Assembly: GCA_905235515.1 (NCBI GenBank)
Contig: CAJOLV010000002.1
Location: forward strand, 21,924 to 85,923
Length of the DNA: 64,000 nt
From: an uncultured Bacilli bacterium
GTDB taxonomy: Bacteria; Bacillota_I; Bacilli_A; RFN20; CAG-826
Direction: 5' to 3'
Notes under the pieces: model-generated
The model's database searches: none
Told to the model about the DNA's origin: nothing
What the model saw: only the letters and a program-made list of their open reading frames with translations
Position numbers and translations under genes: made by a program
Part shown: positions 1-64,000 of the stretch, in pieces
Numbering within the stretch: position 1 is the stretch's first letter
How the letters are laid out: each line of letters opens with the position of its first letter

Positions 1-1074
1 GAAAAGTTTAATAATAAGACAAACGGTGTCACTCACCGTAGGTGGTTATTAAACGCTAATCCGAAATTAGCCGAATTAATCTCTAGTAAGATTGGTGAAG
101 ACTGGATTAAAGATATGGAAAAAATTAAAGCGTTTGAAAAATACGCGGATGATAAGAAAGTCTTAGATAAACTCATCGATATCAAATTAGAGAATAAGAA
201 AAAATTGGCTAAATATATCTTTGAACATAATGGAGTGGAAGTGGACATTAATTCCATCTTTGATGTGCAAATTAAAAGATTACATGCTTATAAGAGACAA
301 TTGATGAATATTTTCCATATCATCTATCTCTATCAAAGATTAAAATCTGATCCTGAATTTAAAATCTATCCACGAACATTTATCTTTGGTGCGAAAGCCG
401 CCCCAAGTTATGTCTACGCTAAGAAAATCATTGAATTAATTGTCGCAGTCGCTGATGTTTTAAATAATGATGAAGACACCAACAAATACTTAAAAGTAGT
501 TTTCTTAGAAAACTATGGTGTCACGTTAGCCGAAAAGATTATTCCAGCCGCTGATGTTAGTGAACAAATCTCTACCGCTGGTAAAGAAGCTAGTGGTACT
601 TCCAATATGAAATTTATGATGAATGGGGCAATTACTTTAGGAACAATGGATGGCGCCAATATTGAAATTGTTGCTAATGCTGGTAAAGATAACGCTGTCA
701 TTTTTGGCTTAACAAATGATGAAGTGGAAGAACTCAATCGTAACGGTAGTTATAATCCATGGGATATCTATAATTCTGATTTTAGAATCAAGAATGTTTT
801 AGATAGTTTGTTCCATGGTGAGTGGTGCCACTACAAACAAGATAAATTCTCTCTCATCTTTGATGAGATTATGAACCATAGAGATCAATACTATATCTTA
901 AAAGACTTTGATAGCTATGTGGCCGCTCAAGAAAAAGTTGAAGAATTATATCAAGATAAATATCATTGGGCCAAGATGGCGTTAATTAATATCGCTAATA
1001 GTGGATTCTTCACTTCTGATCGAACCATTGAACAATACGCGACTGAGATTTGGGAATTAAAGAAGGCGAAATAA
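1..1074 (+). CDS. glgP: Glycogen/maltodextrin phosphorylase, C-terminal part (5' end lies outside the window)
   Basis: Frame 1 is open from nt 1 (EKFNNKTNGVTHRRWLLNANP...). It carries the phosphorylase PLP-lysine region EASGTSNMKFMMNGAITLGTMDGANIE and ends at TAA 1072-1074. Confidence 0.9.
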   Translation, partial: EKFNNKTNGVTHRRWLLNANPKLAELISSKIGEDWIKDMEKIKAFEKYADDKKVLDKLIDIKLENKKKLAKYIFEHNGVEVDINSIFDVQIKRLHAYKRQLMNIFHIIYLYQRLKSDPEFKIYPRTFIFGAKAAPSYVYAKKIIELIVAVADVLNNDEDTNKYLKVVFLENYGVTLAEKIIPAADVSEQISTAGKEASGTSNMKFMMNGAITLGTMDGANIEIVANAGKDNAVIFGLTNDEVEELNRNGSYNPWDIYNSDFRIKNVLDSLFHGEWCHYKQDKFSLIFDEIMNHRDQYYILKDFDSYVAAQEKVEELYQDKYHWAKMALINIANSGFFTSDRTIEQYATEIWELKKAK

Positions 1075-1076
1075 TT

Positions 1077-1568
1077 ATGGCGATTGAATTACAAGAATTA
1101 TTTGCAGCGCAAGCAAAGCTTGATGCGAGAATTGCACACGATCATAACGTCACCTATGCCTCTACACGCGATAGACGCGTTATGGCGTTAATCGTGGAAA
1201 TCGGAGAACTCGCTAATGCGACTAGATGTTTTAAATACTGGTCTAATAAAGGTAGTGAAGAAAAAGAGGTTGTTTTAGATGAATACGCGGATGGATTACA
1301 TTTCTTCCTCTCATTAGGCATTGATATTAAAACAAGTAAAAATGTCTATCACATCACTAAACATCAAGATGATTTAACTAAGCAGTTCCATCTTGTTTAT
1401 CACAATATTGATAACTTCTATAAAAAACAAGATGATAAGAGCTTTATTAAAGCATTCCAAAGCTTTTTCAACTTATTACCATTATTAGGCTATCGTTGGA
1501 ACAGTTTAAAAAATGCTTATTATAAGAAACTACAAGTCAATTACGATAGACAAAATAATAATTACTAA
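1077..1568 (+). CDS. Dimeric dUTPase-like protein (YncF/dUTPase_2 family)
   Basis: ELFAAQAKLDARIAHDH...ALIVEIGELANATRCFKYWS resembles B. subtilis YncF-type dUTPases. I moved the start to ATG 1077, which overlaps the glgP stop and follows AAGAAGG. Confidence 0.6.
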   Translation: MAIELQELFAAQAKLDARIAHDHNVTYASTRDRRVMALIVEIGELANATRCFKYWSNKGSEEKEVVLDEYADGLHFFLSLGIDIKTSKNVYHITKHQDDLTKQFHLVYHNIDNFYKKQDDKSFIKAFQSFFNLLPLLGYRWNSLKNAYYKKLQVNYDRQNNNY

Positions 1569-1588
1569 TACTACAATTTAACTTGAAA

Positions 1589-1621
1589 CGCACTTCCTTT
1601 TAGGAAGTGTTTTCTTTTTTA
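1589..1621. terminator. Rho-independent terminator between convergent genes
   Basis: Stem CACTTCC/GGAAGTG with a 5-nt loop, followed by TTTTCTTTTTT. Confidence 0.6.
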
Positions 1622-1678
1622 TCATAAAAAGTTTTAGAAGAAAAAGAAGCGTTTCACCCATTATCTGATAAAACACTT

Positions 1679-2113
1679 CTAATTAATTAATTGATCAATT
1701 TCATCTTCAGAATAGACATTAATACCGTTTTCTTTTAATAACTTCGCGGTTATTCCCATTCCATCGATAAGTTTATCGGAGAAAGTGCCATCGTGGATGT
1801 GATGAGTGCCACAAGAAGGGCTTCTTTCTTTCAAGACAGCAATTTTGATTTTAAGATAGAGGCAAAGCATTAATGCTTTTCTCGCTCCCCATTCATATGC
1901 ACGAGTGACATCTTCGCCATTATCCATAAACACTCCCGAATCTTTAATCTCACTAGGATTCCTTGGTGTCGGTAAACCGCCCTCAACTTCAGGGCAGAAA
2001 GGAATTAATTCGTATTTATCTAATAATGATTCTAATTTAGGCGATAAATTGTTGCCTCCGTTATATTTACAATTATCACCAACTAAACAGGCTGAGATTA
2101 ATATCTTTTCCAT
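1679..2113 (-). CDS. DUF523/TudS-like protein (putative Fe-S thiouracil desulfidase family)
   Basis: ILISACLVGDNCKYNGG plus later Cys residues match DUF523. The start could be the first ATG at 2137 or the second at 2113, and no clear SD favours either. Confidence 0.55.
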   Translation of the reverse strand: MEKILISACLVGDNCKYNGGNNLSPKLESLLDKYELIPFCPEVEGGLPTPRNPSEIKDSGVFMDNGEDVTRAYEWGARKALMLCLYLKIKIAVLKERSPSCGTHHIHDGTFSDKLIDGMGITAKLLKENGINVYSEDEIDQLIN

Positions 2114-2167
2114 AACTATTCTTATTTTACGTATCATATATATGATAATTCAAGGTATAATATCAAC

Positions 2168-2812
2168 ATGGTTTCTTCATTCATCTATACCCGTGAAGGG
2201 CAAAATTATCCAGTGACAATAACTAGAAAAAGAATCCGTTCAATTAGATACAAATATCGCGATGGAGGATTTGTTATTTCTTGTAGTTATTTAGTGAGCA
2301 AAGAGAAGATTGTTCAAGGGTTGGATAAGTTCTTTGATAGGTTAACAAAAGAAAACCCACATCACAGTGGCTTTACCGACACTTATGTCTATTTATTAGG
2401 GAAGAAAATTCCTATTGAAGAAGAGGGCAAAATCAACTTTACAGATGGTAGTCAACTCATTTATGAAGATAAAGAAGACTTAAAAAAGAAACTGAAAAAA
2501 TGGTTTTTAAAATATATTACATATCGTCATAGACAATATGAAAAAACTATGAAAACTTATGAGAATAAAGTGAGAGTGAGAGATATGTATACTCGTTATG
2601 GATCTAACTCAATTAGTAATAAAAGCATTACTTATTCTTTAATACTTATGCATTATTCTCCAGATGTCATAGATTCAGTCATTGTCCATGAATTAGCCCA
2701 TTGTTTTGAGACGCATCACGATGAAAAATTCTATAAAATAGTGAAGAATTACTGCCCAAATTACGATTATTTACATGATAAATTAAGAAAAGGAGTGTAC
2801 TCAGATGATTAA
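2168..2812 (+). CDS. YgjP/DUF45 family metal-dependent hydrolase
   Basis: C-terminal VIVHELAHCFETHH, a zincin-like HExxH motif, fits the YgjP/SprT-like fold. Confidence 0.75.
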   Translation: MVSSFIYTREGQNYPVTITRKRIRSIRYKYRDGGFVISCSYLVSKEKIVQGLDKFFDRLTKENPHHSGFTDTYVYLLGKKIPIEEEGKINFTDGSQLIYEDKEDLKKKLKKWFLKYITYRHRQYEKTMKTYENKVRVRDMYTRYGSNSISNKSITYSLILMHYSPDVIDSVIVHELAHCFETHHDEKFYKIVKNYCPNYDYLHDKLRKGVYSDD

Positions 2813-3524
2813 CTATATTAACTCAAGAACTAATCAAAAAGTGGTCCATGCCTCAAGGCTCAAAGATAAAAAATATATCAAAGAATATAAAGAGTTTTTA
2901 ATCGAAGGAGTTAAATCACTAGAGCTCGCAATTAAATCAGGTTTAGTCAAAGAAGTATTTACTTTAAAAGAACTTAAACTTCCTTATAACATTCCTCAAT
3001 ATTTAGTCACTCCAGAAATCATTGAAAAAATCTCCATTAATCAAAACCCAGAGGGTGTAGTTACAGTATGTCAATTAATACCAGAAAAGAAACCAGAAAA
3101 ATTTAATAAAGTAGTGTATTTAGATGACATCTCTGATCCCGGCAATATGGGTACATTAATTAGGACTGCTTTAGCCTTTAATTATGACGCTGTTATTCTT
3201 TCAGATAAATGTGTTTCAATCTACAACCCAAAGGTTGTCGCGGCCTCTAAAGGAGCAATATTTTCTATTCCAATTTTAACTGGCTTCTTAAAAGACTTTA
3301 AAAAAGACCATAAAGTCATCGCTTCGACATTATCCGATAAGACAATTCCACTAGAAAAATGCAAAAAAATAGAATCATTTATATTAGTCTTGGGGAATGA
3401 AGCACATGGAATTTCTCAAGAAGTTATTAAATTAAGTGACATCTTTGTAAAAATCCCGATCGATAATATTGATTCATTAAACGTCGCTGTGGCGGGTGGA
3501 GTGTTAATGTATTACTTCAAGTAA
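2805..3524 (+). CDS. TrmH/SpoU family RNA 2'-O-methyltransferase
   Basis: LDDISDPGNMGTLIRTALAFNYDAVIL and GNEAHGIS are SPOUT methylase motifs. Confidence 0.8.
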   Translation: MINYINSRTNQKVVHASRLKDKKYIKEYKEFLIEGVKSLELAIKSGLVKEVFTLKELKLPYNIPQYLVTPEIIEKISINQNPEGVVTVCQLIPEKKPEKFNKVVYLDDISDPGNMGTLIRTALAFNYDAVILSDKCVSIYNPKVVAASKGAIFSIPILTGFLKDFKKDHKVIASTLSDKTIPLEKCKKIESFILVLGNEAHGISQEVIKLSDIFVKIPIDNIDSLNVAVAGGVLMYYFK

Positions 3525-3562
3525 AGGTTGTTATTGTAAACAATCTTTTTTTGTTTCATAAT

Positions 3563-3592
3563 AAATATACCCCCACGGGGTGTAGGTATACT
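3563..3592. promoter_or_regulatory. CsoR-type operator-like GC-rich pseudo-palindrome directly upstream of csoR-copA
   Basis: TATACCCCCACGGGGTGTAGGTATA is an isolated GC-rich inverted repeat in AT-rich spacer. It resembles B. subtilis copZA operators (TACCC-N4-GGGTA type). Confidence 0.5.
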
Positions 3593-3595
3593 ATT

Positions 3596-3850
3596 ATGGA
3601 CAGAAATGAAATTAAACATTTATTAGATATTGTTAAAGGTCAACTTAATGGCATTAACAAAATGCTTGATGACGGAGTTTATTGCATTGATATCTCCAAT
3701 CAATTACTCGCTTCTATCGCATTATTAAAAAAAGCTAATGTTGTTTTGCTCGACCAACATTTAAAACATTGTGTTTTGAACGCTCCAACAAGAGAAGAAA
3801 GAGAAGAAAAACTGGCGGAGATTTCTAAAGTTATCTCTAAAGTCATGTAA
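3596..3850 (+). CDS. csoR: CsoR family copper-sensing transcriptional repressor
   Basis: DUF156 fold with the Cys-His-Cys ligand pattern (CIDISNQ...HLKHC). Its stop lies 2 nt before the copA ATG. Confidence 0.8.
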   Translation: MDRNEIKHLLDIVKGQLNGINKMLDDGVYCIDISNQLLASIALLKKANVVLLDQHLKHCVLNAPTREEREEKLAEISKVISKVM

Positions 3851-3852
3851 TT

Positions 3853-6240
3853 ATGAAAAAGAAATATAATGTCACCGGTATGAGCTGTGCTGCTTGTGCA
3901 GCACATGTAACAAAAGCGGTGAATGATTTAGATGGTTATACCTGTAATGTTTCTTTATTAACTAATTCCATGGAAGTGTCTTCTGAATCCGAAATAAACG
4001 ATCAAGAAGTAATTAACGCTGTTATAAAAGCTGGTTATGGAGCTTCTATTTATCAAAATGAATATTTAGAAAAACAGAACAAGAAAGTTAAAGGGAAAAG
4101 AATTAGTCTAATCGTTTCCATTGTTTTGATGGTTTTAATCATGTATATCGCTATGGGACATATGATTAATGCTTTGCCATTCTTTTTAACTGGTGACTAT
4201 GTTTATATCAATGTTTCCTTACAAATAGCTTTAACCATTATCGTGATTATTTTAAATTTCCATTATTTCACCAGTGGATTTACTAAGTTAGTGAAATTAA
4301 AACCTAATATGGACACTCTGGTGGCCTTAGGTAGTTTTATTAGTTTTAGTTATTCATTAGTTAATTCCATATTAATTTTTATTAATGTTTCAAAAGGAAA
4401 TATGGAAGCTGCACACGAGTTACATCATCATCAATTATATTTTGATTCGGCGTCGATGATTTTAACCTTAGTGAGTGTTGGCAAATTCTTAGAAGGACTA
4501 AGCAAAAAGAAAACCACAAAAGCATTAGATGAATTAATGGATATGGTCCCTAATTCTGTTCTTAAATATGATGGAACTTCATCAAATTTAGTTGCTTTAG
4601 ATTCAATACAAATTGGTGATGTTATTGAAATAAGACCATACGATGTCATTCCTTTAGATGGAGTAGTTATAGAGGGATCCTCATTAATCGATGATTCTAG
4701 TATTACTGGTGAATCTTTATTAAAAGAAAAGAGCGTTGGTGATGAAATCATCTCTGGTAGTAAGAACCAACAATCTACCTTATATTTAAAAGTAACGAAG
4801 AATAAAGAAAACTCCACAATTAATCAAATCATTAAAATGGTGGAAGAAGCCTCATCATCAAAGATGAAAATTGAAAAAATCGTCGATAAAGTAGCATTAA
4901 TCTTTGTTCCAACAGTGATTGGAATTGCCGCTATAGTGTTTGTTATCTGGATGATTATTACAGGGGGCAATTTCAACTTATCTATTAAATTTGCTATCTC
5001 AGTTTTAGTGATTTCTTGTCCTTGCGCTTTAGGTTTAGCAACCCCACTTTGTGTGATGGCGGCGGCCTTAAAAGCAAGCAAAAATTACATTTTAGTGAAA
5101 GATGCGGAAGTCTATGAAAACCTTTCTAAAGTTGATGCCATAATGTTTGATAAAACAGGCACAATCACTAATGGAAAATTACAAATTGTTAACAATACAT
5201 TAAATGAAAATGATTTATTTAAATTACAATCTTTGGAGCGTTTATCTGACCATCCATTAGGCAAAGAATTATGTAGAGATTTAACCTCTTTTGTAGAAGT
5301 TAGTGATTATCAGGCGATCGCTGGTAAAGGTATCTCTGGAATAATCGATGAGGTAAGATATTACGCAGGTAACGCGAAATATTTAAAAGAAATTAATGGT
5401 TATGAAGAAACTAATAATGAATTGACTGTCATCTATTTTTTTACGGAAAAAGAATATCGTGGAAAAGTCGAATTTTTAGATACAGTAAAAATAACTTCTA
5501 AACAAGCTTTAGAATTATTCAAACAACATGGTGTGAAAACAGTTCTATTAACTGGTGATAATGAAAATAGTGCAAAAAAGACATGTGCTGATTTAGCAAT
5601 TGATGAAATATATTCCTCATTACTCCCGCAAGATAAGGCTAATATTATCAAACAATATCAATATGAGGGACATCTTGTTTTAATGTGTGGCGATGGCATT
5701 AATGATTCAATTGCTTTAGAACTCGCTAATGTAGGAATAGCGATGAATGAAACTAATATCGCTAAATCAAGTGCGGACATTGTTTTAACAAGATCTGACT
5801 TATTAGATGCATACAATGCATATCACTTGTCTATTAAGACAGTTAATAATATTAAACTTAATTTATTTTGGGCATTTTTCTATAACATAATTGCGATTCC
5901 TGTCGCTGCAGGAGTGTTCTATTCATTGAATTTTACCTTAAATCCCATGATTGCCGCGGCCTGCATGAGTGCTTCTAGCATTTGTGTTTGTTTGAATGCC
6001 TTAAGATTAAACCTAGTGAAAATGGCAAAAAAGGAGGAAAAACCATTTATGACCCTATTTGTTAAAGATATGATGTGTAACCATTGTGTCGCCCATGTCA
6101 AAACTGCTTTATCCGTTGAAGGAGTAAGTAATGTGGAAATCAATTTACAAACTAAAGAAGTAAAAGTTGAAACCACATTGTCTAAGGAAGAAGTCTTTAA
6201 ATTAATTAAAAATGCTGGTTATCAACCAACAGATAATTAA
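3853..6240 (+). CDS. copA: Copper-translocating P1B-type ATPase with N- and C-terminal heavy-metal-associated (HMA) domains
   Basis: N-terminal GMSCAACA, transmembrane CPC, DKTGT, GDGINDS, and a C-terminal HMA domain (MMCNHCVAHV). Confidence 0.9.
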   Translation: MKKKYNVTGMSCAACAAHVTKAVNDLDGYTCNVSLLTNSMEVSSESEINDQEVINAVIKAGYGASIYQNEYLEKQNKKVKGKRISLIVSIVLMVLIMYIAMGHMINALPFFLTGDYVYINVSLQIALTIIVIILNFHYFTSGFTKLVKLKPNMDTLVALGSFISFSYSLVNSILIFINVSKGNMEAAHELHHHQLYFDSASMILTLVSVGKFLEGLSKKKTTKALDELMDMVPNSVLKYDGTSSNLVALDSIQIGDVIEIRPYDVIPLDGVVIEGSSLIDDSSITGESLLKEKSVGDEIISGSKNQQSTLYLKVTKNKENSTINQIIKMVEEASSSKMKIEKIVDKVALIFVPTVIGIAAIVFVIWMIITGGNFNLSIKFAISVLVISCPCALGLATPLCVMAAALKASKNYILVKDAEVYENLSKVDAIMFDKTGTITNGKLQIVNNTLNENDLFKLQSLERLSDHPLGKELCRDLTSFVEVSDYQAIAGKGISGIIDEVRYYAGNAKYLKEINGYEETNNELTVIYFFTEKEYRGKVEFLDTVKITSKQALELFKQHGVKTVLLTGDNENSAKKTCADLAIDEIYSSLLPQDKANIIKQYQYEGHLVLMCGDGINDSIALELANVGIAMNETNIAKSSADIVLTRSDLLDAYNAYHLSIKTVNNIKLNLFWAFFYNIIAIPVAAGVFYSLNFTLNPMIAAACMSASSICVCLNALRLNLVKMAKKEEKPFMTLFVKDMMCNHCVAHVKTALSVEGVSNVEINLQTKEVKVETTLSKEEVFKLIKNAGYQPTDN

Positions 6241-6345
6241 TCATTTGAAGGTTATTTAGTCATAGAGAACAATAAATAAAAAAACGCCTTCGATAAATCT
6301 TAAAAAAAGAATTAATCGTGGCGAATGAAATACTTAAATTAGTAA

Positions 6346-8022
6346 TTAGTGTTTATTCATGACCATCTCTTTAGCGTATTCTAATTGAGAATTGGTCACT
6401 TTACCTTCTGAAATCATTAGAGCTATTTCGTAGATCTTTTCATCTAGATTTAGCTCTTTTATTTGTGTAAATGTGCGACCCTTATTAATAGTTTTACTAA
6501 TTTTTACATGGTTTTTGCTTAAGCAAGCCACTTGTGGTAAATGAGTAATTGTGATGACTTGACTAGATAGAGAAATCTCATAAATCTTATTAGCGACTTT
6601 ACTAGCAACTTCTCCATTAATACCAGTATCGATTTCATCAAATATCACTGTTTCAACTTTATTAGCTTTAATGAATAAGGTCTTGAATGCGAGCATAATA
6701 CGAGATGCTTCTCCACCAGAAATAACCTTGCCTAATGGCTTCATACCTTCACCAATATTAGTTTCAATATAGAAATCCACTTCATCAATTCCAGTCGGCA
6801 AGAATATTGATAAATCAACATCATCATGTAGGGTAGTAGAATCAATACGAATATCAAACTTAGATTTAAGAGATAAATCCTCTAAATGTCTCTCTAATTC
6901 TTTAATGACGTTCTTTGCAATTTGTTTTCTCACTTTCGAGAGATCTTCGCCATAGGAATAGGTTTGCTTATACAAAGCAAATAATTGATTGTATTCTTCT
7001 TTTAATAAGATATCGTTATCATCCGTCGCATTAATTAATCTTTCTAATTCATTTTGATATTCGATTAATTCTTCCACGGTTTTGTTATGTTTCTTTTTGA
7101 TTACATTAATCTCATTTAAACGAGTTTCTAATTCATCTAAAAGATTTGGATTATAGTCGAGATGTGAAAATTTCTTTTTAATAGATTCATAAATATCTTC
7201 TAATTCGTAGTAAGCGGAATCAATACGAGAAACATATTCTTCATATTCATTTTGATAGGAAGATAATTCCTTTACTTTATTTTTGATTTCATAGATATCA
7301 TCTAAAGATTCTTTATCGATTAATTCTTTTGTTTCGCCTAACAAGGAATAGATTTGATCATAATTTCTTAAATAAGAAATCTGTTCTTTAATATCGTCCT
7401 CCTCCGCTAATGAAAGATTAAGAGCTTTTAATTCTTGATAATCAAATTCATAGAATTCTTTATTCTTTTTAATCTCATTAATACGATTGAGTAATTTTTG
7501 ATATTGATGATATTTTTCTTTAAGTAAATTTAAAGACTCTTCATATTTGCTCTTATATTCATCAATGACATCACTTTTAAAACCATCGACAATATCTAAA
7601 TAATTTTCTCTATTTAATAATTTGGTCATATCAAATTGTAGATGGATATCAGCGAGATATTTACTCATCTTTTTTAAATCATTAAGAGAAATAGGGGTGT
7701 CATTAACCTTGATATAACTTCTTGTTGAAGAAATAACTCTTGTGATAGTGATGGAATCATCTAAATATTCGACATTGAGCTTATTTAATAATCCAGATAA
7801 ATAGATGTTATGAAAGGAGAATTGGCCCACAATCGTGGCCTTTTCCTCTCCGTGTCTAATCATCTCTAAATTCGCTCTTTCACCAAGGAGAAGAGAGATA
7901 CAGTCAATAATTAAACTTTTTCCCGCTCCTGTTTCACCAGTTAAGACGGTTAAACCATCTTTAAAAGAGATATCAATATCTTCAATAATCGCAAAATTTT
8001 TAACGGATAATTTATTGAGCAT
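6346..8022 (-). CDS. recN: DNA repair protein RecN
   Basis: N-terminal LTGETGAGKS Walker A, a long coiled-coil, and a C-terminal SMC-like signature. Confidence 0.9.
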   Translation of the reverse strand: MLNKLSVKNFAIIEDIDISFKDGLTVLTGETGAGKSLIIDCISLLLGERANLEMIRHGEEKATIVGQFSFHNIYLSGLLNKLNVEYLDDSITITRVISSTRSYIKVNDTPISLNDLKKMSKYLADIHLQFDMTKLLNRENYLDIVDGFKSDVIDEYKSKYEESLNLLKEKYHQYQKLLNRINEIKKNKEFYEFDYQELKALNLSLAEEDDIKEQISYLRNYDQIYSLLGETKELIDKESLDDIYEIKNKVKELSSYQNEYEEYVSRIDSAYYELEDIYESIKKKFSHLDYNPNLLDELETRLNEINVIKKKHNKTVEELIEYQNELERLINATDDNDILLKEEYNQLFALYKQTYSYGEDLSKVRKQIAKNVIKELERHLEDLSLKSKFDIRIDSTTLHDDVDLSIFLPTGIDEVDFYIETNIGEGMKPLGKVISGGEASRIMLAFKTLFIKANKVETVIFDEIDTGINGEVASKVANKIYEISLSSQVITITHLPQVACLSKNHVKISKTINKGRTFTQIKELNLDEKIYEIALMISEGKVTNSQLEYAKEMVMNKH

Positions 8023-8062
8023 ACAACTATATTACAAATAATTTTTGTTTAAAAAAACAAAT

Positions 8063-8614
8063 TTAGTATTCTTTTACAAGCTTCAAATAATTGTTTGAGG
8101 CTCCATACCCATAAACTAAATCAAATAATTGTTGGTAATTTTGATAATTAACGCGATGGAAGCCGTTGTAGGCAGATTGATAAATGACATCGCCTTCTTG
8201 TGTTTTTAAGCCATTATCAATATAGCCATTTCGTTTATAAAAGGATTGTCTATTTACACGATTTGGATAATCAAGATAAGTTGGTTCAACCTCTTCAAAA
8301 CATAATAAAATCGTATAATCTGGATAAATTTGTCTAATATCGTGAAGAATTTGACTGCCATAACCCATATTTCTCATATCCATCTTAACAGCGAGATATG
8401 CGATATAGATGATATCTTTATAAATAACATAATGAATAAAACCAACAAATTGATTGTCTTGGTAATAACCGATGATGTGACTGTCATTAGTTCTAGCAAA
8501 GACTTTATAAAAATAATCAAAAGGTGGTCTCTCATTAATAGGAAAAGCCGAATTATATAAAGACTCAATATCATCTTTGATTGCTAGATTTTCTTTTAAA
8601 AATATCTTTTCCAT
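8063..8614 (-). CDS. GNAT family N-acetyltransferase
   Basis: Acetyl-CoA binding motif RNMGYGSQIL. It sits upstream of recN on the same strand. Confidence 0.7.
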   Translation of the reverse strand: MEKIFLKENLAIKDDIESLYNSAFPINERPPFDYFYKVFARTNDSHIIGYYQDNQFVGFIHYVIYKDIIYIAYLAVKMDMRNMGYGSQILHDIRQIYPDYTILLCFEEVEPTYLDYPNRVNRQSFYKRNGYIDNGLKTQEGDVIYQSAYNGFHRVNYQNYQQLFDLVYGYGASNNYLKLVKEY

Positions 8615-8711
8615 GATTCAATTCTAAAATAATCTCGTTTTTCATAAAAGAATTCTTTTATAAAAGAAATAAATTTGTAATAATGAGTTTAATAGTAAAA
8701 GGGGAGATATC

Positions 8712-9218
8712 ATGAAAAAATTAGTCGTTTATTTTTCTCGAGTGGGAGAAAACAGCGTTAACGGTCGCGTGGAAACAATCGCGAAAGGTTTTACAGAAAT
8801 TTTAGCGGAGAAAATCGCTAAGGAAGTGGACGGCGAATTATATCAATTAACACCAGTCGTTCCATATCCTACAAATTATGATGAGTGCGTCGCGAGAAGC
8901 AGAAGAGAAGATCAATCTGGTGAACGCGTTGAATATATTAAGAAATTAGAAAATCTCGATGAATATGAAATCATATATTTAGGTTACCCATGCTGGTGGA
9001 GATATTACCCAAGAGTGGTCGCAACCTTTATTAAAGATAATGTCTTTGTGGGAAAAACCATTTATCCATTCTGCACGAATGAAGAAGGTAAGATGGGCTT
9101 ATCTGAATTAGAACTCAAAGGCAGCGCGAGAGGCGCGATTGTTAAATCTGGTTTTGCTTGCAAAGGTAGCGAAGTGAACGACATCGATGAACAATTAAAG
9201 GATTGGCTAAAAAGATAA
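8712..9218 (+). CDS. Flavodoxin-like protein
   Basis: KLVVYFSRVGENS flavodoxin-like N-terminus, with AAAGGGGAG SD. Its TAA overlaps the ATG of the next gene. Confidence 0.55.
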   Translation: MKKLVVYFSRVGENSVNGRVETIAKGFTEILAEKIAKEVDGELYQLTPVVPYPTNYDECVARSRREDQSGERVEYIKKLENLDEYEIIYLGYPCWWRYYPRVVATFIKDNVFVGKTIYPFCTNEEGKMGLSELELKGSARGAIVKSGFACKGSEVNDIDEQLKDWLKR

Positions 9219-11014
9219 TGAAACAATTAAAACAAGATTTATTTTATGTCGGTGTAAACGACCATCAAATCGACCTCTTTGAAGGTCAATATATCGTTCC
9301 TAATGGAATGGCTTATAACTCCTATGTTATTAAAGATGAATTTATCGCCATTATGGATACAGTGGATCAACACTTCACTGATGAATGGCTAAAGAACATT
9401 CAAGAAGTATTAGGCGATTTAAAACCAACCTACCTTATTGTTCAACATACGGAGCCGGATCACTCTGCAAATATCATTAATTTTTTAAGAAAATATCCAG
9501 GCACATATGTCGTTGGTAACGCTAAGACATTTAAGATGATGGAACAATTCTTCCACGAAGAGATTCCTCATAAATTAGTGGTTAACGATGGTGATACCCT
9601 TAACTTAGGTAAACATACATTAACTTTTGTCTTCGCTCCTATGGTCCACTGGCCAGAAGTCATGGTTACCTATGATAGCGCTGATAAAGTGTTATTCTCC
9701 GCTGATGGATTTGGTAAATTCGGCGCGTTAGATGTCGAAGAAGAATGGGATTGTGAAGCGAGAAGATATTATATTGGTATCGTTGGTAAATATGGCGCAC
9801 AAGTTCAAGCTTTGTTAAAGAAAGCCGCCACATTAGATATCGAAATGATTTGCCCATTACATGGCCCAGTATTAAGTGAAGATTTAGGTCATTATCTCAA
9901 ACTCTATGATATTTGGAGTTCTTATCAAACTGAATCAGAAGGTGTCGCTATTTTCTACACATCAGATGGTCATACCAAGATAGCGGTGGAACTACTCGCT
10001 GAAGAGTTGAAGAAAAATGGAACTCCAAAAGTAGTAGTGGCAGATTTAGCTAGAGAAGATATGGCGGAATGCGTTGAAGATGCCTTTAGATATGGCAAGA
10101 TTGTCTTAGCAACAACTACTTATAACGCTGGTATCTTCCCATTTATGGATACATTTATTGCCCATTTAGTGGAAAGAAATTATCAAAATAAGAAGATTGC
10201 TTTTATTGAAAATGGCACCTGGGCTCCAATGGCGGCCAAAGTGATGAAAGATAAATTTGCTAACAGCAAAAACATCACATTTATCGAACCAAGTGTTCGC
10301 ATTTTATCTTCTTTGACAGAAGAAAACAAAGAACAGATTGCTAAATTAGCCTTAGTGTTATCAGAAGAATATAAAGCCCATAAGGAAATCAAAGAAGAAA
10401 AAGTTCCGGAATTAGATCCAAAGGCTTTGTTTAAAATTGGCTATGGCTTATATGTTGTGACATCTAATGATGGTAAAAAAGATAATGGTTTGATTGTTAA
10501 TACAGTCACTCAATTAACTGACACTCCACTTAAAGTTGCAGTTAATATTAATAAATTAAATTATTCTCACGATGTCATTAGAAAAACAGGAATTTTAAAT
10601 GTTAATTGTTTAAACCAAGAAACTCCATTTGCCATCTTCCAACAATTCGGTTTTGTCTCTGGTAAAGATAAAGATAAATTTGCCGGAGAGGAAGTGGTGT
10701 TAAGAAGTGAAAACGGTCTAAGAGTGTTACCAAATTATGTCAACGCCTTCTTCTCTTTAAAAGTTGAACAATATGTTGATTTAGGCACTCATGGAATGTT
10801 TATTTGTTCTGTTACTGAAAGTAAAACTATCAACAATATTGAAACAATGACATATAATTACTATCAAGCTAATGTTAAACCAAAACCAGAAACTAAGAAA
10901 AAAGGTTATGTCTGTAAAGTTTGTGGTTACGTCTATGAAGGCGATACATTACCAGAAGATATCGTTTGCCCATTATGTAAACATGGTGCGGCTGACTTTG
11001 AAGAAATAAAATAA
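9218..11014 (+). CDS. Multi-domain flavodiiron protein (metallo-beta-lactamase-like diiron + flavodoxin + flavin-reductase-like + rubredoxin domains)
   Basis: [10 protein letters not shown] diiron motif and a flavodoxin-like core. The flavin-reductase-like segment is LYVVTS...[10 protein letters not shown], and the C-terminal rubredoxin is CKVCGY...CPLCKHG. I set the start at ATG 9218 (TAATG overlap). Confidence 0.8.
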
Positions 11015-11024
11015 GGAGACGATG

Positions 11025-11177
11025 ATGAAATACGTTTGCGTTTGTGGTTACGTCTATGATGAAGAAAAAGGTGATCCAGAATTAGGTATTGCCCCAGGCA
11101 CTAAATTTGAAGATTTACCAGAAGACTTCGCTTGTCCGTGGTGTGGCCTTGGAAAAGAATCATTCAGCCAAGAATAA
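11025..11177 (+). CDS. Rubredoxin (50 aa; absent from the ORF track)
   Basis: Hand translation gives [50 protein letters not shown]. It has the CxxCG...CPxCG motifs, an AAGGAG SD 7 nt upstream, and a terminator downstream. Confidence 0.75.
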
Positions 11178-11186
11178 TGAACAACT

Positions 11187-11215
11187 AACCTCTTTGAAAA
11201 ATAGGAGGTTTTTTG
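11187..11215 (+). terminator. Rho-independent terminator after the rubredoxin gene
   Basis: AACCTC-loop-GAGGTT followed by TTTTT. Confidence 0.6.
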
Positions 11216-11252
11216 TTGCCCATTTTCACTTTATAAATGATAATAACAAATA

Positions 11253-11882
11253 ATGAAAGACTACGACTTATATCTATTTGATTTTGATGGCACATTAGTG
11301 GATACATTTAAATCCCTGGTGGAGATTTTCTCTCGCTCTTTTAAAGCGGTAGGAGTGGAGATTAAACCCGAGGATTGTCTTTTGTATTCTCGTCAACCAT
11401 TAGAAGATACATATGTATCATTAAACGCCCCAATGGACAAAGTGGATATTTTTGCCTCTCAAATACAGTATTGGCTTGATGATGAAGAAATCTTAAAAAT
11501 GGCAGAATTATTCCCTGATACATATAGGTGTCTAAAAGAGTTACACGAGGCTGATAAAACAATCGGAATTGTCACTAGTAATAGTGAACACCATGTCATT
11601 GATACATTTAGATATTTGAATATTCCTGTTGAATGGTTTTCTATCATTGTCGGAAATGATCAAGTGAAAGAATCAAAACCAAGCCCTCAACCAGTATTAT
11701 CTGCGCTAGAACAATCTCGTTATCTAAATAAAAGAGATAAGGTAGTTTATATCGGTGATGGAATTAATGATATGATTTCCGCTAATAGGGCGGGAGTGGA
11801 TGCCATATTAATAGATAGAGTAGATGCTTTTTCAGAATCAGACAATTATTCAAAAATTCAAACATTACTAGATTTAATTTAA
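11253..11882 (+). CDS. HAD-IA family hydrolase/phosphatase
   Basis: N-terminal FDFDGTLVDT motif I and C-terminal GDGINDM motif. Confidence 0.7.
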   Translation: MKDYDLYLFDFDGTLVDTFKSLVEIFSRSFKAVGVEIKPEDCLLYSRQPLEDTYVSLNAPMDKVDIFASQIQYWLDDEEILKMAELFPDTYRCLKELHEADKTIGIVTSNSEHHVIDTFRYLNIPVEWFSIIVGNDQVKESKPSPQPVLSALEQSRYLNKRDKVVYIGDGINDMISANRAGVDAILIDRVDAFSESDNYSKIQTLLDLI

Positions 11883-11933
11883 AACTTAAAAATAAATATT
11901 TATTTTTAAAATAATTAATGATACAATAATTCC

Positions 11934-12764
11934 ATGGATGTTCAAGACCTACAATTTTTATTATCTAAATCTCAGCAAGGCGATGTTAGTTCTCTTTATG
12001 ATTTAGCGACTTATTATCAAAATAAAGGAGAGAATGATTTAGCGTTTTCTTATGCATATCGCGGGTCAACTAGATATTATCCTCCGTGTGAAAGAAAACT
12101 GGGCTATTTTTATGAAAAAGGAATCGGCACTAAAGTTGATTATAAGATGGCGATGCATTATTACCAATTAGCTAGTAGTCATGGTGATATTCCATCCATT
12201 ACTAATATCGGTTTACTATATTACAAGGGCCTTGGTGTTGAAAAAGATGGGCGCAAAGCCTTTGAGCTAGTTCAAGAAGCGGCGGATAAGGGCCATCTTA
12301 TGGCTATTTCTGTATTGGCGCGCTTTTATCGTAATGGTGTCGGGGTCGCACAAAATGATGCTAAATATTTTCAATTAATAAATGAAGCGCGTAATTTAGG
12401 CGAGCGTAACGTATTGCACCTTATTGGGCTATGCTATTACAACGGCGTTGGTGTTGAAAAAGATTTTGAAAAAGCCTTTGCTAACTTCTTAGCTGGTTCA
12501 GAAGAAAACGATATTGAATGCTTTTATTATCTCGGCTTGATGTCAGTCGCTGGAGAAGGATGTCCTAAGGATTATTCAAGAGCACTCTATTTTTACCAAC
12601 AAGGTGCAAATAAAGGTGATCCAAGAGCGATGTATAACCTCGCGTTATTTTACGAAAATGGTGTCTATGTTCCAAAAAATATAGATCTTGTAAAATACTG
12701 GTTAAAAAAAGCTAGTGATGGTGGATTAGAATCCGCAAAAGAAAAATTAATCTCAATTATTTAA
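11934..12764 (+). CDS. Sel1-like repeat (SLR/TPR family) protein, cytoplasmic
   Basis: Repeated ...YY.KG.GV.KD..KA..W...AA..G... units and no signal peptide. Confidence 0.75.
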   Translation: MDVQDLQFLLSKSQQGDVSSLYDLATYYQNKGENDLAFSYAYRGSTRYYPPCERKLGYFYEKGIGTKVDYKMAMHYYQLASSHGDIPSITNIGLLYYKGLGVEKDGRKAFELVQEAADKGHLMAISVLARFYRNGVGVAQNDAKYFQLINEARNLGERNVLHLIGLCYYNGVGVEKDFEKAFANFLAGSEENDIECFYYLGLMSVAGEGCPKDYSRALYFYQQGANKGDPRAMYNLALFYENGVYVPKNIDLVKYWLKKASDGGLESAKEKLISII

Positions 12765-12943
12765 AAAAATAAAACCCCGTAAAAACCAATTTTTTTGCTA
12801 CAAAAGTGGCATTTTTTGTTTAAAATCGCCAAAATCGCATATTTCAAATCACAAAATATCATATTTTTGATAGATAATTAATAAATTAATTGAAAGTGAT
12901 TTTTTATGTTTTGTATAATAGTAATCGAAAAAGGAAAATCTTT

Positions 12944-14233
12944 ATGAGTAAAAAAAGAAACGAAGTTAATGGCGTTTTGGTGTATCGCCGTTGGTGTGCA
13001 GGTGCCATTTTATCTGCAATTTTTCTACTTGTAGTCATCGCGGTACCAGTCGCGTTAATTGCCTACAAGTGGTTTGTTTTAAAAGTTCCAGACGCTACTG
13101 TTATTGAGTCTGGCGCTGGTGAAATTCAAGCAACAGGTTTTGATCTTGTTAAGCATGTTTTAAAACGTAATTTTGATCTTGGTGCAGCTTTAGATAATAT
13201 TGCCTCCAAGACCTCAATGCCATATTTCAGTCTAATCTTAAAAGCCTGCTTATATGGTATGTTTGGCTTCCTTGCTATAATCACCATCTTTGGTGTTATT
13301 GAAGTCTTCATGTTTATCTTCTATGCCTTAACCGGTAGAGTTGTTAATCCAGGTGCTCCTGTTAGACTAGCGTGGACTATTTTTGCCTTTACATTAGTAT
13401 ATGCGGGCTTGACATTCGGTGTTGCAATTTTAATTGCTAAAGCATATGCATCTGCTGCTGGTACAGATTTCATCTTCTTGCAATTTATCCTTGGTTCATT
13501 ACCATTCATTGGCAACGCCACTGAAGGAATGTTCTTAATTGACTTCTGGTGGCCAGTTTATTACACATTAGTTGCCTTACTTGGCTCAATCGCTATTTCT
13601 ATCGTTTACACAATCTCATTTAAAGATAAATTCTTTATTGGCAGAGCCAAACGTTTCGGCAGCGGTGAAGTTGTTGGTGGCATCCCACAACCAACTTATA
13701 TTCCTGCCGGTGGCACTCAAATTATTACAACAGCCGCTCCTGCACCACAAGTGATTCCAAGCGCTCAACAACCGCAAGTTATCGTTGTTAATAGTAATCC
13801 AGCGCAAAGTCCTGCTGGCCAACAACCGGTTGTTCAAGTTATTGGCCCGTCTGGTGATGTTCAAAAACAATTGTCTTCTGAAGCAACCGCTCAAGCTTTA
13901 ACAGTATTACCACAAGATATTAAATCTATTGGTGGCCATGCATATAGCAAGAATTTAGACCTCAAATATGCTGATATCCCATCTGGCATTAAAGAAGTCG
14001 GTGTTGGTGCATTTGCTAACTGTTTGAATCTTGAAGTTATTTCCCTTCCAAAATCAATCAAACGCATTAGAAAGAACGCTTTCTTCAATTGCTCTAAATT
14101 AAACCGTATCAATTATGCTGGCACTAAATCCGAATGGAGATATATTGTCAGAGGCTCTAACTGGTTAGATAGAGCTGGTACAAGAACTGTTATTTGTGCT
14201 GACGGTGCTATCATTGTAGATCCTCACAGATAA
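12944..14233 (+). CDS. Polytopic membrane protein with Pro/Gln-rich linker and C-terminal BspA-type leucine-rich-repeat domain
   Basis: Several N-terminal hydrophobic helices, a low-complexity P/Q/V linker, and a C-terminal tail with VGVGAFANCLNLEVISLPKSIKRIRKNAFFNCSKL (LRR_5/BspA pattern). I set the start at ATG 12944 (AAAGGAAAA SD) rather than the upstream extension. Confidence 0.6.
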   Translation: MSKKRNEVNGVLVYRRWCAGAILSAIFLLVVIAVPVALIAYKWFVLKVPDATVIESGAGEIQATGFDLVKHVLKRNFDLGAALDNIASKTSMPYFSLILKACLYGMFGFLAIITIFGVIEVFMFIFYALTGRVVNPGAPVRLAWTIFAFTLVYAGLTFGVAILIAKAYASAAGTDFIFLQFILGSLPFIGNATEGMFLIDFWWPVYYTLVALLGSIAISIVYTISFKDKFFIGRAKRFGSGEVVGGIPQPTYIPAGGTQIITTAAPAPQVIPSAQQPQVIVVNSNPAQSPAGQQPVVQVIGPSGDVQKQLSSEATAQALTVLPQDIKSIGGHAYSKNLDLKYADIPSGIKEVGVGAFANCLNLEVISLPKSIKRIRKNAFFNCSKLNRINYAGTKSEWRYIVRGSNWLDRAGTRTVICADGAIIVDPHR

Positions 14234-14254
14234 ATTAATTAATAAAATTAATTA

Positions 14255-14284
14255 GATAGCATCGTTATGGTGCTATCTTTTTTG
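14255..14284 (+). terminator. Rho-independent terminator between the LRR membrane protein and the ABC transporter
   Basis: GATAGCA-loop-TGCTATC followed by TTTTTT. The loop contains the ATG at 14267 that the ORF track used as the start. Confidence 0.55.
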
Positions 14285-14293
14285 CCCCTTAAT

Positions 14294-16765
14294 ATGATTA
14301 AATTAGAAAACATTACCAAGATTTATTCCTCTAATAACATCGAGCAAATCGCTCTCGATGATATTAATTTAATCTTGCCTGATAAAGGGCTTGTCGCTAT
14401 TTACGGTGCATCTGGATGTGGTAAGACAACGCTACTTAATATTCTTGGTGGATTAGACCATCAAAATTCCGGCAAATTAATCGTTAATGGAACCGATACA
14501 TCTAAATTCTCAAAAAATGAATGGGATAGTTATCGTAACCAAGAGGTTGGTTTTATTTTCCAAAACTATTTCTTACTCCCTCATTTAAATGTTTATGACA
14601 ATATTGCCATTACTCTCCAAATGGCTGGTAAAACTGATCAATTAGAAGATGATATTAATGCGGCATTAAGTGAGGTTGGTATTTTACAGCTCCGCAAAAG
14701 ATATCCCAAAAGTCTGAGTGGTGGTCAACAACAACGTGTCGCTATTGCGCGTGCTTTAATATCTGATCCATCGGTGGTTCTTGCTGATGAGCCAACTGGT
14801 GCATTAGACCAAAAGAATGCAGTTTTGGTCATGCAATGCTTAAAAAAAGTCAGTGAAAACCATCTAGTGGTGATGGTCACCCATAATGAAAAATTAGCGA
14901 CGGAATACGCTGATAGATTAATTGAGATTTCTTATGGCAAAATTGCTAGTGATTCAATGCCGATGCAATATGATGAGTCACTAGTGACTCCAAAAACATT
15001 AAAACGAGTCCATTTACCAATCAAAACTTCTTTAAAATGGTCTGGTCGTAACGTCATTAAAAAGAAATCAAGAACTATTCCAATTATGCTTGCTTCTGCC
15101 GTTGGTTTAGCAGCGGTTGGCATTGTTTTATGCATGACCTCTGGTATTAATGGCTACACGAAAAAAGTCCAAGAAGCCTCTTTAACAGACTACCCAGTTT
15201 ATATTACTTCATATCCAAAAAACTCTTCGCAAGCTCATGAGGATGAACTAGTGGAATATCCAGATATCGATGAAGTCTTAATTGAAAAGAGTGATTATTA
15301 CGAAACTGAGCATTATAACTCCATTCAAGAAGAATTCATGGTCTATATGGATAAAATGCCGAAAGAATATTACACAATGAAAGATAATAATTCGGCAATT
15401 AATTTTCCAGTTATTGCCTTTAATGGCACCTCTTATCAAACGGTCAGCTCGATGAGTTATTTCACAAGAATCGCTCCAACACATGATAATTTTGGTTTTA
15501 TTGGCGAACAATATGATGTTTTACAAGGTCGATTCCCGGAGAATATTGATGATTGTGTTTTAGTCATTGATAGTTTCAATAGAGTGGATTTGAGCGTCTT
15601 AGAAAGACTAGGTTTCCCAGTAGAAGGAGATTCTATTAAATTTTCTGATGTGATAGGGAAAGAATATCATATCATCTCATATGATGAGATGTACTACACT
15701 AATGATACACTCATAAACGAAGATACTGGTGAACAATATTATAAGATTTATGGTTCTAGTAAATATGAAGAACTCTACAATTCAAAAACTGAAAAAACAT
15801 TAAAGATCTGCGGGATTATTCGCCAAAAAGACGATAATTCGACACAATTGTTTTCCACTGGAATCCTTTATGCTTCTCAACTTACTGACTATATCAAAAA
15901 TATGTCAATCAATAGTGAGATAGTAAAAAAACAAATAGAGTATGGCAAGGCCTATGAAGAATACATTAAGGCCAAAGAAGAAGAAAAAAATAAAACCGAT
16001 GATATAAATAACGAAACTCCAGAATCACCAGATGATGAAGAAAAAACTATCCAAATCACTGGTCCGGTTGATGTTCTCACCGGTGAATATTTAAAAGAAG
16101 TTTATTCTGGTGGTTATCATTTCACCGCTAATTATCAATATGAATCAAGATTATATGACTTAGGTTATAAGGAACGTATTACCTCAATTTATTACTACAC
16201 ATCAACATTTGAAGATCGTATTAGAATTGTCGATTATTTTAAAGCATATAAGCAACCAGCTGACTCCACAATGGCGTTACGTTCTAGAGATTACTTGGAA
16301 CAAGTAACAACCTCATTCTCATCTTTAGTTAATACTTTTTCAACTATTATCCTCTTCTTCGCGCTAACTTCAATTTTAATTGCCGCTATATTGACCGCTA
16401 TATTGACATATATTTCTGTCTTAGAAAGAAAGAAGGAGATTGGATTATTACGAAGTCTCGGGGCTAGGCGGTATGATGTATCAATGATGTTTTTAACTGA
16501 ATCATTCATTATTGGCACGATAGCCGCGGTTGTCGCATGCGCTTTAATTGCTGGATTATTGCCATTAACTGGGCGTATTGTTATTGGTTTAATTGCCGAA
16601 TTTGGCGCTAAAGCCATTAAACCAAAGGTTTCTGATATCGCTTCCTTTAGACTATGGGTCTTCCCAGCGGTGTTTGTTGGAAGTATAGTCTTATCAACTT
16701 TATCCGCTTTAATTCCTGCTATTATTGCGGGTAAGAAAAAACCTGCTGATTCCTTAAGAGAATAA
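14294..16765 (+). CDS. Fused ABC transporter ATPase-permease of the MacB/FtsX type with a large extracytoplasmic domain
   Basis: N-terminal NBD (GASGCGKTTL, LSGGQQQRVAIARAL, Walker B LADEPTG), a roughly 400-aa extracytoplasmic segment, and a C-terminal FtsX-like 4-TM domain (LRSLGARRYDV). Confidence 0.8.
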   Translation: MIKLENITKIYSSNNIEQIALDDINLILPDKGLVAIYGASGCGKTTLLNILGGLDHQNSGKLIVNGTDTSKFSKNEWDSYRNQEVGFIFQNYFLLPHLNVYDNIAITLQMAGKTDQLEDDINAALSEVGILQLRKRYPKSLSGGQQQRVAIARALISDPSVVLADEPTGALDQKNAVLVMQCLKKVSENHLVVMVTHNEKLATEYADRLIEISYGKIASDSMPMQYDESLVTPKTLKRVHLPIKTSLKWSGRNVIKKKSRTIPIMLASAVGLAAVGIVLCMTSGINGYTKKVQEASLTDYPVYITSYPKNSSQAHEDELVEYPDIDEVLIEKSDYYETEHYNSIQEEFMVYMDKMPKEYYTMKDNNSAINFPVIAFNGTSYQTVSSMSYFTRIAPTHDNFGFIGEQYDVLQGRFPENIDDCVLVIDSFNRVDLSVLERLGFPVEGDSIKFSDVIGKEYHIISYDEMYYTNDTLINEDTGEQYYKIYGSSKYEELYNSKTEKTLKICGIIRQKDDNSTQLFSTGILYASQLTDYIKNMSINSEIVKKQIEYGKAYEEYIKAKEEEKNKTDDINNETPESPDDEEKTIQITGPVDVLTGEYLKEVYSGGYHFTANYQYESRLYDLGYKERITSIYYYTSTFEDRIRIVDYFKAYKQPADSTMALRSRDYLEQVTTSFSSLVNTFSTIILFFALTSILIAAILTAILTYISVLERKKEIGLLRSLGARRYDVSMMFLTESFIIGTIAAVVACALIAGLLPLTGRIVIGLIAEFGAKAIKPKVSDIASFRLWVFPAVFVGSIVLSTLSALIPAIIAGKKKPADSLRE

Positions 16766-16844
16766 TTTTTAAATTTCTTATAGACAAATAATATATATAT
16801 TTGATATATTAACTACGGTCGCAAGACCACAATACTCTTTAACA

Positions 16845-16875
16845 AGAGTGACCCACAAGGTCGCTCTTTGTTTTT
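16845..16875 (+). promoter_or_regulatory. Leader hairpin with U-tract immediately upstream of the rimP SD (candidate attenuator/terminator)
   Basis: GAGTGACC-cacaa-GGTCGCTC followed by TTTGTTTTT. A GNRA hairpin GGTCGCAAGACC lies about 20 nt upstream. Confidence 0.4.
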
Positions 16876-16888
16876 AAAGGATAGATAT

Positions 16889-17335
16889 ATGGAACTTAAA
16901 TCATTAGAAAAATTCGTTAATGACAAATTATTAGAAAGCGGTTATGAACTAATCAGTTTATCTCTTGCTAATAAAACGTTATCCATTGTTGTTGATAGGG
17001 TAGCGCCTATTGATATGGATGCTATTGTTGAAGTAACTCATATACTTAATGACTTACTCGATGAAATTGATCCTATCGAAGGCGAATATACTTTAGATGT
17101 TTCATCTCTAGGAGCGGAAAAGCCATTAAAAATCGACCGTTTAAATGATTATGTTAATTCCTATATCAATGTTCACCTCATTAATCCCATTAATGGGGAG
17201 AATATCTATGAAGGAGATCTGGTCTCTGTGTCTGATGAAATAATTACATTGTCTTATAGACAAAAAACCAGAATTAAAACTGTTGATATACAAAAATCAA
17301 ATATATCAAAAATTAGATTAGCCATTAAATTTTAA
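16889..17335 (+). CDS. rimP: Ribosome maturation factor RimP
   Basis: MELKSLEKFVNDKLLESGYELISLSL matches the RimP/DUF150 N-terminus. The start is ATG at ORF+21, after AAAGGA. Confidence 0.8.
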   Translation: MELKSLEKFVNDKLLESGYELISLSLANKTLSIVVDRVAPIDMDAIVEVTHILNDLLDEIDPIEGEYTLDVSSLGAEKPLKIDRLNDYVNSYINVHLINPINGENIYEGDLVSVSDEIITLSYRQKTRIKTVDIQKSNISKIRLAIKF

Positions 17336-17349
17336 AGGAGTAAAAAGTT

Positions 17350-19038
17350 ATGGTTATTAACGCACAAGATTTCTTAGAAGCAATTGAAGGAATCGAATTA
17401 AGCAAAGGCATTAGCCGTGAAGTCGTTCTTAAATCCCTAGAAGAAGCGATGAGAAAAGGCTATAAAAAGGAAATCGGAGACACACAAGACGAACTCTTAG
17501 TGGTCGTGAACATTGTTCCTGAACAAGGATTAATCGAAATGTTCTCCACTAAAGATATTGTTGATGAAGTGGAAGATGATTTTTTACAAATCAGTAAGGA
17601 AGACGCTAAAGAATTAGCTAAGGCTAAGCAAGGTGAAATTAGAGAGGATAAATTCTATATTCCGGCCCCAATTGATACCTTAAGAAAAGCCACGGCCTTA
17701 GGTATTAAATCCATTCTCAAACAAAAATTTGCAGAAGCAGAAAAGAGTGTTCTTTATGAATTATTTAAAGACAAAATCAACACAATGATCACTGGCAAGG
17801 TGGAAAAAGTTGATGAAAAAGGCTGCTCTGTTAATATCGGTAGAACCAGTGTCTATTTACCACGTAAGCAAATGATTGGTGATGAGAAATTCGCTGTTGG
17901 TGATTCCATCCGCTTATTTGTGGAAAATGTTGATAGCAACACAAAAGGTGCGCGTATTAACGTTTCCCGTTCTAGTGAAGGTTTCTTAAGATCTTTATTC
18001 AATGAAGAAATTAGAGAAATCGAAGATGGTGTCATCGTTATTAAAGGCATTGCTAGAGAAGCTGGCGAAAGGAGCAAAGTCGCTGTTTACACTAATGATC
18101 CAAACGTTGACCCTGCTGGTGCTTGTATTGGCCAAAATGGTAATCGTATTCAAAAGATTGTCTCACAATTAGGGAATGGACAATCAAAAGAAAAGATTGA
18201 TATTATCGCTTATAGCGATATTCCAGGATTATACATCATGGAAGCTTTAAAACCAGCCCGCGTTGTCGGTGTTAATTTTGATGCTGAAAAGAAATCCGCA
18301 GTCGTCGTTGTTAATGATGATTCCTTATCATTAGCAATTGGCAGACGTGGTGTGAATGCCCGTTTAGCAGTGCGTTTAACTGGCTATAACATTGATATAA
18401 AAACTGAAACAGAAGCCATTGAAGAAGGCTTTGAATATCAAAGTTTGGAAGAACTCCAATCCTTGGAAGCCGAAAATCTCGCCAAACGTATCGAAGAAGA
18501 GAGAAAAGCTTCTGTTACTTTACACGCTGGAGAAGTCTTACCAGGTATGCCAGAAGGCTATGTTGCTCCACAAGCTCGTGTTTACGAAGATGAAGCCAAT
18601 GACTTTGATGAAGCTTTACGTGAAACAGCGGAAAAAGAAGAAATTTCTGCTCCTGTTAATGAAATTAAAGAAGAAGTTAAACGAGAAGCTCCAGTCGTGG
18701 AAGAAGCTCCAGTTAAAGAAGAACAACCAAAAGTTGAAGAAGTTAAAGAAGTTAAAGTTAAGACCACAACTACTTTATCTGACTTAGAAAAGACACTTGA
18801 ATCTGAAACTAATAAGTCTAGTAAGAAATCTTCTAGTAAGAAATCTAATAAGAAAAAAGCAGAAGAAGTGGAAGAATCTGTCTTACCAACCAAACAAGAT
18901 CCATCTACTTATATGTCTATTTACTCTGAAGAAGAGTTAAAAGAAATGGAAGAAGAAGAAAAGAATCTCGAAGACGAATACGATGATGATGTCGACTACG
19001 ATGAGTATGACGACTACTACGATGACGATGACAGATAA
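17350..19038 (+). CDS. nusA: Transcription termination/antitermination factor NusA with long acidic low-complexity C-terminal extension
   Basis: NusA N-terminal domain, S1 and tandem KH domains (IGRRGVNARLA), then a roughly 190-aa E/K/D-rich tail ending DDDVDYDEYDDYYDDDDR. Confidence 0.9.
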   Translation: MVINAQDFLEAIEGIELSKGISREVVLKSLEEAMRKGYKKEIGDTQDELLVVVNIVPEQGLIEMFSTKDIVDEVEDDFLQISKEDAKELAKAKQGEIREDKFYIPAPIDTLRKATALGIKSILKQKFAEAEKSVLYELFKDKINTMITGKVEKVDEKGCSVNIGRTSVYLPRKQMIGDEKFAVGDSIRLFVENVDSNTKGARINVSRSSEGFLRSLFNEEIREIEDGVIVIKGIAREAGERSKVAVYTNDPNVDPAGACIGQNGNRIQKIVSQLGNGQSKEKIDIIAYSDIPGLYIMEALKPARVVGVNFDAEKKSAVVVVNDDSLSLAIGRRGVNARLAVRLTGYNIDIKTETEAIEEGFEYQSLEELQSLEAENLAKRIEEERKASVTLHAGEVLPGMPEGYVAPQARVYEDEANDFDEALRETAEKEEISAPVNEIKEEVKREAPVVEEAPVKEEQPKVEEVKEVKVKTTTTLSDLEKTLESETNKSSKKSSSKKSNKKKAEEVEESVLPTKQDPSTYMSIYSEEELKEMEEEEKNLEDEYDDDVDYDEYDDYYDDDDR

Positions 19039-19279
19039 AATTCTTCGAACATGTATAGCCACACGCGAACTAAAACCACTTAATGAATTATTACGCGTGT
19101 GTCTAACCCCATCGGGAAATGTGGTTATTCAAAAAGATAAACACATTGAAGGTCGGGGTGCCTATATTTCTAGAAATATAGAAGCAATCAATATTGCGAG
19201 AAAAAAGAAATTATTAAATAGGGCTTTAAGATGTAATGTCGAAGAGTCTATATATGATGAATTATTAGCCATGTGCTAA
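19028..19279 (+). CDS. ylxR: YlxR/DUF448 family RNA-binding protein
   Basis: MTDKILRTCIATRELKPLNELLRVCLTPSGNVVIQ...GRGAYI is the conserved DUF448 pattern found between nusA and infB. The start overlaps the nusA stop. Confidence 0.7.
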   Translation: MTDKILRTCIATRELKPLNELLRVCLTPSGNVVIQKDKHIEGRGAYISRNIEAINIARKKKLLNRALRCNVEESIYDELLAMC

Positions 19280-19298
19280 CGAAAGAGAGGTGTTGATT

Positions 19299-21137
19299 AT
19301 GGGTAAAAATAATAAGAAGCAATTTAATGGACAACGTGAAACTAATGTTTCTACAAAAGTCAGTGTGGATAAAATTAAAACCAAAGTCAATGGCGGTGTC
19401 TTTGTTTATACCGGAGCGATTTCTACAGGTGAATTGTCCAAAACTTTAAACATCCCTTTAGGTGATATTATTAAATTCCTTTTCATGCAAGGAAAAATGG
19501 TCACCATCAACACTGTCTTAGATGATGAATTAATCGGTACAGTCTGTTTAGAATTCGGTTACGATTTCCAAAAGAAAAATATCGTGGCCGCTGAAAATTT
19601 TGAAGACTTAGAAATTAACGATGATCCATCCAAATTAAAACCACGTCCGGCAGTTGTTACCATTATGGGTCACGTTGACCATGGTAAGACCACCTTAATC
19701 GATGCGATTAGAAACTCCAATCTTGTCGCTGGTGAATTCGGTGGTATCTCTCAAGAGATAGGTGCTTACCAAAAAGAATATAATGGCGAGAAAATTACCT
19801 TTATCGACACTCCTGGGCATGAAGCCTTTACCGCGATGAGAGCCAGAGGTGCTTCTGTCACCGATATCGTAGTTTTAGTTGTCGCTGCCGATGATGGTGT
19901 GATGCCTCAAACTATTGAAGCGATTGACCACGCCAAGGCGGCTAATGTTCCAATTATTGTTGCCATTAACAAAATGGATAAGCCAGGTGCTGATCCAGAA
20001 CGCGTTAAACAAGAATTAATGCAACACGATGTCATCGCTGAAGATTATGGTGGAGATGCTATTTGTGTCGAAATTTCTGCTAAGCAGAAAAAGAACATCG
20101 AAGGTATCTTAGAAGCCATCTTAGTGGTCGCAGAATTAAAAGAATTAAAAGCAAACCCAGATAGATACGCTTTAGGCACTGTTTTAGAAGCCAAATTAGA
20201 TAAAAATGAAGGCGCAAAAGCCACTTTATTAATTCAAAATGGTACTTTAAAAGAAGGTGACTATTTAGTTGTCGGCACATCTTATGGTAAAGCTAGAAGA
20301 ATGACTAACGAATATCGTAAAGTTCTCCAAGAAGCGACACCAAGCACTCCAGTTTCTGTTATCGGTTTAGGGGAAGTCCCACAAGCTGGTGATAGATTTA
20401 TGGCTTTCTCAGAAGAAAGCGAAGCGAGAAGTATCGCTACTAAACGTAGACTTATTAAAGAACAAAAAGAAAGAAATGCGACAAGCGCTGCATCTTTAGA
20501 AGATTTGTTCAATAAAGCAAAAGAAGGCCAAAGACAAACTATTAACTTAATTATCAAAGCTGATTCCACTGGTAGTGCGGAAGCAGTTAAGGCTTCTTTA
20601 GAAAAACTTTCTACTGATGACATCAAGATTAATATCGTGAGAGCTACTTCAGGAGCAATTACAGAAAGTGATGTCTTATTAGCCAGCGCATCTCGCGCGA
20701 TTATTTATGGATTTAACGTGCGTCCAGATGCGCGTACACGTGCAAAAGCTAGTGAAGAAAAGATTGAAATTAGATTACATCGTATCATTTACGCTTTAAT
20801 TGAAGAAATTCAAGCTGCGATGAAAGGTATGCTTGCTCCAACATTTGTTGAAAAGATTACTGGCCAAGCTGAAATTAGAAGATTATTCAAAGTCTCGAAA
20901 TTAGGCACAATCGCTGGTTGTATGGTGGTTGAAGGTGTGATGAGATCCACTTGTGGAGTAAGAGTTATTAGAGATGGCATTGTCATCTATGAAGGTAAAT
21001 TAGCCTCCTTACAAAGAGAAAAAGATTCCGTTAAAGAAGTGAAAAACGGCTTTGAATGCGGTATGTTAATTGAAAACTTTAATGATATTAAAGAAGGCGA
21101 TATCATTGAAGGATTCGAATCAGTAGAAGAGAAATAG
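19299..21137 (+). CDS. infB: Translation initiation factor IF-2 (short form)
   Basis: G domain [26 protein letters not shown]. The ATG at 19299 follows GAGAGG, whereas the ORF-track start was GTG 19290. Confidence 0.9.
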
Positions 21138-21143
21138 TAAAAT

Positions 21144-21476
21144 ATGGCCAATAAACAAGAAAGAATCGCTACGATTATTCGAAAAAACCTCGCTGAAATC
21201 ATTCAAATTGAATTAAAAAATCCACACTTAGGATTTGTCTCAATTCCCGAAGTGAGAGTCAGCAAAGATTTTTCCTACGCAAAAGTATATGTTTCCTTCA
21301 TCCGCGATGATGATATTGCGCAAGGAATGGAAGTGCTAGAACACTCAAAAGGATTCATTCGTTCCTCTTTAGCAAAGAAAATGGACACGAGACGTTGCCC
21401 AGAACTCAGGTTCGAATTGGATGACGGATATAAAAAAGAAGAAAGAATCGCTGAATTATTGCAAAACAATAAGTAG
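21144..21476 (+). CDS. rbfA: Ribosome-binding factor A
   Basis: RIATIIRKNLAEII...YAKVYVS RbfA pattern in its canonical position after infB. Confidence 0.9.
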   Translation: MANKQERIATIIRKNLAEIIQIELKNPHLGFVSIPEVRVSKDFSYAKVYVSFIRDDDIAQGMEVLEHSKGFIRSSLAKKMDTRRCPELRFELDDGYKKEERIAELLQNNK

Positions 21477-21488
21477 GTTATTACAAAT

Positions 21489-22370
21489 ATGGAAAATGTC
21501 ACAGAACAAAACGGTTTTATCTTGATTAATAAACGTGAGGGAGTGACATCGCGAAGCGTTGATAATGCTATTCAACGCCTTTTTCATACTAGAAAGGTTG
21601 GTCATCTTGGAACTTTAGATCCTTTTGCCAGTGGCCTATTAGTGATTGCAGTGAATAAAGGTTGCAAATCTTTACCCTTTTTAGATGATTCTTTTAAAAC
21701 TTATCAAGCAAAATTATTCTTAGGAAAATCAACATCAACTGGAGATTTAACTGGTGAGGCAAAAGAAACTAAAAACGTTGCCCCTTTAGACAGACTTACC
21801 ATACAAAAAGTATTTGATTCTTTCCTTAATGAAAGCGAGCAAATTCCTCCAATGACTAGCGCTATTCATCACGAGGGAAAACGCTTATATGATCTCTCAA
21901 GAAAAGGAATTGAAATAGAAAGAAAACCACGCAAGATTTTCATTAAGTCTTTAAAACTCCTCTCTTTTAAAGAAAATATTGTTGAATTTGAAGTAATTTG
22001 CTCACGCGGAACATATGTGAGAACACTAGGTGAAGATATCGCTATTAAGTTAGGAACAGTCGGCCATTTAACTAGTTTAAATAGAATAGCAATCGGTAAT
22101 AAAATCAACCTTTCTATGGCAAAAGATATTGATGATATTGTTGCCTCTGATTTAATCAACCCAGCATCATTAATCGAATTACCATCTTTGCTTGTTGATG
22201 ATGATGATTTAATTAAGGATATTAAAGAGGGAAAAAGAATTACCCTTAAATGTGAAAATGCGCAAATTCTTTTATATACAATAGATAAAGTAAATTATGA
22301 TATAATCGCTTTAGCGGTCTATACCCGTAACAAAGACAATGAATACATCATTCAAAGAGGTCTCTGGTAA
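21489..22370 (+). CDS. truB: tRNA pseudouridine(55) synthase TruB
   Basis: GHLGTLDPFASGLLVIAV catalytic-Asp motif. Confidence 0.9.
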   Translation: MENVTEQNGFILINKREGVTSRSVDNAIQRLFHTRKVGHLGTLDPFASGLLVIAVNKGCKSLPFLDDSFKTYQAKLFLGKSTSTGDLTGEAKETKNVAPLDRLTIQKVFDSFLNESEQIPPMTSAIHHEGKRLYDLSRKGIEIERKPRKIFIKSLKLLSFKENIVEFEVICSRGTYVRTLGEDIAIKLGTVGHLTSLNRIAIGNKINLSMAKDIDDIVASDLINPASLIELPSLLVDDDDLIKDIKEGKRITLKCENAQILLYTIDKVNYDIIALAVYTRNKDNEYIIQRGLW

Positions 22371-23269
22371 TGAAAATCTATCAATTTGATTATCAACATA
22401 CCCCAATTAATATCGAGCAAAGCGTTCTTTGCTTAGGCTTTTTTGATGGTGTGCATATCGGTCACCAATCAATGATTAAACAAGCACTAAATGAAGGTTA
22501 TAAAGTGAGTTTATTAACTTTTGATGAAGCACCAGCTTTTGTGCTTGGAAGAATCAAAGAAAATCATTATTTAACATCAGTTAGTGATAAAGCGGAAATA
22601 TTAGAAGAATTAGGTGTAGATGCAATGTACATCATGTCTTTTGATAAAGAAGTCGCTCAATTAACCAAGGATGAATTTATTGATAAAGTGATTAGACCAT
22701 TAAATCCAAAGAAGATTTATTGTGGTGAAGATTATTCCTTTGGTGAATGGGGCGAAGGAGATCCAACTTATCTCTCATTATTCTTTGATGTCAAAGTAGT
22801 GGAAACAATGAAAGATGAAAATGTCAAAGTTTCCGCTCGTGATATTTCTCAATTAATTGAACATGGAGACATTGAAAGAGCAAATAAATTATTAGGTCGT
22901 CCATTTAGATTAAACGCCCTTGTTACCGAAGGTAAACATAACGGTAAAAAGATTGATTTCCCAACTGCAAATCTTAAATTAGATTACCCGTATGCATTCC
23001 CAAAAACAGGCGTCTATTTTGGATATGCCTATGTTTATGAAAAGAAATATAAAGCTATCATATCTGTTGGTACTCACCCAACCATCATGCAATTAACTAA
23101 ACCAATCATTGAAGTTCATATTATTGATTTTGATGGAAATATTTACGGTCGTGATATCTTTGTGGAATTACTCTATTATCACCGTAATGAGAAATTATTC
23201 GATTCTATCGAAGATTTAAAGAGTCAACTACAAAGAGATAAAAACGCTGCGATTAAAAAATTAGCGTAA
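22370..23269 (+). CDS. ribF: Bifunctional riboflavin kinase / FMN adenylyltransferase
   Basis: GFFDGVHIGHQ nucleotidyltransferase motif plus a C-terminal riboflavin kinase domain. Confidence 0.9.
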   Translation: MKIYQFDYQHTPINIEQSVLCLGFFDGVHIGHQSMIKQALNEGYKVSLLTFDEAPAFVLGRIKENHYLTSVSDKAEILEELGVDAMYIMSFDKEVAQLTKDEFIDKVIRPLNPKKIYCGEDYSFGEWGEGDPTYLSLFFDVKVVETMKDENVKVSARDISQLIEHGDIERANKLLGRPFRLNALVTEGKHNGKKIDFPTANLKLDYPYAFPKTGVYFGYAYVYEKKYKAIISVGTHPTIMQLTKPIIEVHIIDFDGNIYGRDIFVELLYYHRNEKLFDSIEDLKSQLQRDKNAAIKKLA

Positions 23270-23334
23270 AAAAACTATTGCCATATATTATATGAAAATG
23301 TAATATATTACTTGCGACTTTGACTTAGTTTATC

Positions 23335-23386
23335 GAATCCTCAACGATATACCGAGTCTCAGTTAAGAATTTAGTTAGGAGGATTC
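23335..23386 (+). promoter_or_regulatory. rpsO leader: long-range inverted repeat sequestering the Shine-Dalgarno sequence (candidate S15 autoregulatory element)
   Basis: GAATCCTC at about 23335-23342 is the exact reverse complement of GAGGATTC at about 23379-23386, which overlaps the AGGAGGA SD of rpsO. Confidence 0.4.
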
Positions 23387-23389
23387 CAT

Positions 23390-23659
23390 ATGGCATTAAC
23401 CAAGGAAAGAAAAGCGGAAATCGTCAAAAAGTTTGGCAAAAACGAAAAAGACACTGGTTCTGTACAAGTTCAAGTGGCCTTATTAACCGAACAAATCTCC
23501 GCTCTAACAGCGCACTTAAAAGCAAACCACAAGGATGCTCACAGTAAGCGTAGTTTGATGATTCTTGTCGGACAAAGAAGAAGTTTACTTAACTACTTAC
23601 TCAGAACCGATAGAGAAGCATATCTTAAACTTATCGTTGATCTCGGATTACGTAAATAA
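23390..23659 (+). CDS. rpsO: 30S ribosomal protein S15
   Basis: MALTKERKAEIVKKFGKNEKDTGS...LLNYL is a canonical S15 sequence. Confidence 0.95.
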   Translation: MALTKERKAEIVKKFGKNEKDTGSVQVQVALLTEQISALTAHLKANHKDAHSKRSLMILVGQRRSLLNYLLRTDREAYLKLIVDLGLRK

Positions 23660-23681
23660 TCAGATATTAACAATTAAAATT

Positions 23682-23707
23682 GACCATCAAACGATGGTCT
23701 TTTTTTA
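23682..23707 (+). terminator. Rho-independent terminator after rpsO
   Basis: GACCATC-aaac-GATGGTC followed by TTTTTTT. Confidence 0.7.
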
Positions 23708-23789
23708 TCTTTATAAAACATTTCTTTGAAAAGTTTTATATTTCATATATAATAACGGCGTATATATTTTAGAAAAAAGAGGAAAAAAG

Positions 23790-25991
23790 ATGAAAAGAGT
23801 ATTCGAATTAGAGTTCGAAGGAAAGAAATTCGTTGCTGAGACAGGCGAAATCGCTAAGCAAGCTGATGGTGCAGTCTTAATGAGATTAAACGAAACAGTA
23901 GTTCTTTCCACAGCGTGTTGCTCCGATGAACCGAAAGAAGGAGATTTCTTCCCGCTAACAGTTGGTTATGAAGAAAAACAATACGCAGTTGGCAAAATTC
24001 CTGGCTCATTCTTAAGAAGAGAAGGCAGAGCTGGTGAACACGCCACATTAACCGCGAGATTAATTGATCGTCCGATTAGACCAATGTTCTCCGAAGGCTT
24101 CAGAAATGAAGTGCAAATCGTTAACACAGTCATGTCAGTTGACCAAGACTGTACCCCAGAAATGACCGCGATGTTAGGTTCTTCCTTAGCGTTAGGCATT
24201 TCTGACATTCCATTTGATGGCCCAATCGCCGGTGTGCAAGTTGGTCGCGTTAATGGAAAGTTCATTATCAACCCAACAGTTGCAGAAAAAGAACAAAGTG
24301 ACCTCAATTTAACAGTCGCGGGTACTAAAGAAGCAATCAATATGGTTGAAGCAGGTGCTGATCAATTAGATGAAGACACAATGTTAGATGCTTTAATGTT
24401 TGGCCATGAAGCCATTAAGAAATTATGTGCATGGCAAGAAGAAATCATTAAAGAAATCGGTGTCCAAAAAAGAGAAATTGAATTATATCAATGTGATCCA
24501 GAAATTGAAAAGGATGTCACCGATAGAGCAGAAGCAAGATTAAAGAAAGCTATTTCTATCTTTGATAAATTAGAAAGACAACACGCGATTGATGAGATTG
24601 AAGATGAAATCTTAGATGATTACGATTCCCGTAAATATGAAGACGAAAAGACTCATCAAAAAGTGATGCACATGGTCAATGAAACCCTTGAAGGTTTAGT
24701 GGCCAAAGAAGTGAGAAGATTAATCACTGATGAAAAGATTAGACCAGATGGTCGTAAAGTTGATGAAATTCGTCCATTAGACGCTCAAATCGATTTATTG
24801 CCAAGAACTCATGGCTCTGCCATGTTCACCCGTGGTCAAACCCAAGTTATCTCTATTACCACATTAGGCGCTAAATCTGATGAACAAATTATTGATAACT
24901 TAACTCCAGAAGAAACTAGACACTGGATGCATCATTATAACTTCCCACCATATTCTGTTGGTGAAGTGGGAAGAATGGGTAGTCCAGGTAGAAGAGAAAT
25001 CGGTCATGGTGCTTTAGGCGAAAGAGCTTTAAGCTATGTCATTCCAAGTGAAGAAGAATTCCCATACACAATTAGAACAGTTGCGGAAGTTGTTGAATCT
25101 AATGGTTCCTCCTCACAAGCTAGTATTTGTGCCTCATGCATGTCCTTAATGGCCGCTGGTGTACCAATTAAAGCAATGGTCTCTGGTATCGCTATGGGCT
25201 TAATTAGTTCCGGTCCATTAGATGATGATCATCCATATACAATTCTTACTGACATCCAAGGCTTAGAAGATCACTTTGGTGATATGGACTTCAAAGTCGC
25301 TGGTACCGAAAAAGGTATTACCGCTTTACAAATGGATATCAAAATTAAAGGTGTCACCCGTGATGTCTTAAAGAAAGCTTTAGCCCAAGCTCATGTCGCG
25401 AGAGCGCAAATTAGAGAAGTTATGGCTAAAGCCATCTCTGAACCAAGACCAGATGTTGGTAAATACGCTCCAAAGATGGATACCTTCATGATTGATCCAG
25501 ATAAGATTAGAGAAGTTATTGGTACTGGTGGTAAAATCATCAACGATATTATTGCTAGATGCGATAATGTTAAGATTGATATCGAAGATAATGGTCAAGT
25601 CACTATCTACCATATGGATAGAGAAACCATCAATAAAGCTAAAGCCATCATTATGGATATCGTTAGAGAAGCCAAAGTCGGTGAAGAATTTGTTGGTGAA
25701 GTCACAAGAGTCGAAGACTATGGGGCATTCGTCCACTTATTCGGTGATGTCGATGGCTTATGCCATGTCAGTAGACTTGGCTGGGGCTATATTGATAAAG
25801 CTAGTGACATCGTCAAAGTTGGTGACAAATTAAAAGTGAGAGTCATTGAAATTGATGAAAAAGGTAAAGTGAAAGTTTCTCATAAAGAATTCTTAGAAAA
25901 ACCAGAAGGTGTCGAAGAAAAACCAATGAGAATGGAACACCAAACCCGTCCAGATCGCTCTATCAAAGGACCAAAGAAATTTAAAAAATAA
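23790..25991 (+). CDS. pnp: Polyribonucleotide nucleotidyltransferase (PNPase)
   Basis: Two RNase PH domains, a KH domain and a C-terminal S1 domain, with GKIINDII. Confidence 0.95.
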
Positions 25992-25998
25992 ATGAAGT

Positions 25999-26028
25999 TA
26001 GACCCAATTTGGGTCTTTCTTTTTTTTG
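25999..26028 (+). terminator. Rho-independent terminator after pnp
   Basis: AGACCCAA-ttt-TTGGGTCT followed by a T-run. Confidence 0.65.
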
Positions 26029-26122
26029 CATTTAATCTTTTATTTAAAAATAAAAAGTGATATATTGATTTTGTCTTTATAGATATAGTCAATTGAAAAA
26101 TAAGGGGGTTAGCCTTTTATAT

Positions 26123-27811
26123 ATGGATAATATACGTATTTGTGCTTTAGGTGGTCTTGATGAATCTGGTCGAGATTGTTATCTGGTCGAAATTAACGAC
26201 AACATTTTTGTTTTAGATTATGGTGCATCTCTTCCAGATAAGACTCTTCCAGGTATTGACTTTCTCATTCCTAATAGTGACTATCTCGTCAAAAACAAAA
26301 ATAGAGTAAAAGCCTACATTATGACACATGGTCATGATGAGAATATGGCAGGTCTTAAATATATTTATAATCAAGCACCCGCTCCAATATATTGCACTAA
26401 AACTACACAAGGTATCTTAGAGTGGGAGAGCAAAATCTATCGCATAAAGCCACATTTTATGTATGCGATAGTGGAACCAACTAGCAGTGTGGTTATTTCT
26501 GGAGTGACTTTTCACTTCTTCCAAACTATGCATAACATCGCAGAATCGATGGGGGTAGTCATCGACACTGATCGTGGATCTATTGTCTATAGCTCTGACT
26601 TTATTGTTGATTATACAGTCAATCAACCAGGCTATATCTTTGATATAGATTCATTAATTAGAAGTGGTAAAAAAGATAATACATTGTTATTAATGTGCGA
26701 AAGTAAGGCGGCCAATAAACCAGGCTATTGCGCCCCGAAACATCGTCTCACCTCTTTAGTAGAAAATTATTTTAACGATAATAAACGCATCTTCTTATGC
26801 TGCTTCTGGGAAAACTTTTATCGTTTACAAGAAATCGCTAATTTGTGTCACAATCATAAAAAGAAAATTTATCTTTATGATGATTATGCGAGAGATTTAT
26901 TTGAAGAAATTGTTAAATTACCTTATTGCCCATTCTTAAAAAACGACTTTGTTTCACCAGAAGATTTATTGCGAGTTAGAAAACAAGATGTTTTAGTGTT
27001 GATGCTTGGCTATGGTGAAGAGCTATACGAAAAGATTTCCGATTTAGCAAAACAAAAGAATTCAGATAGAAGAATAGTTCTTCAAGAAGATGATATCTTT
27101 ATCTGTGCAGCATTACCAATGCTCTCATTAGAGACAATTGCCACTCATGCGGTAGATGACTTATATAGAACGGGTTGTGAGGTTAAATGGGTTAAGAGCA
27201 AAGATATCGTTAGCATGCACGCTAGAGAAGACGATATTAGGGCTTTGTTAACGTTGTTAAAACCTAAATATTATTTCCCAGTTAGAGGAAATTATGTCAA
27301 TTTAATGGCTAATGCTAGACTAGCAATTTCTACTGGCGTTGGGTTAAATCCAATGAACGTTTTTGTCTTAGATAATGGCATGTCTATTGCCTTTGATGAA
27401 GGTTCTCCAAGACCAAGAATTTTAACAAATGAAGTAAACGGCATTAATGTCGCTCCATTATTGGTGGATGGTCGTGGTATCACCTCTGTTGAAGAAGATA
27501 CGATGGAAGAAAGAAAGAAACTTTCTGAAGATGGTGTTGTTGTTGTAGCAGCAACCATCAGTTTAAAAGAAAAGAAGATAGTATCTGGTCCTGATACACA
27601 AATGAGAGGCTTTGTTTATGTCAAAGAAGCTGAGCCATTATTAAAATCAATCGCTAATATTTATGTAGATGAAATTAATACCGCCTTCTCAATGGATGAA
27701 ACTAATTTTGAAAAGGTCAAAGTGGCAATCGCTGATCGCGCTAAACGGTTCATTAAACGCGAGAACGGTCGAGATCCTCTCATTCTCCCAATTATCATTA
27801 TGGTGGATTAA
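26123..27811 (+). CDS. rnj: Ribonuclease J family (metallo-beta-lactamase/beta-CASP) with variant motif II
   Basis: MDNIRICALGGLDESGRDCYLV and HNIAES, SSDFIVD beta-lactamase motifs. Motif II reads HGHDEN rather than the HGHEDH seen in B. subtilis RNase J1. I set the start at ATG 26123, downstream of AAGGGGG; the ORF-track start was TTG 26093. Confidence 0.8.
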   Translation: MDNIRICALGGLDESGRDCYLVEINDNIFVLDYGASLPDKTLPGIDFLIPNSDYLVKNKNRVKAYIMTHGHDENMAGLKYIYNQAPAPIYCTKTTQGILEWESKIYRIKPHFMYAIVEPTSSVVISGVTFHFFQTMHNIAESMGVVIDTDRGSIVYSSDFIVDYTVNQPGYIFDIDSLIRSGKKDNTLLLMCESKAANKPGYCAPKHRLTSLVENYFNDNKRIFLCCFWENFYRLQEIANLCHNHKKKIYLYDDYARDLFEEIVKLPYCPFLKNDFVSPEDLLRVRKQDVLVLMLGYGEELYEKISDLAKQKNSDRRIVLQEDDIFICAALPMLSLETIATHAVDDLYRTGCEVKWVKSKDIVSMHAREDDIRALLTLLKPKYYFPVRGNYVNLMANARLAISTGVGLNPMNVFVLDNGMSIAFDEGSPRPRILTNEVNGINVAPLLVDGRGITSVEEDTMEERKKLSEDGVVVVAATISLKEKKIVSGPDTQMRGFVYVKEAEPLLKSIANIYVDEINTAFSMDETNFEKVKVAIADRAKRFIKRENGRDPLILPIIIMVD

Positions 27812-27834
27812 GTTATCGCTTAATCCATTTTTTT
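27805..27834 (+). terminator. Rho-independent terminator overlapping the rnj stop
   Basis: GGATTAAG-ttatcg-CTTAATCC followed by TTTTTTT. Confidence 0.6.
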
Positions 27835-27880
27835 ATTTTCTATTGGACTACTTTAATCCTTATATTTATAATAAATATAT

Positions 27881-30463
27881 ATGGAAAAACCTTTATTAAA
27901 ACCAGTTAATCAAAAACAGTTTTGTTTTTTTGGCGGCATCGCTTTAATCTTGTTGTCCCTAGTGTTAATTCTTAACATGTGGTATGTGGCCCGTGCGTTT
28001 ACATTTTTGTTTACATTTTTATTTGGCCTAACTAGTTATTTATTATTTGCCATTCTTCTTGGTGTTGGCGTTTACTTATTAGTAAAAAAACAACCCCTTA
28101 AGATTAAATTATCTTTAAAATTCTTTGGTGTTGTTTTAATTCTTATTTCCTTAACATTATTATTCACAGCCTTTTATAAACCATCCTATAAACTCAGTGG
28201 TTATGGGGAATTTTTTAAAACTCTTGAATATTTCAAGAATCAACATTTCCTAAATTTATTTAAACAACCGGTTGGTGGTGGTTTAATCGGCTCCACTTTA
28301 TACGATTTATTGGCGGGAATAAGCGCTCCAGTACCATACATTATCGGATTTTTAATCTTATTTGTTGGTTTAACTTTTACGTTTATGAACCCAATCTTAG
28401 CGTTATTTGCTAATTATCAAAGCAAAGAAAAAGCACCAAAAGTGAAAAAGAAAAAAGAACTTGAACCACAAACTCAAGAAGTTTTAATTGGAAGAGATTA
28501 TACTCATGATGCGATTAGAAACGCTTCAATTTTAGATGATCAACGTCCAGTCGAAAAACCAATGAATAAAATGACCCCAATGGCTAATGATGATATACCA
28601 AGTGGTTTTAATTCAGAGATGGGTTATCGAAATAATAGTGTGTTTGCGCCAGCCCATTTTATTCCTGGTGTTGCTCCTGGCGATAGTCCTTCAACTGTCG
28701 TAGGATTTAATCAACCTGCTAGACCCGCCGCGTTTGAAAAAGCACAACCTGTGCCAGAAATTCAACCTGAACCAATTCAACCTACCACTCCACATATAGA
28801 AAAGAATGAACAACTAACTTTAGATTTTGATGCAAGACCAGAACTTGATCCACGTTTAGTGACTGCTCAACCACAGTTTGAAGAACCTGAAGTGGTGAAG
28901 AATGATAATCCATATGTCGCTCCAGCACCAATGCCTGCTCCAGCGCCAGCTGTGAAAAAACCAATTAAATGGATTCCTCCTTCTGGAGAATTATTAGAAA
29001 CATATGAAACTAGTGAAGCTAGTGAATTAAATATTCAAACCGCTGAGCAAAGAACAGAAAAGATTAATCAAACCTTCACTGATTTTGGTATTGGCGCGAG
29101 AGTTGTAGGCTATACAATCGGCCCAGCAGTTACTCGTTATAATATTGAATATGATCCAAACGTTCCTGCTAAACGTATTGCCGAAAGAGAAACCGATGTC
29201 TCCATTCGTTTAGGTGGTGTGGCATGTCGTTTCCAACCAGTTGTGGAAGGCAGTTTTTATTCCGGTTTAGAAGTGCCTAACGCTAAAGTAACCATGGTGT
29301 CTTTTAAAGATGTGTATGAAAAATTACCAGATGTGAAGAAGCATCCAACTGCGATTGCCTTTGGCAAGAACATCAACGGTGATGTTATTTATGAAGATTT
29401 CAACTCTTTCCCACACTTATTAGTCGCAGGCACTACTGGTTCTGGTAAATCTATCTTTGTTCACTCTATTATTTCAACTTTAATCATGCGTAATTCTCCT
29501 GAGAATTTGAAACTTGTTCTCGTTGATCCTAAGAGAGTGGAATTTGTGAAATATAGAGATATTCCACATTTACTATGTCCGATTGTCTCGGATCCACATA
29601 AAGCTAAACCATTAATGGACAAATTAGTGGAAGAAATGAACAAACGTTATGACCTTCTCGCGGAAGGTGATGGCTTCCAAAATATCAAAGAATATAACGA
29701 ATACGCTGAAGAAAAAGGCATACCAAAGATTCCAACTATTATCGCGATTGTCGATGAATTTGGTGATTTAGTGCAAACTTGTAAAGAGATTAGTCAACCA
29801 ATCATTTTGATTGGTCAAAAAGCTCGTGCTTGTGGTATTCACTTATTAATTGCCACTCAATCTCCAACTAGTGATATTATTACCGGTTCAATTAAATCTA
29901 ACCTTCCTACTCACGTTGCTTTATCAACATCTAACGCTAATCAATCCGTCGTAATCATTGGTGAAGGCGGTGCGGAAAAGTTGCTTGGTAAAGGTGATAT
30001 GTTAGTCGATTGTGCGACTATTTCTCGTCAAAACAAAGTTCGTTTGCAAGGTTGCTTTATCGCGGGTAAAGAAATTGGTCGTATTGCTAATTATTTAAGA
30101 GAGCATTATGACACTCAATACGATGAAAACTTCCTTAATTTAGAAGAGGAAGCCCAACAAAGTGCACAAGTAGCGATTGCCTCTGGTGATGTTATTCCTT
30201 CCGCTGATGCAAGAGAAGAAGAAAGATATCAATCAATTAAGGGCTATGTAATGGGCCAACAATATACATCAATTAGTAAGATTCAAAGAGATTGTGCAGT
30301 CGGATTTAACCGCGCTGGTCGTTTCTTTAATAGATTAGTGGCAGAAGGTATCGTTAATCCAGAACCAGAAGGTAATAAAGGTTCTCGAGTTTTAGTTCAC
30401 GATATTTTGAGTGATAACTCATTAGATGATAGCGTGCCTGTCAGTGATGAATTAACAGATTAA
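27881..30463 (+). CDS. ftsK: DNA translocase FtsK/SpoIIIE
   Basis: N-terminal TM helices, a Pro-rich linker, motor domain GTTGSGKS and DEF(G)D, and a C-terminal gamma winged-helix domain. Confidence 0.9.
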   Translation: MEKPLLKPVNQKQFCFFGGIALILLSLVLILNMWYVARAFTFLFTFLFGLTSYLLFAILLGVGVYLLVKKQPLKIKLSLKFFGVVLILISLTLLFTAFYKPSYKLSGYGEFFKTLEYFKNQHFLNLFKQPVGGGLIGSTLYDLLAGISAPVPYIIGFLILFVGLTFTFMNPILALFANYQSKEKAPKVKKKKELEPQTQEVLIGRDYTHDAIRNASILDDQRPVEKPMNKMTPMANDDIPSGFNSEMGYRNNSVFAPAHFIPGVAPGDSPSTVVGFNQPARPAAFEKAQPVPEIQPEPIQPTTPHIEKNEQLTLDFDARPELDPRLVTAQPQFEEPEVVKNDNPYVAPAPMPAPAPAVKKPIKWIPPSGELLETYETSEASELNIQTAEQRTEKINQTFTDFGIGARVVGYTIGPAVTRYNIEYDPNVPAKRIAERETDVSIRLGGVACRFQPVVEGSFYSGLEVPNAKVTMVSFKDVYEKLPDVKKHPTAIAFGKNINGDVIYEDFNSFPHLLVAGTTGSGKSIFVHSIISTLIMRNSPENLKLVLVDPKRVEFVKYRDIPHLLCPIVSDPHKAKPLMDKLVEEMNKRYDLLAEGDGFQNIKEYNEYAEEKGIPKIPTIIAIVDEFGDLVQTCKEISQPIILIGQKARACGIHLLIATQSPTSDIITGSIKSNLPTHVALSTSNANQSVVIIGEGGAEKLLGKGDMLVDCATISRQNKVRLQGCFIAGKEIGRIANYLREHYDTQYDENFLNLEEEAQQSAQVAIASGDVIPSADAREEERYQSIKGYVMGQQYTSISKIQRDCAVGFNRAGRFFNRLVAEGIVNPEPEGNKGSRVLVHDILSDNSLDDSVPVSDELTD

Positions 30464-30465
30464 TT

Positions 30466-32586
30466 ATGAATGGTTTTATAAAAGCAAAATTAGTGTCTTT
30501 ACATCATATTGACGTACTTTTATTTACCACCGCTCAGATGGAATATAATCCTTCTTTTACTTTGTTTATTGATGGAGTGAAAGCCTATAAACCGACAATT
30601 ATTAGAAGAACAGCTAATAAAGATGTCTATTTATTTAGGCTCGAATTAAAAGAATCTTATGATTTTTCAAAGAGGTATTTCATTGCCTTTATGAATTTCC
30701 CATTGCAAACAATTGATATCTCCAATGTTCCAGACTTTAAAGAATTCGATCAATTATTTTCTTATGATGGAGATGATTTAGGCAACACTTATACAAAAGA
30801 AGAAACTAGTTTTGCCCTTTGGGCGCCTATTTCGCCATCTGTTCAATTACTCATTGAAAGTGATAGCGGTTTCATATCTTATGATATGACTAGAACTGAT
30901 AAAGGTGTCTATCGTCTAACTTTAAAAGGTGATTATAAAAACAAAAAATATTGTTATTTAATTGAAAATAATGGTGTTTGTCGTGAAACACCTGATATCT
31001 ACGCAAAAGCAAGCTCTATCAATAGCCAATATTCCGTTGTTGTTGATTTATCAGAAATTGAAAAGATGGGGACAGTCGATTTTAAAAACGCTGATATCAA
31101 AATGGTCGATTCCGTCATTTATGAAGTTAATGTTCGTGACTTTAGCGAAGATAAAAACACTGATATTGAACAAAAGGGTAAATTCCTCGGTTTTGTTGAA
31201 GAAGGTCGAAAGACCAAAGGTGGTCACCCAGCTGGATTAGATTATTTAAGTTATCTAGGAATTACTCACGTCCAACTTCAACCAATTCACGATGTTAATA
31301 ATGTTCCAGAAGATAATCCAAAATATGCTTATAACTGGGGTTATGATCCATGTAGTTATTTTGTTTTAGAAGGTGCTTATTCTTCTGACCCTTATGACCC
31401 GATAGCGAGAATTAAAGAATTTAAAACCATGGTCAATAAGCTCCATAAGAGAAATATTGGGGTAATTATAGACGTTGTCTATAACCATTGTTATGAATGG
31501 CTTTATTCGACATTTGAAAAGACTGTTCCTAATTATTATTTTAGAAAGAAAAAAGATGGTTCATTATCATCTATTTCCGGATGTGGCAATGATATAGCGA
31601 GTGAAAGACCGATGGTCAGAAAACTTATCCTCGATAGTGTTCTTTATTTATTCAAACAATTTGATATTGATGGATTAAGATTTGACTTAATGGGCTTATT
31701 AGATATCACCACAATGAATGAGATTGAAAAAGCAGTAAGAGAGATTAAGCCAAACGCTTTCCTATATGGTGAAGGTTGGAATATGGGTTTACAAATCCCA
31801 GAAAACGAACGCGCTAGTGCGGATAACGCTGATAAATTACCTGGCTATTCCTTTTTTAACGATATGTTCCGCGACATTGTTAAAGGTCCAACTTTTAGAG
31901 ATGGAATAACTGTTAAAGGATTCGCTAACGGGGATGTCAATTATTATTTCGGTTTAGAATATGTGATGAATGGTTCTATTTTAGACCTTTCATATAGACA
32001 TAGATTCTTAGATGCGAATCAATCCATCAACTATGTTGAATGTCACGATAATAACACTTTATTTGATAAATTAACCAAATCTAATCCCGATGATGATGAA
32101 TCAATGATTTATGAAAGAGTAAGATTAGCTAATGATATTATCATGCTTTCCTTTGGCGTGCCTTTATTCCACATGGGCCAAGAAATTGGTCAATCTAAAT
32201 TAGGTTTAGACAATACTTATAACATCTTGAAGATTAATAATATGAATTGGTTGCAAGTTGATAAGAATTTTGAAATGGTCGACCATTTTAGATTCACAAT
32301 CGAAATGAGAAAGAATCATTTATCTTATCTCCATAAAACCAAACCTGAAGAAATCGCTAATGTCTATAAGTTTGAAAGATTAGATAATAATGTAGTAAAA
32401 ATTAAAGTCGCTACTGATGATTATGATGATTTAGAAATCTACATTAATACATTAAATGACCCACAGTTATTTGTCTTTGATGATTATCGCTCAGTGTTAG
32501 TCAATACCGCCAAAGATAATCTAATCTTAAAAACCTTCCAATTATCTCCAGCAAGACTTAATGTCGTATACAAAAGTAAAAAATAA
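30466..32586 (+). CDS. pulA: Type I pullulanase / debranching enzyme (GH13), no signal peptide
   Basis: YNWGYDP, DGLRFDLMG, YGEGW and VECHDN are GH13 pullulanase catalytic motifs. The N-terminus has no signal peptide. Confidence 0.85.
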   Translation: MNGFIKAKLVSLHHIDVLLFTTAQMEYNPSFTLFIDGVKAYKPTIIRRTANKDVYLFRLELKESYDFSKRYFIAFMNFPLQTIDISNVPDFKEFDQLFSYDGDDLGNTYTKEETSFALWAPISPSVQLLIESDSGFISYDMTRTDKGVYRLTLKGDYKNKKYCYLIENNGVCRETPDIYAKASSINSQYSVVVDLSEIEKMGTVDFKNADIKMVDSVIYEVNVRDFSEDKNTDIEQKGKFLGFVEEGRKTKGGHPAGLDYLSYLGITHVQLQPIHDVNNVPEDNPKYAYNWGYDPCSYFVLEGAYSSDPYDPIARIKEFKTMVNKLHKRNIGVIIDVVYNHCYEWLYSTFEKTVPNYYFRKKKDGSLSSISGCGNDIASERPMVRKLILDSVLYLFKQFDIDGLRFDLMGLLDITTMNEIEKAVREIKPNAFLYGEGWNMGLQIPENERASADNADKLPGYSFFNDMFRDIVKGPTFRDGITVKGFANGDVNYYFGLEYVMNGSILDLSYRHRFLDANQSINYVECHDNNTLFDKLTKSNPDDDESMIYERVRLANDIIMLSFGVPLFHMGQEIGQSKLGLDNTYNILKINNMNWLQVDKNFEMVDHFRFTIEMRKNHLSYLHKTKPEEIANVYKFERLDNNVVKIKVATDDYDDLEIYINTLNDPQLFVFDDYRSVLVNTAKDNLILKTFQLSPARLNVVYKSKK

Positions 32587-32613
32587 ACCTTCTTAAAAAA
32601 GAAGGTTTTTTCT
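32587..32613. terminator. Bidirectional rho-independent terminator between convergent pulA and rsmF-like genes
   Basis: AACCTTCTT-aaa-AAGAAGGTT with A-run and T-run flanks. Confidence 0.65.
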
Positions 32614-33852
32614 TAAATATTTCGGATATCTATTTTTAATAATACGTCCATCACTTTTAGCGATATCAATGCTAACACCTTGATATTTTAATAAGACATA
32701 TCCTTTTGGATAAACGATATCTAAGCTCTCGCCTCTGATATATTTCAAAGCGTTTTCTTTTGATATTTCTAATTCGTTTTTAAAAGTAGAAATATTGCGA
32801 GCGTAATGGATATCATATTTAATATCATCTTTTAAGAACTCACCAAGTTTTACTCCATTGCGGACAACATTAAGATTTTTAATATCAAATTCATAATTAG
32901 CGAGATAGGAGATGTCTCCATATTTATGTAAGTGTTTTCCTTCATATAAAGGACCCTTATATTTTTCAACGCTTTCTTTTAATTCACCAGGTTTTTTAAA
33001 TAGACAAATATAATGACCTTCACCTGGAAACAAAGATGGAAATAGATGAATTCCTAGTTTTGATTCGGATTGATAAAAATATAGGTTAGATTCAAAAGGT
33101 AAAATTTCGGCGTTTGAGTTATCTAATAAATATTGAGCAACTTCTTCATCTTCTTCATAAGAGAAAGAACACGTTGAATAGATTAATTTCCCACCTGGTT
33201 TCAGCATTTTATAAGCGTAAGAAATTAACTCTTTTTGAATCTCAGCAAATTTTAAGACTTTATTATATGACCAATCCTCTTTCATTAAATCATTTTTTCT
33301 AAACATTCCGCTTCCTGAACACGGAGCATCAAGAATAATCGCATCAAAAGTGTTGAGATATTTATGATAAATAATAGAAAAATCATTTGATAAAATCAAA
33401 AGATTGCCTAAACCCATTCTTTCAGCGTTTTCTTTAATTATTTTAGCGCGTGGATAAGATAAGTCGTTAGAGACGATTAATCCTGTATCATTCATTAATA
33501 GAGACGCTTGAACAGATTTTCCCCCTGGCGCGGCACATAAATCTAAAACTATTTGCATGGGTTTAACATCTAATAGATAACTCACTAACATCGCGGATGG
33601 TTCTTGTAGATAAAATACTCCTAATTCATGTAAAAGGCTTTTCCCTAATTGATATTCATTTTTATCATATAAGTAACCATTCTTAACAATAGGATGCATT
33701 TCTAAATGAGGGTAAAATGAAAATAGTTTTTCTTCACTCATTTTGCGAGTATTTAAAAGCAAAGCGTGTTTATCCGATTCATTTAATGACTCAAATAACT
33801 GATTAATTTCTTCTTCGCTAAGATACTTTTTTAAATGCTCTTCAAATGTCAT
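32593..33852 (-). CDS. NOL1/NOP2/Sun family rRNA m5C methyltransferase (RsmB/RsmF-like)
   Basis: LDLCAAPGGKS SAM motif, DAPCSGSGMFRKN and STCSFSYEEDE catalytic Cys motifs. I moved the start to ATG 33852 (the ORF-track start was TTG 33876), but it remains uncertain because no SD is evident. Confidence 0.75.
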   Translation of the reverse strand: MTFEEHLKKYLSEEEINQLFESLNESDKHALLLNTRKMSEEKLFSFYPHLEMHPIVKNGYLYDKNEYQLGKSLLHELGVFYLQEPSAMLVSYLLDVKPMQIVLDLCAAPGGKSVQASLLMNDTGLIVSNDLSYPRAKIIKENAERMGLGNLLILSNDFSIIYHKYLNTFDAIILDAPCSGSGMFRKNDLMKEDWSYNKVLKFAEIQKELISYAYKMLKPGGKLIYSTCSFSYEEDEEVAQYLLDNSNAEILPFESNLYFYQSESKLGIHLFPSLFPGEGHYICLFKKPGELKESVEKYKGPLYEGKHLHKYGDISYLANYEFDIKNLNVVRNGVKLGEFLKDDIKYDIHYARNISTFKNELEISKENALKYIRGESLDIVYPKGYVLLKYQGVSIDIAKSDGRIIKNRYPKYLRKNLLF

Positions 33853-33937
33853 ACAGATGGTAATATTGTATATCAATTCGTTCTATTTTAATAGAAATCT
33901 ATGATACAATGATTACGTATTTGTCGAGGTAATACTT

Positions 33938-35245
33938 ATGAGAATGGTTGACTTAATTATCAAAAAAAGACAAGGTCATGAATTGACTGATGAAGAAATT
34001 AGATTTTGGATTAAAGGTTATGTCGATGGTGAAATCCCAGATTATCAATCTTCTGCGATGCAAATGGCAATTGTCTTTCAAGGAATGAATAATAGAGAAA
34101 TTGCTACTTTAACTGATGCGATGCTTCATTCTGGTGAAGTTTTGAATTTAAGTAATATTAAAGGTGTTAAAGTTGATAAGCACAGCACTGGTGGTGTTGG
34201 TGATAAGACCTCTTTGGTCCTTGGACCAATGGTCGCTGCATGCGGAGCGACTCTTGCTAAAATGAGTGGTCGTGGTTTAGGTCACACTGGTGGTACCTTG
34301 GATAAATTAGAATCGATTCCAGGAGTGACAATTGCAATTTCTGGTGAAAGATTTGTTAATCAAGTCAATGATATTGGCTGTGCGATTGTCGGACAAACTG
34401 GTAGCTTAGTTCCTGCTGATAAAAAGATGTATGCCTTACGTGATGTCACAGGCACAGTGGAATCTATTCCATTAATTGCGTCATCTGTTATGTCTAAAAA
34501 ACTCGCTAGTGGAAGTGATGTTATCTTATTAGACGTCACTGTTGGCGAAGGTGCATTTATGAAAAATGTCGCTCAAGCTCGACAATTAGCCCATATCATG
34601 GTTGATATCGGAAGAAGACTAGGAAGAGACGCAAGAGCAGTCTTATCAAATATGAGTGAACCTTTAGGTTTAGCGGTCGGTAATTCTCTAGAAGTTAAAG
34701 AAGCGATTGCAGCTTTACAAGGTCACGGACCAGAAGATTTAATGGAACTTTGCTATATCACCGGTTCAATTATGCTAGAACAAGCCAAAGTCTTCTCTTC
34801 TCGTGAAAAAGCAAGAATTGCTTTAGAAGACGCTGTTAAATCTGGCGCGGCATTTGATAAATTTGTCAAGATGGTTAAAGCGCAAGGCGGCGATATTGAA
34901 TATATCCTACATCCAGAAAAATTTGAAATGGCTAAAGAAATCATTCCAATCTACGCTGATGCGACTGGTTATATTAAGTCATTAGATGCCTTAACAATTG
35001 GTGTTTCTTCTATGAAGCTCGGTGGTGGAAGAGAAACATTAGATGATGTTATCGATATGTCGGCTGGCATCGTTTTAAATAAAAAAGTTGGTGATCAAGT
35101 TAAAGAAGGCGACTTACTCGCTACTTTATACACCAACAAACCAAAAGATATTTATGAACCAATTGCTTTAGATGTTTTACATACATTCCAAATTACTTCT
35201 GAATATGTTGAACATCAAAAAGTTATCCTTGAGGTTATTGAATAA
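33938..35245 (+). CDS. pdp: Pyrimidine-nucleoside (thymidine) phosphorylase
   Basis: VDKHSTGGVGDKTSL phosphate-binding motif, with a GAGGT SD 8 nt upstream. Confidence 0.9.
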   Translation: MRMVDLIIKKRQGHELTDEEIRFWIKGYVDGEIPDYQSSAMQMAIVFQGMNNREIATLTDAMLHSGEVLNLSNIKGVKVDKHSTGGVGDKTSLVLGPMVAACGATLAKMSGRGLGHTGGTLDKLESIPGVTIAISGERFVNQVNDIGCAIVGQTGSLVPADKKMYALRDVTGTVESIPLIASSVMSKKLASGSDVILLDVTVGEGAFMKNVAQARQLAHIMVDIGRRLGRDARAVLSNMSEPLGLAVGNSLEVKEAIAALQGHGPEDLMELCYITGSIMLEQAKVFSSREKARIALEDAVKSGAAFDKFVKMVKAQGGDIEYILHPEKFEMAKEIIPIYADATGYIKSLDALTIGVSSMKLGGGRETLDDVIDMSAGIVLNKKVGDQVKEGDLLATLYTNKPKDIYEPIALDVLHTFQITSEYVEHQKVILEVIE

Positions 35246-36478
35246 TGAGTCAGCCTTTAGCAGATTTAATGCGTCCTGAAATTCTTGATGAAATGGTGGG
35301 TCAAGCCCATCTTTTAGGCAAAAATTCTTTATTTCGTAAAGTAATTGAATCTGGCAGTGTGCCAAATATGATTTTTTATGGCCCTCCAGGAACTGGTAAG
35401 ACTACTGCGGCAAGAATCATCGCTAAGAAGACTAACAAATCTTTATACCATTTAAATGGCACATCAGCATCAACTGAAGATATCAAAAAAGTGATTTCTG
35501 ATATCAATAGTTTGTTTTCGACAAATGGTATCTTACTTTATCTCGATGAAATTCAATATCTAAACAAAAAGCAACAGCAATCTCTATTAGAGTTTGTTGA
35601 ATCTGGTGAGATTACTTTGATCGCCTCCACAACTGAAAATCCATATTTTTACATCTATCCTGCTTTGTTATCTCGATGCACGGTTTTTGAATTTAAAGCT
35701 GTCACTGCTGATGAGATTAAAAAAGCCATTTCAAGAGCGTGCGAGAAGTTAAATATAAAGATTGATGAGGATGCATTAGAACTTTTATCGGTTGGCTCTA
35801 ATGGAGATGTCCGTAAATCATTAAATAACTTAGAATTTTTAGCTAAATCACTGAAAAAGGGCAAAACAATTTCAAAGAAATTGGTGGAAGAATTAATTGA
35901 TCGCGCTAATATTTCTTATGATCGAAGTGAAGATAAACATTTTGATAATTTATCAGCATTAATGAAGTCATTAAGAGGGAGCGATCCTGATGCGGCAATA
36001 TTCTATTTAGCCAAGATGCTTGAAGCCGGTGATTTAATCGCAGCGGCAAGAAGATTATTATGCTCGGCTAGTGAAGATGTTGGGCTTGCTTATCCAAATA
36101 TTATTCCTTTAGTGAAGTCATGCGTAGATACCTTTGCAACTTGGCCTACCAGAAGCGAGATTACCGTTAGCAAACGCTGCAATATTAATCGCCACCGCTC
36201 CAAAGAGCAATGCGGCATGTTTAGCAATAGATGCTGCAATGGCGGATGTTAGAGCAGGTAAAGGAACTGGTGTTCCACGTACTTTACAAAATACTCATTA
36301 CGATGGCGCGGATGCTACTATTAAAGGCCAAAATTATAAATATCCACACAATTATAAACATCATTGGGTAGCGCAACAATATTTACCAGATGATATCAAA
36401 CAAGCTAAATATTATGTCTATCAAGACAATAAATATGAACAAGCTCTAAAAGAATATTGGGAGAAAATTAAAAAATGA
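35245..36478 (+). pseudogene. rarA: Recombination factor RarA/MgsA (AAA+ ATPase) interrupted by an apparent 1-nt frameshift near 36140
   Basis: Frame 1 (35245-36252) carries GPPGTGKTT, DEIQYLNK and ...ASEDVGLAYPNIIPLVKSCVDTF, then becomes non-homologous. Frame 2 (from about 36128, ORF 36134-36478) carries the conserved C-terminus LGLPEARLPLANAAILIATAPKSNA...YKYPHNY...QQYLPD. Confidence 0.7.
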
Positions 36479-36930
36479 GAGTTGTCTTAACCACAGTGTT
36501 AGAAGCTAACGTTAAAGTAAATGACAAATTAATCGCTAAAATAAATCGCGGTTATCTTTTGCTTGTTGGTTTCACTGATGGCGATGATAAAGAGACCGTT
36601 GATAAAATGGTTGATAAGATTCTCTCACTAAGAGTGTTTCCAGATGAAAATGGACAAATCAATATCTCTTTACAAGATGTCAATGGTTCAATTCTTTCCG
36701 TTAGTCAATTTACTTTATATGCGAATGCCGCTAAGGGGAGAAGACCATCATTTGTTGATGCTTTAAGGCCAGGAGAAGCTGAGCCATTATATGATTATTT
36801 CAATCAACAAATCGAATTGAAGTATGGGAAATTACAAACTGGCATCTTTGGAGCGGATATGAAAGTAGAGAGCATCAACGATGGTCCATTTACCCTACTA
36901 TTAGATAGTAAGGAGTTATTCTATCAATGA
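36475..36930 (+). CDS. dtd: D-aminoacyl-tRNA deacylase
   Basis: SQFTLYANAAKGRRPSF and GPFT motifs. Confidence 0.9.
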   Translation: MRVVLTTVLEANVKVNDKLIAKINRGYLLLVGFTDGDDKETVDKMVDKILSLRVFPDENGQINISLQDVNGSILSVSQFTLYANAAKGRRPSFVDALRPGEAEPLYDYFNQQIELKYGKLQTGIFGADMKVESINDGPFTLLLDSKELFYQ

Positions 36931-38057
36931 GAGTTTTAATCGGATTAAGCGGTGGTGTCGATAGCGCGGTTGCGGCGTATTTATTAATGAAGGAAGGCTA
37001 TGAAGTAACTGCCTGTTTTATGCGTAACTGGGACGCTCTTGCAAATGGAGATTATCTTGGTAACCCAACGATTAATAACAATCAATGCCCACAAGAAAAA
37101 GATTATGATGATGCTTGTAAAGTCGCGGAAAAACTTGGCATAAAAATTTTAAGAGCGGATTATATCAAAGAATATTGGGATAACGTTTTTTCCTATCTCA
37201 TTAAAGAATATGAAAATGGGAGAACTCCAAATCCAGATATTTTTTGTAATAAATATATTAAGTTTGGACCATTTATTGATTTCGCTAAAAAGAATGGCTT
37301 TGACGCTATTGCGATGGGCCATTACGCTAAAAGAATTGATAAAGATGGCAAAGCGTATTTGTGTAAATCTTATGATCAAAACAAAGACCAAACTTATTTC
37401 TTAAGTCAAATTTCTCAAGAACAAGTATCCTTCTGTTTATTTCCTTTAGGAAATATTGATAAGACTGAAGTGAGAAGAATTGCTCATGAATTAGATTTAG
37501 AATCGGTGATGGACAAAAAAGATAGCACAGGTATTTGTTTTATTGGTGAAAGAAACTTCAGACAATTTTTACAAAATTATATTCCTGCTAAGGATGGGGA
37601 TATTGTTGATATAGAAACCGGCAGAGTCTTAGGCCGTCATGTTGGGTCAATGTATTACACAATTGGGCAAAGAAGAGGTCTTGGTATTGGTGGTATACAT
37701 GGAGAAGAAGCAAAAGGCTGGTTTATCGTTAAAAAAGACGTCAAGAAAAATATCCTTTATGTCGCTAGTGGAGACGAAAACGAATACTTACTCTCAGATA
37801 GTTGCACAGTGACTAATCTCAATTGGATCACGGATAAACCAAAAGAAGGCCAGCATTTCTATGCAAAATTTAGATATCGTCAAAAGGATAATGGAGTCAC
37901 TATTCACTTGCTAAATGATGATAAAATTGAATTAATATTTGATGAACCTTATAAAGCTGTCACTCCAGGCCAGGCAGCAGTTTTATATGATGGAGAAATA
38001 TGTTTAGGTGGTGGATTAATCGAACACACCTATATGAACAATAACCAAACAGACTAA
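36927..38057 (+). CDS. mnmA: tRNA-specific 2-thiouridylase MnmA
   Basis: LSGGVDSAVAAYLL PP-loop and catalytic Cys residues. Confidence 0.9.
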   Translation: MRVLIGLSGGVDSAVAAYLLMKEGYEVTACFMRNWDALANGDYLGNPTINNNQCPQEKDYDDACKVAEKLGIKILRADYIKEYWDNVFSYLIKEYENGRTPNPDIFCNKYIKFGPFIDFAKKNGFDAIAMGHYAKRIDKDGKAYLCKSYDQNKDQTYFLSQISQEQVSFCLFPLGNIDKTEVRRIAHELDLESVMDKKDSTGICFIGERNFRQFLQNYIPAKDGDIVDIETGRVLGRHVGSMYYTIGQRRGLGIGGIHGEEAKGWFIVKKDVKKNILYVASGDENEYLLSDSCTVTNLNWITDKPKEGQHFYAKFRYRQKDNGVTIHLLNDDKIELIFDEPYKAVTPGQAAVLYDGEICLGGGLIEHTYMNNNQTD

Positions 38058-38094
38058 TTTGTTATTGTGAAAGATATAATTATCTTTTATAATA

Positions 38095-38300
38095 CAAATC
38101 GGAAATAAATCTTATCTCAATCAATCCTAGAGAGTGCGGATGGTGGAAGCGCATATTGATAAATAAGAGAGCCACTTCCCTGAGCTCGGGTAATGCCGAC
38201 GAGTCATTAACGTAAATAATGAAAATTAAGTGCACACCGCAATAGCGGGTGAAATAGGATGGTAACGCGGTAATTCGTTCCTATAAGGAACGTTTTTCTA
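38095..38300 (+). promoter_or_regulatory. T-box riboswitch leader of alaS (putative GCC alanine specifier)
   Basis: Upstream sigma-A-like promoter (TTGTGA-17-TATAAT), an AGAGAG stem-I element, a candidate specifier GCC followed by A, and the T-box sequence AATAGGATGGTAACGCGG (about 38253-38270) followed by an intrinsic terminator. Confidence 0.7.
38276..38297 (+). terminator. T-box leader terminator
   Basis: CGTTCC-tataa-GGAACG followed by TTTTT, ending 20 nt before the alaS SD GGAGG. Confidence 0.65.
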
Positions 38301-38316
38301 TATTTGGAGGAATAAT

Positions 38317-40923
38317 ATGAAAAAATTAACTTCAGCAGAAATTAGACAAATGTGGTTAGATTTCTTTGAAAGCAAAGGTCACCATGTCGAGCAAGGAGCA
38401 TCTTTAATCCCAAAGAACGATCCAACTTTATTATGGATTAACGCCGGTGTTGCGGCTTTAAAGAAATATTTTGATGGTAGCGAAATTCCTCCGAGTAGAA
38501 GAATCACTAATGCGCAAAAATGTATTAGAACTAACGATATTGAACACGTTGGTCACACTGCAAGACACCACACATTCTTTGAAATGATGGGTAACTTTTC
38601 TATCGGCGACTATTTCCGCAAAGAAGTAATTCCATGGGCAGTTGAACTTCTCACTAGTGAGAAATGGTATGGTTTAGACAAAAATAGATTATACATGACC
38701 TATTTTCCAAATGATTTAGAAACGAAAAAATGTTGGATGGATGCGGGAATTAGTGAAGACCATTTAATCCCTCAAGAAGGTAACTTCTGGGAAATCGGAG
38801 CGGGACCATGTGGACCAGATACCGAAATGTTCTATGACCGTGGTGAAAAATATGACCCAGACCATATTGGTTTAGATCTTTTAAAGAAAGATATGGAAAA
38901 TGACCGCTATGTGGAAATCTGGAATATCGTTTTCTCGCAATTTAATTCTGAACCAGGAAAAAAGAGAGAAGAATATAAAGAATTGCCAAGCAAAAACATC
39001 GATACTGGCGCAGGCTTAGAAAGATTTGCTTGTATCATTCAAGAAACAGACACTAATTTTGAAACTGATTTATTTTATCCAATTATTTTAAAAGTCGAAG
39101 AAATGACTGGTCATAAATATGATGAAAATCATTTAGCTTTTAGAGTTATCGCTGACCATATTAGAAGTATCACATTCGCTTTAGCGGATGGGGAAATGTT
39201 TTCTAATGAAGGTAGAGGTTATGTCTTAAGAAGACTGCTTAGAAGAGCAGAACGTTATGGCAGAGTCTTAGGCATCAATGAACCATTCTTATATAAGTTT
39301 GTGGATTTGGTGGCGGACATTATGCGTAGCTATTATCCATATTTAGACAACAAGAAAGAATTTGTCGCTAAAATGGTCAAAGCGGAAGAAGAAAAATTCA
39401 TTAAGACTCTCGCTAATGGCGAATCTCTCTTAATTAAAGCAATTGAAGGTAAAGACATCTTACCAGCGGAAGATATGTTTAAACTTTATGATACTTTTGG
39501 TTTCCCAAAAGAATTAACCATCGAAATATGTGAAGAAAATCATGTCAAAGTCGATATGGATGGCTTTAATAAATTAATGGCAGAACAAAAAGAAAGAGCG
39601 AGAAAAGCACGTGGCGATAGACAATCAATGAATAAACAATCTATTGATTTAATGAATTGCACTTTACCAAGCGCTTTCTTATATCAAAGTGAACCTGTTG
39701 AAACAGAAATCATTGCCTGTTTTAAAGATGGTGTCAAAGTTGATTCCATCTCTGATGTAGGTGAAATAATGTTAAAAGAAACTAACTTCTACGCGGAAAG
39801 TGGCGGTCAAGTCTCAGACATTGGTCAAATTGAAAATGAATCCTTAGCTTTAAAAGTCACATCTGTTAATATAGCACCTAATAAACAACACCTTCACACT
39901 GTGGAAGTTTTATATGGCGAAGCAAAAGTTGGTGACAAAGTCACAGCGAAAATTGATGAGGCAAGAAGAAAGAGAATTATGAGAAATCACTCTTCTGTTC
40001 ACTTATTACAAAAAGCCTTAACCGAAGTTTTAGGTGAACATATTGCTCAACATGGTTCTTATGTCACTGATGAATATTCTCACTTTGACTTTAACCACTT
40101 CCGAAAGATGACTCCAGAGCAAATTAATGAAGTGGAGAAAAAGGTTAATCAATATATTGATATGGCGATTCCTTGTGAAGTTAAAGAACTTCCAATTGCG
40201 GAAGCACAAAAACTTGGCGCGAAAGCTTTGTTCAACGATAAATATGGTGATGTTGTTAGAGTTGTATGCTTTGGTGAGACCAGCAAAGAATTTTGTGGTG
40301 GCACTCATGTCAGTAACTCTCAAGATATTGGCGTGTTTGTTATTGAATATGAAGAAAGTGTCGCTGCAGGTATCCGTCGTATCCAAGCTCGCACATCTGC
40401 TGGTGCATATGAATTAATTAAACATCGTGAAAACATCTTAAATCGTGTCAAAGACACTCTTAACAGCGGTTCTTATGAAGATGTCAATCAAAGATTATCC
40501 GCTTTAGTGAATGAAAAAGATGCGTTAAGAAAAGCTAACGAATCATTAAATGACAAACTCGCTTTCTTAAATGCCAGTTCATTAAAAGAACAATTTAAAG
40601 ATATTAATGGTGTGAGCTTACTAGTTTCTTATCAAAAAGGGCAAGGTAGAAATGACTTATTGTCACTAATTGATAATTTAAAACAAGATAAGCCAAATTA
40701 TGTCATCGTTTTATTCGGTGAAGAAAATGGTGGTGTGCCAATTGTTGCAGCAGTTAGCAAAGCTGGTATTGGAAAAGGCTATAAAGCTGGTGCACTAGTG
40801 AAATTTGCCGCTCAGGTATTACTTGGTGGAGGCGGAGGTAGAGATGAAATCGCCTCTGGTTCAGGTAGAGATGCTAGCAAGATTAATGAGGCTATTGAAA
40901 TCATTAAAGGACTAGTTAAATAA
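38317..40923 (+). CDS. alaS: Alanyl-tRNA synthetase
   Basis: Class II aaRS core and editing domain with HSSVHLLQKAL and CGGTH zinc motifs, then a C-terminal GG-rich tail. Confidence 0.95.
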   Translation: MKKLTSAEIRQMWLDFFESKGHHVEQGASLIPKNDPTLLWINAGVAALKKYFDGSEIPPSRRITNAQKCIRTNDIEHVGHTARHHTFFEMMGNFSIGDYFRKEVIPWAVELLTSEKWYGLDKNRLYMTYFPNDLETKKCWMDAGISEDHLIPQEGNFWEIGAGPCGPDTEMFYDRGEKYDPDHIGLDLLKKDMENDRYVEIWNIVFSQFNSEPGKKREEYKELPSKNIDTGAGLERFACIIQETDTNFETDLFYPIILKVEEMTGHKYDENHLAFRVIADHIRSITFALADGEMFSNEGRGYVLRRLLRRAERYGRVLGINEPFLYKFVDLVADIMRSYYPYLDNKKEFVAKMVKAEEEKFIKTLANGESLLIKAIEGKDILPAEDMFKLYDTFGFPKELTIEICEENHVKVDMDGFNKLMAEQKERARKARGDRQSMNKQSIDLMNCTLPSAFLYQSEPVETEIIACFKDGVKVDSISDVGEIMLKETNFYAESGGQVSDIGQIENESLALKVTSVNIAPNKQHLHTVEVLYGEAKVGDKVTAKIDEARRKRIMRNHSSVHLLQKALTEVLGEHIAQHGSYVTDEYSHFDFNHFRKMTPEQINEVEKKVNQYIDMAIPCEVKELPIAEAQKLGAKALFNDKYGDVVRVVCFGETSKEFCGGTHVSNSQDIGVFVIEYEESVAAGIRRIQARTSAGAYELIKHRENILNRVKDTLNSGSYEDVNQRLSALVNEKDALRKANESLNDKLAFLNASSLKEQFKDINGVSLLVSYQKGQGRNDLLSLIDNLKQDKPNYVIVLFGEENGGVPIVAAVSKAGIGKGYKAGALVKFAAQVLLGGGGGRDEIASGSGRDASKINEAIEIIKGLVK

Positions 40924-41351
40924 TGAATAAAGTTATTGGCTTAGATTTAGGAACAAGAACCCTCGGTATCGCTAAAAGCGATGTCTTAGGTTTTGTCCAT
41001 GGCGTGGAGACATTTCGTTTTCCACCAAATCAATATATCATCGCACGTCAACATGTCCTTGATGTTGTAAAAGAGATAGGCACTAAAGAGATTGCTCTTG
41101 GTTATCCTTTACACTTAAGTGGAGAACAAAGTGAGATGAGTGAAAATGTGATTAGATTCCGTGATGACTTGCTAGCGATGGATTCAACATTAGATATCCA
41201 CTTAGTGGATGAAAGATTATCATCAGTCACCGCTAATCAAAGTATTTCTCAAAGAGGGATGAATCACGACCAAAGAAGACAAAATGTCGATAAAATAGCG
41301 GCCTGTGTTATTTTAGATACATATATTCGAACAAAGGAGAACAAAAGATAA
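40923..41351 (+). CDS. ruvX: Holliday-junction-resolvase-like pre-16S rRNA nuclease RuvX/YqgF
   Basis: MNKVIGLDLGTRTLGIAKSD RNase H-like N-terminus. Confidence 0.85.
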   Translation: MNKVIGLDLGTRTLGIAKSDVLGFVHGVETFRFPPNQYIIARQHVLDVVKEIGTKEIALGYPLHLSGEQSEMSENVIRFRDDLLAMDSTLDIHLVDERLSSVTANQSISQRGMNHDQRRQNVDKIAACVILDTYIRTKENKR

Positions 41352-41683
41352 TGGAAATTGGTGAAGATAAAAAATTAATCATCGATGACGATGAGGGCAA
41401 TCAGCTCGAAAAGGAAATTGAGGAAGGCAAAGAATTAATTATTGATGATGGCGAGGGTAATCAATTCAAAATGGAAATCCTTTTCACCTATCATAATGAA
41501 GAGAGAAATAAGAATTATGTTTTCTTCTTTGATCCTAAGGATCCAGACAATGTTATCCCAATGATTTATCACGAAGATTACACTTTAGAAGAGATTGAAG
41601 ATGACGAAGAATATGAAGAAGTGGAAGAAGTCTTCAATGCTTATGAAGAAGATCCAAAAATTCAAGATTTAAAAAACAAATAA
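41351..41683 (+). CDS. DUF1292 family acidic protein
   Basis: Conserved position after ruvX. Acidic, with the DUF1292 signature (YVFFFDPKD...IPMIYHEDYTLEEI) and an internal ~20-aa duplication. Confidence 0.7.
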   Translation: MEIGEDKKLIIDDDEGNQLEKEIEEGKELIIDDGEGNQFKMEILFTYHNEERNKNYVFFFDPKDPDNVIPMIYHEDYTLEEIEDDEEYEEVEEVFNAYEEDPKIQDLKNK

Positions 41684-41751
41684 CTATTTATGGAAATAAT
41701 CAAACGTTATTGATATAATAACGCTTGCTAAATCCTAAGGAGAATTATCTT

Positions 41752-42225
41752 ATGGCAGAAAAAACAAAATTAACTCAATATGGATATAAAAAATTAGAAG
41801 ATGAATTAAATAACCTGATTCACGTTGTTAGTGAAGAAGTGAAAGTCCAATTAGCGGAAGCCCGCGCACAAGGCGACTTAAGCGAAAACGCCGACTATGA
41901 CGCTGCAAGAAACAAACAAGCAGAAGTTGAAGCCCGCATTAAAGAAATTGAAGAAATTTTAAATAATTGTGAAATCATTTCTGAAGGTGGCAAAAATAAG
42001 AACAAAGTTTCTCTTGGTTCTACAGTCACAATTAAGTTCCTCAACAATGGTAAAGAAGATACCTATATGTTGGTGGGAACAGTCGAAGCGGACCCATTTA
42101 ATAAGAAAATTTCTATTGCTTGCCCTCTTGGTGAAGCGATTCTTGGTAAGGCTGTTGGTGATGTCATAGACATCAAAGTTGAAAAACCATACAAAGTCGA
42201 AATCTTAAAATTAGAAAATATTTAA
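41752..42225 (+). CDS. greA: Transcription elongation factor GreA
   Basis: MAEKTKLTQYGYKKLEDELNNL...DLSENADYDAAR GreA N-terminal coiled-coil with acidic tip. An AAGGAG SD lies 9 nt upstream. Confidence 0.85.
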   Translation: MAEKTKLTQYGYKKLEDELNNLIHVVSEEVKVQLAEARAQGDLSENADYDAARNKQAEVEARIKEIEEILNNCEIISEGGKNKNKVSLGSTVTIKFLNNGKEDTYMLVGTVEADPFNKKISIACPLGEAILGKAVGDVIDIKVEKPYKVEILKLENI

Positions 42226-42289
42226 AAATTTTCAAAAAAAGTGCAACTAAATTGAAAAATCTCCGAATAGTTTATGAGGAGGTTTTTTT

Positions 42290-42826
42290 ATGGTAAAACT
42301 CATTATTGGCGCTGTTGTCGTCGTCTTTATTGTCATTGCGGGCTTTATGATACTGGACCCACAATTGAATCCACAAACAGTAGCAGACACCACAGAAGTG
42401 GGGGAAACATTTTCTTATACTATCGAGGGAGAAGTCAGTAAACCTGGCACATACACTCTAGCAGACGCCGCTACAATGTCAGATCTCATTGATGCTGCTG
42501 GAGGTATCGCGAGTAACGCTGATGATCGCGCTTATTTTTTAACCGCGACATTAACTAAAGGGCAAACTTATTTTATTGCTAGTAAGTTTGATGCGTCTGA
42601 CATTTGTGGCAATACCACAATTGAAAAAGTTAACATTAATGCCGATCCAGCCGATAAATTAAGCTCGATTAATGGTATTACTTCATCAATTGCAGCATCT
42701 ATTGTCTCTTATCGTCAAGAAAAAGGAACTTTCCAAACATTGGAACAACTCAAAGATGTTTATGGAATTGGGGATGCAACGTATCGAAGAGTACGAAACC
42801 TAGTCATACTCCATGAAGAAGAATGA
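42290..42826 (+). CDS. comEA: Competence protein ComEA (membrane-anchored HhH DNA receptor)
   Basis: N-terminal TM helix, an SLBB-like middle domain and a C-terminal helix-hairpin-helix (LKDVYGIGDATYRRVRNLV). Confidence 0.75.
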   Translation: MVKLIIGAVVVVFIVIAGFMILDPQLNPQTVADTTEVGETFSYTIEGEVSKPGTYTLADAATMSDLIDAAGGIASNADDRAYFLTATLTKGQTYFIASKFDASDICGNTTIEKVNINADPADKLSSINGITSSIAASIVSYRQEKGTFQTLEQLKDVYGIGDATYRRVRNLVILHEEE

Positions 42827-44844
42827 TTATATTCCTATTCTTTATATCTTTATTATTAGGAATAACTCTTAAAAACTCTTGGATTGCTATTGGCATCATT
42901 AGTGTCTTATTCTTTCTATTTCTTATTTTTAAAAGGAAAGTAAAAAAGGGAATAATCATTTATGCCTCAATCTTTCTATTTGGCTTTGGAATCAGTTTTA
43001 TAAACATCACTTATCCAAAGGATACAACGGAATATGTTGGAATAATTTATCAAGCCAAAGACAATTATTTCTTATTTAATTCTGGCGGTGAAAGACTCTA
43101 TTGTTATAAGAAAAATCACGATTATGAAATAGGTGACATTGTTAAGATTAAAGGAAATAAGGAAGATTTTGATTTCACTGTTTTAGAGTCTAATTTTGAT
43201 TTTGAAAATTATTTAGAAACTAAAGGTGTTTTACACGCTCTAAAGATAAATCGCGAAGAGATTAAGTTCAAAACCCCATTTAAATTTAGGGCGTTAAAGA
43301 AAAAGTTTATTGCAAAGTTTGATAGTGAAGCAGGCATCACAGTTAATTCCATTTTGTTTTCTGATCACGATGACAATTCTTTGACAAGTGTGATAACTGA
43401 TTTACATTTATCGAGATTAATAAATACAGGTGGACTATATTTTCACGCCTTAATTTCTGCTTTAAATTACTTTTTTACTAGACGTATTAAAAAGAAGTGG
43501 GGCGAATTAATATCTTTAGGGATATGTAGCTTTTATTTATTAGCGACATTTCCTCGCTTTAGTCTAATTCGATTGACCTTTATTTACATTTTTAAATGGG
43601 TAAATGAACATATATTAAAAAAACGATTCACTTATTTAGAGATTATTTCTCTTTCCGGAATATTCTTCTTATTAATAAGCCATCATCTTGCTCTGCAAGA
43701 TAGTTTCTTGCTTGGCTTTGGCATACCACTTTTAGTGTATTTTATTAACCAAAGTTTTACATTTGTTAAAGGATTAAAAAAGAAACTTTTAATAATGGGT
43801 TTTGTTTATCTGTTCTTTATTCCTTTTGAACTGAGATATTTTCATTCTTTATCGCCTTTATCTATTGTCTATCAAATGTTATTATCGCCTCTATTTATTG
43901 TTTTCTTCATGATGGCCTTATTAAGTTTTCATTTCATCCCAATTTATAAATTAGTTAATGCATATAACACTTTTCTTACTTGGATAGTTAATCCGATAAG
44001 TCACACAAAAATAGAAATCTATAATCCAGAATTTCATCCAATAATAGTAGTGGTTTATTATTTATTGCTACTAGCGTTACTTTATTATTCGTCAATTAGA
44101 TTTGTGCCAATAAGAAGGTTTTTAATAAGTTCTTACGCTATATTTTTAACAATCTATTCCTTACCGATAAATAACGCTATCACGACCGAGGTAAGTTTTA
44201 TAAATGTAGGTCAAGGCGATTGCTGCTTTATTCGTGAGAAAAATAAAACAGTATTCATTGACACTGGTGGTTTACAATATATGGATTTGGCGAAAGAAAG
44301 TTTAATTCCATTTTTGAAAAAGAAAAGAATCTATTCAATTGATTTAATAATTACTACTCATGATGACTTTGATCATAATGGAGCGTTAGCTTCTTTAAAA
44401 AAGAACTTTAGAGTCAAAAGAACAATGACGAACACGAATTATCAAGATACTATCGTAGGTAGTATGACTTTTAAAAACTACAATAACCACATATTTGACC
44501 AAAGTGAAGATAATGAAAAATCTCTCGTTATTGGATTTCATTTATCTAATCACGATTATTTGATTACTGGCGACGCTGGTATAGCTAATGAAAAAGACAT
44601 TATGAACGAATATGATTATATTCCTTGCGATATTTTAAAGGTTGGCCACCATGGTAGTAATACCTCAACTTCAGATGAATTTATAAAGTGGTTAAAGCCT
44701 AGTATAGGAGTGATATCTGTAGGTAAAAATAATCGTTATGGACATCCACATCAAAATGTCATTCAAATCTTAAATAATAATGGTGTAAAGATCCGAAGAA
44801 CTGACCTAGAAGGGACAATAACATTCAAATCATTTCTTATTTAA
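42823..44844 (+). CDS. comEC: DNA internalization channel ComEC/Rec2
   Basis: N-terminal OB/DUF4131 region, a polytopic competence domain, and a C-terminal metallo-beta-lactamase domain (FINVGQGDCCFI...HDDFDH...GHHGS). Confidence 0.8.
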   Translation: MIIFLFFISLLLGITLKNSWIAIGIISVLFFLFLIFKRKVKKGIIIYASIFLFGFGISFINITYPKDTTEYVGIIYQAKDNYFLFNSGGERLYCYKKNHDYEIGDIVKIKGNKEDFDFTVLESNFDFENYLETKGVLHALKINREEIKFKTPFKFRALKKKFIAKFDSEAGITVNSILFSDHDDNSLTSVITDLHLSRLINTGGLYFHALISALNYFFTRRIKKKWGELISLGICSFYLLATFPRFSLIRLTFIYIFKWVNEHILKKRFTYLEIISLSGIFFLLISHHLALQDSFLLGFGIPLLVYFINQSFTFVKGLKKKLLIMGFVYLFFIPFELRYFHSLSPLSIVYQMLLSPLFIVFFMMALLSFHFIPIYKLVNAYNTFLTWIVNPISHTKIEIYNPEFHPIIVVVYYLLLLALLYYSSIRFVPIRRFLISSYAIFLTIYSLPINNAITTEVSFINVGQGDCCFIREKNKTVFIDTGGLQYMDLAKESLIPFLKKKRIYSIDLIITTHDDFDHNGALASLKKNFRVKRTMTNTNYQDTIVGSMTFKNYNNHIFDQSEDNEKSLVIGFHLSNHDYLITGDAGIANEKDIMNEYDYIPCDILKVGHHGSNTSTSDEFIKWLKPSIGVISVGKNNRYGHPHQNVIQILNNNGVKIRRTDLEGTITFKSFLI

Positions 44845-44956
44845 TAAAAAGGTTGAAGTGATTTGGTATCATCTATGAAAGTATTGAAATTAAAACTATT
44901 AATAATTGCACCATCAAATGAGTAGTTTTTTGCAAAAACCAGTTTCTAACTACATT

Positions 44957-44982
44957 TGATGTAGTTTTCTCGCTTTAGCGTA
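44957..44982 (+). terminator. Hairpin with U-tract between comEC and holA (terminator-like; overlaps the holA promoter region)
   Basis: AACTACAT-ttg-ATGTAGTT followed by TTCTC. A TATATAAT -10 element follows immediately. Confidence 0.4.
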
Positions 44983-44994
44983 TATAATAAAGTC

Positions 44995-45966
44995 ATGGTT
45001 TATCTCATTTATGGCAATCAAACTCCATCAATCAAATCGCGAGTAAAAAAGATTATTAAGGAGAATCTTCCTGATAATGATGAAATGAATCTCGTTAAAT
45101 TTGATGCAAGCAATGTATTAATTCAAGAATGGATTGATGAAGCAAACTATGTTCCTTTAGGCTATGAACATAAGATTGTCATCGCTGATAATTGCTATTT
45201 CTTATTAAAATCAAAACCAAAGAATAAAATTGAAGCTGACCAAAACTATGGTGAATTAATGAACTTTTTGTTACATCCTAGTGAAGATTGCGACCTCATT
45301 TTAACTGTTCCTTCTTTAGCAGTCGCTACTAATAGCGATATTTATAAAACCATTAAGGAAACTGGCAAAATTATTGAAATTCCAGATTTAGATCAAAATG
45401 GTTGGAAAGATGGTGTTAGAAGATATTGTTTTGAAAACGCTCATTTAAAAATCGATAATGATGCCCTAAATGAACTTGCTGATAGAACAGCAGGGGATGT
45501 TGCTTTACTTCAAACGAGTGTCGCTAAATTATCTTTATATACAGACCATGTGAGATATGAAGATGTCATTTTAATGGTGGTGCGTCCTCTTGAAGATAAT
45601 ACTTTCTTAATCTTTAATTATTTAATTAATGGGAAGAACGCTGATGCGGTGAAACTCTTTAGAGATTTAAGAGTGAGTAATGTGGAACCAGTAACTTTAA
45701 TTATGATGCTAGGCAATCAATTCCGTTTATTAAATCAAGTGTTCTATCTATTTAAAAACGGAAGAACAGATGACGAAATCGCCAAGGAATTAAATATCAA
45801 ACCAATCAGAGCCCAAATTCTCCGTAAGAACACTGGTTTAGTTTCTGAAAAAGCCATTCATCGTACATTAAACGATTTATTTGAATTAGATTTACAAATT
45901 AAAAGCGGCCTTGTAGACCGCTTCTATGCTTTTGAATTATTTTTAATAAACTTTAAAAGAAAATAA
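44995..45966 (+). CDS. holA: DNA polymerase III delta subunit
   Basis: Delta N-terminus (VYLIYGNQ) in the canonical comEC-holA-rpsT position. Confidence 0.75.
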   Translation: MVYLIYGNQTPSIKSRVKKIIKENLPDNDEMNLVKFDASNVLIQEWIDEANYVPLGYEHKIVIADNCYFLLKSKPKNKIEADQNYGELMNFLLHPSEDCDLILTVPSLAVATNSDIYKTIKETGKIIEIPDLDQNGWKDGVRRYCFENAHLKIDNDALNELADRTAGDVALLQTSVAKLSLYTDHVRYEDVILMVVRPLEDNTFLIFNYLINGKNADAVKLFRDLRVSNVEPVTLIMMLGNQFRLLNQVFYLFKNGRTDDEIAKELNIKPIRAQILRKNTGLVSEKAIHRTLNDLFELDLQIKSGLVDRFYAFELFLINFKRK

Positions 45967-46239
45967 TTATTTTTCTTCTTTTAAGCCGTTCACTAAACGT
46001 TGTAAGGAAGCTTTTTGTCTGGAAGCTGTGTTCTTGTGTTGAATACCATCAGAAACTGATTTGTCGATTAAGCGGAATGCTTTGACTAATAATTCTTCAG
46101 CTTTAGCTAAATCTTTAGCTTCAACTGCTAATCTAACTTTCTTGCTGGCTGTACGAATAGCGGATTTTGCGCTAGCGTTTCTTTGACGAGCTTTTTCGTT
46201 TGTTCCGATACGTTTGATTTGTGATTTAATATTTGCCAT
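45967..46239 (-). CDS. rpsT: 30S ribosomal protein S20
   Basis: MANIKSQIKRIGTNEKARQRNAS... is canonical S20. Confidence 0.9.
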   Translation of the reverse strand: MANIKSQIKRIGTNEKARQRNASAKSAIRTASKKVRLAVEAKDLAKAEELLVKAFRLIDKSVSDGIQHKNTASRQKASLQRLVNGLKEEK

Positions 46240-46307
46240 AAAATGTTATACCTCTTTCAATGCCGCGTTATATGTTATCAAATGTGTACAAATAATGCAA
46301 TTATTTA

Positions 46308-48287
46308 TTATTTCTTTTTTAATTGAGCGATTTCATAAACGAAATCGTTAACGGACGCCATAACACCTAATGTTTCTTCTTTAAAGGTGATTTGGAAATG
46401 TTCTTGTAAATTCTTGATTAACTCGACGTAACTCATGGAGTCGCCACCTAAGTCATTCACCCAGTGAGCGTCATCTTCAATCTTGAAGGATGGAAGGAGA
46501 AGAACTTTAGAGAAAATTTCTCTAACTGGAACCAAGATTTCATCAACTGTCTTTTGATCAAATTCTTCAAACTTTTTCGCTTTGTGTTCTTGATTTAGTG
46601 GGATATATTCGCCCGTGTTATCTGCAATCGCCTTACGAATGGCAAAGCGTTTAACTTTCATATTATTCGCTAATGGAAGTTTTCCTTTAGACAAATAAAT
46701 TGTTGATATTTTACTTTGATGTGGAAGTTTTGGTTCAATTTCTTTAACCAATAAATCGAATGCCTTGATATCTTCTTCATTAATTGAATTATCAGTTTCA
46801 AGGACTAAAGCAATGTCTTCCACATTTTTCTTATCTTTGTTAGGAACACCTAAGATACATAGATGATTTACGTGTGGTAAATCTTTAAAAAAGATTTCTA
46901 ATTCATCTGGGAAGATATTCTCCCCATCAGCGTTAATGATGACATCTTTTTGTCTTCCTTTTAAGATGTAATTACCTTTTTCGTTAACTTCAGCGATATC
47001 ACCAGTTGGGAAGAAACCATCTTTATCAAACTCAGTTTCTTTTTCCACGCCACCAATGATTTCTCTAATATGAATTGTAGGTGATTTAACAAATAGTTGA
47101 CCATCTTCAATTTTATATTCAACACCATATAATGGGTGACCGATTGTGCCTAATAGTCTATCTTTCACATCTGGAGACAATTCCACGGATGTAACACCGA
47201 TTTCAGTCATACCGAATCCATCATAGAGATTGTATCCAAGACCATTAATTGTTCTTAAAGTATCTTGAGATAAGAAGCCACCGCCAGAAATGCAATATCT
47301 AATGTGATGACCGAGCAATAATTTTTGAACATGTTTTCTAACAATACCCTTACTGGCCTTACCGGCTTCTTCTTTTGTGATGTCACCTAAGTTATAGGCA
47401 ATCATCTTATTTAAGAGTTCTTGTTTTTCTTCTTCAAGAAGCGCAAACTTACGTGTTACTTGTTGCGCTAATGAATCCCAGAATAGCGGAACTGAATAGA
47501 CGTGAGTAACTTTTGCCTTTCGGCAAATGTATTGAATATCACTTGGCGCTAAGCTGGCTGGATATACTAATGCACTGCCATAGAAGGAATACCAGAGGAA
47601 GACAGCGACGAACCCGAAGATATGATGGAATGGAACCATTGCCAAGATATTGATTTTCCCTTCACTCTTTGGATACATAATGTCTTTTGTTTCTAAAGAT
47701 ATATTGAGCGAGCAACAGATTTGATGACACAAGTTTTTGCCATTAAATACCATTAATTTCACATCACCGGTTGTGCCACTGGAACAGAAGATAACTTCAT
47801 CAGCCCATCTTGGTTCCATGCTTTCCCCTTTATATTCAACGAGATCTTCAGGAACGACTTTTTTGACTTCGTATGAGAACATATCATCAGTGACGATACC
47901 AACTGCCTTACTTTGTTTAATTAAGTTAGCTGTACCATCTTTACTAGTTCTGGCATCAATCAAAAGTGGTTTAAATCCTGCCATTAAGATTGCCCAGAAT
48001 AATTCAGGCCAAGCAGGGGAGTTAGCATGCTTGAATGCAACTACTGAACCCGGTTCCTGATCCTTTAATTTTTTGGAAATGCCATATGCGTAATAATTAA
48101 CATTATATTTAACTTTTTTATATTTATATTTTTTGATTTTGTCTTTTTCATTAATGTAGACAGCGGCGACTCTTTTCTTATTGCGATCTATAACGAACTT
48201 ATAAATATCCGCCATTGTCATATTGGTGTTTTCTAGCAACTTAGCTTCAGCTAAATAGTTGTTAATCTTGTTGTATTCAGGATACAT
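46308..48287 (-). CDS. Standalone adenylation (ANL/AMP-binding) enzyme fused to a C-terminal phosphopantetheine-binding carrier domain (A-T didomain)
   Basis: Adenylation core motifs SSGTTGDVK (A3), YGMTE-like GFGMTE (A5), FFPTGD (A7), GRQKDVII (A8) and the A10 Lys. The C-terminal carrier motif is LGGDSMSYVEL with the putative Ppant Ser. Confidence 0.75.
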   Translation of the reverse strand: MYPEYNKINNYLAEAKLLENTNMTMADIYKFVIDRNKKRVAAVYINEKDKIKKYKYKKVKYNVNYYAYGISKKLKDQEPGSVVAFKHANSPAWPELFWAILMAGFKPLLIDARTSKDGTANLIKQSKAVGIVTDDMFSYEVKKVVPEDLVEYKGESMEPRWADEVIFCSSGTTGDVKLMVFNGKNLCHQICCSLNISLETKDIMYPKSEGKINILAMVPFHHIFGFVAVFLWYSFYGSALVYPASLAPSDIQYICRKAKVTHVYSVPLFWDSLAQQVTRKFALLEEEKQELLNKMIAYNLGDITKEEAGKASKGIVRKHVQKLLLGHHIRYCISGGGFLSQDTLRTINGLGYNLYDGFGMTEIGVTSVELSPDVKDRLLGTIGHPLYGVEYKIEDGQLFVKSPTIHIREIIGGVEKETEFDKDGFFPTGDIAEVNEKGNYILKGRQKDVIINADGENIFPDELEIFFKDLPHVNHLCILGVPNKDKKNVEDIALVLETDNSINEEDIKAFDLLVKEIEPKLPHQSKISTIYLSKGKLPLANNMKVKRFAIRKAIADNTGEYIPLNQEHKAKKFEEFDQKTVDEILVPVREIFSKVLLLPSFKIEDDAHWVNDLGGDSMSYVELIKNLQEHFQITFKEETLGVMASVNDFVYEIAQLKKK

Positions 48288-48331
48288 GGTGATTACCTCG
48301 CAATGTAAATACTCTATATGAGTATAATGAA

Positions 48332-48772
48332 CTAGTCAAGTAAACTATAAAAATTAACTTTAACTTTATCTTCAGATATTTCGACTATCGAATAGGATAA
48401 TTCATGGCCATCTCTAGAAAAAGAAATTGCTCCAGGATTGATATAGATAATTCCATTTATTTCTTCATATTTTCTTCGATGAGTGTGGCCATAAACAAAT
48501 ATCCTTACCTTATATTCTTTAATAATATTAACTGGTGGCTCTGGTCGATGTTGCATTAGTAACGTTCCATATGGTGTGTGAAGAATTCTTCTTTCTGGTA
48601 AGTCAGAAAAATAATCACAATTGCCTCTCACACAATCAAAAGGGCGAATCGATTGAGCGTCCGCTTCTAAGTCTCCAGCGTGTAAATACAAATCCATATT
48701 CGGATATTTCTTTAATAGTTCATCAAGTGCAGCAGAATTGCCATGGCTATCTGAGACAATTAATAGTTTCAT
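48332..48772 (-). CDS. YfcE-type metallophosphoesterase
   Basis: LIVSDSHGN, GD, GNCD and GHTH calcineurin-like motifs. Confidence 0.8.
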   Translation of the reverse strand: MKLLIVSDSHGNSAALDELLKKYPNMDLYLHAGDLEADAQSIRPFDCVRGNCDYFSDLPERRILHTPYGTLLMQHRPEPPVNIIKEYKVRIFVYGHTHRRKYEEINGIIYINPGAISFSRDGHELSYSIVEISEDKVKVNFYSLLD

Positions 48773-48829
48773 AAAATCATTCTACATTTCTTTTTCTTTT
48801 TAAGAAAGTTGTTTATAATGAGTAGGACT

Positions 48830-49768
48830 ATGGAAAAGAAAAACATTAGACTACTTTTTATGGGCACTCCAGAGATTAGTGCCAATGTGTTACGTGAAGT
48901 TATTAATGAAGGTTATAACGTCATTGGTGTTGTTGCTCAACCAGATCGCCCCATTGGACGTAAAGGTGAGCTTTTAAAAGTGCCAACAAAAGTGGTCGCA
49001 GAACAATATAATATTCCAGTATTTCAGCCTGTTAAAATCCGTAAGGACTATGAATTCATAAAAGAACTTAAACCTGACCTCATTTTAACTATTGCATATG
49101 GTCAGATTGTGCCACAAGGGTTGCTCGATATCCCACAATACGGTTGTTTAAATCTCCATGGTTCTTTATTACCTAAATATCGTGGAGCGGCTCCTATTCA
49201 ATACGCTCTTATTAATAACGAGAAAGTGTCTGGTATGACTCTTATGGAAATGATTGATAAAATGGATGCCGGCAAGATGTACGCAAAACAAGAAGTCATC
49301 ATAGATGAAGAAGATAATTCAACCTCATTATTTATCAAAATGGGAGATGCTGCTTGTGCATTAATAAAAAATGCTTTACCACAATATTTAGAAGGCAAAT
49401 TAGTGGGAGAAGAACAAGACGAAAATCTCGTCACATTCTGCCCAACAATTAAACCTGAACAAGAAAAGTTAAATCTTCAATTAAGCATTAAAGAACTATT
49501 TGGTTGGATTAGAGGATTATCCGACACACCAGGAGCCTATCTCTACTTAAATGAGACTAAATTAAAGATATATAAAGCTAAAGTATTCTCTAATAGTGTT
49601 GAAGGACAAATAGGGGAGATTGTTAAAGCAGATAAAGGTGGCCTAATTCTTCAATGCAAAGATGGGCAACTCTCATTATTAGAGCTGCAAAAAGAGGGTA
49701 AAAAACGAATGGATTTTAAGTCGTTTATTAACGGCAATCAAAATCTACAAGGAAAAATCTTAAAATAA
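48830..49768 (+). CDS. fmt: Methionyl-tRNA formyltransferase
   Basis: LLFMGTPEIS N-terminus and HGSLLPKYRGAAPIQ active-site motif. I set the start at ATG 48830 because ORF-track ATG 48815 lies inside the likely TATAAT -10. Confidence 0.9.
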   Translation: MEKKNIRLLFMGTPEISANVLREVINEGYNVIGVVAQPDRPIGRKGELLKVPTKVVAEQYNIPVFQPVKIRKDYEFIKELKPDLILTIAYGQIVPQGLLDIPQYGCLNLHGSLLPKYRGAAPIQYALINNEKVSGMTLMEMIDKMDAGKMYAKQEVIIDEEDNSTSLFIKMGDAACALIKNALPQYLEGKLVGEEQDENLVTFCPTIKPEQEKLNLQLSIKELFGWIRGLSDTPGAYLYLNETKLKIYKAKVFSNSVEGQIGEIVKADKGGLILQCKDGQLSLLELQKEGKKRMDFKSFINGNQNLQGKILK

Positions 49769-49792
49769 CACTAGTTATTGCTAGTGTTTTTT
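49767..49792 (+). terminator. Rho-independent terminator after fmt
   Basis: AACACTAG-ttattg-CTAGTGTT followed by TTTTT. Confidence 0.65.
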
Positions 49793-49806
49793 AATACAAT
49801 TGAGAC

Positions 49807-52149
49807 ATGGTCAAAGAATTAACTTTATCCGTGCACCAATTAGTCGATTTCTTATTAAGAACTGGCGATATTGATAATCGTTTTTTTAATGCTTCAACAA
49901 TGAGTGAAGGAAGTCGAATTCACTCATCATATCAATCTAGTCAAGGTGAAGACTATTTTAGCGAATATCCTCTTAAGAGGATTATCGAAATCAATAATGT
50001 CACTATTACTTTAGAGGGGAGAGCGGATGGTATCATCAAAAAGAAGTCTGGCGATTATATGATTGATGAGATTAAATCGACCACTATGGATTTGCAACAA
50101 TTCCGCTCAGAAAATATCGATTGGCATTTAGGGCAAGCAAAATGTTATGCCTACATGTTTGCCTATGAACAAAAACTTGATAGTGTCGATATCCGCTTAG
50201 TTTATATCCGTCAGGGAAAAGAAAAAGAAAGATTTAACGATTATTATCATTGTTCTTTTGAAGAACTAGAAGATTATGTTAAGAATCTATTATTAGATTA
50301 TCTCGCATTTTTTGATATAGTAGATGCTTCTCGACAAAAAAGAGATGAATCAATCAAGCAATTACAATTCCCGTTTGAAACATATCGTAAAGGGCAAAGA
50401 GAATTAGCAAAATATGCCTATTCGATTGCTAAAAATGGTGGTCGATTATTTGTGGAAGCTCCAACCGGCATTGGTAAAACTATGTCGACTTTGTTCCCGT
50501 TTATCAAATCAATTGGAGAAGATGAACAAAGTAAAATCTTCTATTTAACTGCAAAATCCTCAGGTAAAGAGGCAGCCTATAACGCAGTTGAATTATTAAA
50601 AAATAATTCTGGATTAGTAATTAATGATATAGTTGTCACCGCTAAAGATAAGATTTGTTTTTGTAAGGACTCAGCGTGTAATCCAGATGAATGTCCATTT
50701 GCCAAAGGCTATTATTCTAAAATTCAAGGAGTGCTTCATTACTCATTAATGAATTATTCGACCTTTGATTTTGACACAATTATTGAAATTGCTAATGAGA
50801 ATATGATTTGCCCATTTGAATTAGAATTAGACTTATCCCTTTTTTGTGATGTGATTATTTGTGATTACAATTATTTATTTGATCCATTATCACACATGAA
50901 GAGATATTTTGATGAAGATGCCAGTCATTATCTCGCTTTAATTGATGAGGCCCATAACCTTGTTGATCGCAGTAAAGATATGTACAGCGCTTCAATCACT
51001 TTTAATAAATTAAAAGAAGCCAGAAAATCTCTTAGACCAGTTAAGACTCCAAAGATTAAAAGACATTTAGGCAAAATTAAAGAAATCTTTGATGGTTTAA
51101 TTGATGAATATGAAATGGGTGAGACAATCTTTGATACATTAACCCTTGAACAATATAAAGTATTCATAGCTTTTTTAGATGCTTATATTGATGTTTCTAA
51201 AGAACACCATGAAGACATCAGCAAAGAATTAACAGATTTCTATTTAGAAATGAACCGCTTTATGCGTTTATATGAAATATATGATGGAGAAATCTTTCGA
51301 TTATATGTCAATAAAGAATTAGAAAGCGTTTCAATTAATATATATTGCATCGATGCTTCAGCTTTCTTAAGAAGTTCTATAGAACAATTAAAAGGCGCGG
51401 TCTATTTTTCGGCGACTTTATCGCCAATTAATTATTACATTGATACATTAGGAGGAAGAGAAGAGGAAGATGGTTCTTTGCTTTTGCCATCTCCATTTCC
51501 AAAAAAGAACTTTAAATTAATTGTTGCTCCTAAAGTATCGATTAAATACGTGAATAGAGAAACAACCTATTCTGTTGTCGCGGATTATATCAAAGAATTT
51601 GTTACCAATAAAATTGGTAATTACTTCATTTATTCTCCAAGTTACGAATATATGTATCGCCTTTTACAATGGATTGATTTAGATGATGATATATATGTGC
51701 AAAGTAGAGAGATGAGTGAAAAAGATAAAATCCTTTTCTTAAATAATTTTTCCGCTAATCCGACTAAGACATCAGTAGGATTTCTCGTTTTGGGTGGCGC
51801 CTTTGGTGAAGGCATCGACTTAATCTCTGACCGCCTTATTGGTGCGGTAATAATCGGTATTGGTTTACCAAAGATTAATTTTCAAAGTAATTTAATCGCT
51901 GATTATTACAAAGAAAAAGGTTTGAAAGGGCATGATTATGCCTACACAAACCCTGGCATGAATAAAGTCATGCAAGCGGTTGGGCGCGTTATACGTAGCG
52001 AAACCGATAAAGGAGCTGCTTTATTAATTGATGAAAGATTCTTATATCGCAATTATCAAGAACTATTTAGGAGTGAATGGAAAGATTATGATGTGGTATT
52101 AGAACCAGGACAAGTCGGTGAAATATTACAAAAGTTTTTCAATAAATAA
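49807..52149 (+). CDS. Fusion of an N-terminal Cas4/RecB-like PD-(D/E)xK nuclease domain with an Fe-S XPD/DinG-type SF2 helicase
   Basis: The N-terminal ~170 aa carry GRADGI (motif II D), IDEIKST (ExK) and GQAKCYAY (QxxxY). The helicase part has Walker A EAPTGIGKT, a four-Cys cluster CFCKDSACNPDECPF between Walker A and the DEAH box (DEAHNL), and a helicase C-terminal domain. Confidence 0.7.
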   Translation: MVKELTLSVHQLVDFLLRTGDIDNRFFNASTMSEGSRIHSSYQSSQGEDYFSEYPLKRIIEINNVTITLEGRADGIIKKKSGDYMIDEIKSTTMDLQQFRSENIDWHLGQAKCYAYMFAYEQKLDSVDIRLVYIRQGKEKERFNDYYHCSFEELEDYVKNLLLDYLAFFDIVDASRQKRDESIKQLQFPFETYRKGQRELAKYAYSIAKNGGRLFVEAPTGIGKTMSTLFPFIKSIGEDEQSKIFYLTAKSSGKEAAYNAVELLKNNSGLVINDIVVTAKDKICFCKDSACNPDECPFAKGYYSKIQGVLHYSLMNYSTFDFDTIIEIANENMICPFELELDLSLFCDVIICDYNYLFDPLSHMKRYFDEDASHYLALIDEAHNLVDRSKDMYSASITFNKLKEARKSLRPVKTPKIKRHLGKIKEIFDGLIDEYEMGETIFDTLTLEQYKVFIAFLDAYIDVSKEHHEDISKELTDFYLEMNRFMRLYEIYDGEIFRLYVNKELESVSINIYCIDASAFLRSSIEQLKGAVYFSATLSPINYYIDTLGGREEEDGSLLLPSPFPKKNFKLIVAPKVSIKYVNRETTYSVVADYIKEFVTNKIGNYFIYSPSYEYMYRLLQWIDLDDDIYVQSREMSEKDKILFLNNFSANPTKTSVGFLVLGGAFGEGIDLISDRLIGAVIIGIGLPKINFQSNLIADYYKEKGLKGHDYAYTNPGMNKVMQAVGRVIRSETDKGAALLIDERFLYRNYQELFRSEWKDYDVVLEPGQVGEILQKFFNK

Positions 52150-52176
52150 CATTTATGTTAAAATACAAAGCGTTTT

Positions 52177-53991
52177 ATGGAATTTAAGAAAGATAAAATT
52201 AGAAATTTCTCAATCATCGCTCATATTGATCACGGTAAGTCCACATTAGCAGACCGTATTTTAGAAAGCACAGGAGCGATTGAATCCCGTGAGATGAAAG
52301 ATCAAATTCTCGACTCCATGGATTTAGAAAGAGAAAGAGGCATCACCATTAAATTAAATGCGGCGACTTTTTCTTATCACGCTGATGATGGTGAAGATTA
52401 TATCTTTAACTTGATTGACACTCCAGGGCATGTTGACTTTACTTACGAAGTAAGTAGAAGTTTAGCAGCGTGCGAAGGCGCGCTTTTGGTCGTAGACGCC
52501 ACGCAAGGCGTAGAAGCACAAACGCTCGCTAATACATATTTAGCTGTTGATAACGATTTAATGATTTTACCAGTCATTAATAAAGTGGATTTGCCGTCTG
52601 CTCGTCCAGATGTTGTTAAAAAAGAAATTGAAGATCGTATTGGTATTTCTTGTACAGATGCTTTGGAGGTAAGCGCTAAGACTGGTCAAGGCGTTCATCA
52701 ATTATTAGAAGCAATAGTGAGAGATATTCCTTCTCCAGAAGGTGATAAATCCGCTCCATTACAAGCTTTAATATTTGATAGTTATTACGACCCATATCGT
52801 GGTGTTATTATTCTTGTAAGAATAAAAGAAGGAACAGTATCCGTCGGTGACACTATTAGATTGATGCAAGCAGGAAAAGAATATCTCGTTACAGAATTAG
52901 GTATTAGAACCCCAGCGGAAGTAAAAGTTAATTCATTGAGTGTAGGCCAAGTTGGTTATATATGCGCACAAATTAAAGATATTCGTGATGTTCATCCAGG
53001 TGACACTGTTACATTAGTAAAAAATCCTGCTAATTGCCCGTTACCAGGTTATAAGATTATGAATCCAATGGTGTTCTGTGGTTTATATCCTGTCGATAGT
53101 GATGATTATTTAAACCTAAAAGATGCATTAGAAAAGCTCACTCTTAATGATGCATCATTACAATTTGTTGCTGAAACTAGCCAAGCCTTAGGCTTTGGCT
53201 TTAGATGTGGCTTCCTTGGATTGCTCCATATGGACATTATTCAAGAGAGATTAGAAAGAGAATATAATCTTAACCTCATTTTGACCGCTCCAAGCGTTAT
53301 TTATAAAGTTCATATGACCGATGGAACAGTAATTGACTTAGATAACCCATCAAAGATGCCAGAAGCCAGCAAAGTGGCCTTTATAGAAGAACCCTATGTA
53401 AAAGCCTCAATCATGACTCCTAGGGAGTATGTCGGACCAATCATGGAACTTTGCCAAGAAAGACGTGGCATTTATGAAAATCTAGAATATTTTGATGATA
53501 CAAGAATGATTATGACCTACGAACTTCCATTATCGGAAATTGTTTACAATTTCTTTGATAAATTAAAAAGTTACACAAAGGGATACGCCTCATTTGATTA
53601 TGAATACTCTTCATATAAGAAGGGTGATCTTGCTAAACTTGATGTTCTATTAAATGGCACAGTCGTGGATGCTTTAAGTAGCATCATCTATCGCCCAGAC
53701 GGATATCATAGAGGTTTAGGGGTAATTCGTAGAATTAAACAAGTTATACCTCGCCAACAATTTGAAATTCCAATCCAAGCCGCGATTGGTGGTAAAGTTG
53801 TTGCTAGATGTGATGTCAAAGCTGTTAGAAAAGACGTCCTCGCTAAGTGTTACGGTGGTGATATCAGCCGTAAGAAAAAACTCTTAGAAAAACAAAAAGA
53901 GGGTAAGAAAAGAATGAAGAAAGTTGGTAGTGTTGAAGTACCACAAGAAGCATTCATGTCAATTTTAAAAATTGACGAAGAAGAGGATTAG
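52177..53991 (+). CDS. lepA: Elongation factor 4 (LepA)
   Basis: [28 protein letters not shown] and the LepA-specific C-terminal domain. Confidence 0.95.
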
Positions 53992-54086
53992 TAGTTTTTT
54001 TGGTATAAAATTAGTAGTTTTTCAATTCCTCGTTGAAAAGTTTGAATTATATTCATATAATAATTTTAGAAACGAGGATTTTAATT

Positions 54087-55568
54087 ATGGCGAATAATGA
54101 ACTGGCGATTCGTTTTACCGAAGAAACTTATGCGACCAAAGCAGATGTGAGCCGTGAACTTGGTTTAACTCTTGTTGATAATATTTGGTCCAATATTTTA
54201 AAGTACAGAAGTACTTATTATCGTTACCTATCTTTAAAGAGTATTGATAAAAATCAATTAATGGTCTGCTATTGCCAATCTTTAAGTGGCACTCTTAATA
54301 ATATGGATGCCAAATTGCTGAAGCAAATGGGTGATTACATCAAACTCAATAGGATGAATGGTGATTTATCCCACTTTGAAGATATGTGTGTGATTAAATC
54401 TTTAGGCTATATTGCTGAGAAGAATCACATTGAAATATCAGAATCTAGATTGAGAAGTTTAATTCAAGGTGACTTACATGATTTTTCTTTAGATAAAAGA
54501 ATCTTTAAACGCTATGCTGATTCCTTAATTTTCATTAGAGATAATTATTCAAGAACTATTGATATCGACTTTTTAGCGGATATGTATTCTGTATTTACAG
54601 AAAATCCAGAATTGACCAGCTTCTACCGTACTAGCGAAGATAAAAACCCACTTAATAGAGTTCTCATCGATCGCATTTATTCCTCGGCTCCTGTTTATTT
54701 AATCGAACCTTTGATGAATCAATTATTCTTATTCATCTCAACATCTACTTTGACAAGTGTTGTCAAATCAATTATTGCATATTACTTTGTAAATTATGTG
54801 AGACCATTCCCACAAAATAATGAAGAAATCGCAATGTTATTAATGAAAGCGGTTTTAGCAAATGGTTCTCTTTCTGAATTTGGTGCCTTTGTACCATTAG
54901 AAAACTTATTAGTCCTCAATCAAGATGGATTCTCTAAAGTTTGTATCGAAGTACAAAAGACTAATGACCTTACATACTTCATTAATTACATCTTAAAAGC
55001 GATGGATTCTTCATTAGAAGATATTGCTGATATTAAAGCAATGCATACTTCTGAAATTCTCCGTAATGATTTCTATAAAGAAGAAACTCCAGTAGCGCCA
55101 GTCGTGGAACCAGCTCCAGCACCAACCCCTGTTCAAACAGTGGTTATTGAACAACCTGCTCCAGCTCCAGCGACACCAGCGCCACAACAAGTTGTGGTTC
55201 AAATCCAACCAGTTGCTGCCCCAACTCCAGCGCCTGCACCAGCGCCAGCTACAGAACCTCAATCTGCACCAGCACCAATGAGTCATGAGCTTGCGTTTAC
55301 ACAAATCCCACAAGTGCTTGATGAAAAAGCGGCAGCGAGATTAGAAGAACATTTATTAGAAATGGATCCAGCTTTAAAGAAAGGTGAAGCGCGTTTCTAT
55401 GCTAGACATTGTACAATGCATATGAATTATACAATTCAACAATATAAGAAAGCCCTTGGATGTGCTTATGAAACAGCAAGAACATCTATGGAACATCTCG
55501 TGGAATTGCATTATTATGAAAAAGCACAAATTAAAAATAAATTTGTCTACACACCAATCAAAAAATAG
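54087..55568 (+). CDS. Fic-fold protein with degenerate active-site motif, Pro/Ala-rich linker and C-terminal winged-helix-like domain
   Basis: VRPFPQNNEEIAMLL aligns position by position with Fic IHPFxDGNGRTGRLL but lacks the His, Asp, Gly and Arg. A PAPAPTP... linker follows. I set the start at ATG 54087, 6 nt after a GAGGA SD. Confidence 0.5.
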   Translation: MANNELAIRFTEETYATKADVSRELGLTLVDNIWSNILKYRSTYYRYLSLKSIDKNQLMVCYCQSLSGTLNNMDAKLLKQMGDYIKLNRMNGDLSHFEDMCVIKSLGYIAEKNHIEISESRLRSLIQGDLHDFSLDKRIFKRYADSLIFIRDNYSRTIDIDFLADMYSVFTENPELTSFYRTSEDKNPLNRVLIDRIYSSAPVYLIEPLMNQLFLFISTSTLTSVVKSIIAYYFVNYVRPFPQNNEEIAMLLMKAVLANGSLSEFGAFVPLENLLVLNQDGFSKVCIEVQKTNDLTYFINYILKAMDSSLEDIADIKAMHTSEILRNDFYKEETPVAPVVEPAPAPTPVQTVVIEQPAPAPATPAPQQVVVQIQPVAAPTPAPAPAPATEPQSAPAPMSHELAFTQIPQVLDEKAAARLEEHLLEMDPALKKGEARFYARHCTMHMNYTIQQYKKALGCAYETARTSMEHLVELHYYEKAQIKNKFVYTPIKK

Positions 55569-55583
55569 GAGGACGAAACATTT

Positions 55584-55826
55584 ATGATTTTAGAAAGTAA
55601 CCTTAGTGGACTTATTACATTCATTGTTATCATCGTTGTCGCAGCCTTAATCGCTGTGACTGCCTTTGTGATTCATCGTTTTCTCCATCCAAAATTGAAA
55701 AGTGACAATGAAAAACCATCCGAAGAAGAGATTATGAAAGAGGAACTTGATAGAGTTCTTCAACCAATCGATGATGAAAAAACAGCGGCAGAAGTGAACG
55801 CATATAAGGATGAAGAAAATGACTAA
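55584..55826 (+). CDS. Small single-pass membrane protein with acidic tail (80 aa)
   Basis: One hydrophobic helix (LITFIVIIVVAALIAVTAFVI), a GGAGG SD 8 nt upstream, and a 15-nt gap from the preceding gene. Confidence 0.45.
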   Translation: MILESNLSGLITFIVIIVVAALIAVTAFVIHRFLHPKLKSDNEKPSEEEIMKEELDRVLQPIDDEKTAAEVNAYKDEEND

Positions 55827-56334
55827 AGAAGAAGCCATAAAATTAAGCGAAAAGTGGAAAGCCGATAGTGCCTATCTCTTAGATGAAAGTGGTTGTTTTC
55901 CTTTAACTCTCCATATGCCTATCGATTTTATCGATAAGTGCAAAGAATTAGTCAAAAGAGATAATACATCTTTTGAAATATTAATGATGAACGCTCAATA
56001 TGCTTTATTACTTAAATTAGATATTGGCAATATCATTCCAGAAGATGAATTCAATGTCAAAAACGCTAAATCAATGGTGGAGCATTGGGAAAAAGTGAGC
56101 AAATATAACAGTCAAGACTTAATCCCGGTGCAAGTTGTGACAGATCCTGATGAAGTGAGAATTATCGCATCATTATTCAAAGTCTATCGCCATTTAGAAA
56201 ATAAAGACCTTTCTGTAGAGGACCTCTATTTAGAATATTTAAAAGCTTATTTAGAAACTGACCTTAAAACACTCATAGCGAGCCAAGAAGAGGTTTATGA
56301 AGAATTAGATGAAGACTTTAAAAAACAATTCTAA
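55819..56334 (+). CDS. Hypothetical protein (about 172 aa), translationally coupled between the small TM protein and hemW
   Basis: The ORF overlaps the upstream gene by 8 nt and the hemW start by 26 nt. I recognise no family. Confidence 0.5.
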   Translation: MTKEEAIKLSEKWKADSAYLLDESGCFPLTLHMPIDFIDKCKELVKRDNTSFEILMMNAQYALLLKLDIGNIIPEDEFNVKNAKSMVEHWEKVSKYNSQDLIPVQVVTDPDEVRIIASLFKVYRHLENKDLSVEDLYLEYLKAYLETDLKTLIASQEEVYEELDEDFKKQF

Positions 56335-57415
56335 AGCTCTTTATATCCATATTCCGTTTTGCGAACACTTATGTGATTACTGCGACTTTACCAAGCTGCA
56401 GTATTTTACTATATTTGCAAAACCATATTTAAAAAAACTCAAAGAAGAATTAGAGAGTTATCAAATTGGTCAATTAGAGACAATTTATGTCGGTGGTGGA
56501 ACTCCAACAGCTCTAGAAGATGACTTATTTGAAGAATTATTAGAAATCATTAAACCATACTCAAAAGGAGTAAAAGAATATACATTTGAATGTAATCCTG
56601 AATCTTTAAGCGATTATAAACTTTCTAAAATGAAAGAATATGGAGTTAATCGCTTATCCATCGGAGTGGAATCCACAAATAATGAGATTTTAAAATCAAT
56701 CAATCGTCATCATACTTTTGAAGATGTGAAAACCGCTACATTAAGGGCTAAAACATATGGCCAGGATAATATCAATGTCGATCTCATATTGGGCCTCCCG
56801 GGGGCCAATTTAGAGCAACTAAAGCAAGATTTGGATAATGTATTATCCCTCGGAATATCACATTTATCATGTTATTCATTAACTGTTCATCCAAATACAG
56901 TCTTTTATCTCAAACATATTCCAGAGCCACTTAGTGATCAAAGTCGTGAACTATATGACTATGTACATAAGGTCTTAAATGAGCGTGGCTTTATTCATTA
57001 TGAAGTATCAAACTGGGCGTTGCCAGGAAAAGAAAGTCAACACAATTTAGTCTATTGGAAAAATGAAGAATACTTTGGTGTGGGATTAGGCGCATCTGGT
57101 TATTTAGGAAATATCCATTACACGAACAGCAAAAGTGTCACTGAATATCTTAAAGGGAAGACGAGAGATATTGAGGAAGTAGTAACCAAACAAGATGATA
57201 TTGAATATCAAATCATGCTTAATTTAAGAACAATATATGGCCTAGATTTAAATCAATTTAAGAACAAATTCGGATATGATTTATCTAATGTCAAAGAAAA
57301 AGAAATAGCTAGATTGATAGAAAATAAATTGCTTTTTAAACAAGACAATAGACTCATACCAACTTACGAAGGGATGATGGTGTTAGATTCAATAATTCTA
57401 GATTTAATTTATTGA
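56309..57415 (+). CDS. hemW: Radical SAM heme chaperone HemW (HemN-like, oxygen-independent coproporphyrinogen-III oxidase-like)
   Basis: CxxxCxxC radical SAM motif (FCEHLCDYCDF) plus a HemN C-terminal domain, in the usual position downstream of lepA. Confidence 0.8.
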   Translation: MKTLKNNSKALYIHIPFCEHLCDYCDFTKLQYFTIFAKPYLKKLKEELESYQIGQLETIYVGGGTPTALEDDLFEELLEIIKPYSKGVKEYTFECNPESLSDYKLSKMKEYGVNRLSIGVESTNNEILKSINRHHTFEDVKTATLRAKTYGQDNINVDLILGLPGANLEQLKQDLDNVLSLGISHLSCYSLTVHPNTVFYLKHIPEPLSDQSRELYDYVHKVLNERGFIHYEVSNWALPGKESQHNLVYWKNEEYFGVGLGASGYLGNIHYTNSKSVTEYLKGKTRDIEEVVTKQDDIEYQIMLNLRTIYGLDLNQFKNKFGYDLSNVKEKEIARLIENKLLFKQDNRLIPTYEGMMVLDSIILDLIY

Positions 57416-57436
57416 GATGGGCTACCATCTTTTTAA
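57413..57436 (+). terminator. Rho-independent terminator after hemW
   Basis: AGATGG-gcta-CCATCT followed by TTTTT. Confidence 0.6.
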
Positions 57437-57494
57437 ATACTTTTAATTGTATTTATGGATTTTTACTCTCTAATTTGCAATAATAATTACACAT

Positions 57495-58346
57495 ATGAAA
57501 AAATATTTGAAACAACATTATAACGAAGAAAGAGCCCTTTTTTCTTCATGCGATATCCTCGTTGAGGAATGCAAATTCTCAGAGGGCGAATCACCATTAA
57601 AAGAAAGCAAAAATGTTGAAGTTAACAAATGCGTATTTCAATGGAAATACCCTCTTTGGTATTGTCAAAATGTCAAAGTGAAGGAAACAACTTTTGAAGA
57701 GACAGCGAGAAGTGGCATTTGGTATACCGAAAACATCTCTTTAGAAGATTGTAATATCTTAGCTCCTAAAACATTTAGAAGCGCAAAACATGTTTATTTA
57801 AAAACTGTGGAAATGCCTAATGCAAAAGAGTCATTCTGGGGTTGCCAAGACATTAGACTGATCTCGGTTAACGCCGAAGGTGATTATTTCGGCGCTCGAT
57901 CAGAGAAGATTGAAGTTGATAATCTTTGCCTAAAAGGCAATTACCTCTTTGATTCCTGCAAAGATGTCGTCGTGAGAAATTCCGTTTTAGAAAGTAAAGA
58001 TGCTTTCTGGAATTGTGAAAATGTCACCTTAGTCAATTGCACAATTATTGGTGAATATCTCGCTTGGAACACCAAAAACATCACTTTAATCAATTGCAAA
58101 ATTGAATCACATCAAGGCCTTTGCTATATCGATGGCTTAAAGATGTACAATTGTGAAGTTAATAATTCAGACTTAATCTTAGAATATTCAAAGAACATTG
58201 ATGCTGACATTATCAGCGAAGTTGATTCGATTAAAAACCCATATAGCGGTAATATCATTGTTAAAGATGTTAAAGATTTAATCTTAGACCGTAAATATAT
58301 CGATCCTGCCAAGGTTAAAGTATATACTTCTCATCGTTATTATTAA
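57495..58346 (+). CDS. DUF3737-like right-handed beta-helix repeat protein
   Basis: Repeated about 22-aa units of the N(C)xxVxVxNCxF type, with an ERALF N-terminus. Confidence 0.55.
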   Translation: MKKYLKQHYNEERALFSSCDILVEECKFSEGESPLKESKNVEVNKCVFQWKYPLWYCQNVKVKETTFEETARSGIWYTENISLEDCNILAPKTFRSAKHVYLKTVEMPNAKESFWGCQDIRLISVNAEGDYFGARSEKIEVDNLCLKGNYLFDSCKDVVVRNSVLESKDAFWNCENVTLVNCTIIGEYLAWNTKNITLINCKIESHQGLCYIDGLKMYNCEVNNSDLILEYSKNIDADIISEVDSIKNPYSGNIIVKDVKDLILDRKYIDPAKVKVYTSHRYY

Positions 58347-58349
58347 TAT

Positions 58350-59498
58350 ATGAAATTCAATTTTGACGTTTTAGCCAAAAGGAAAAACACCAATAGTGTT
58401 AAATATGATGAATATAATTCATGTCTCCCTATGTGGGTTGCAGACATGGATTTTCTTTTAGCGCCAGCCATTAAAAACGCGATTCAAAAAGACCTCGATA
58501 TCGGTGCGATTGGTTATTCGATGCTTCCTGATGCTTATTTTGAAGCTTTTGTGAATCTTTATCATCGTCGTTATAATACGAACTTCACCAAAGGTGATAT
58601 GGCTTATGTCAGCGGTGTTGTCGCAGCGATTGACTCCATCTTAAAACAAATGTGCGAAAAAGGTGACAATGTCGTGATGTTATCACCGATTTATCATACT
58701 TTTTATCACTGCATTGAGAATCTTGGATTCCGTCCTTTGACATCGGATATGAAATATAATGGCGAACAATACGAGATTAATTATCAAGATTTAGAAGAAA
58801 AACTGTCTAATTCGAGAAGTAAGGTCTTTATCTTATGTAATCCACATAATCCAATGGGGAGAATATTCTTAAAAGAAGAATTAGAAAAGATTGAAGAATT
58901 ATGTTTAAAACATAATGTTCTCATCATTTCTGATGAAATACATGGTTTATTAACTAATCCAGGAGTGAAATATATCCCATTTAGTAATGCGGCAAAATCT
59001 GATAATTATATTATGTGTTTAGCGACATCAAAAGCCTTTAATCTTGCTGGGTTACAATCCGCCGCGATAGTGTGCAAAAACAAAGAACTCAGAGAGAAAA
59101 TACAAGAAGCTTTCTATCGAGATGACATTGGTGAACCAAATTACTTTGCAGTCAATGCAAATATTGCAGCGTTAAACGATAGTGAAGATTGGCTAGATGA
59201 ATTAAACGAATACATCTATCAAAATAAAATATATTTTAAAAAATATATCGAGGAGCAGATCCCACAAATACGTGTTATCATGTCAGATGCGACATATATG
59301 ATGTGGGTCGATTGTCGTAAGGTTACTAATGATAGCAAAGCTTTCATAGAACAATTGGATCAAAAAACAGGATTAAGAGTGTGCCCAGGTATTCAATTTG
59401 GTCAATGTGGTGAAGGATTCTTTAGAATCAATCTTGCCACCTCATTAGCAAATGTTAAATTGGCCGCTCAAAAATTAGTGGAATTCGTTAAGGGTTAG
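58350..59498 (+). CDS. PatB/MalY-type PLP-dependent C-S lyase (aminotransferase class I/II fold)
   Basis: AAT-like fold with the PLP-Lys region SKAFNLAGLQSA and a MalY/PatB-type N-terminus. Confidence 0.8.
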   Translation: MKFNFDVLAKRKNTNSVKYDEYNSCLPMWVADMDFLLAPAIKNAIQKDLDIGAIGYSMLPDAYFEAFVNLYHRRYNTNFTKGDMAYVSGVVAAIDSILKQMCEKGDNVVMLSPIYHTFYHCIENLGFRPLTSDMKYNGEQYEINYQDLEEKLSNSRSKVFILCNPHNPMGRIFLKEELEKIEELCLKHNVLIISDEIHGLLTNPGVKYIPFSNAAKSDNYIMCLATSKAFNLAGLQSAAIVCKNKELREKIQEAFYRDDIGEPNYFAVNANIAALNDSEDWLDELNEYIYQNKIYFKKYIEEQIPQIRVIMSDATYMMWVDCRKVTNDSKAFIEQLDQKTGLRVCPGIQFGQCGEGFFRINLATSLANVKLAAQKLVEFVKG

Positions 59499-59499
59499 C

Positions 59500-59718
59500 A
59501 TGTGTTTCTTTAAGAAAAAGACCACAGTAGTGGAAACTAAGTATAAAAAGGAAGATCCAGTCTCCTTTATCTACAATGGAGATGAATATATCGGATGGAT
59601 TTATAAAGTTTATCCAAAGGATAATTGTGAGACAATCTATGATTGCCAAATCGGTGGACAATGTCCAGCGATTGCAAAAGGGATAAAGGAAAAAGACATT
59701 AGCCCTAGAAAAGAATAA
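59500..59718 (+). CDS. Small hypothetical protein (72 aa, 4 Cys)
   Basis: ORF starts 2 nt after the patB stop, behind AAGGG. I recognise no family. Confidence 0.4.
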   Translation: MCFFKKKTTVVETKYKKEDPVSFIYNGDEYIGWIYKVYPKDNCETIYDCQIGGQCPAIAKGIKEKDISPRKE

Positions 59719-59761
59719 AAACAATAATTATTATAATAATGATTGATGGAGGAAAATAGTT

Positions 59762-60190
59762 ATGGCAAACTGGTCAAAATCATTCGAAACATATTTAAAA
59801 TTAAATGAGAGACAACGCTTAGGAATTGGACATAAATCCAATGAAATCTTAGAAAAAGAGTTTGAAAAGCTCACTGAAGAAGATATTCTTCGCCCAACAC
59901 TCTACTTATTAGCGATTGCTCCATTTGCATCAGAGGAAGAAGAACTCAGCAAAAAAGAGTTTGATTTTATCAAACAAGTAATTGGATATAAAGATGGATA
60001 TGATAAATATCTCGATTTAGTGAAAAAGGGCAAGAATGAAAAGCTTGCCAAGTTCTTTCAAGCCTATTTTAAGAAACTTGATGGTGACATCTTCACAGCC
60101 TATTTATCTCTTGGTTTAGCTATCTTAACAATTAAGGGCGAACAAAGAGAAGAAGATGTCGAATTACTCGTAAAAATCTACGAACAATAA
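59762..60190 (+). CDS. Hypothetical helical protein (142 aa; possibly TerB-like repeats)
   Basis: GGAGG SD. Two helical repeats with a hydrophobic-then-EEE pattern. Confidence 0.5.
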   Translation: MANWSKSFETYLKLNERQRLGIGHKSNEILEKEFEKLTEEDILRPTLYLLAIAPFASEEEELSKKEFDFIKQVIGYKDGYDKYLDLVKKGKNEKLAKFFQAYFKKLDGDIFTAYLSLGLAILTIKGEQREEDVELLVKIYEQ

Positions 60191-60258
60191 AACTACTAAC
60201 TAAGAAAGTTAACTTTGTTAAAGTAAACTAAAAAACTACTAAATATCTACTAATTTAT

Positions 60259-61164
60259 ATGGACTCATTAAAGAGCTTAATGGACAAAAGACAATACGAA
60301 TTAGTGCTTAAACTCACGGAAAATTCGATTGATCCAACATACTTGTTTTATCGCATCAGCGCACTTCTTGCGCTAGGGCGAGCTCAAGAATCTTTAAAGT
60401 GTATTGAAGATAACCGTGTTCTCTTACAAAAGGAATTATCCGTTTTGATTAAAGTCCATATCGAAATCTTATGCCTTTTAGGCATGTTTGACAAAGCTTA
60501 TGAGGAAATGAAATATTATCAAAATCTCCCTTATGCTTCTCAAGTCGTGGAAGAATTATTAGCAAAACTTCCAGAATATATTCGCGCTGAAGAGAAGAAG
60601 GCTTATTCAAGTCGAGAAATGGATGAACGCCAAATTAAAAATTTGACCCGTTCAAAAGATTTAAATGACGTCATTTTTGCTTTAGACCTTATTAAAGAAA
60701 GAGATGTTAATAAATTTCTTGATGATGTTAAATGGTTAATGGTAAACCATCAAAGCCAATCCATTCGTTCTTTCTCGTTGTTTGTCTTGGTGCAAAAGAA
60801 AGTCAGTGGAGTGTTTGATTTCAAACACATTGATAAAATTATCCAAGTTGAGCCAGCTAATTTGAAACCTCCATTTATGGGAGATTGGTTTAATGGCTTA
60901 GTGAAGAAGTTATCAATTGAATTAAATGATCCTTCAGTTAGTGAAAACGCTATTCAGATTCTTTCTTCTCATTTAATGTTTATTTATCCAGATGAGATTA
61001 ATTATAGTGACGAAGAAATTATTGAGGCTCTCTATCAAATATCAAGTGCATATTTGCAAAGCAACAAAGATAATTTAGAAGACCGAAGCGCTTTGAAAAA
61101 TCTTTCTGTTGAAAGAGTACAAAAACTGATGGATGAGATTAACTTCTCTTTAGAGAATTTCTAA
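60259..61164 (+). CDS. Hypothetical protein (301 aa)
   Basis: Long ORF with plausible codon usage. I recognise no family. Confidence 0.5.
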   Translation: MDSLKSLMDKRQYELVLKLTENSIDPTYLFYRISALLALGRAQESLKCIEDNRVLLQKELSVLIKVHIEILCLLGMFDKAYEEMKYYQNLPYASQVVEELLAKLPEYIRAEEKKAYSSREMDERQIKNLTRSKDLNDVIFALDLIKERDVNKFLDDVKWLMVNHQSQSIRSFSLFVLVQKKVSGVFDFKHIDKIIQVEPANLKPPFMGDWFNGLVKKLSIELNDPSVSENAIQILSSHLMFIYPDEINYSDEEIIEALYQISSAYLQSNKDNLEDRSALKNLSVERVQKLMDEINFSLENF

Positions 61165-61177
61165 AAACTAGCGATTG

Positions 61178-61212
61178 AAACACTGTTTGAAACAAAAAAA
61201 TAGTGTTTTTTT
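61178..61212 (+). terminator. Putative terminator upstream of tig
   Basis: AAACACT-(17-nt loop)-AGTGTTT followed by TTTTTTC. The large loop makes it weaker than the others. Confidence 0.4.
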
Positions 61213-61271
61213 CTTGCTCGTCTATGCGCTTATATGTAAAATATAAAACGCACATGTTTGGAGGTATATAC

Positions 61272-62546
61272 ATGGAAAGAAAATTAACCAAATTAGAACA
61301 CTCCCATACTGAAGTCCTCGTTACAGTCGATGAAAAGACTTGGAAGGACGCTCAAGCAAAAGCTTTAGAAAAAGCTTGCGCCAACGTCAAAGTCGATGGC
61401 TTCCGTCCAGGAAAAGCTCCGCTTGAATTAGCGAAGAAAAAAGTCGATCAAATGAAAGTATTAGATGACGCAATCAATAGCTTATTACCAGTTATGTATC
61501 GCGAAATCGTTGAACAAGATGGTGTTAAGCCATACGCTAGACCATCCGTTGATGTTACAAAATTAAGTGACACAGAATTAGAAGTTAAATTTTTAATCAC
61601 AACTGCACCTGAAGTTAAATTGGGTGCTTATAAAGGCTTAAAAGTCGGCCATGGAGACACAAAAGTATCTGATGCTGATGTTGATAGCGCGATTGCTAGT
61701 TTATTAGCTAATAACGCCTCTTTAGTATTAAAAGAAGGCGAAGCCAAAGAAGGTGACACAGTTGTCATGGACTTCTTAGGCAAAATTGATGGCGTTCCAT
61801 TCGATGGTGGCGCTGGTCAAAACTACGAATTAGAATTAGGTTCTCATTCCTTCATTCCTGGTTTTGAAGAACAATTAGTTGGCCATAAAGCTGGTGAACA
61901 CGTTGATGTTAACGTGACATTCCCAGAAAACTATGTCGAAAATTTAAAAGGCAAAGCTGCAGTGTTTGAATGTGACATTCACGAAGTGAAAGAAAAGAAA
62001 CTTCCCGAATTAAACGATGAGTTCGTCAAAGAATTAAAAATTCAAGGTGTGGAAACCGTTGAACAATTAAAAGAAAACAAACGCGCTGAAGTTCAACGTA
62101 ATAAAGAGCAAGAAGAAAGAAGAAATTATGTCGGTAAATTACTTGACGAAATCGTTAAAGGCTCCGAATTAGATATCGCTGAAGAAATCATTAATAGCCA
62201 AATCGAATCCCGTAAAGAAGATATGGAAAAGAGAATGGCTCAATCCGGCTTAAACCTCAAACAATATCTCGAAATCATCGGTCAAACCGAAGAACAATTC
62301 AATGAACAATTAAAGAAAGATTGCCAAGCTGATGTCGCTAAATTTGTTATCATCGAAGAAATCGGCAAAGCCGAAAAATTCGAAGTTAACGAATCCGACG
62401 TGGAATTTGAATTAGCGAAACTTGCTGATCAATACAACATGAAACTTGAAGATGTTAGAAAAGCAATCGCTAATCAATTAGATCAATTTAAGAACGAGAT
62501 TCTCAGTAAGAGAATTGAAGACTTCTTAGTCAACAATAACGAATAA
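61272..62546 (+). CDS. tig: Trigger factor
   Basis: MERKLTKLEHSHTEVLVTVDEK... with the PPIase domain GFRPGKAP. GGAGG SD. Confidence 0.9.
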   Translation: MERKLTKLEHSHTEVLVTVDEKTWKDAQAKALEKACANVKVDGFRPGKAPLELAKKKVDQMKVLDDAINSLLPVMYREIVEQDGVKPYARPSVDVTKLSDTELEVKFLITTAPEVKLGAYKGLKVGHGDTKVSDADVDSAIASLLANNASLVLKEGEAKEGDTVVMDFLGKIDGVPFDGGAGQNYELELGSHSFIPGFEEQLVGHKAGEHVDVNVTFPENYVENLKGKAAVFECDIHEVKEKKLPELNDEFVKELKIQGVETVEQLKENKRAEVQRNKEQEERRNYVGKLLDEIVKGSELDIAEEIINSQIESRKEDMEKRMAQSGLNLKQYLEIIGQTEEQFNEQLKKDCQADVAKFVIIEEIGKAEKFEVNESDVEFELAKLADQYNMKLEDVRKAIANQLDQFKNEILSKRIEDFLVNNNE

Positions 62547-62571
62547 TTAAACATTAAAAGGAGGTCTACTT

Positions 62572-64000
62572 ATGCCAAATAAACCTCAAAAACTAACATT
62601 ACCTTTACTCATTACTCGTGGAGCAATCGTCTTTCCTGGCACACAAAGTTCTTTAGACGCCGGCAGAGAATTCTCTGTCAATTGCGTTGATGCCGGAAGA
62701 AGTCAAACTGACTCCCTCATTTTTGTCACATCACAAATTGATGAAGATGTCGATAACCCAACCGAGAATGATATTTACAAAATTGGCACTTTGTGCCATA
62801 TCTTAACTGTTTCCAGCCGTGATGGATATTATCGTGTCCGTCTTGAAGGTGTGGAAAGAGTAGAATTAAGTTCAGTCAAATATGATGAGACAGGCAAAAT
62901 ATTTGTCGCCGAGGGGAGCGTTTTAGCGATTCCTCCAATCGATGATGAGAAAAACGAAGAAATCATTAGACAAATCAAACGCAATATCGATGAATATCCA
63001 GATATCGTTGCCAAAATGCCTAAGACAATCTCAAATCTCATCGCTCGCACTCGTAGCGCTCAAATCGTTTGCTATTCCATCGCTAGTTTTACTGATGCGC
63101 CTATAAAAACCAAACAAGCTTTGCTTGAATCTAACGATTATAGTGAATTATTAGAATACGCTAAGATTCTTTTAAAAGGTGAACAACAAAAGACGGAAAT
63201 CGACCGTGGCATCCAAGACACAGTGAGAGAATCCGCTGAGAAATCACAAAGAGAATATTTCTTAAGAGAAAAATTGAAAGCAATTAAGAAAGAACTCGGT
63301 GAAGACACTGGTGATAACAATTCTCCTGATGCGATTTTAGAGAGATTAGAAAATAATCCATACCCAGAACATATCAAAAAGAAAGTCAAATCTGAACTTA
63401 AAAAGTTCGATATGATGCCAGGTGGTTCTTTAGAAGGTGCTTTAATTCAAAGTTATCTCGATGTCATTATGAATGTTCCATGGTGGCAAAAAACAGAAGA
63501 TAATGATGATTTAAAGAATGTTGAAAAAATCTTAGACGAAGATCATTATGGCCTTGAAGATCCAAAGAAGAGAATTGTTGAATATTTAGCAGTCAAAAAA
63601 TTGACAGGTAACTTAAAAAGCCCCATTCTCTGTTTCTATGGTCCTCCGGGAACTGGTAAAACCAGTTTAGGTAAATCTATCGCCCGTGCTTTAGGAAGGA
63701 AATTCTTTAAAGCCTCTTTAGGTGGCATCTCTGATGAAGCCGAGATTAGGGGTCATAGAAGAACTTATGTTGGCTCCTTACCAGGCAGAATCATTCAAGG
63801 AATGAGAAAAGCAGGCGTTACTAACCCAGTCTTCTTGCTTGATGAAATTGATAAATTAGCGAGCTCTTATAAAGGTGATCCAGCTAGTGCGCTTTTGGAA
63901 GTTCTTGACCCAGAACAAAATTATCAATTCAATGATAACTATCTGGAAGAACCATATGATTTAAGCGATGTGCTCTTTATCTGCACTGCAAACTACTTAG
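62572..64000 (+). CDS. lon: ATP-dependent Lon protease (3' end lies outside the window)
   Basis: Lon N-terminal domain followed by AAA+ GPPGTGKTS Walker A. AAAGGAGG SD. The frame is open to the window end. Confidence 0.9.
   Translation, partial: MPNKPQKLTLPLLITRGAIVFPGTQSSLDAGREFSVNCVDAGRSQTDSLIFVTSQIDEDVDNPTENDIYKIGTLCHILTVSSRDGYYRVRLEGVERVELSSVKYDETGKIFVAEGSVLAIPPIDDEKNEEIIRQIKRNIDEYPDIVAKMPKTISNLIARTRSAQIVCYSIASFTDAPIKTKQALLESNDYSELLEYAKILLKGEQQKTEIDRGIQDTVRESAEKSQREYFLREKLKAIKKELGEDTGDNNSPDAILERLENNPYPEHIKKKVKSELKKFDMMPGGSLEGALIQSYLDVIMNVPWWQKTEDNDDLKNVEKILDEDHYGLEDPKKRIVEYLAVKKLTGNLKSPILCFYGPPGTGKTSLGKSIARALGRKFFKASLGGISDEAEIRGHRRTYVGSLPGRIIQGMRKAGVTNPVFLLDEIDKLASSYKGDPASALLEVLDPEQNYQFNDNYLEEPYDLSDVLFICTANYL

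Follow-up and report, generated by a model that had tools for sequence, protein, structure and literature searches.

The window, i.e., the whole 64,000-nucleotide stretch of DNA analyzed here (from an uncultured Bacilli bacterium), contained lepA, three genes referred to as ORF1, ORF2 and ORF3, and hemW, together with a promoter-like site and a direct-repeat element (Table 1). The product of hemW belonged to the HemW family: the TIGR00539 score was 297.3 bits against an equivalog cut-off of 205.4, and PF04055 and PF06969 were both present. The coordinates of the open reading frames confirmed the tight packing, with overlap into hemW, that had been given in a preliminary description of the locus: a gap of 15 nt between ORF1 and ORF2, and overlaps of 8 nt between ORF2 and ORF3 and of 26 nt between ORF3 and hemW. 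Relatives of ORF1 were numerous (more than 736 at full length; at least 218 clusters at 50% identity with E<1e-30; about 100 species representatives), ORF2 was found in all related loci, and the dN/dS value of ORF3 was low (0.11; see below); ORF1, ORF2 and ORF3 are therefore judged to be real genes and not chance ORFs.

Table 1. Coordinates of the genes and features in the window.
Feature	Position	Strand	Remarks
lepA (EF4)	52177..53991	+	Pfam GTP_EFTU and LepA_C; usual 5' neighbor, outside the conserved unit
Direct-repeat element, candidate operator (ATTAGTAG, TTGGTAT, ATTAGTAG)	53987..54021	+	Spacings of 12 and 11 nt
Sigma-70-type promoter-like site for ORF1-ORF2-ORF3-hemW	54033..54061	+	TTGAAA-17 nt-TATAAT; 11/12 match
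ORF1, degenerate SoFic-type Fic protein, 493 aa	54087..55568	+	
Domains of ORF1			Residues 5-61, helix-helix-helix-hairpin (winged-helix-like); ~64-330, Fic core; 336-405, disordered P/A-rich linker; 410-493, winged helix
Degenerate active-site loop of ORF1, RPFPQNNEEIAM	54801..54836	+	Residues 239-250; replaces HPFx(D/E)GN(G/K)RxxR
C-terminal winged helix-turn-helix of ORF1	55314..55565	+	Alignments, 84 loci, AF2 topology
ORF2, single-pass membrane protein, 80 aa	55584..55826	+	
ORF3, orphan, 171 aa	55819..56334	+	174 aa if started at the in-frame ATG at 55810
hemW, radical-SAM heme chaperone	56309..57415	+	TIGR00539, Radical_SAM, HemN_C; last conserved operon gene
Second strong TTAGTAG copy	60218..60255	-	PWM scores of 33.5 and 17.9

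ORF1 showed both the alpha-helical Fic-core fold and a significant profile match to the Fic/Fido superfamily: a search of its family profile against PDB retrieved 4rgl (E value of 3.7e-14; residues 66-314), and the SoFic model of PADLOC matched with an E value of 2e-10. The Pfam PF02661 score for the single sequence was 18.4 bits, below the gathering cut-off of 24, and matches to phage Fic-like families in PHROG were weak. The active-site loop RPFPQNNEEIAM aligned to FIHPFADGNGRMGRL of 4rgl, and the consensus of the ORF1 family at this site was KPFxxxNEEIAxLL. ORF1 lacked the HxFx(D/E)GN(G/K)R signature, with the catalytic His and anion hole, of a competent Fic enzyme, and the first His of the motif was found in none of the family members examined: 34 diverse sequences and 84 loci, down to 27% identity. 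The class II inhibitory motif, [S/T]xxxE[G/N], was not found N-terminal to the core of ORF1; SLAIEN of 4rgl aligned to IAEKNH, a segment of ORF1 in the window that was not conserved across the family. ELTSFYR was also considered as the inhibitory helix and was rejected, because the profile alignment placed it in the flap region, in which FYR was invariant. Six further residues near the former active site were invariant: R181, P240, F241, E247, D294, and T296. The profile match and the family-wide loss of His bore out the earlier assignment of the first gene product as a Fic-fold protein with a degenerate catalytic motif, and ORF1 is predicted to be catalytically inactive.

The linker and C-terminal winged helix that had been proposed for this protein were both recovered: a P/A-rich stretch at about residues 336-405 and an AF2 domain at residues 413-490. 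The topology of the latter (H413-426, H432-443, H450-458, H468-473, E477-482, and E485-490) conformed to a winged helix after the Fic core, as in class II, and Penicillinase_R (BlaI/MecI winged-helix) matched weakly (E value of 0.013). This domain was the most conserved segment of ORF1 in three alignments and among the 84 loci; the recognition helix was AYETARTSM, and H441-C442 was nearly invariant. Judged from its sequence, ORF1 is derived from a class-II SoFic/CccR-type Fic enzyme, with every catalytic residue gone.

The operon has its own predicted promoter, and TTGNNN and TATAAT hexamers occurred at the same place 5' of ORF1 in most relatives. The Shine-Dalgarno sequence of ORF1 (GAGGA) was located at 54074-54078; TTG at 54033 was rejected as the start of ORF1, since it is part of the -35 hexamer of the promoter-like site. 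No terminator-like site was found 3' of lepA, and no Rfam RNA element within 49-61.5 kb. The repeat element lay just 5' of the -35 hexamer, and its first copy overlapped the stop codon of lepA. When up to three mismatches were allowed, TTAGTAG-N4-TTAGTAG was detected in 78 of the 84 loci with an 11-bp period, mostly 40-73 nt 5' of the ATG of ORF1, and in three loci without lepA upstream the element kept its position in the reversed orientation. Among 157 strong hits of a position weight matrix (PWM) for the repeats, 133 were 5' of ORF1 and 24 elsewhere in 0.88 Mb, while shuffled sequence gave 0. The second strong copy in the window ended 4 nt ahead of the ATG that starts a 301-aa ORF without annotation (60259-61164), this site was also present in two related loci (L087 and L089), and the element also preceded the helicase gene. 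Since the repeats abutted the start codon at these two other kinds of site, the arrangement fits repression, and the element is not exclusive to the ORF1 operon. The recognition helix and the repeat core were checked for covariation and showed none: the core appeared to be altered in one locus (TAGTC in L078) while the helix was unchanged. A sigma-54 promoter, DnaA-trios, and a replication origin were each rejected as identities of the repeats: the spacing was inconsistent, the GC skew was monotonic, and sigma-70-type -35/-10 hexamers were located downstream.

The order ORF1-ORF2-hemW was kept in all 81 of the relatives' loci covering the region, with ORF1 identities down to 30%. In 80 species-representative loci, helicase-lepA-ORF1-ORF2-hemW was retained as far as the contigs reached, except for three without lepA upstream, and lepA was directly 5' of ORF1 in all but three of the loci extending far enough upstream. 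Since ORF1, ORF2 and hemW stayed together in the loci in which lepA was not upstream (L069, L072, and L085), the conserved tie is to hemW, not to lepA. ORF1 and LepA diverged in step across the relatives, the composition matched that of the neighboring genes, and neither mobile-element genes nor flanking repeats were present at the locus. On the 3' side of hemW, hrcA-grpE-dnaK-dnaJ was still found in more distant relatives, and DUF3737 and an aminotransferase in the lineage of the window. ORF1-ORF2-hemW is an old, clade-wide, vertically inherited operon of uncultured gut Bacilli. A three-gene insertion between lepA and hemW had been proposed earlier, on the ground that hemN/hemW normally follows lepA directly in Bacilli; ORF1 and ORF2 preceded hemW in all 81 loci, and only ORF3 is recent. 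The alternative named there, an ancestral housekeeping operon with a family-wide gene order, applied to ORF1 and ORF2, and did not apply to ORF3.

ORF2 consisted of an N-terminal transmembrane segment, followed by HRFLHPKLK and an acidic tail, which is probably cytoplasmic; the motif EELDRVLxP(I/V)(E/D)DE at residues 53-65 was conserved. Each related locus that spans the region contained it between ORF1 and hemW: the gap separating it from ORF1 was 12 nt at the median, and it overlapped the start of hemW in 75 of 81 loci. No curated family was found for ORF2; TIGR04561 (small charged membrane protein) scored 19.5 bits against a cut-off of 30, a resemblance that is probably compositional. The inhibitory [S/T]xxxE[G/N] motif was absent from ORF2, and a profile search outside the clade yielded 131 small unnamed proteins and nothing else.

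The ORF3 protein was acidic and mostly helical. Its homologues were limited to two protein clusters among 5.8 billion sequences, and it was present only in the species of the window and one sister lineage (the window itself, L092, L093, and L094). It was missing from L087, L089 and L091, in which ORF1 identity was 88-70%, and from each of the 80 genome loci. In comparison with its only known homologues, dN/dS was 0.11 at a dS of about 0.95. ORF3 is under purifying selection, and its insertion at the ORF2-hemW junction is recent and lineage-specific, with overlaps kept on both sides. Sequence searches of Pfam, NCBIfam, PHROGs, PADLOC and PDB gave no solid match; phrog_36116 (E value of 0.021) was rejected since the homologue did not reproduce the match. 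There was also no match by tblastn against phages and plasmids or in scans of IMG/VR and JGI metagenomes, no paralogue within the window, and no direct or inverted repeats flanking ORF3 as a sign of mobile origin. An internal duplication was considered and found no BLASTP support, and the single-sequence AF2 model (pLDDT of 40) was unusable. The functional reading of both ORF2 and ORF3 was based on position and composition.

The fold, the motif loss, the gene order, the conserved promoter and repeats, and the recent gain of and purifying selection on ORF3 were shown by the analysis. With moderate confidence, we propose that ORF1 is a DNA-binding regulator resembling SoFic/CccR, domesticated and non-catalytic, that is expressed together with HemW and a membrane partner from an ancestral operon. 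The near-invariant winged helix would bind the TTAGTAG repeats 5' of its own -35 hexamer and a few further sites, and the dead Fic domain would act as a module for binding a protein or ligand. CccR represses its own promoter by means of the DNA-binding domain at its C terminus (PMC9755527), SoFic binds the DNA of its own promoter (bioRxiv 10.64898/2026.07.09.737422), and Coxiella Fic2 binds DNA (PMC10628234); by analogy, ORF1 is probably autoregulatory. FIC domains can also act non-catalytically, as in BepC and AvrB (PMC7842960). ORF2 is predicted to be translated together with HemW, and its probable role is to tether or partner either HemW or ORF1 at the membrane. ORF3 joined the operon, between ORF2 and hemW, in the ancestor shared by the window species and one sister lineage, preserving translational coupling on both sides. 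Several observations count against the regulator model: the 11-bp period of the repeats is also typical of OmpR/PhoB-type regulators, helix and repeat core did not covary, the element occurred at other sites as well, and neither SoFic nor CccR has the long disordered linker or the extra N-terminal domain.

Hexamer direct repeats with an 11-bp period beside the -35 hexamer are the classic sites of PhoP, PhoB and WalR, response regulators of the OmpR/PhoB type, and the TTAGTAG repeats share this architecture. They could therefore be bound by another regulator, for example, of this family, with ORF1 unrelated to them and acting, for example, as a scaffold/chaperone-like partner of ORF2 and HemW. 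The presence of the element before the helicase gene and the 301-aa ORF, and the lack of covariation between helix and site, agree with such an arrangement; however, 133 of the 157 strong hits were at the ORF1 promoter, the element moved with ORF1 where lepA was absent, and autoregulation is documented for the closest characterized relatives, so that we regard it as a minority possibility of some weight. Fic folds support varied chemistries (Doc and AnkX), and the invariant residues around the former active site (P240, F241, E247, D294, T296, and R181) might suggest that ORF1 is still an enzyme, with a different chemistry from a remodeled active site. Nevertheless, all Fic/Doc activities known to us require the motif His and anion hole, both of which are missing, and the acidic residues (N/S-E/D-E) in place of the anion hole would repel phosphates; this explanation appears very unlikely.

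A role in translation instead of transcription, with ORF1 binding a translational GTPase (LepA or EF-Tu) non-catalytically through a retained SoFic-like docking surface, is improbable in our view. In the case of SoFic, switch I of EF-Tu is both the docking site and the target of AMPylation (bioRxiv 10.64898/2026.07.09.737422), the flap-region FYR is invariant, and lepA is directly 5' of ORF1 in almost all loci; on the other hand, ORF1 has its own predicted promoter, three loci keep ORF1-ORF2-hemW without lepA, and the winged helix is the best conserved part, which argues for nucleic-acid binding. GTPase binding and DNA binding by ORF1 are compatible with each other. A regulatory or defense-related module had also been suggested in the preliminary description; in a toxin-antitoxin or anti-phage defense module, ORF1 would be a SoFic-like effector, and ORF2 and/or ORF3 the antitoxin or sensor. 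The match to the PADLOC SoFic model, the weak PHROG matches to phage Fic-like families, and a geometry of ORF1 and ORF2 equal to that of E. coli Sofic and its small downstream antitoxin AS1 (PMC12249575) are in line with this suggestion. However, it predicts a patchy, mobile distribution and a live toxin, and was therefore not supported: neither a sporadic mobile distribution, nor an active toxin, nor a neutralizing small partner was apparent from gene order and sequence. The locus was fixed among housekeeping genes in 81 of 81 cases, with ORF1 tracking the divergence of LepA, unlike defense islands; its composition was like that of its neighbors, and mobile-element genes and flanking repeats were not present. 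The catalytic His and GNGR anion hole were gone family-wide, and ORF2 is a membrane protein without [S/T]xxxE[G/N]. We consider a defense function extremely unlikely.

Returning to ORF1 as a DNA-binding regulator, a more far-reaching scenario may be put forward only tentatively, and we hold it to be doubtful as a whole. A SoFic toxin-type enzyme would have been domesticated at the base of an order-level, small-genome clade of uncultured gut Bacilli into a dead, membrane-linked transcription factor acting on TTAGTAG repeats at its own, the helicase-lepA, and the 301-aa-gene promoters. Through its dead Fic domain, this factor would sense a ligand or protein (e.g., a translational GTPase, HemW/heme, or the ORF2 tail), and the family would represent a new class of pseudoenzyme regulator, with ORF3 as a newly born add-on.

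Fic proteins have been studied almost wholly as enzymes, toxins, and defense effectors. The ORF1 family is large and has no curated annotation; it has long retained the Fic fold without catalytic residues beside hemW, and is accompanied by a membrane mini-protein and a DNA repeat element that are conserved along with it. Should ORF1 bind the repeats, this would demonstrate a route from a toxin-type enzyme to a dedicated regulator, and offer a way into the study of gene regulation in an uncultured lineage of the gut and rumen. ORF3 is a clean case of a very young two-lineage gene, already under purifying selection, slotted into an overlapping-gene junction.

In the canonical cluster of Bacilli (e.g., Bacillus subtilis), the gene order is lepA-hemN/hemW-hrcA-grpE-dnaK-dnaJ. 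The flanking genes and their order were alike in the present clade, which differs by the addition of ORF1 and ORF2 between lepA and hemW, and of ORF3 in the lineage of the window. Among characterized Fic proteins, SoFic from Shewanella oneidensis (PDB 3eqx/3zcn) resembles ORF1 in having a Fic core followed by a winged helix, and E. coli Sofic is followed by the small gene AS1 (PMC12249575) as ORF1 is by ORF2; AS1 has 47 aa, whereas ORF2 is an 80-aa membrane protein, and the two were set side by side by description. In contrast to SoFic, ORF1 has lost the catalytic His, GNGR loop, and [S/T]xxxE[G/N], carries ~60 additional aa as an N-terminal domain and, before the winged helix, ~70 aa of disordered P/A-rich linker, and is located in a fixed housekeeping operon instead of a sporadic defense locus. 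CccR from Yersinia pseudotuberculosis is an autoregulator and toxin with Fic and DNA-binding domains, and at the promoter of ORF1 there is likewise a conserved candidate operator; CccR is, however, active (AMPylating FtsZ) and secreted by a T6SS, while for ORF1, which belongs to a Gram-positive-derived lineage, the prediction is an inactive, cytoplasmic protein. Dde_2494 Fic (PDB 4rgl) and Fic2 from Coxiella burnetii (PDB 8cil) keep HPFxDGNGR and share only ~12% identity with ORF1. BepC (Bartonella) and AvrB (Pseudomonas syringae) are similar to ORF1 in the use of the Fic fold as a binding module without catalysis (PMC7842960), but differ as secreted effectors in eukaryotic hosts without a winged helix, and the FIC motif of BepC is still recognizable.

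Three genes lie between lepA and hemW, encoding a Fic-fold protein (ORF1), a small membrane protein (ORF2), and an orphan protein (ORF3). ORF1 and ORF2 were separated by 15 nt, ORF2 overlapped ORF3 by 8 nt, and ORF3 overlapped hemW by 26 nt, in full agreement with the preliminary description. The base composition and GC3 of the three genes were the same as those of the neighbouring genes. The lepA and hemW genes can be securely assigned from their sequences. A longer ORF1 starting from TTG at 54033 was rejected as an ORF-calling artefact because this TTG belongs to the -35 hexamer of the sigma-70-like site.

Positions of genes and putative regulatory elements in the window
Feature	Position	Strand	Remarks
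lepA	52177-53991		GTP_EFTU and LepA_C
TTAGTAG repeats	53987; 54000; 54010		ATTAGTAG; TTGGTAT; ATTAGTAG; end a few nt upstream of -35
Sigma-70-like site	54033-54061		TTGAAA, 17 nt, TATAAT; 11/12 match
Shine-Dalgarno of ORF1	54074-54078		GAGGA
ORF1	54087-55568		493 aa
ORF2	55584-55826		80 aa
ORF3	55819-56334		171 aa; 174 aa from in-frame ATG at 55810
hemW	56309-57415		TIGR00539, 297 bits (cut-off 205)
Second repeat copy, very strong	60218-60255	minus	TTAGTAG-N4-TTAGTAG-N4-TTAG; ends 4 nt before ATG of 301-aa ORF
301-aa ORF	60259-61164		unannotated; Shine-Dalgarno not visible

More than 736 full-length relatives of ORF1 were detected, none with an informative name, and homologues with E<1e-30 formed 218 clusters at 50% identity. 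When one genome per GTDB species was scanned, a relative was present in 100 species. These were without exception MAGs of uncultured Bacilli, Erysipelotrichaceae, Mollicutes, or Candidatus Onthovivens, and most came from the gut, the rumen, or digesters. Across the 80 loci retained (identity down to 30% for ORF1 and 67% for LepA), the order was DinG-like helicase, lepA, ORF1, small ORF, and hemW. In each locus covering the region, the small ORF was an ORF2 homologue, in which a single TM segment precedes a basic stretch and an acidic tail bearing EELDRVLxP(I/V)(E/D)DE. The median gap between ORF1 and ORF2 was 12 nt, and in 75 of 81 loci the end of ORF2 ran into the start of hemW (median overlap, 14 nt). 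Since ORF1, ORF2, and hemW still adjoined each other in three loci without lepA upstream (L069, L072, and L085), they form a conserved unit. Judging from the order kept across the relatives, ORF1 and ORF2 were thus probably gained once, deep in the clade, and inherited vertically since, and an ancestral operon is highly probable. The initially claimed insertion of all three genes did not hold as a recent event: ORF1 and ORF2 are old, with an order fixed across the 80 loci, and the insertion is ORF3 alone.

The region following hemW (57495-60190 in the window) was a rearrangement point, the gene content of which differed between subclades. In more distant relatives (L002/L004, 8900-13500), hrcA-grpE-dnaK-dnaJ came next, the classical arrangement of Bacilli known from Bacillus subtilis; in the window and the related loci L087 and L089, DUF3737 and an aminotransferase were accompanied by two small uncharacterised ORFs of 72 and 142 aa; and in locus L091, unrelated genes lay on the opposite strand (7874-11479). 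The helicase upstream of lepA (49807-52149, 780 aa; DEAD_2/Helicase_C_2, XPD/DinG-like, rad3 at E 1.6e-48), syntenic with lepA throughout the clade, gave a weak Cas4-like nuclease match at its N-terminus (TIGR00372, E 4.5e-5, residues 31-141).

ORF3 was absent from all 80 loci and from the nearest relatives (88%, 75%, and 70% ORF1 identity), in which ORF2 stops 4-18 nt before hemW. Among 5.8 billion sequences, only two protein clusters matched; family, structure, phage, plasmid, viral-contig, and metagenome searches gave no match, and neither a paralogue in the window nor flanking repeats were found. A single sister lineage also has the gene, with identical overlaps, on three short contigs. 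On two of these, ORF1 clusters with that of the window at 90% identity; the third was too short to contain ORF1. Identity with the sister copies was 81-82% (dS ~0.95-1.0, dN ~0.11), and dN/dS was 0.11, versus ~0.03 for the neighbouring ORF2 and hemW fragments, indicating that ORF3 is a genuine gene, subject to purifying selection and diverging more rapidly than the genes beside it. We consider its recent gain very likely. With a pI of 4.6 the protein is acidic, and most of it is predicted to form helices; the structure model from the single sequence was not usable. At best we would guess that it assists the ORF2/HemW pair as a cytoplasmic accessory factor. A 38-nt segment at the ORF3 end and hemW start (56285-56322; EEVYEELDEDFK) was 71% identical to 56517-56554 inside hemW (EDDLFEELLEIIK); this similarity may be accidental, or may reflect the way in which the 3' end of ORF3 and the new hemW start originated.

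The Pfam Fic model matched the single ORF1 sequence under the cut-off (E 0.004; 18.4 bits against 24). The ORF1 family profile matched the solved Fic protein 4rgl at E 3.7e-14 (residues 66-314) and Coxiella Fic2 (8cil) at 1.2e-10, followed by FICD and SoFic; the PADLOC SoFic model also matched ORF1 (E 2e-10). An AlphaFold2 model built with 90 homologues had pLDDT of ~90 across residues 11-330, with a helix-helix-helix-hairpin topology at residues 5-61. The loop YVRPFPQNNEEIAML was aligned opposite FIHPFADGNGRMGRL. His did not occur at the first motif position in any of 34 diverse relatives (27-64% identity) or 84 genomic loci, where the residue was instead K, R, Q, W, Y, or A, and the GNGR anion hole was replaced by N/S-E/D-E-I/L; the segment aligned with SLAIEN, the class-II inhibitory motif of 4rgl, was not conserved in the family. 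In the divergent relative L078, the loop was IAPFSLHNPLMG. The Fic fold is thus assigned with high confidence, and we are equally confident of the loss of its motif, bearing out the degenerate active site proposed previously. The linker and C-terminal winged-helix-like domain of that proposal were also present: a disordered P/A-rich linker (residues 336-405), the length of which differs among relatives, and a winged-helix domain (residues 410-493), the best-conserved region of the entire protein, with a near-invariant recognition helix (AYETARTSM). Six imperfect 18-nt repeats (AACCAGCTCCAGCACCAA-like; 55108-55278) encode the linker, which ranges from ~50 to >150 residues among relatives and is also highly variable in composition. 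Near-invariant H441-C442 (55407-55412) and the mostly kept C459 (55461-55463) flank the recognition helix; that redox state, metal, or haem might be sensed here, beside a haem-chaperone gene, is pure speculation.

The spacer preceding ORF1 (75-97 nt) contained two or three TTAGTAG direct repeats with an 11-bp period. Of 84 non-redundant loci, 78 contained TTAGTAG-N4-TTAGTAG (up to 3 mismatches), mostly 40-73 nt upstream of ATG. The element was retained, in reverse orientation, where lepA is missing upstream (three loci), and so goes with ORF1 rather than with the 3' end of lepA. A PWM gave 133 strong matches upstream of ORF1 versus 24 in the remaining ~0.88 Mb, whereas shuffled sequence gave none; no Rfam family matched the region. 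We regard the promoter with its repeat element as very likely. The remaining PWM matches clustered immediately before the helicase start codon and immediately before the 301-aa ORF. The latter site recurs in L087 and L089; it suggests either that a small regulon exists or that this gene is repressed at its 5' end. In a distant subgroup, three or four repeats abutted the helicase start codon (L071:636-684, L073:568, L076:487, L079:615-663, and L084:460-508); the window had only a degenerate CTAGT-N6-CTAGT there (49767-49790), which itself folds into a terminator-like hairpin. In L078 (4930-5000), TAGTC replaced the core TAGTA in both copies, and the recognition helix was unaltered.

Binding of ORF1 itself to these repeats is possible, if somewhat doubtful. 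Another regulator may act on them, since hexamer repeats at an 11-bp period are likewise typical of OmpR/PhoB-type response regulators. ORF1 may instead act on a translational GTPase, a reading weakened by the loci without lepA, or may retain an enzymatic activity of an unrecognised kind. A toxin-antitoxin or defence module, raised in the preliminary description, is contradicted both by the fixed position of the genes and by the dead active site; that description had itself taken family-wide conservation of gene order as evidence to the contrary, and ORF1-ORF2-hemW is conserved in this manner.

Several known Fic systems provide precedents for a regulatory role. CccR represses its own promoter via a DNA-binding domain (PMC9755527), SoFic both AMPylates EF-Tu and binds the promoter of its own gene (bioRxiv 10.64898/2026.07.09.737422), and Coxiella Fic2 binds DNA (PMC10628234). 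A small antitoxin gene lies downstream of E. coli Sofic (PMC12249575), and the FIC domains of BepC and AvrB work without catalysis (PMC7842960). Based on these precedents, we propose that ORF1 may be a domesticated, catalytically dead member of the Fic and DNA-binding-domain lineage. Of its ancestor's two functions it would have retained DNA binding with autoregulation, the dead Fic domain serving as a binding module. For ORF2, a guess would be a membrane partner of either ORF1 or HemW, and the role suggested for ORF3 is likewise a guess. In comparison with these systems, the locus is a new version of the Fic-plus-winged-helix regulators that is non-catalytic, extends through the clade, and has become fixed within a housekeeping operon, plus one newly acquired orphan gene.
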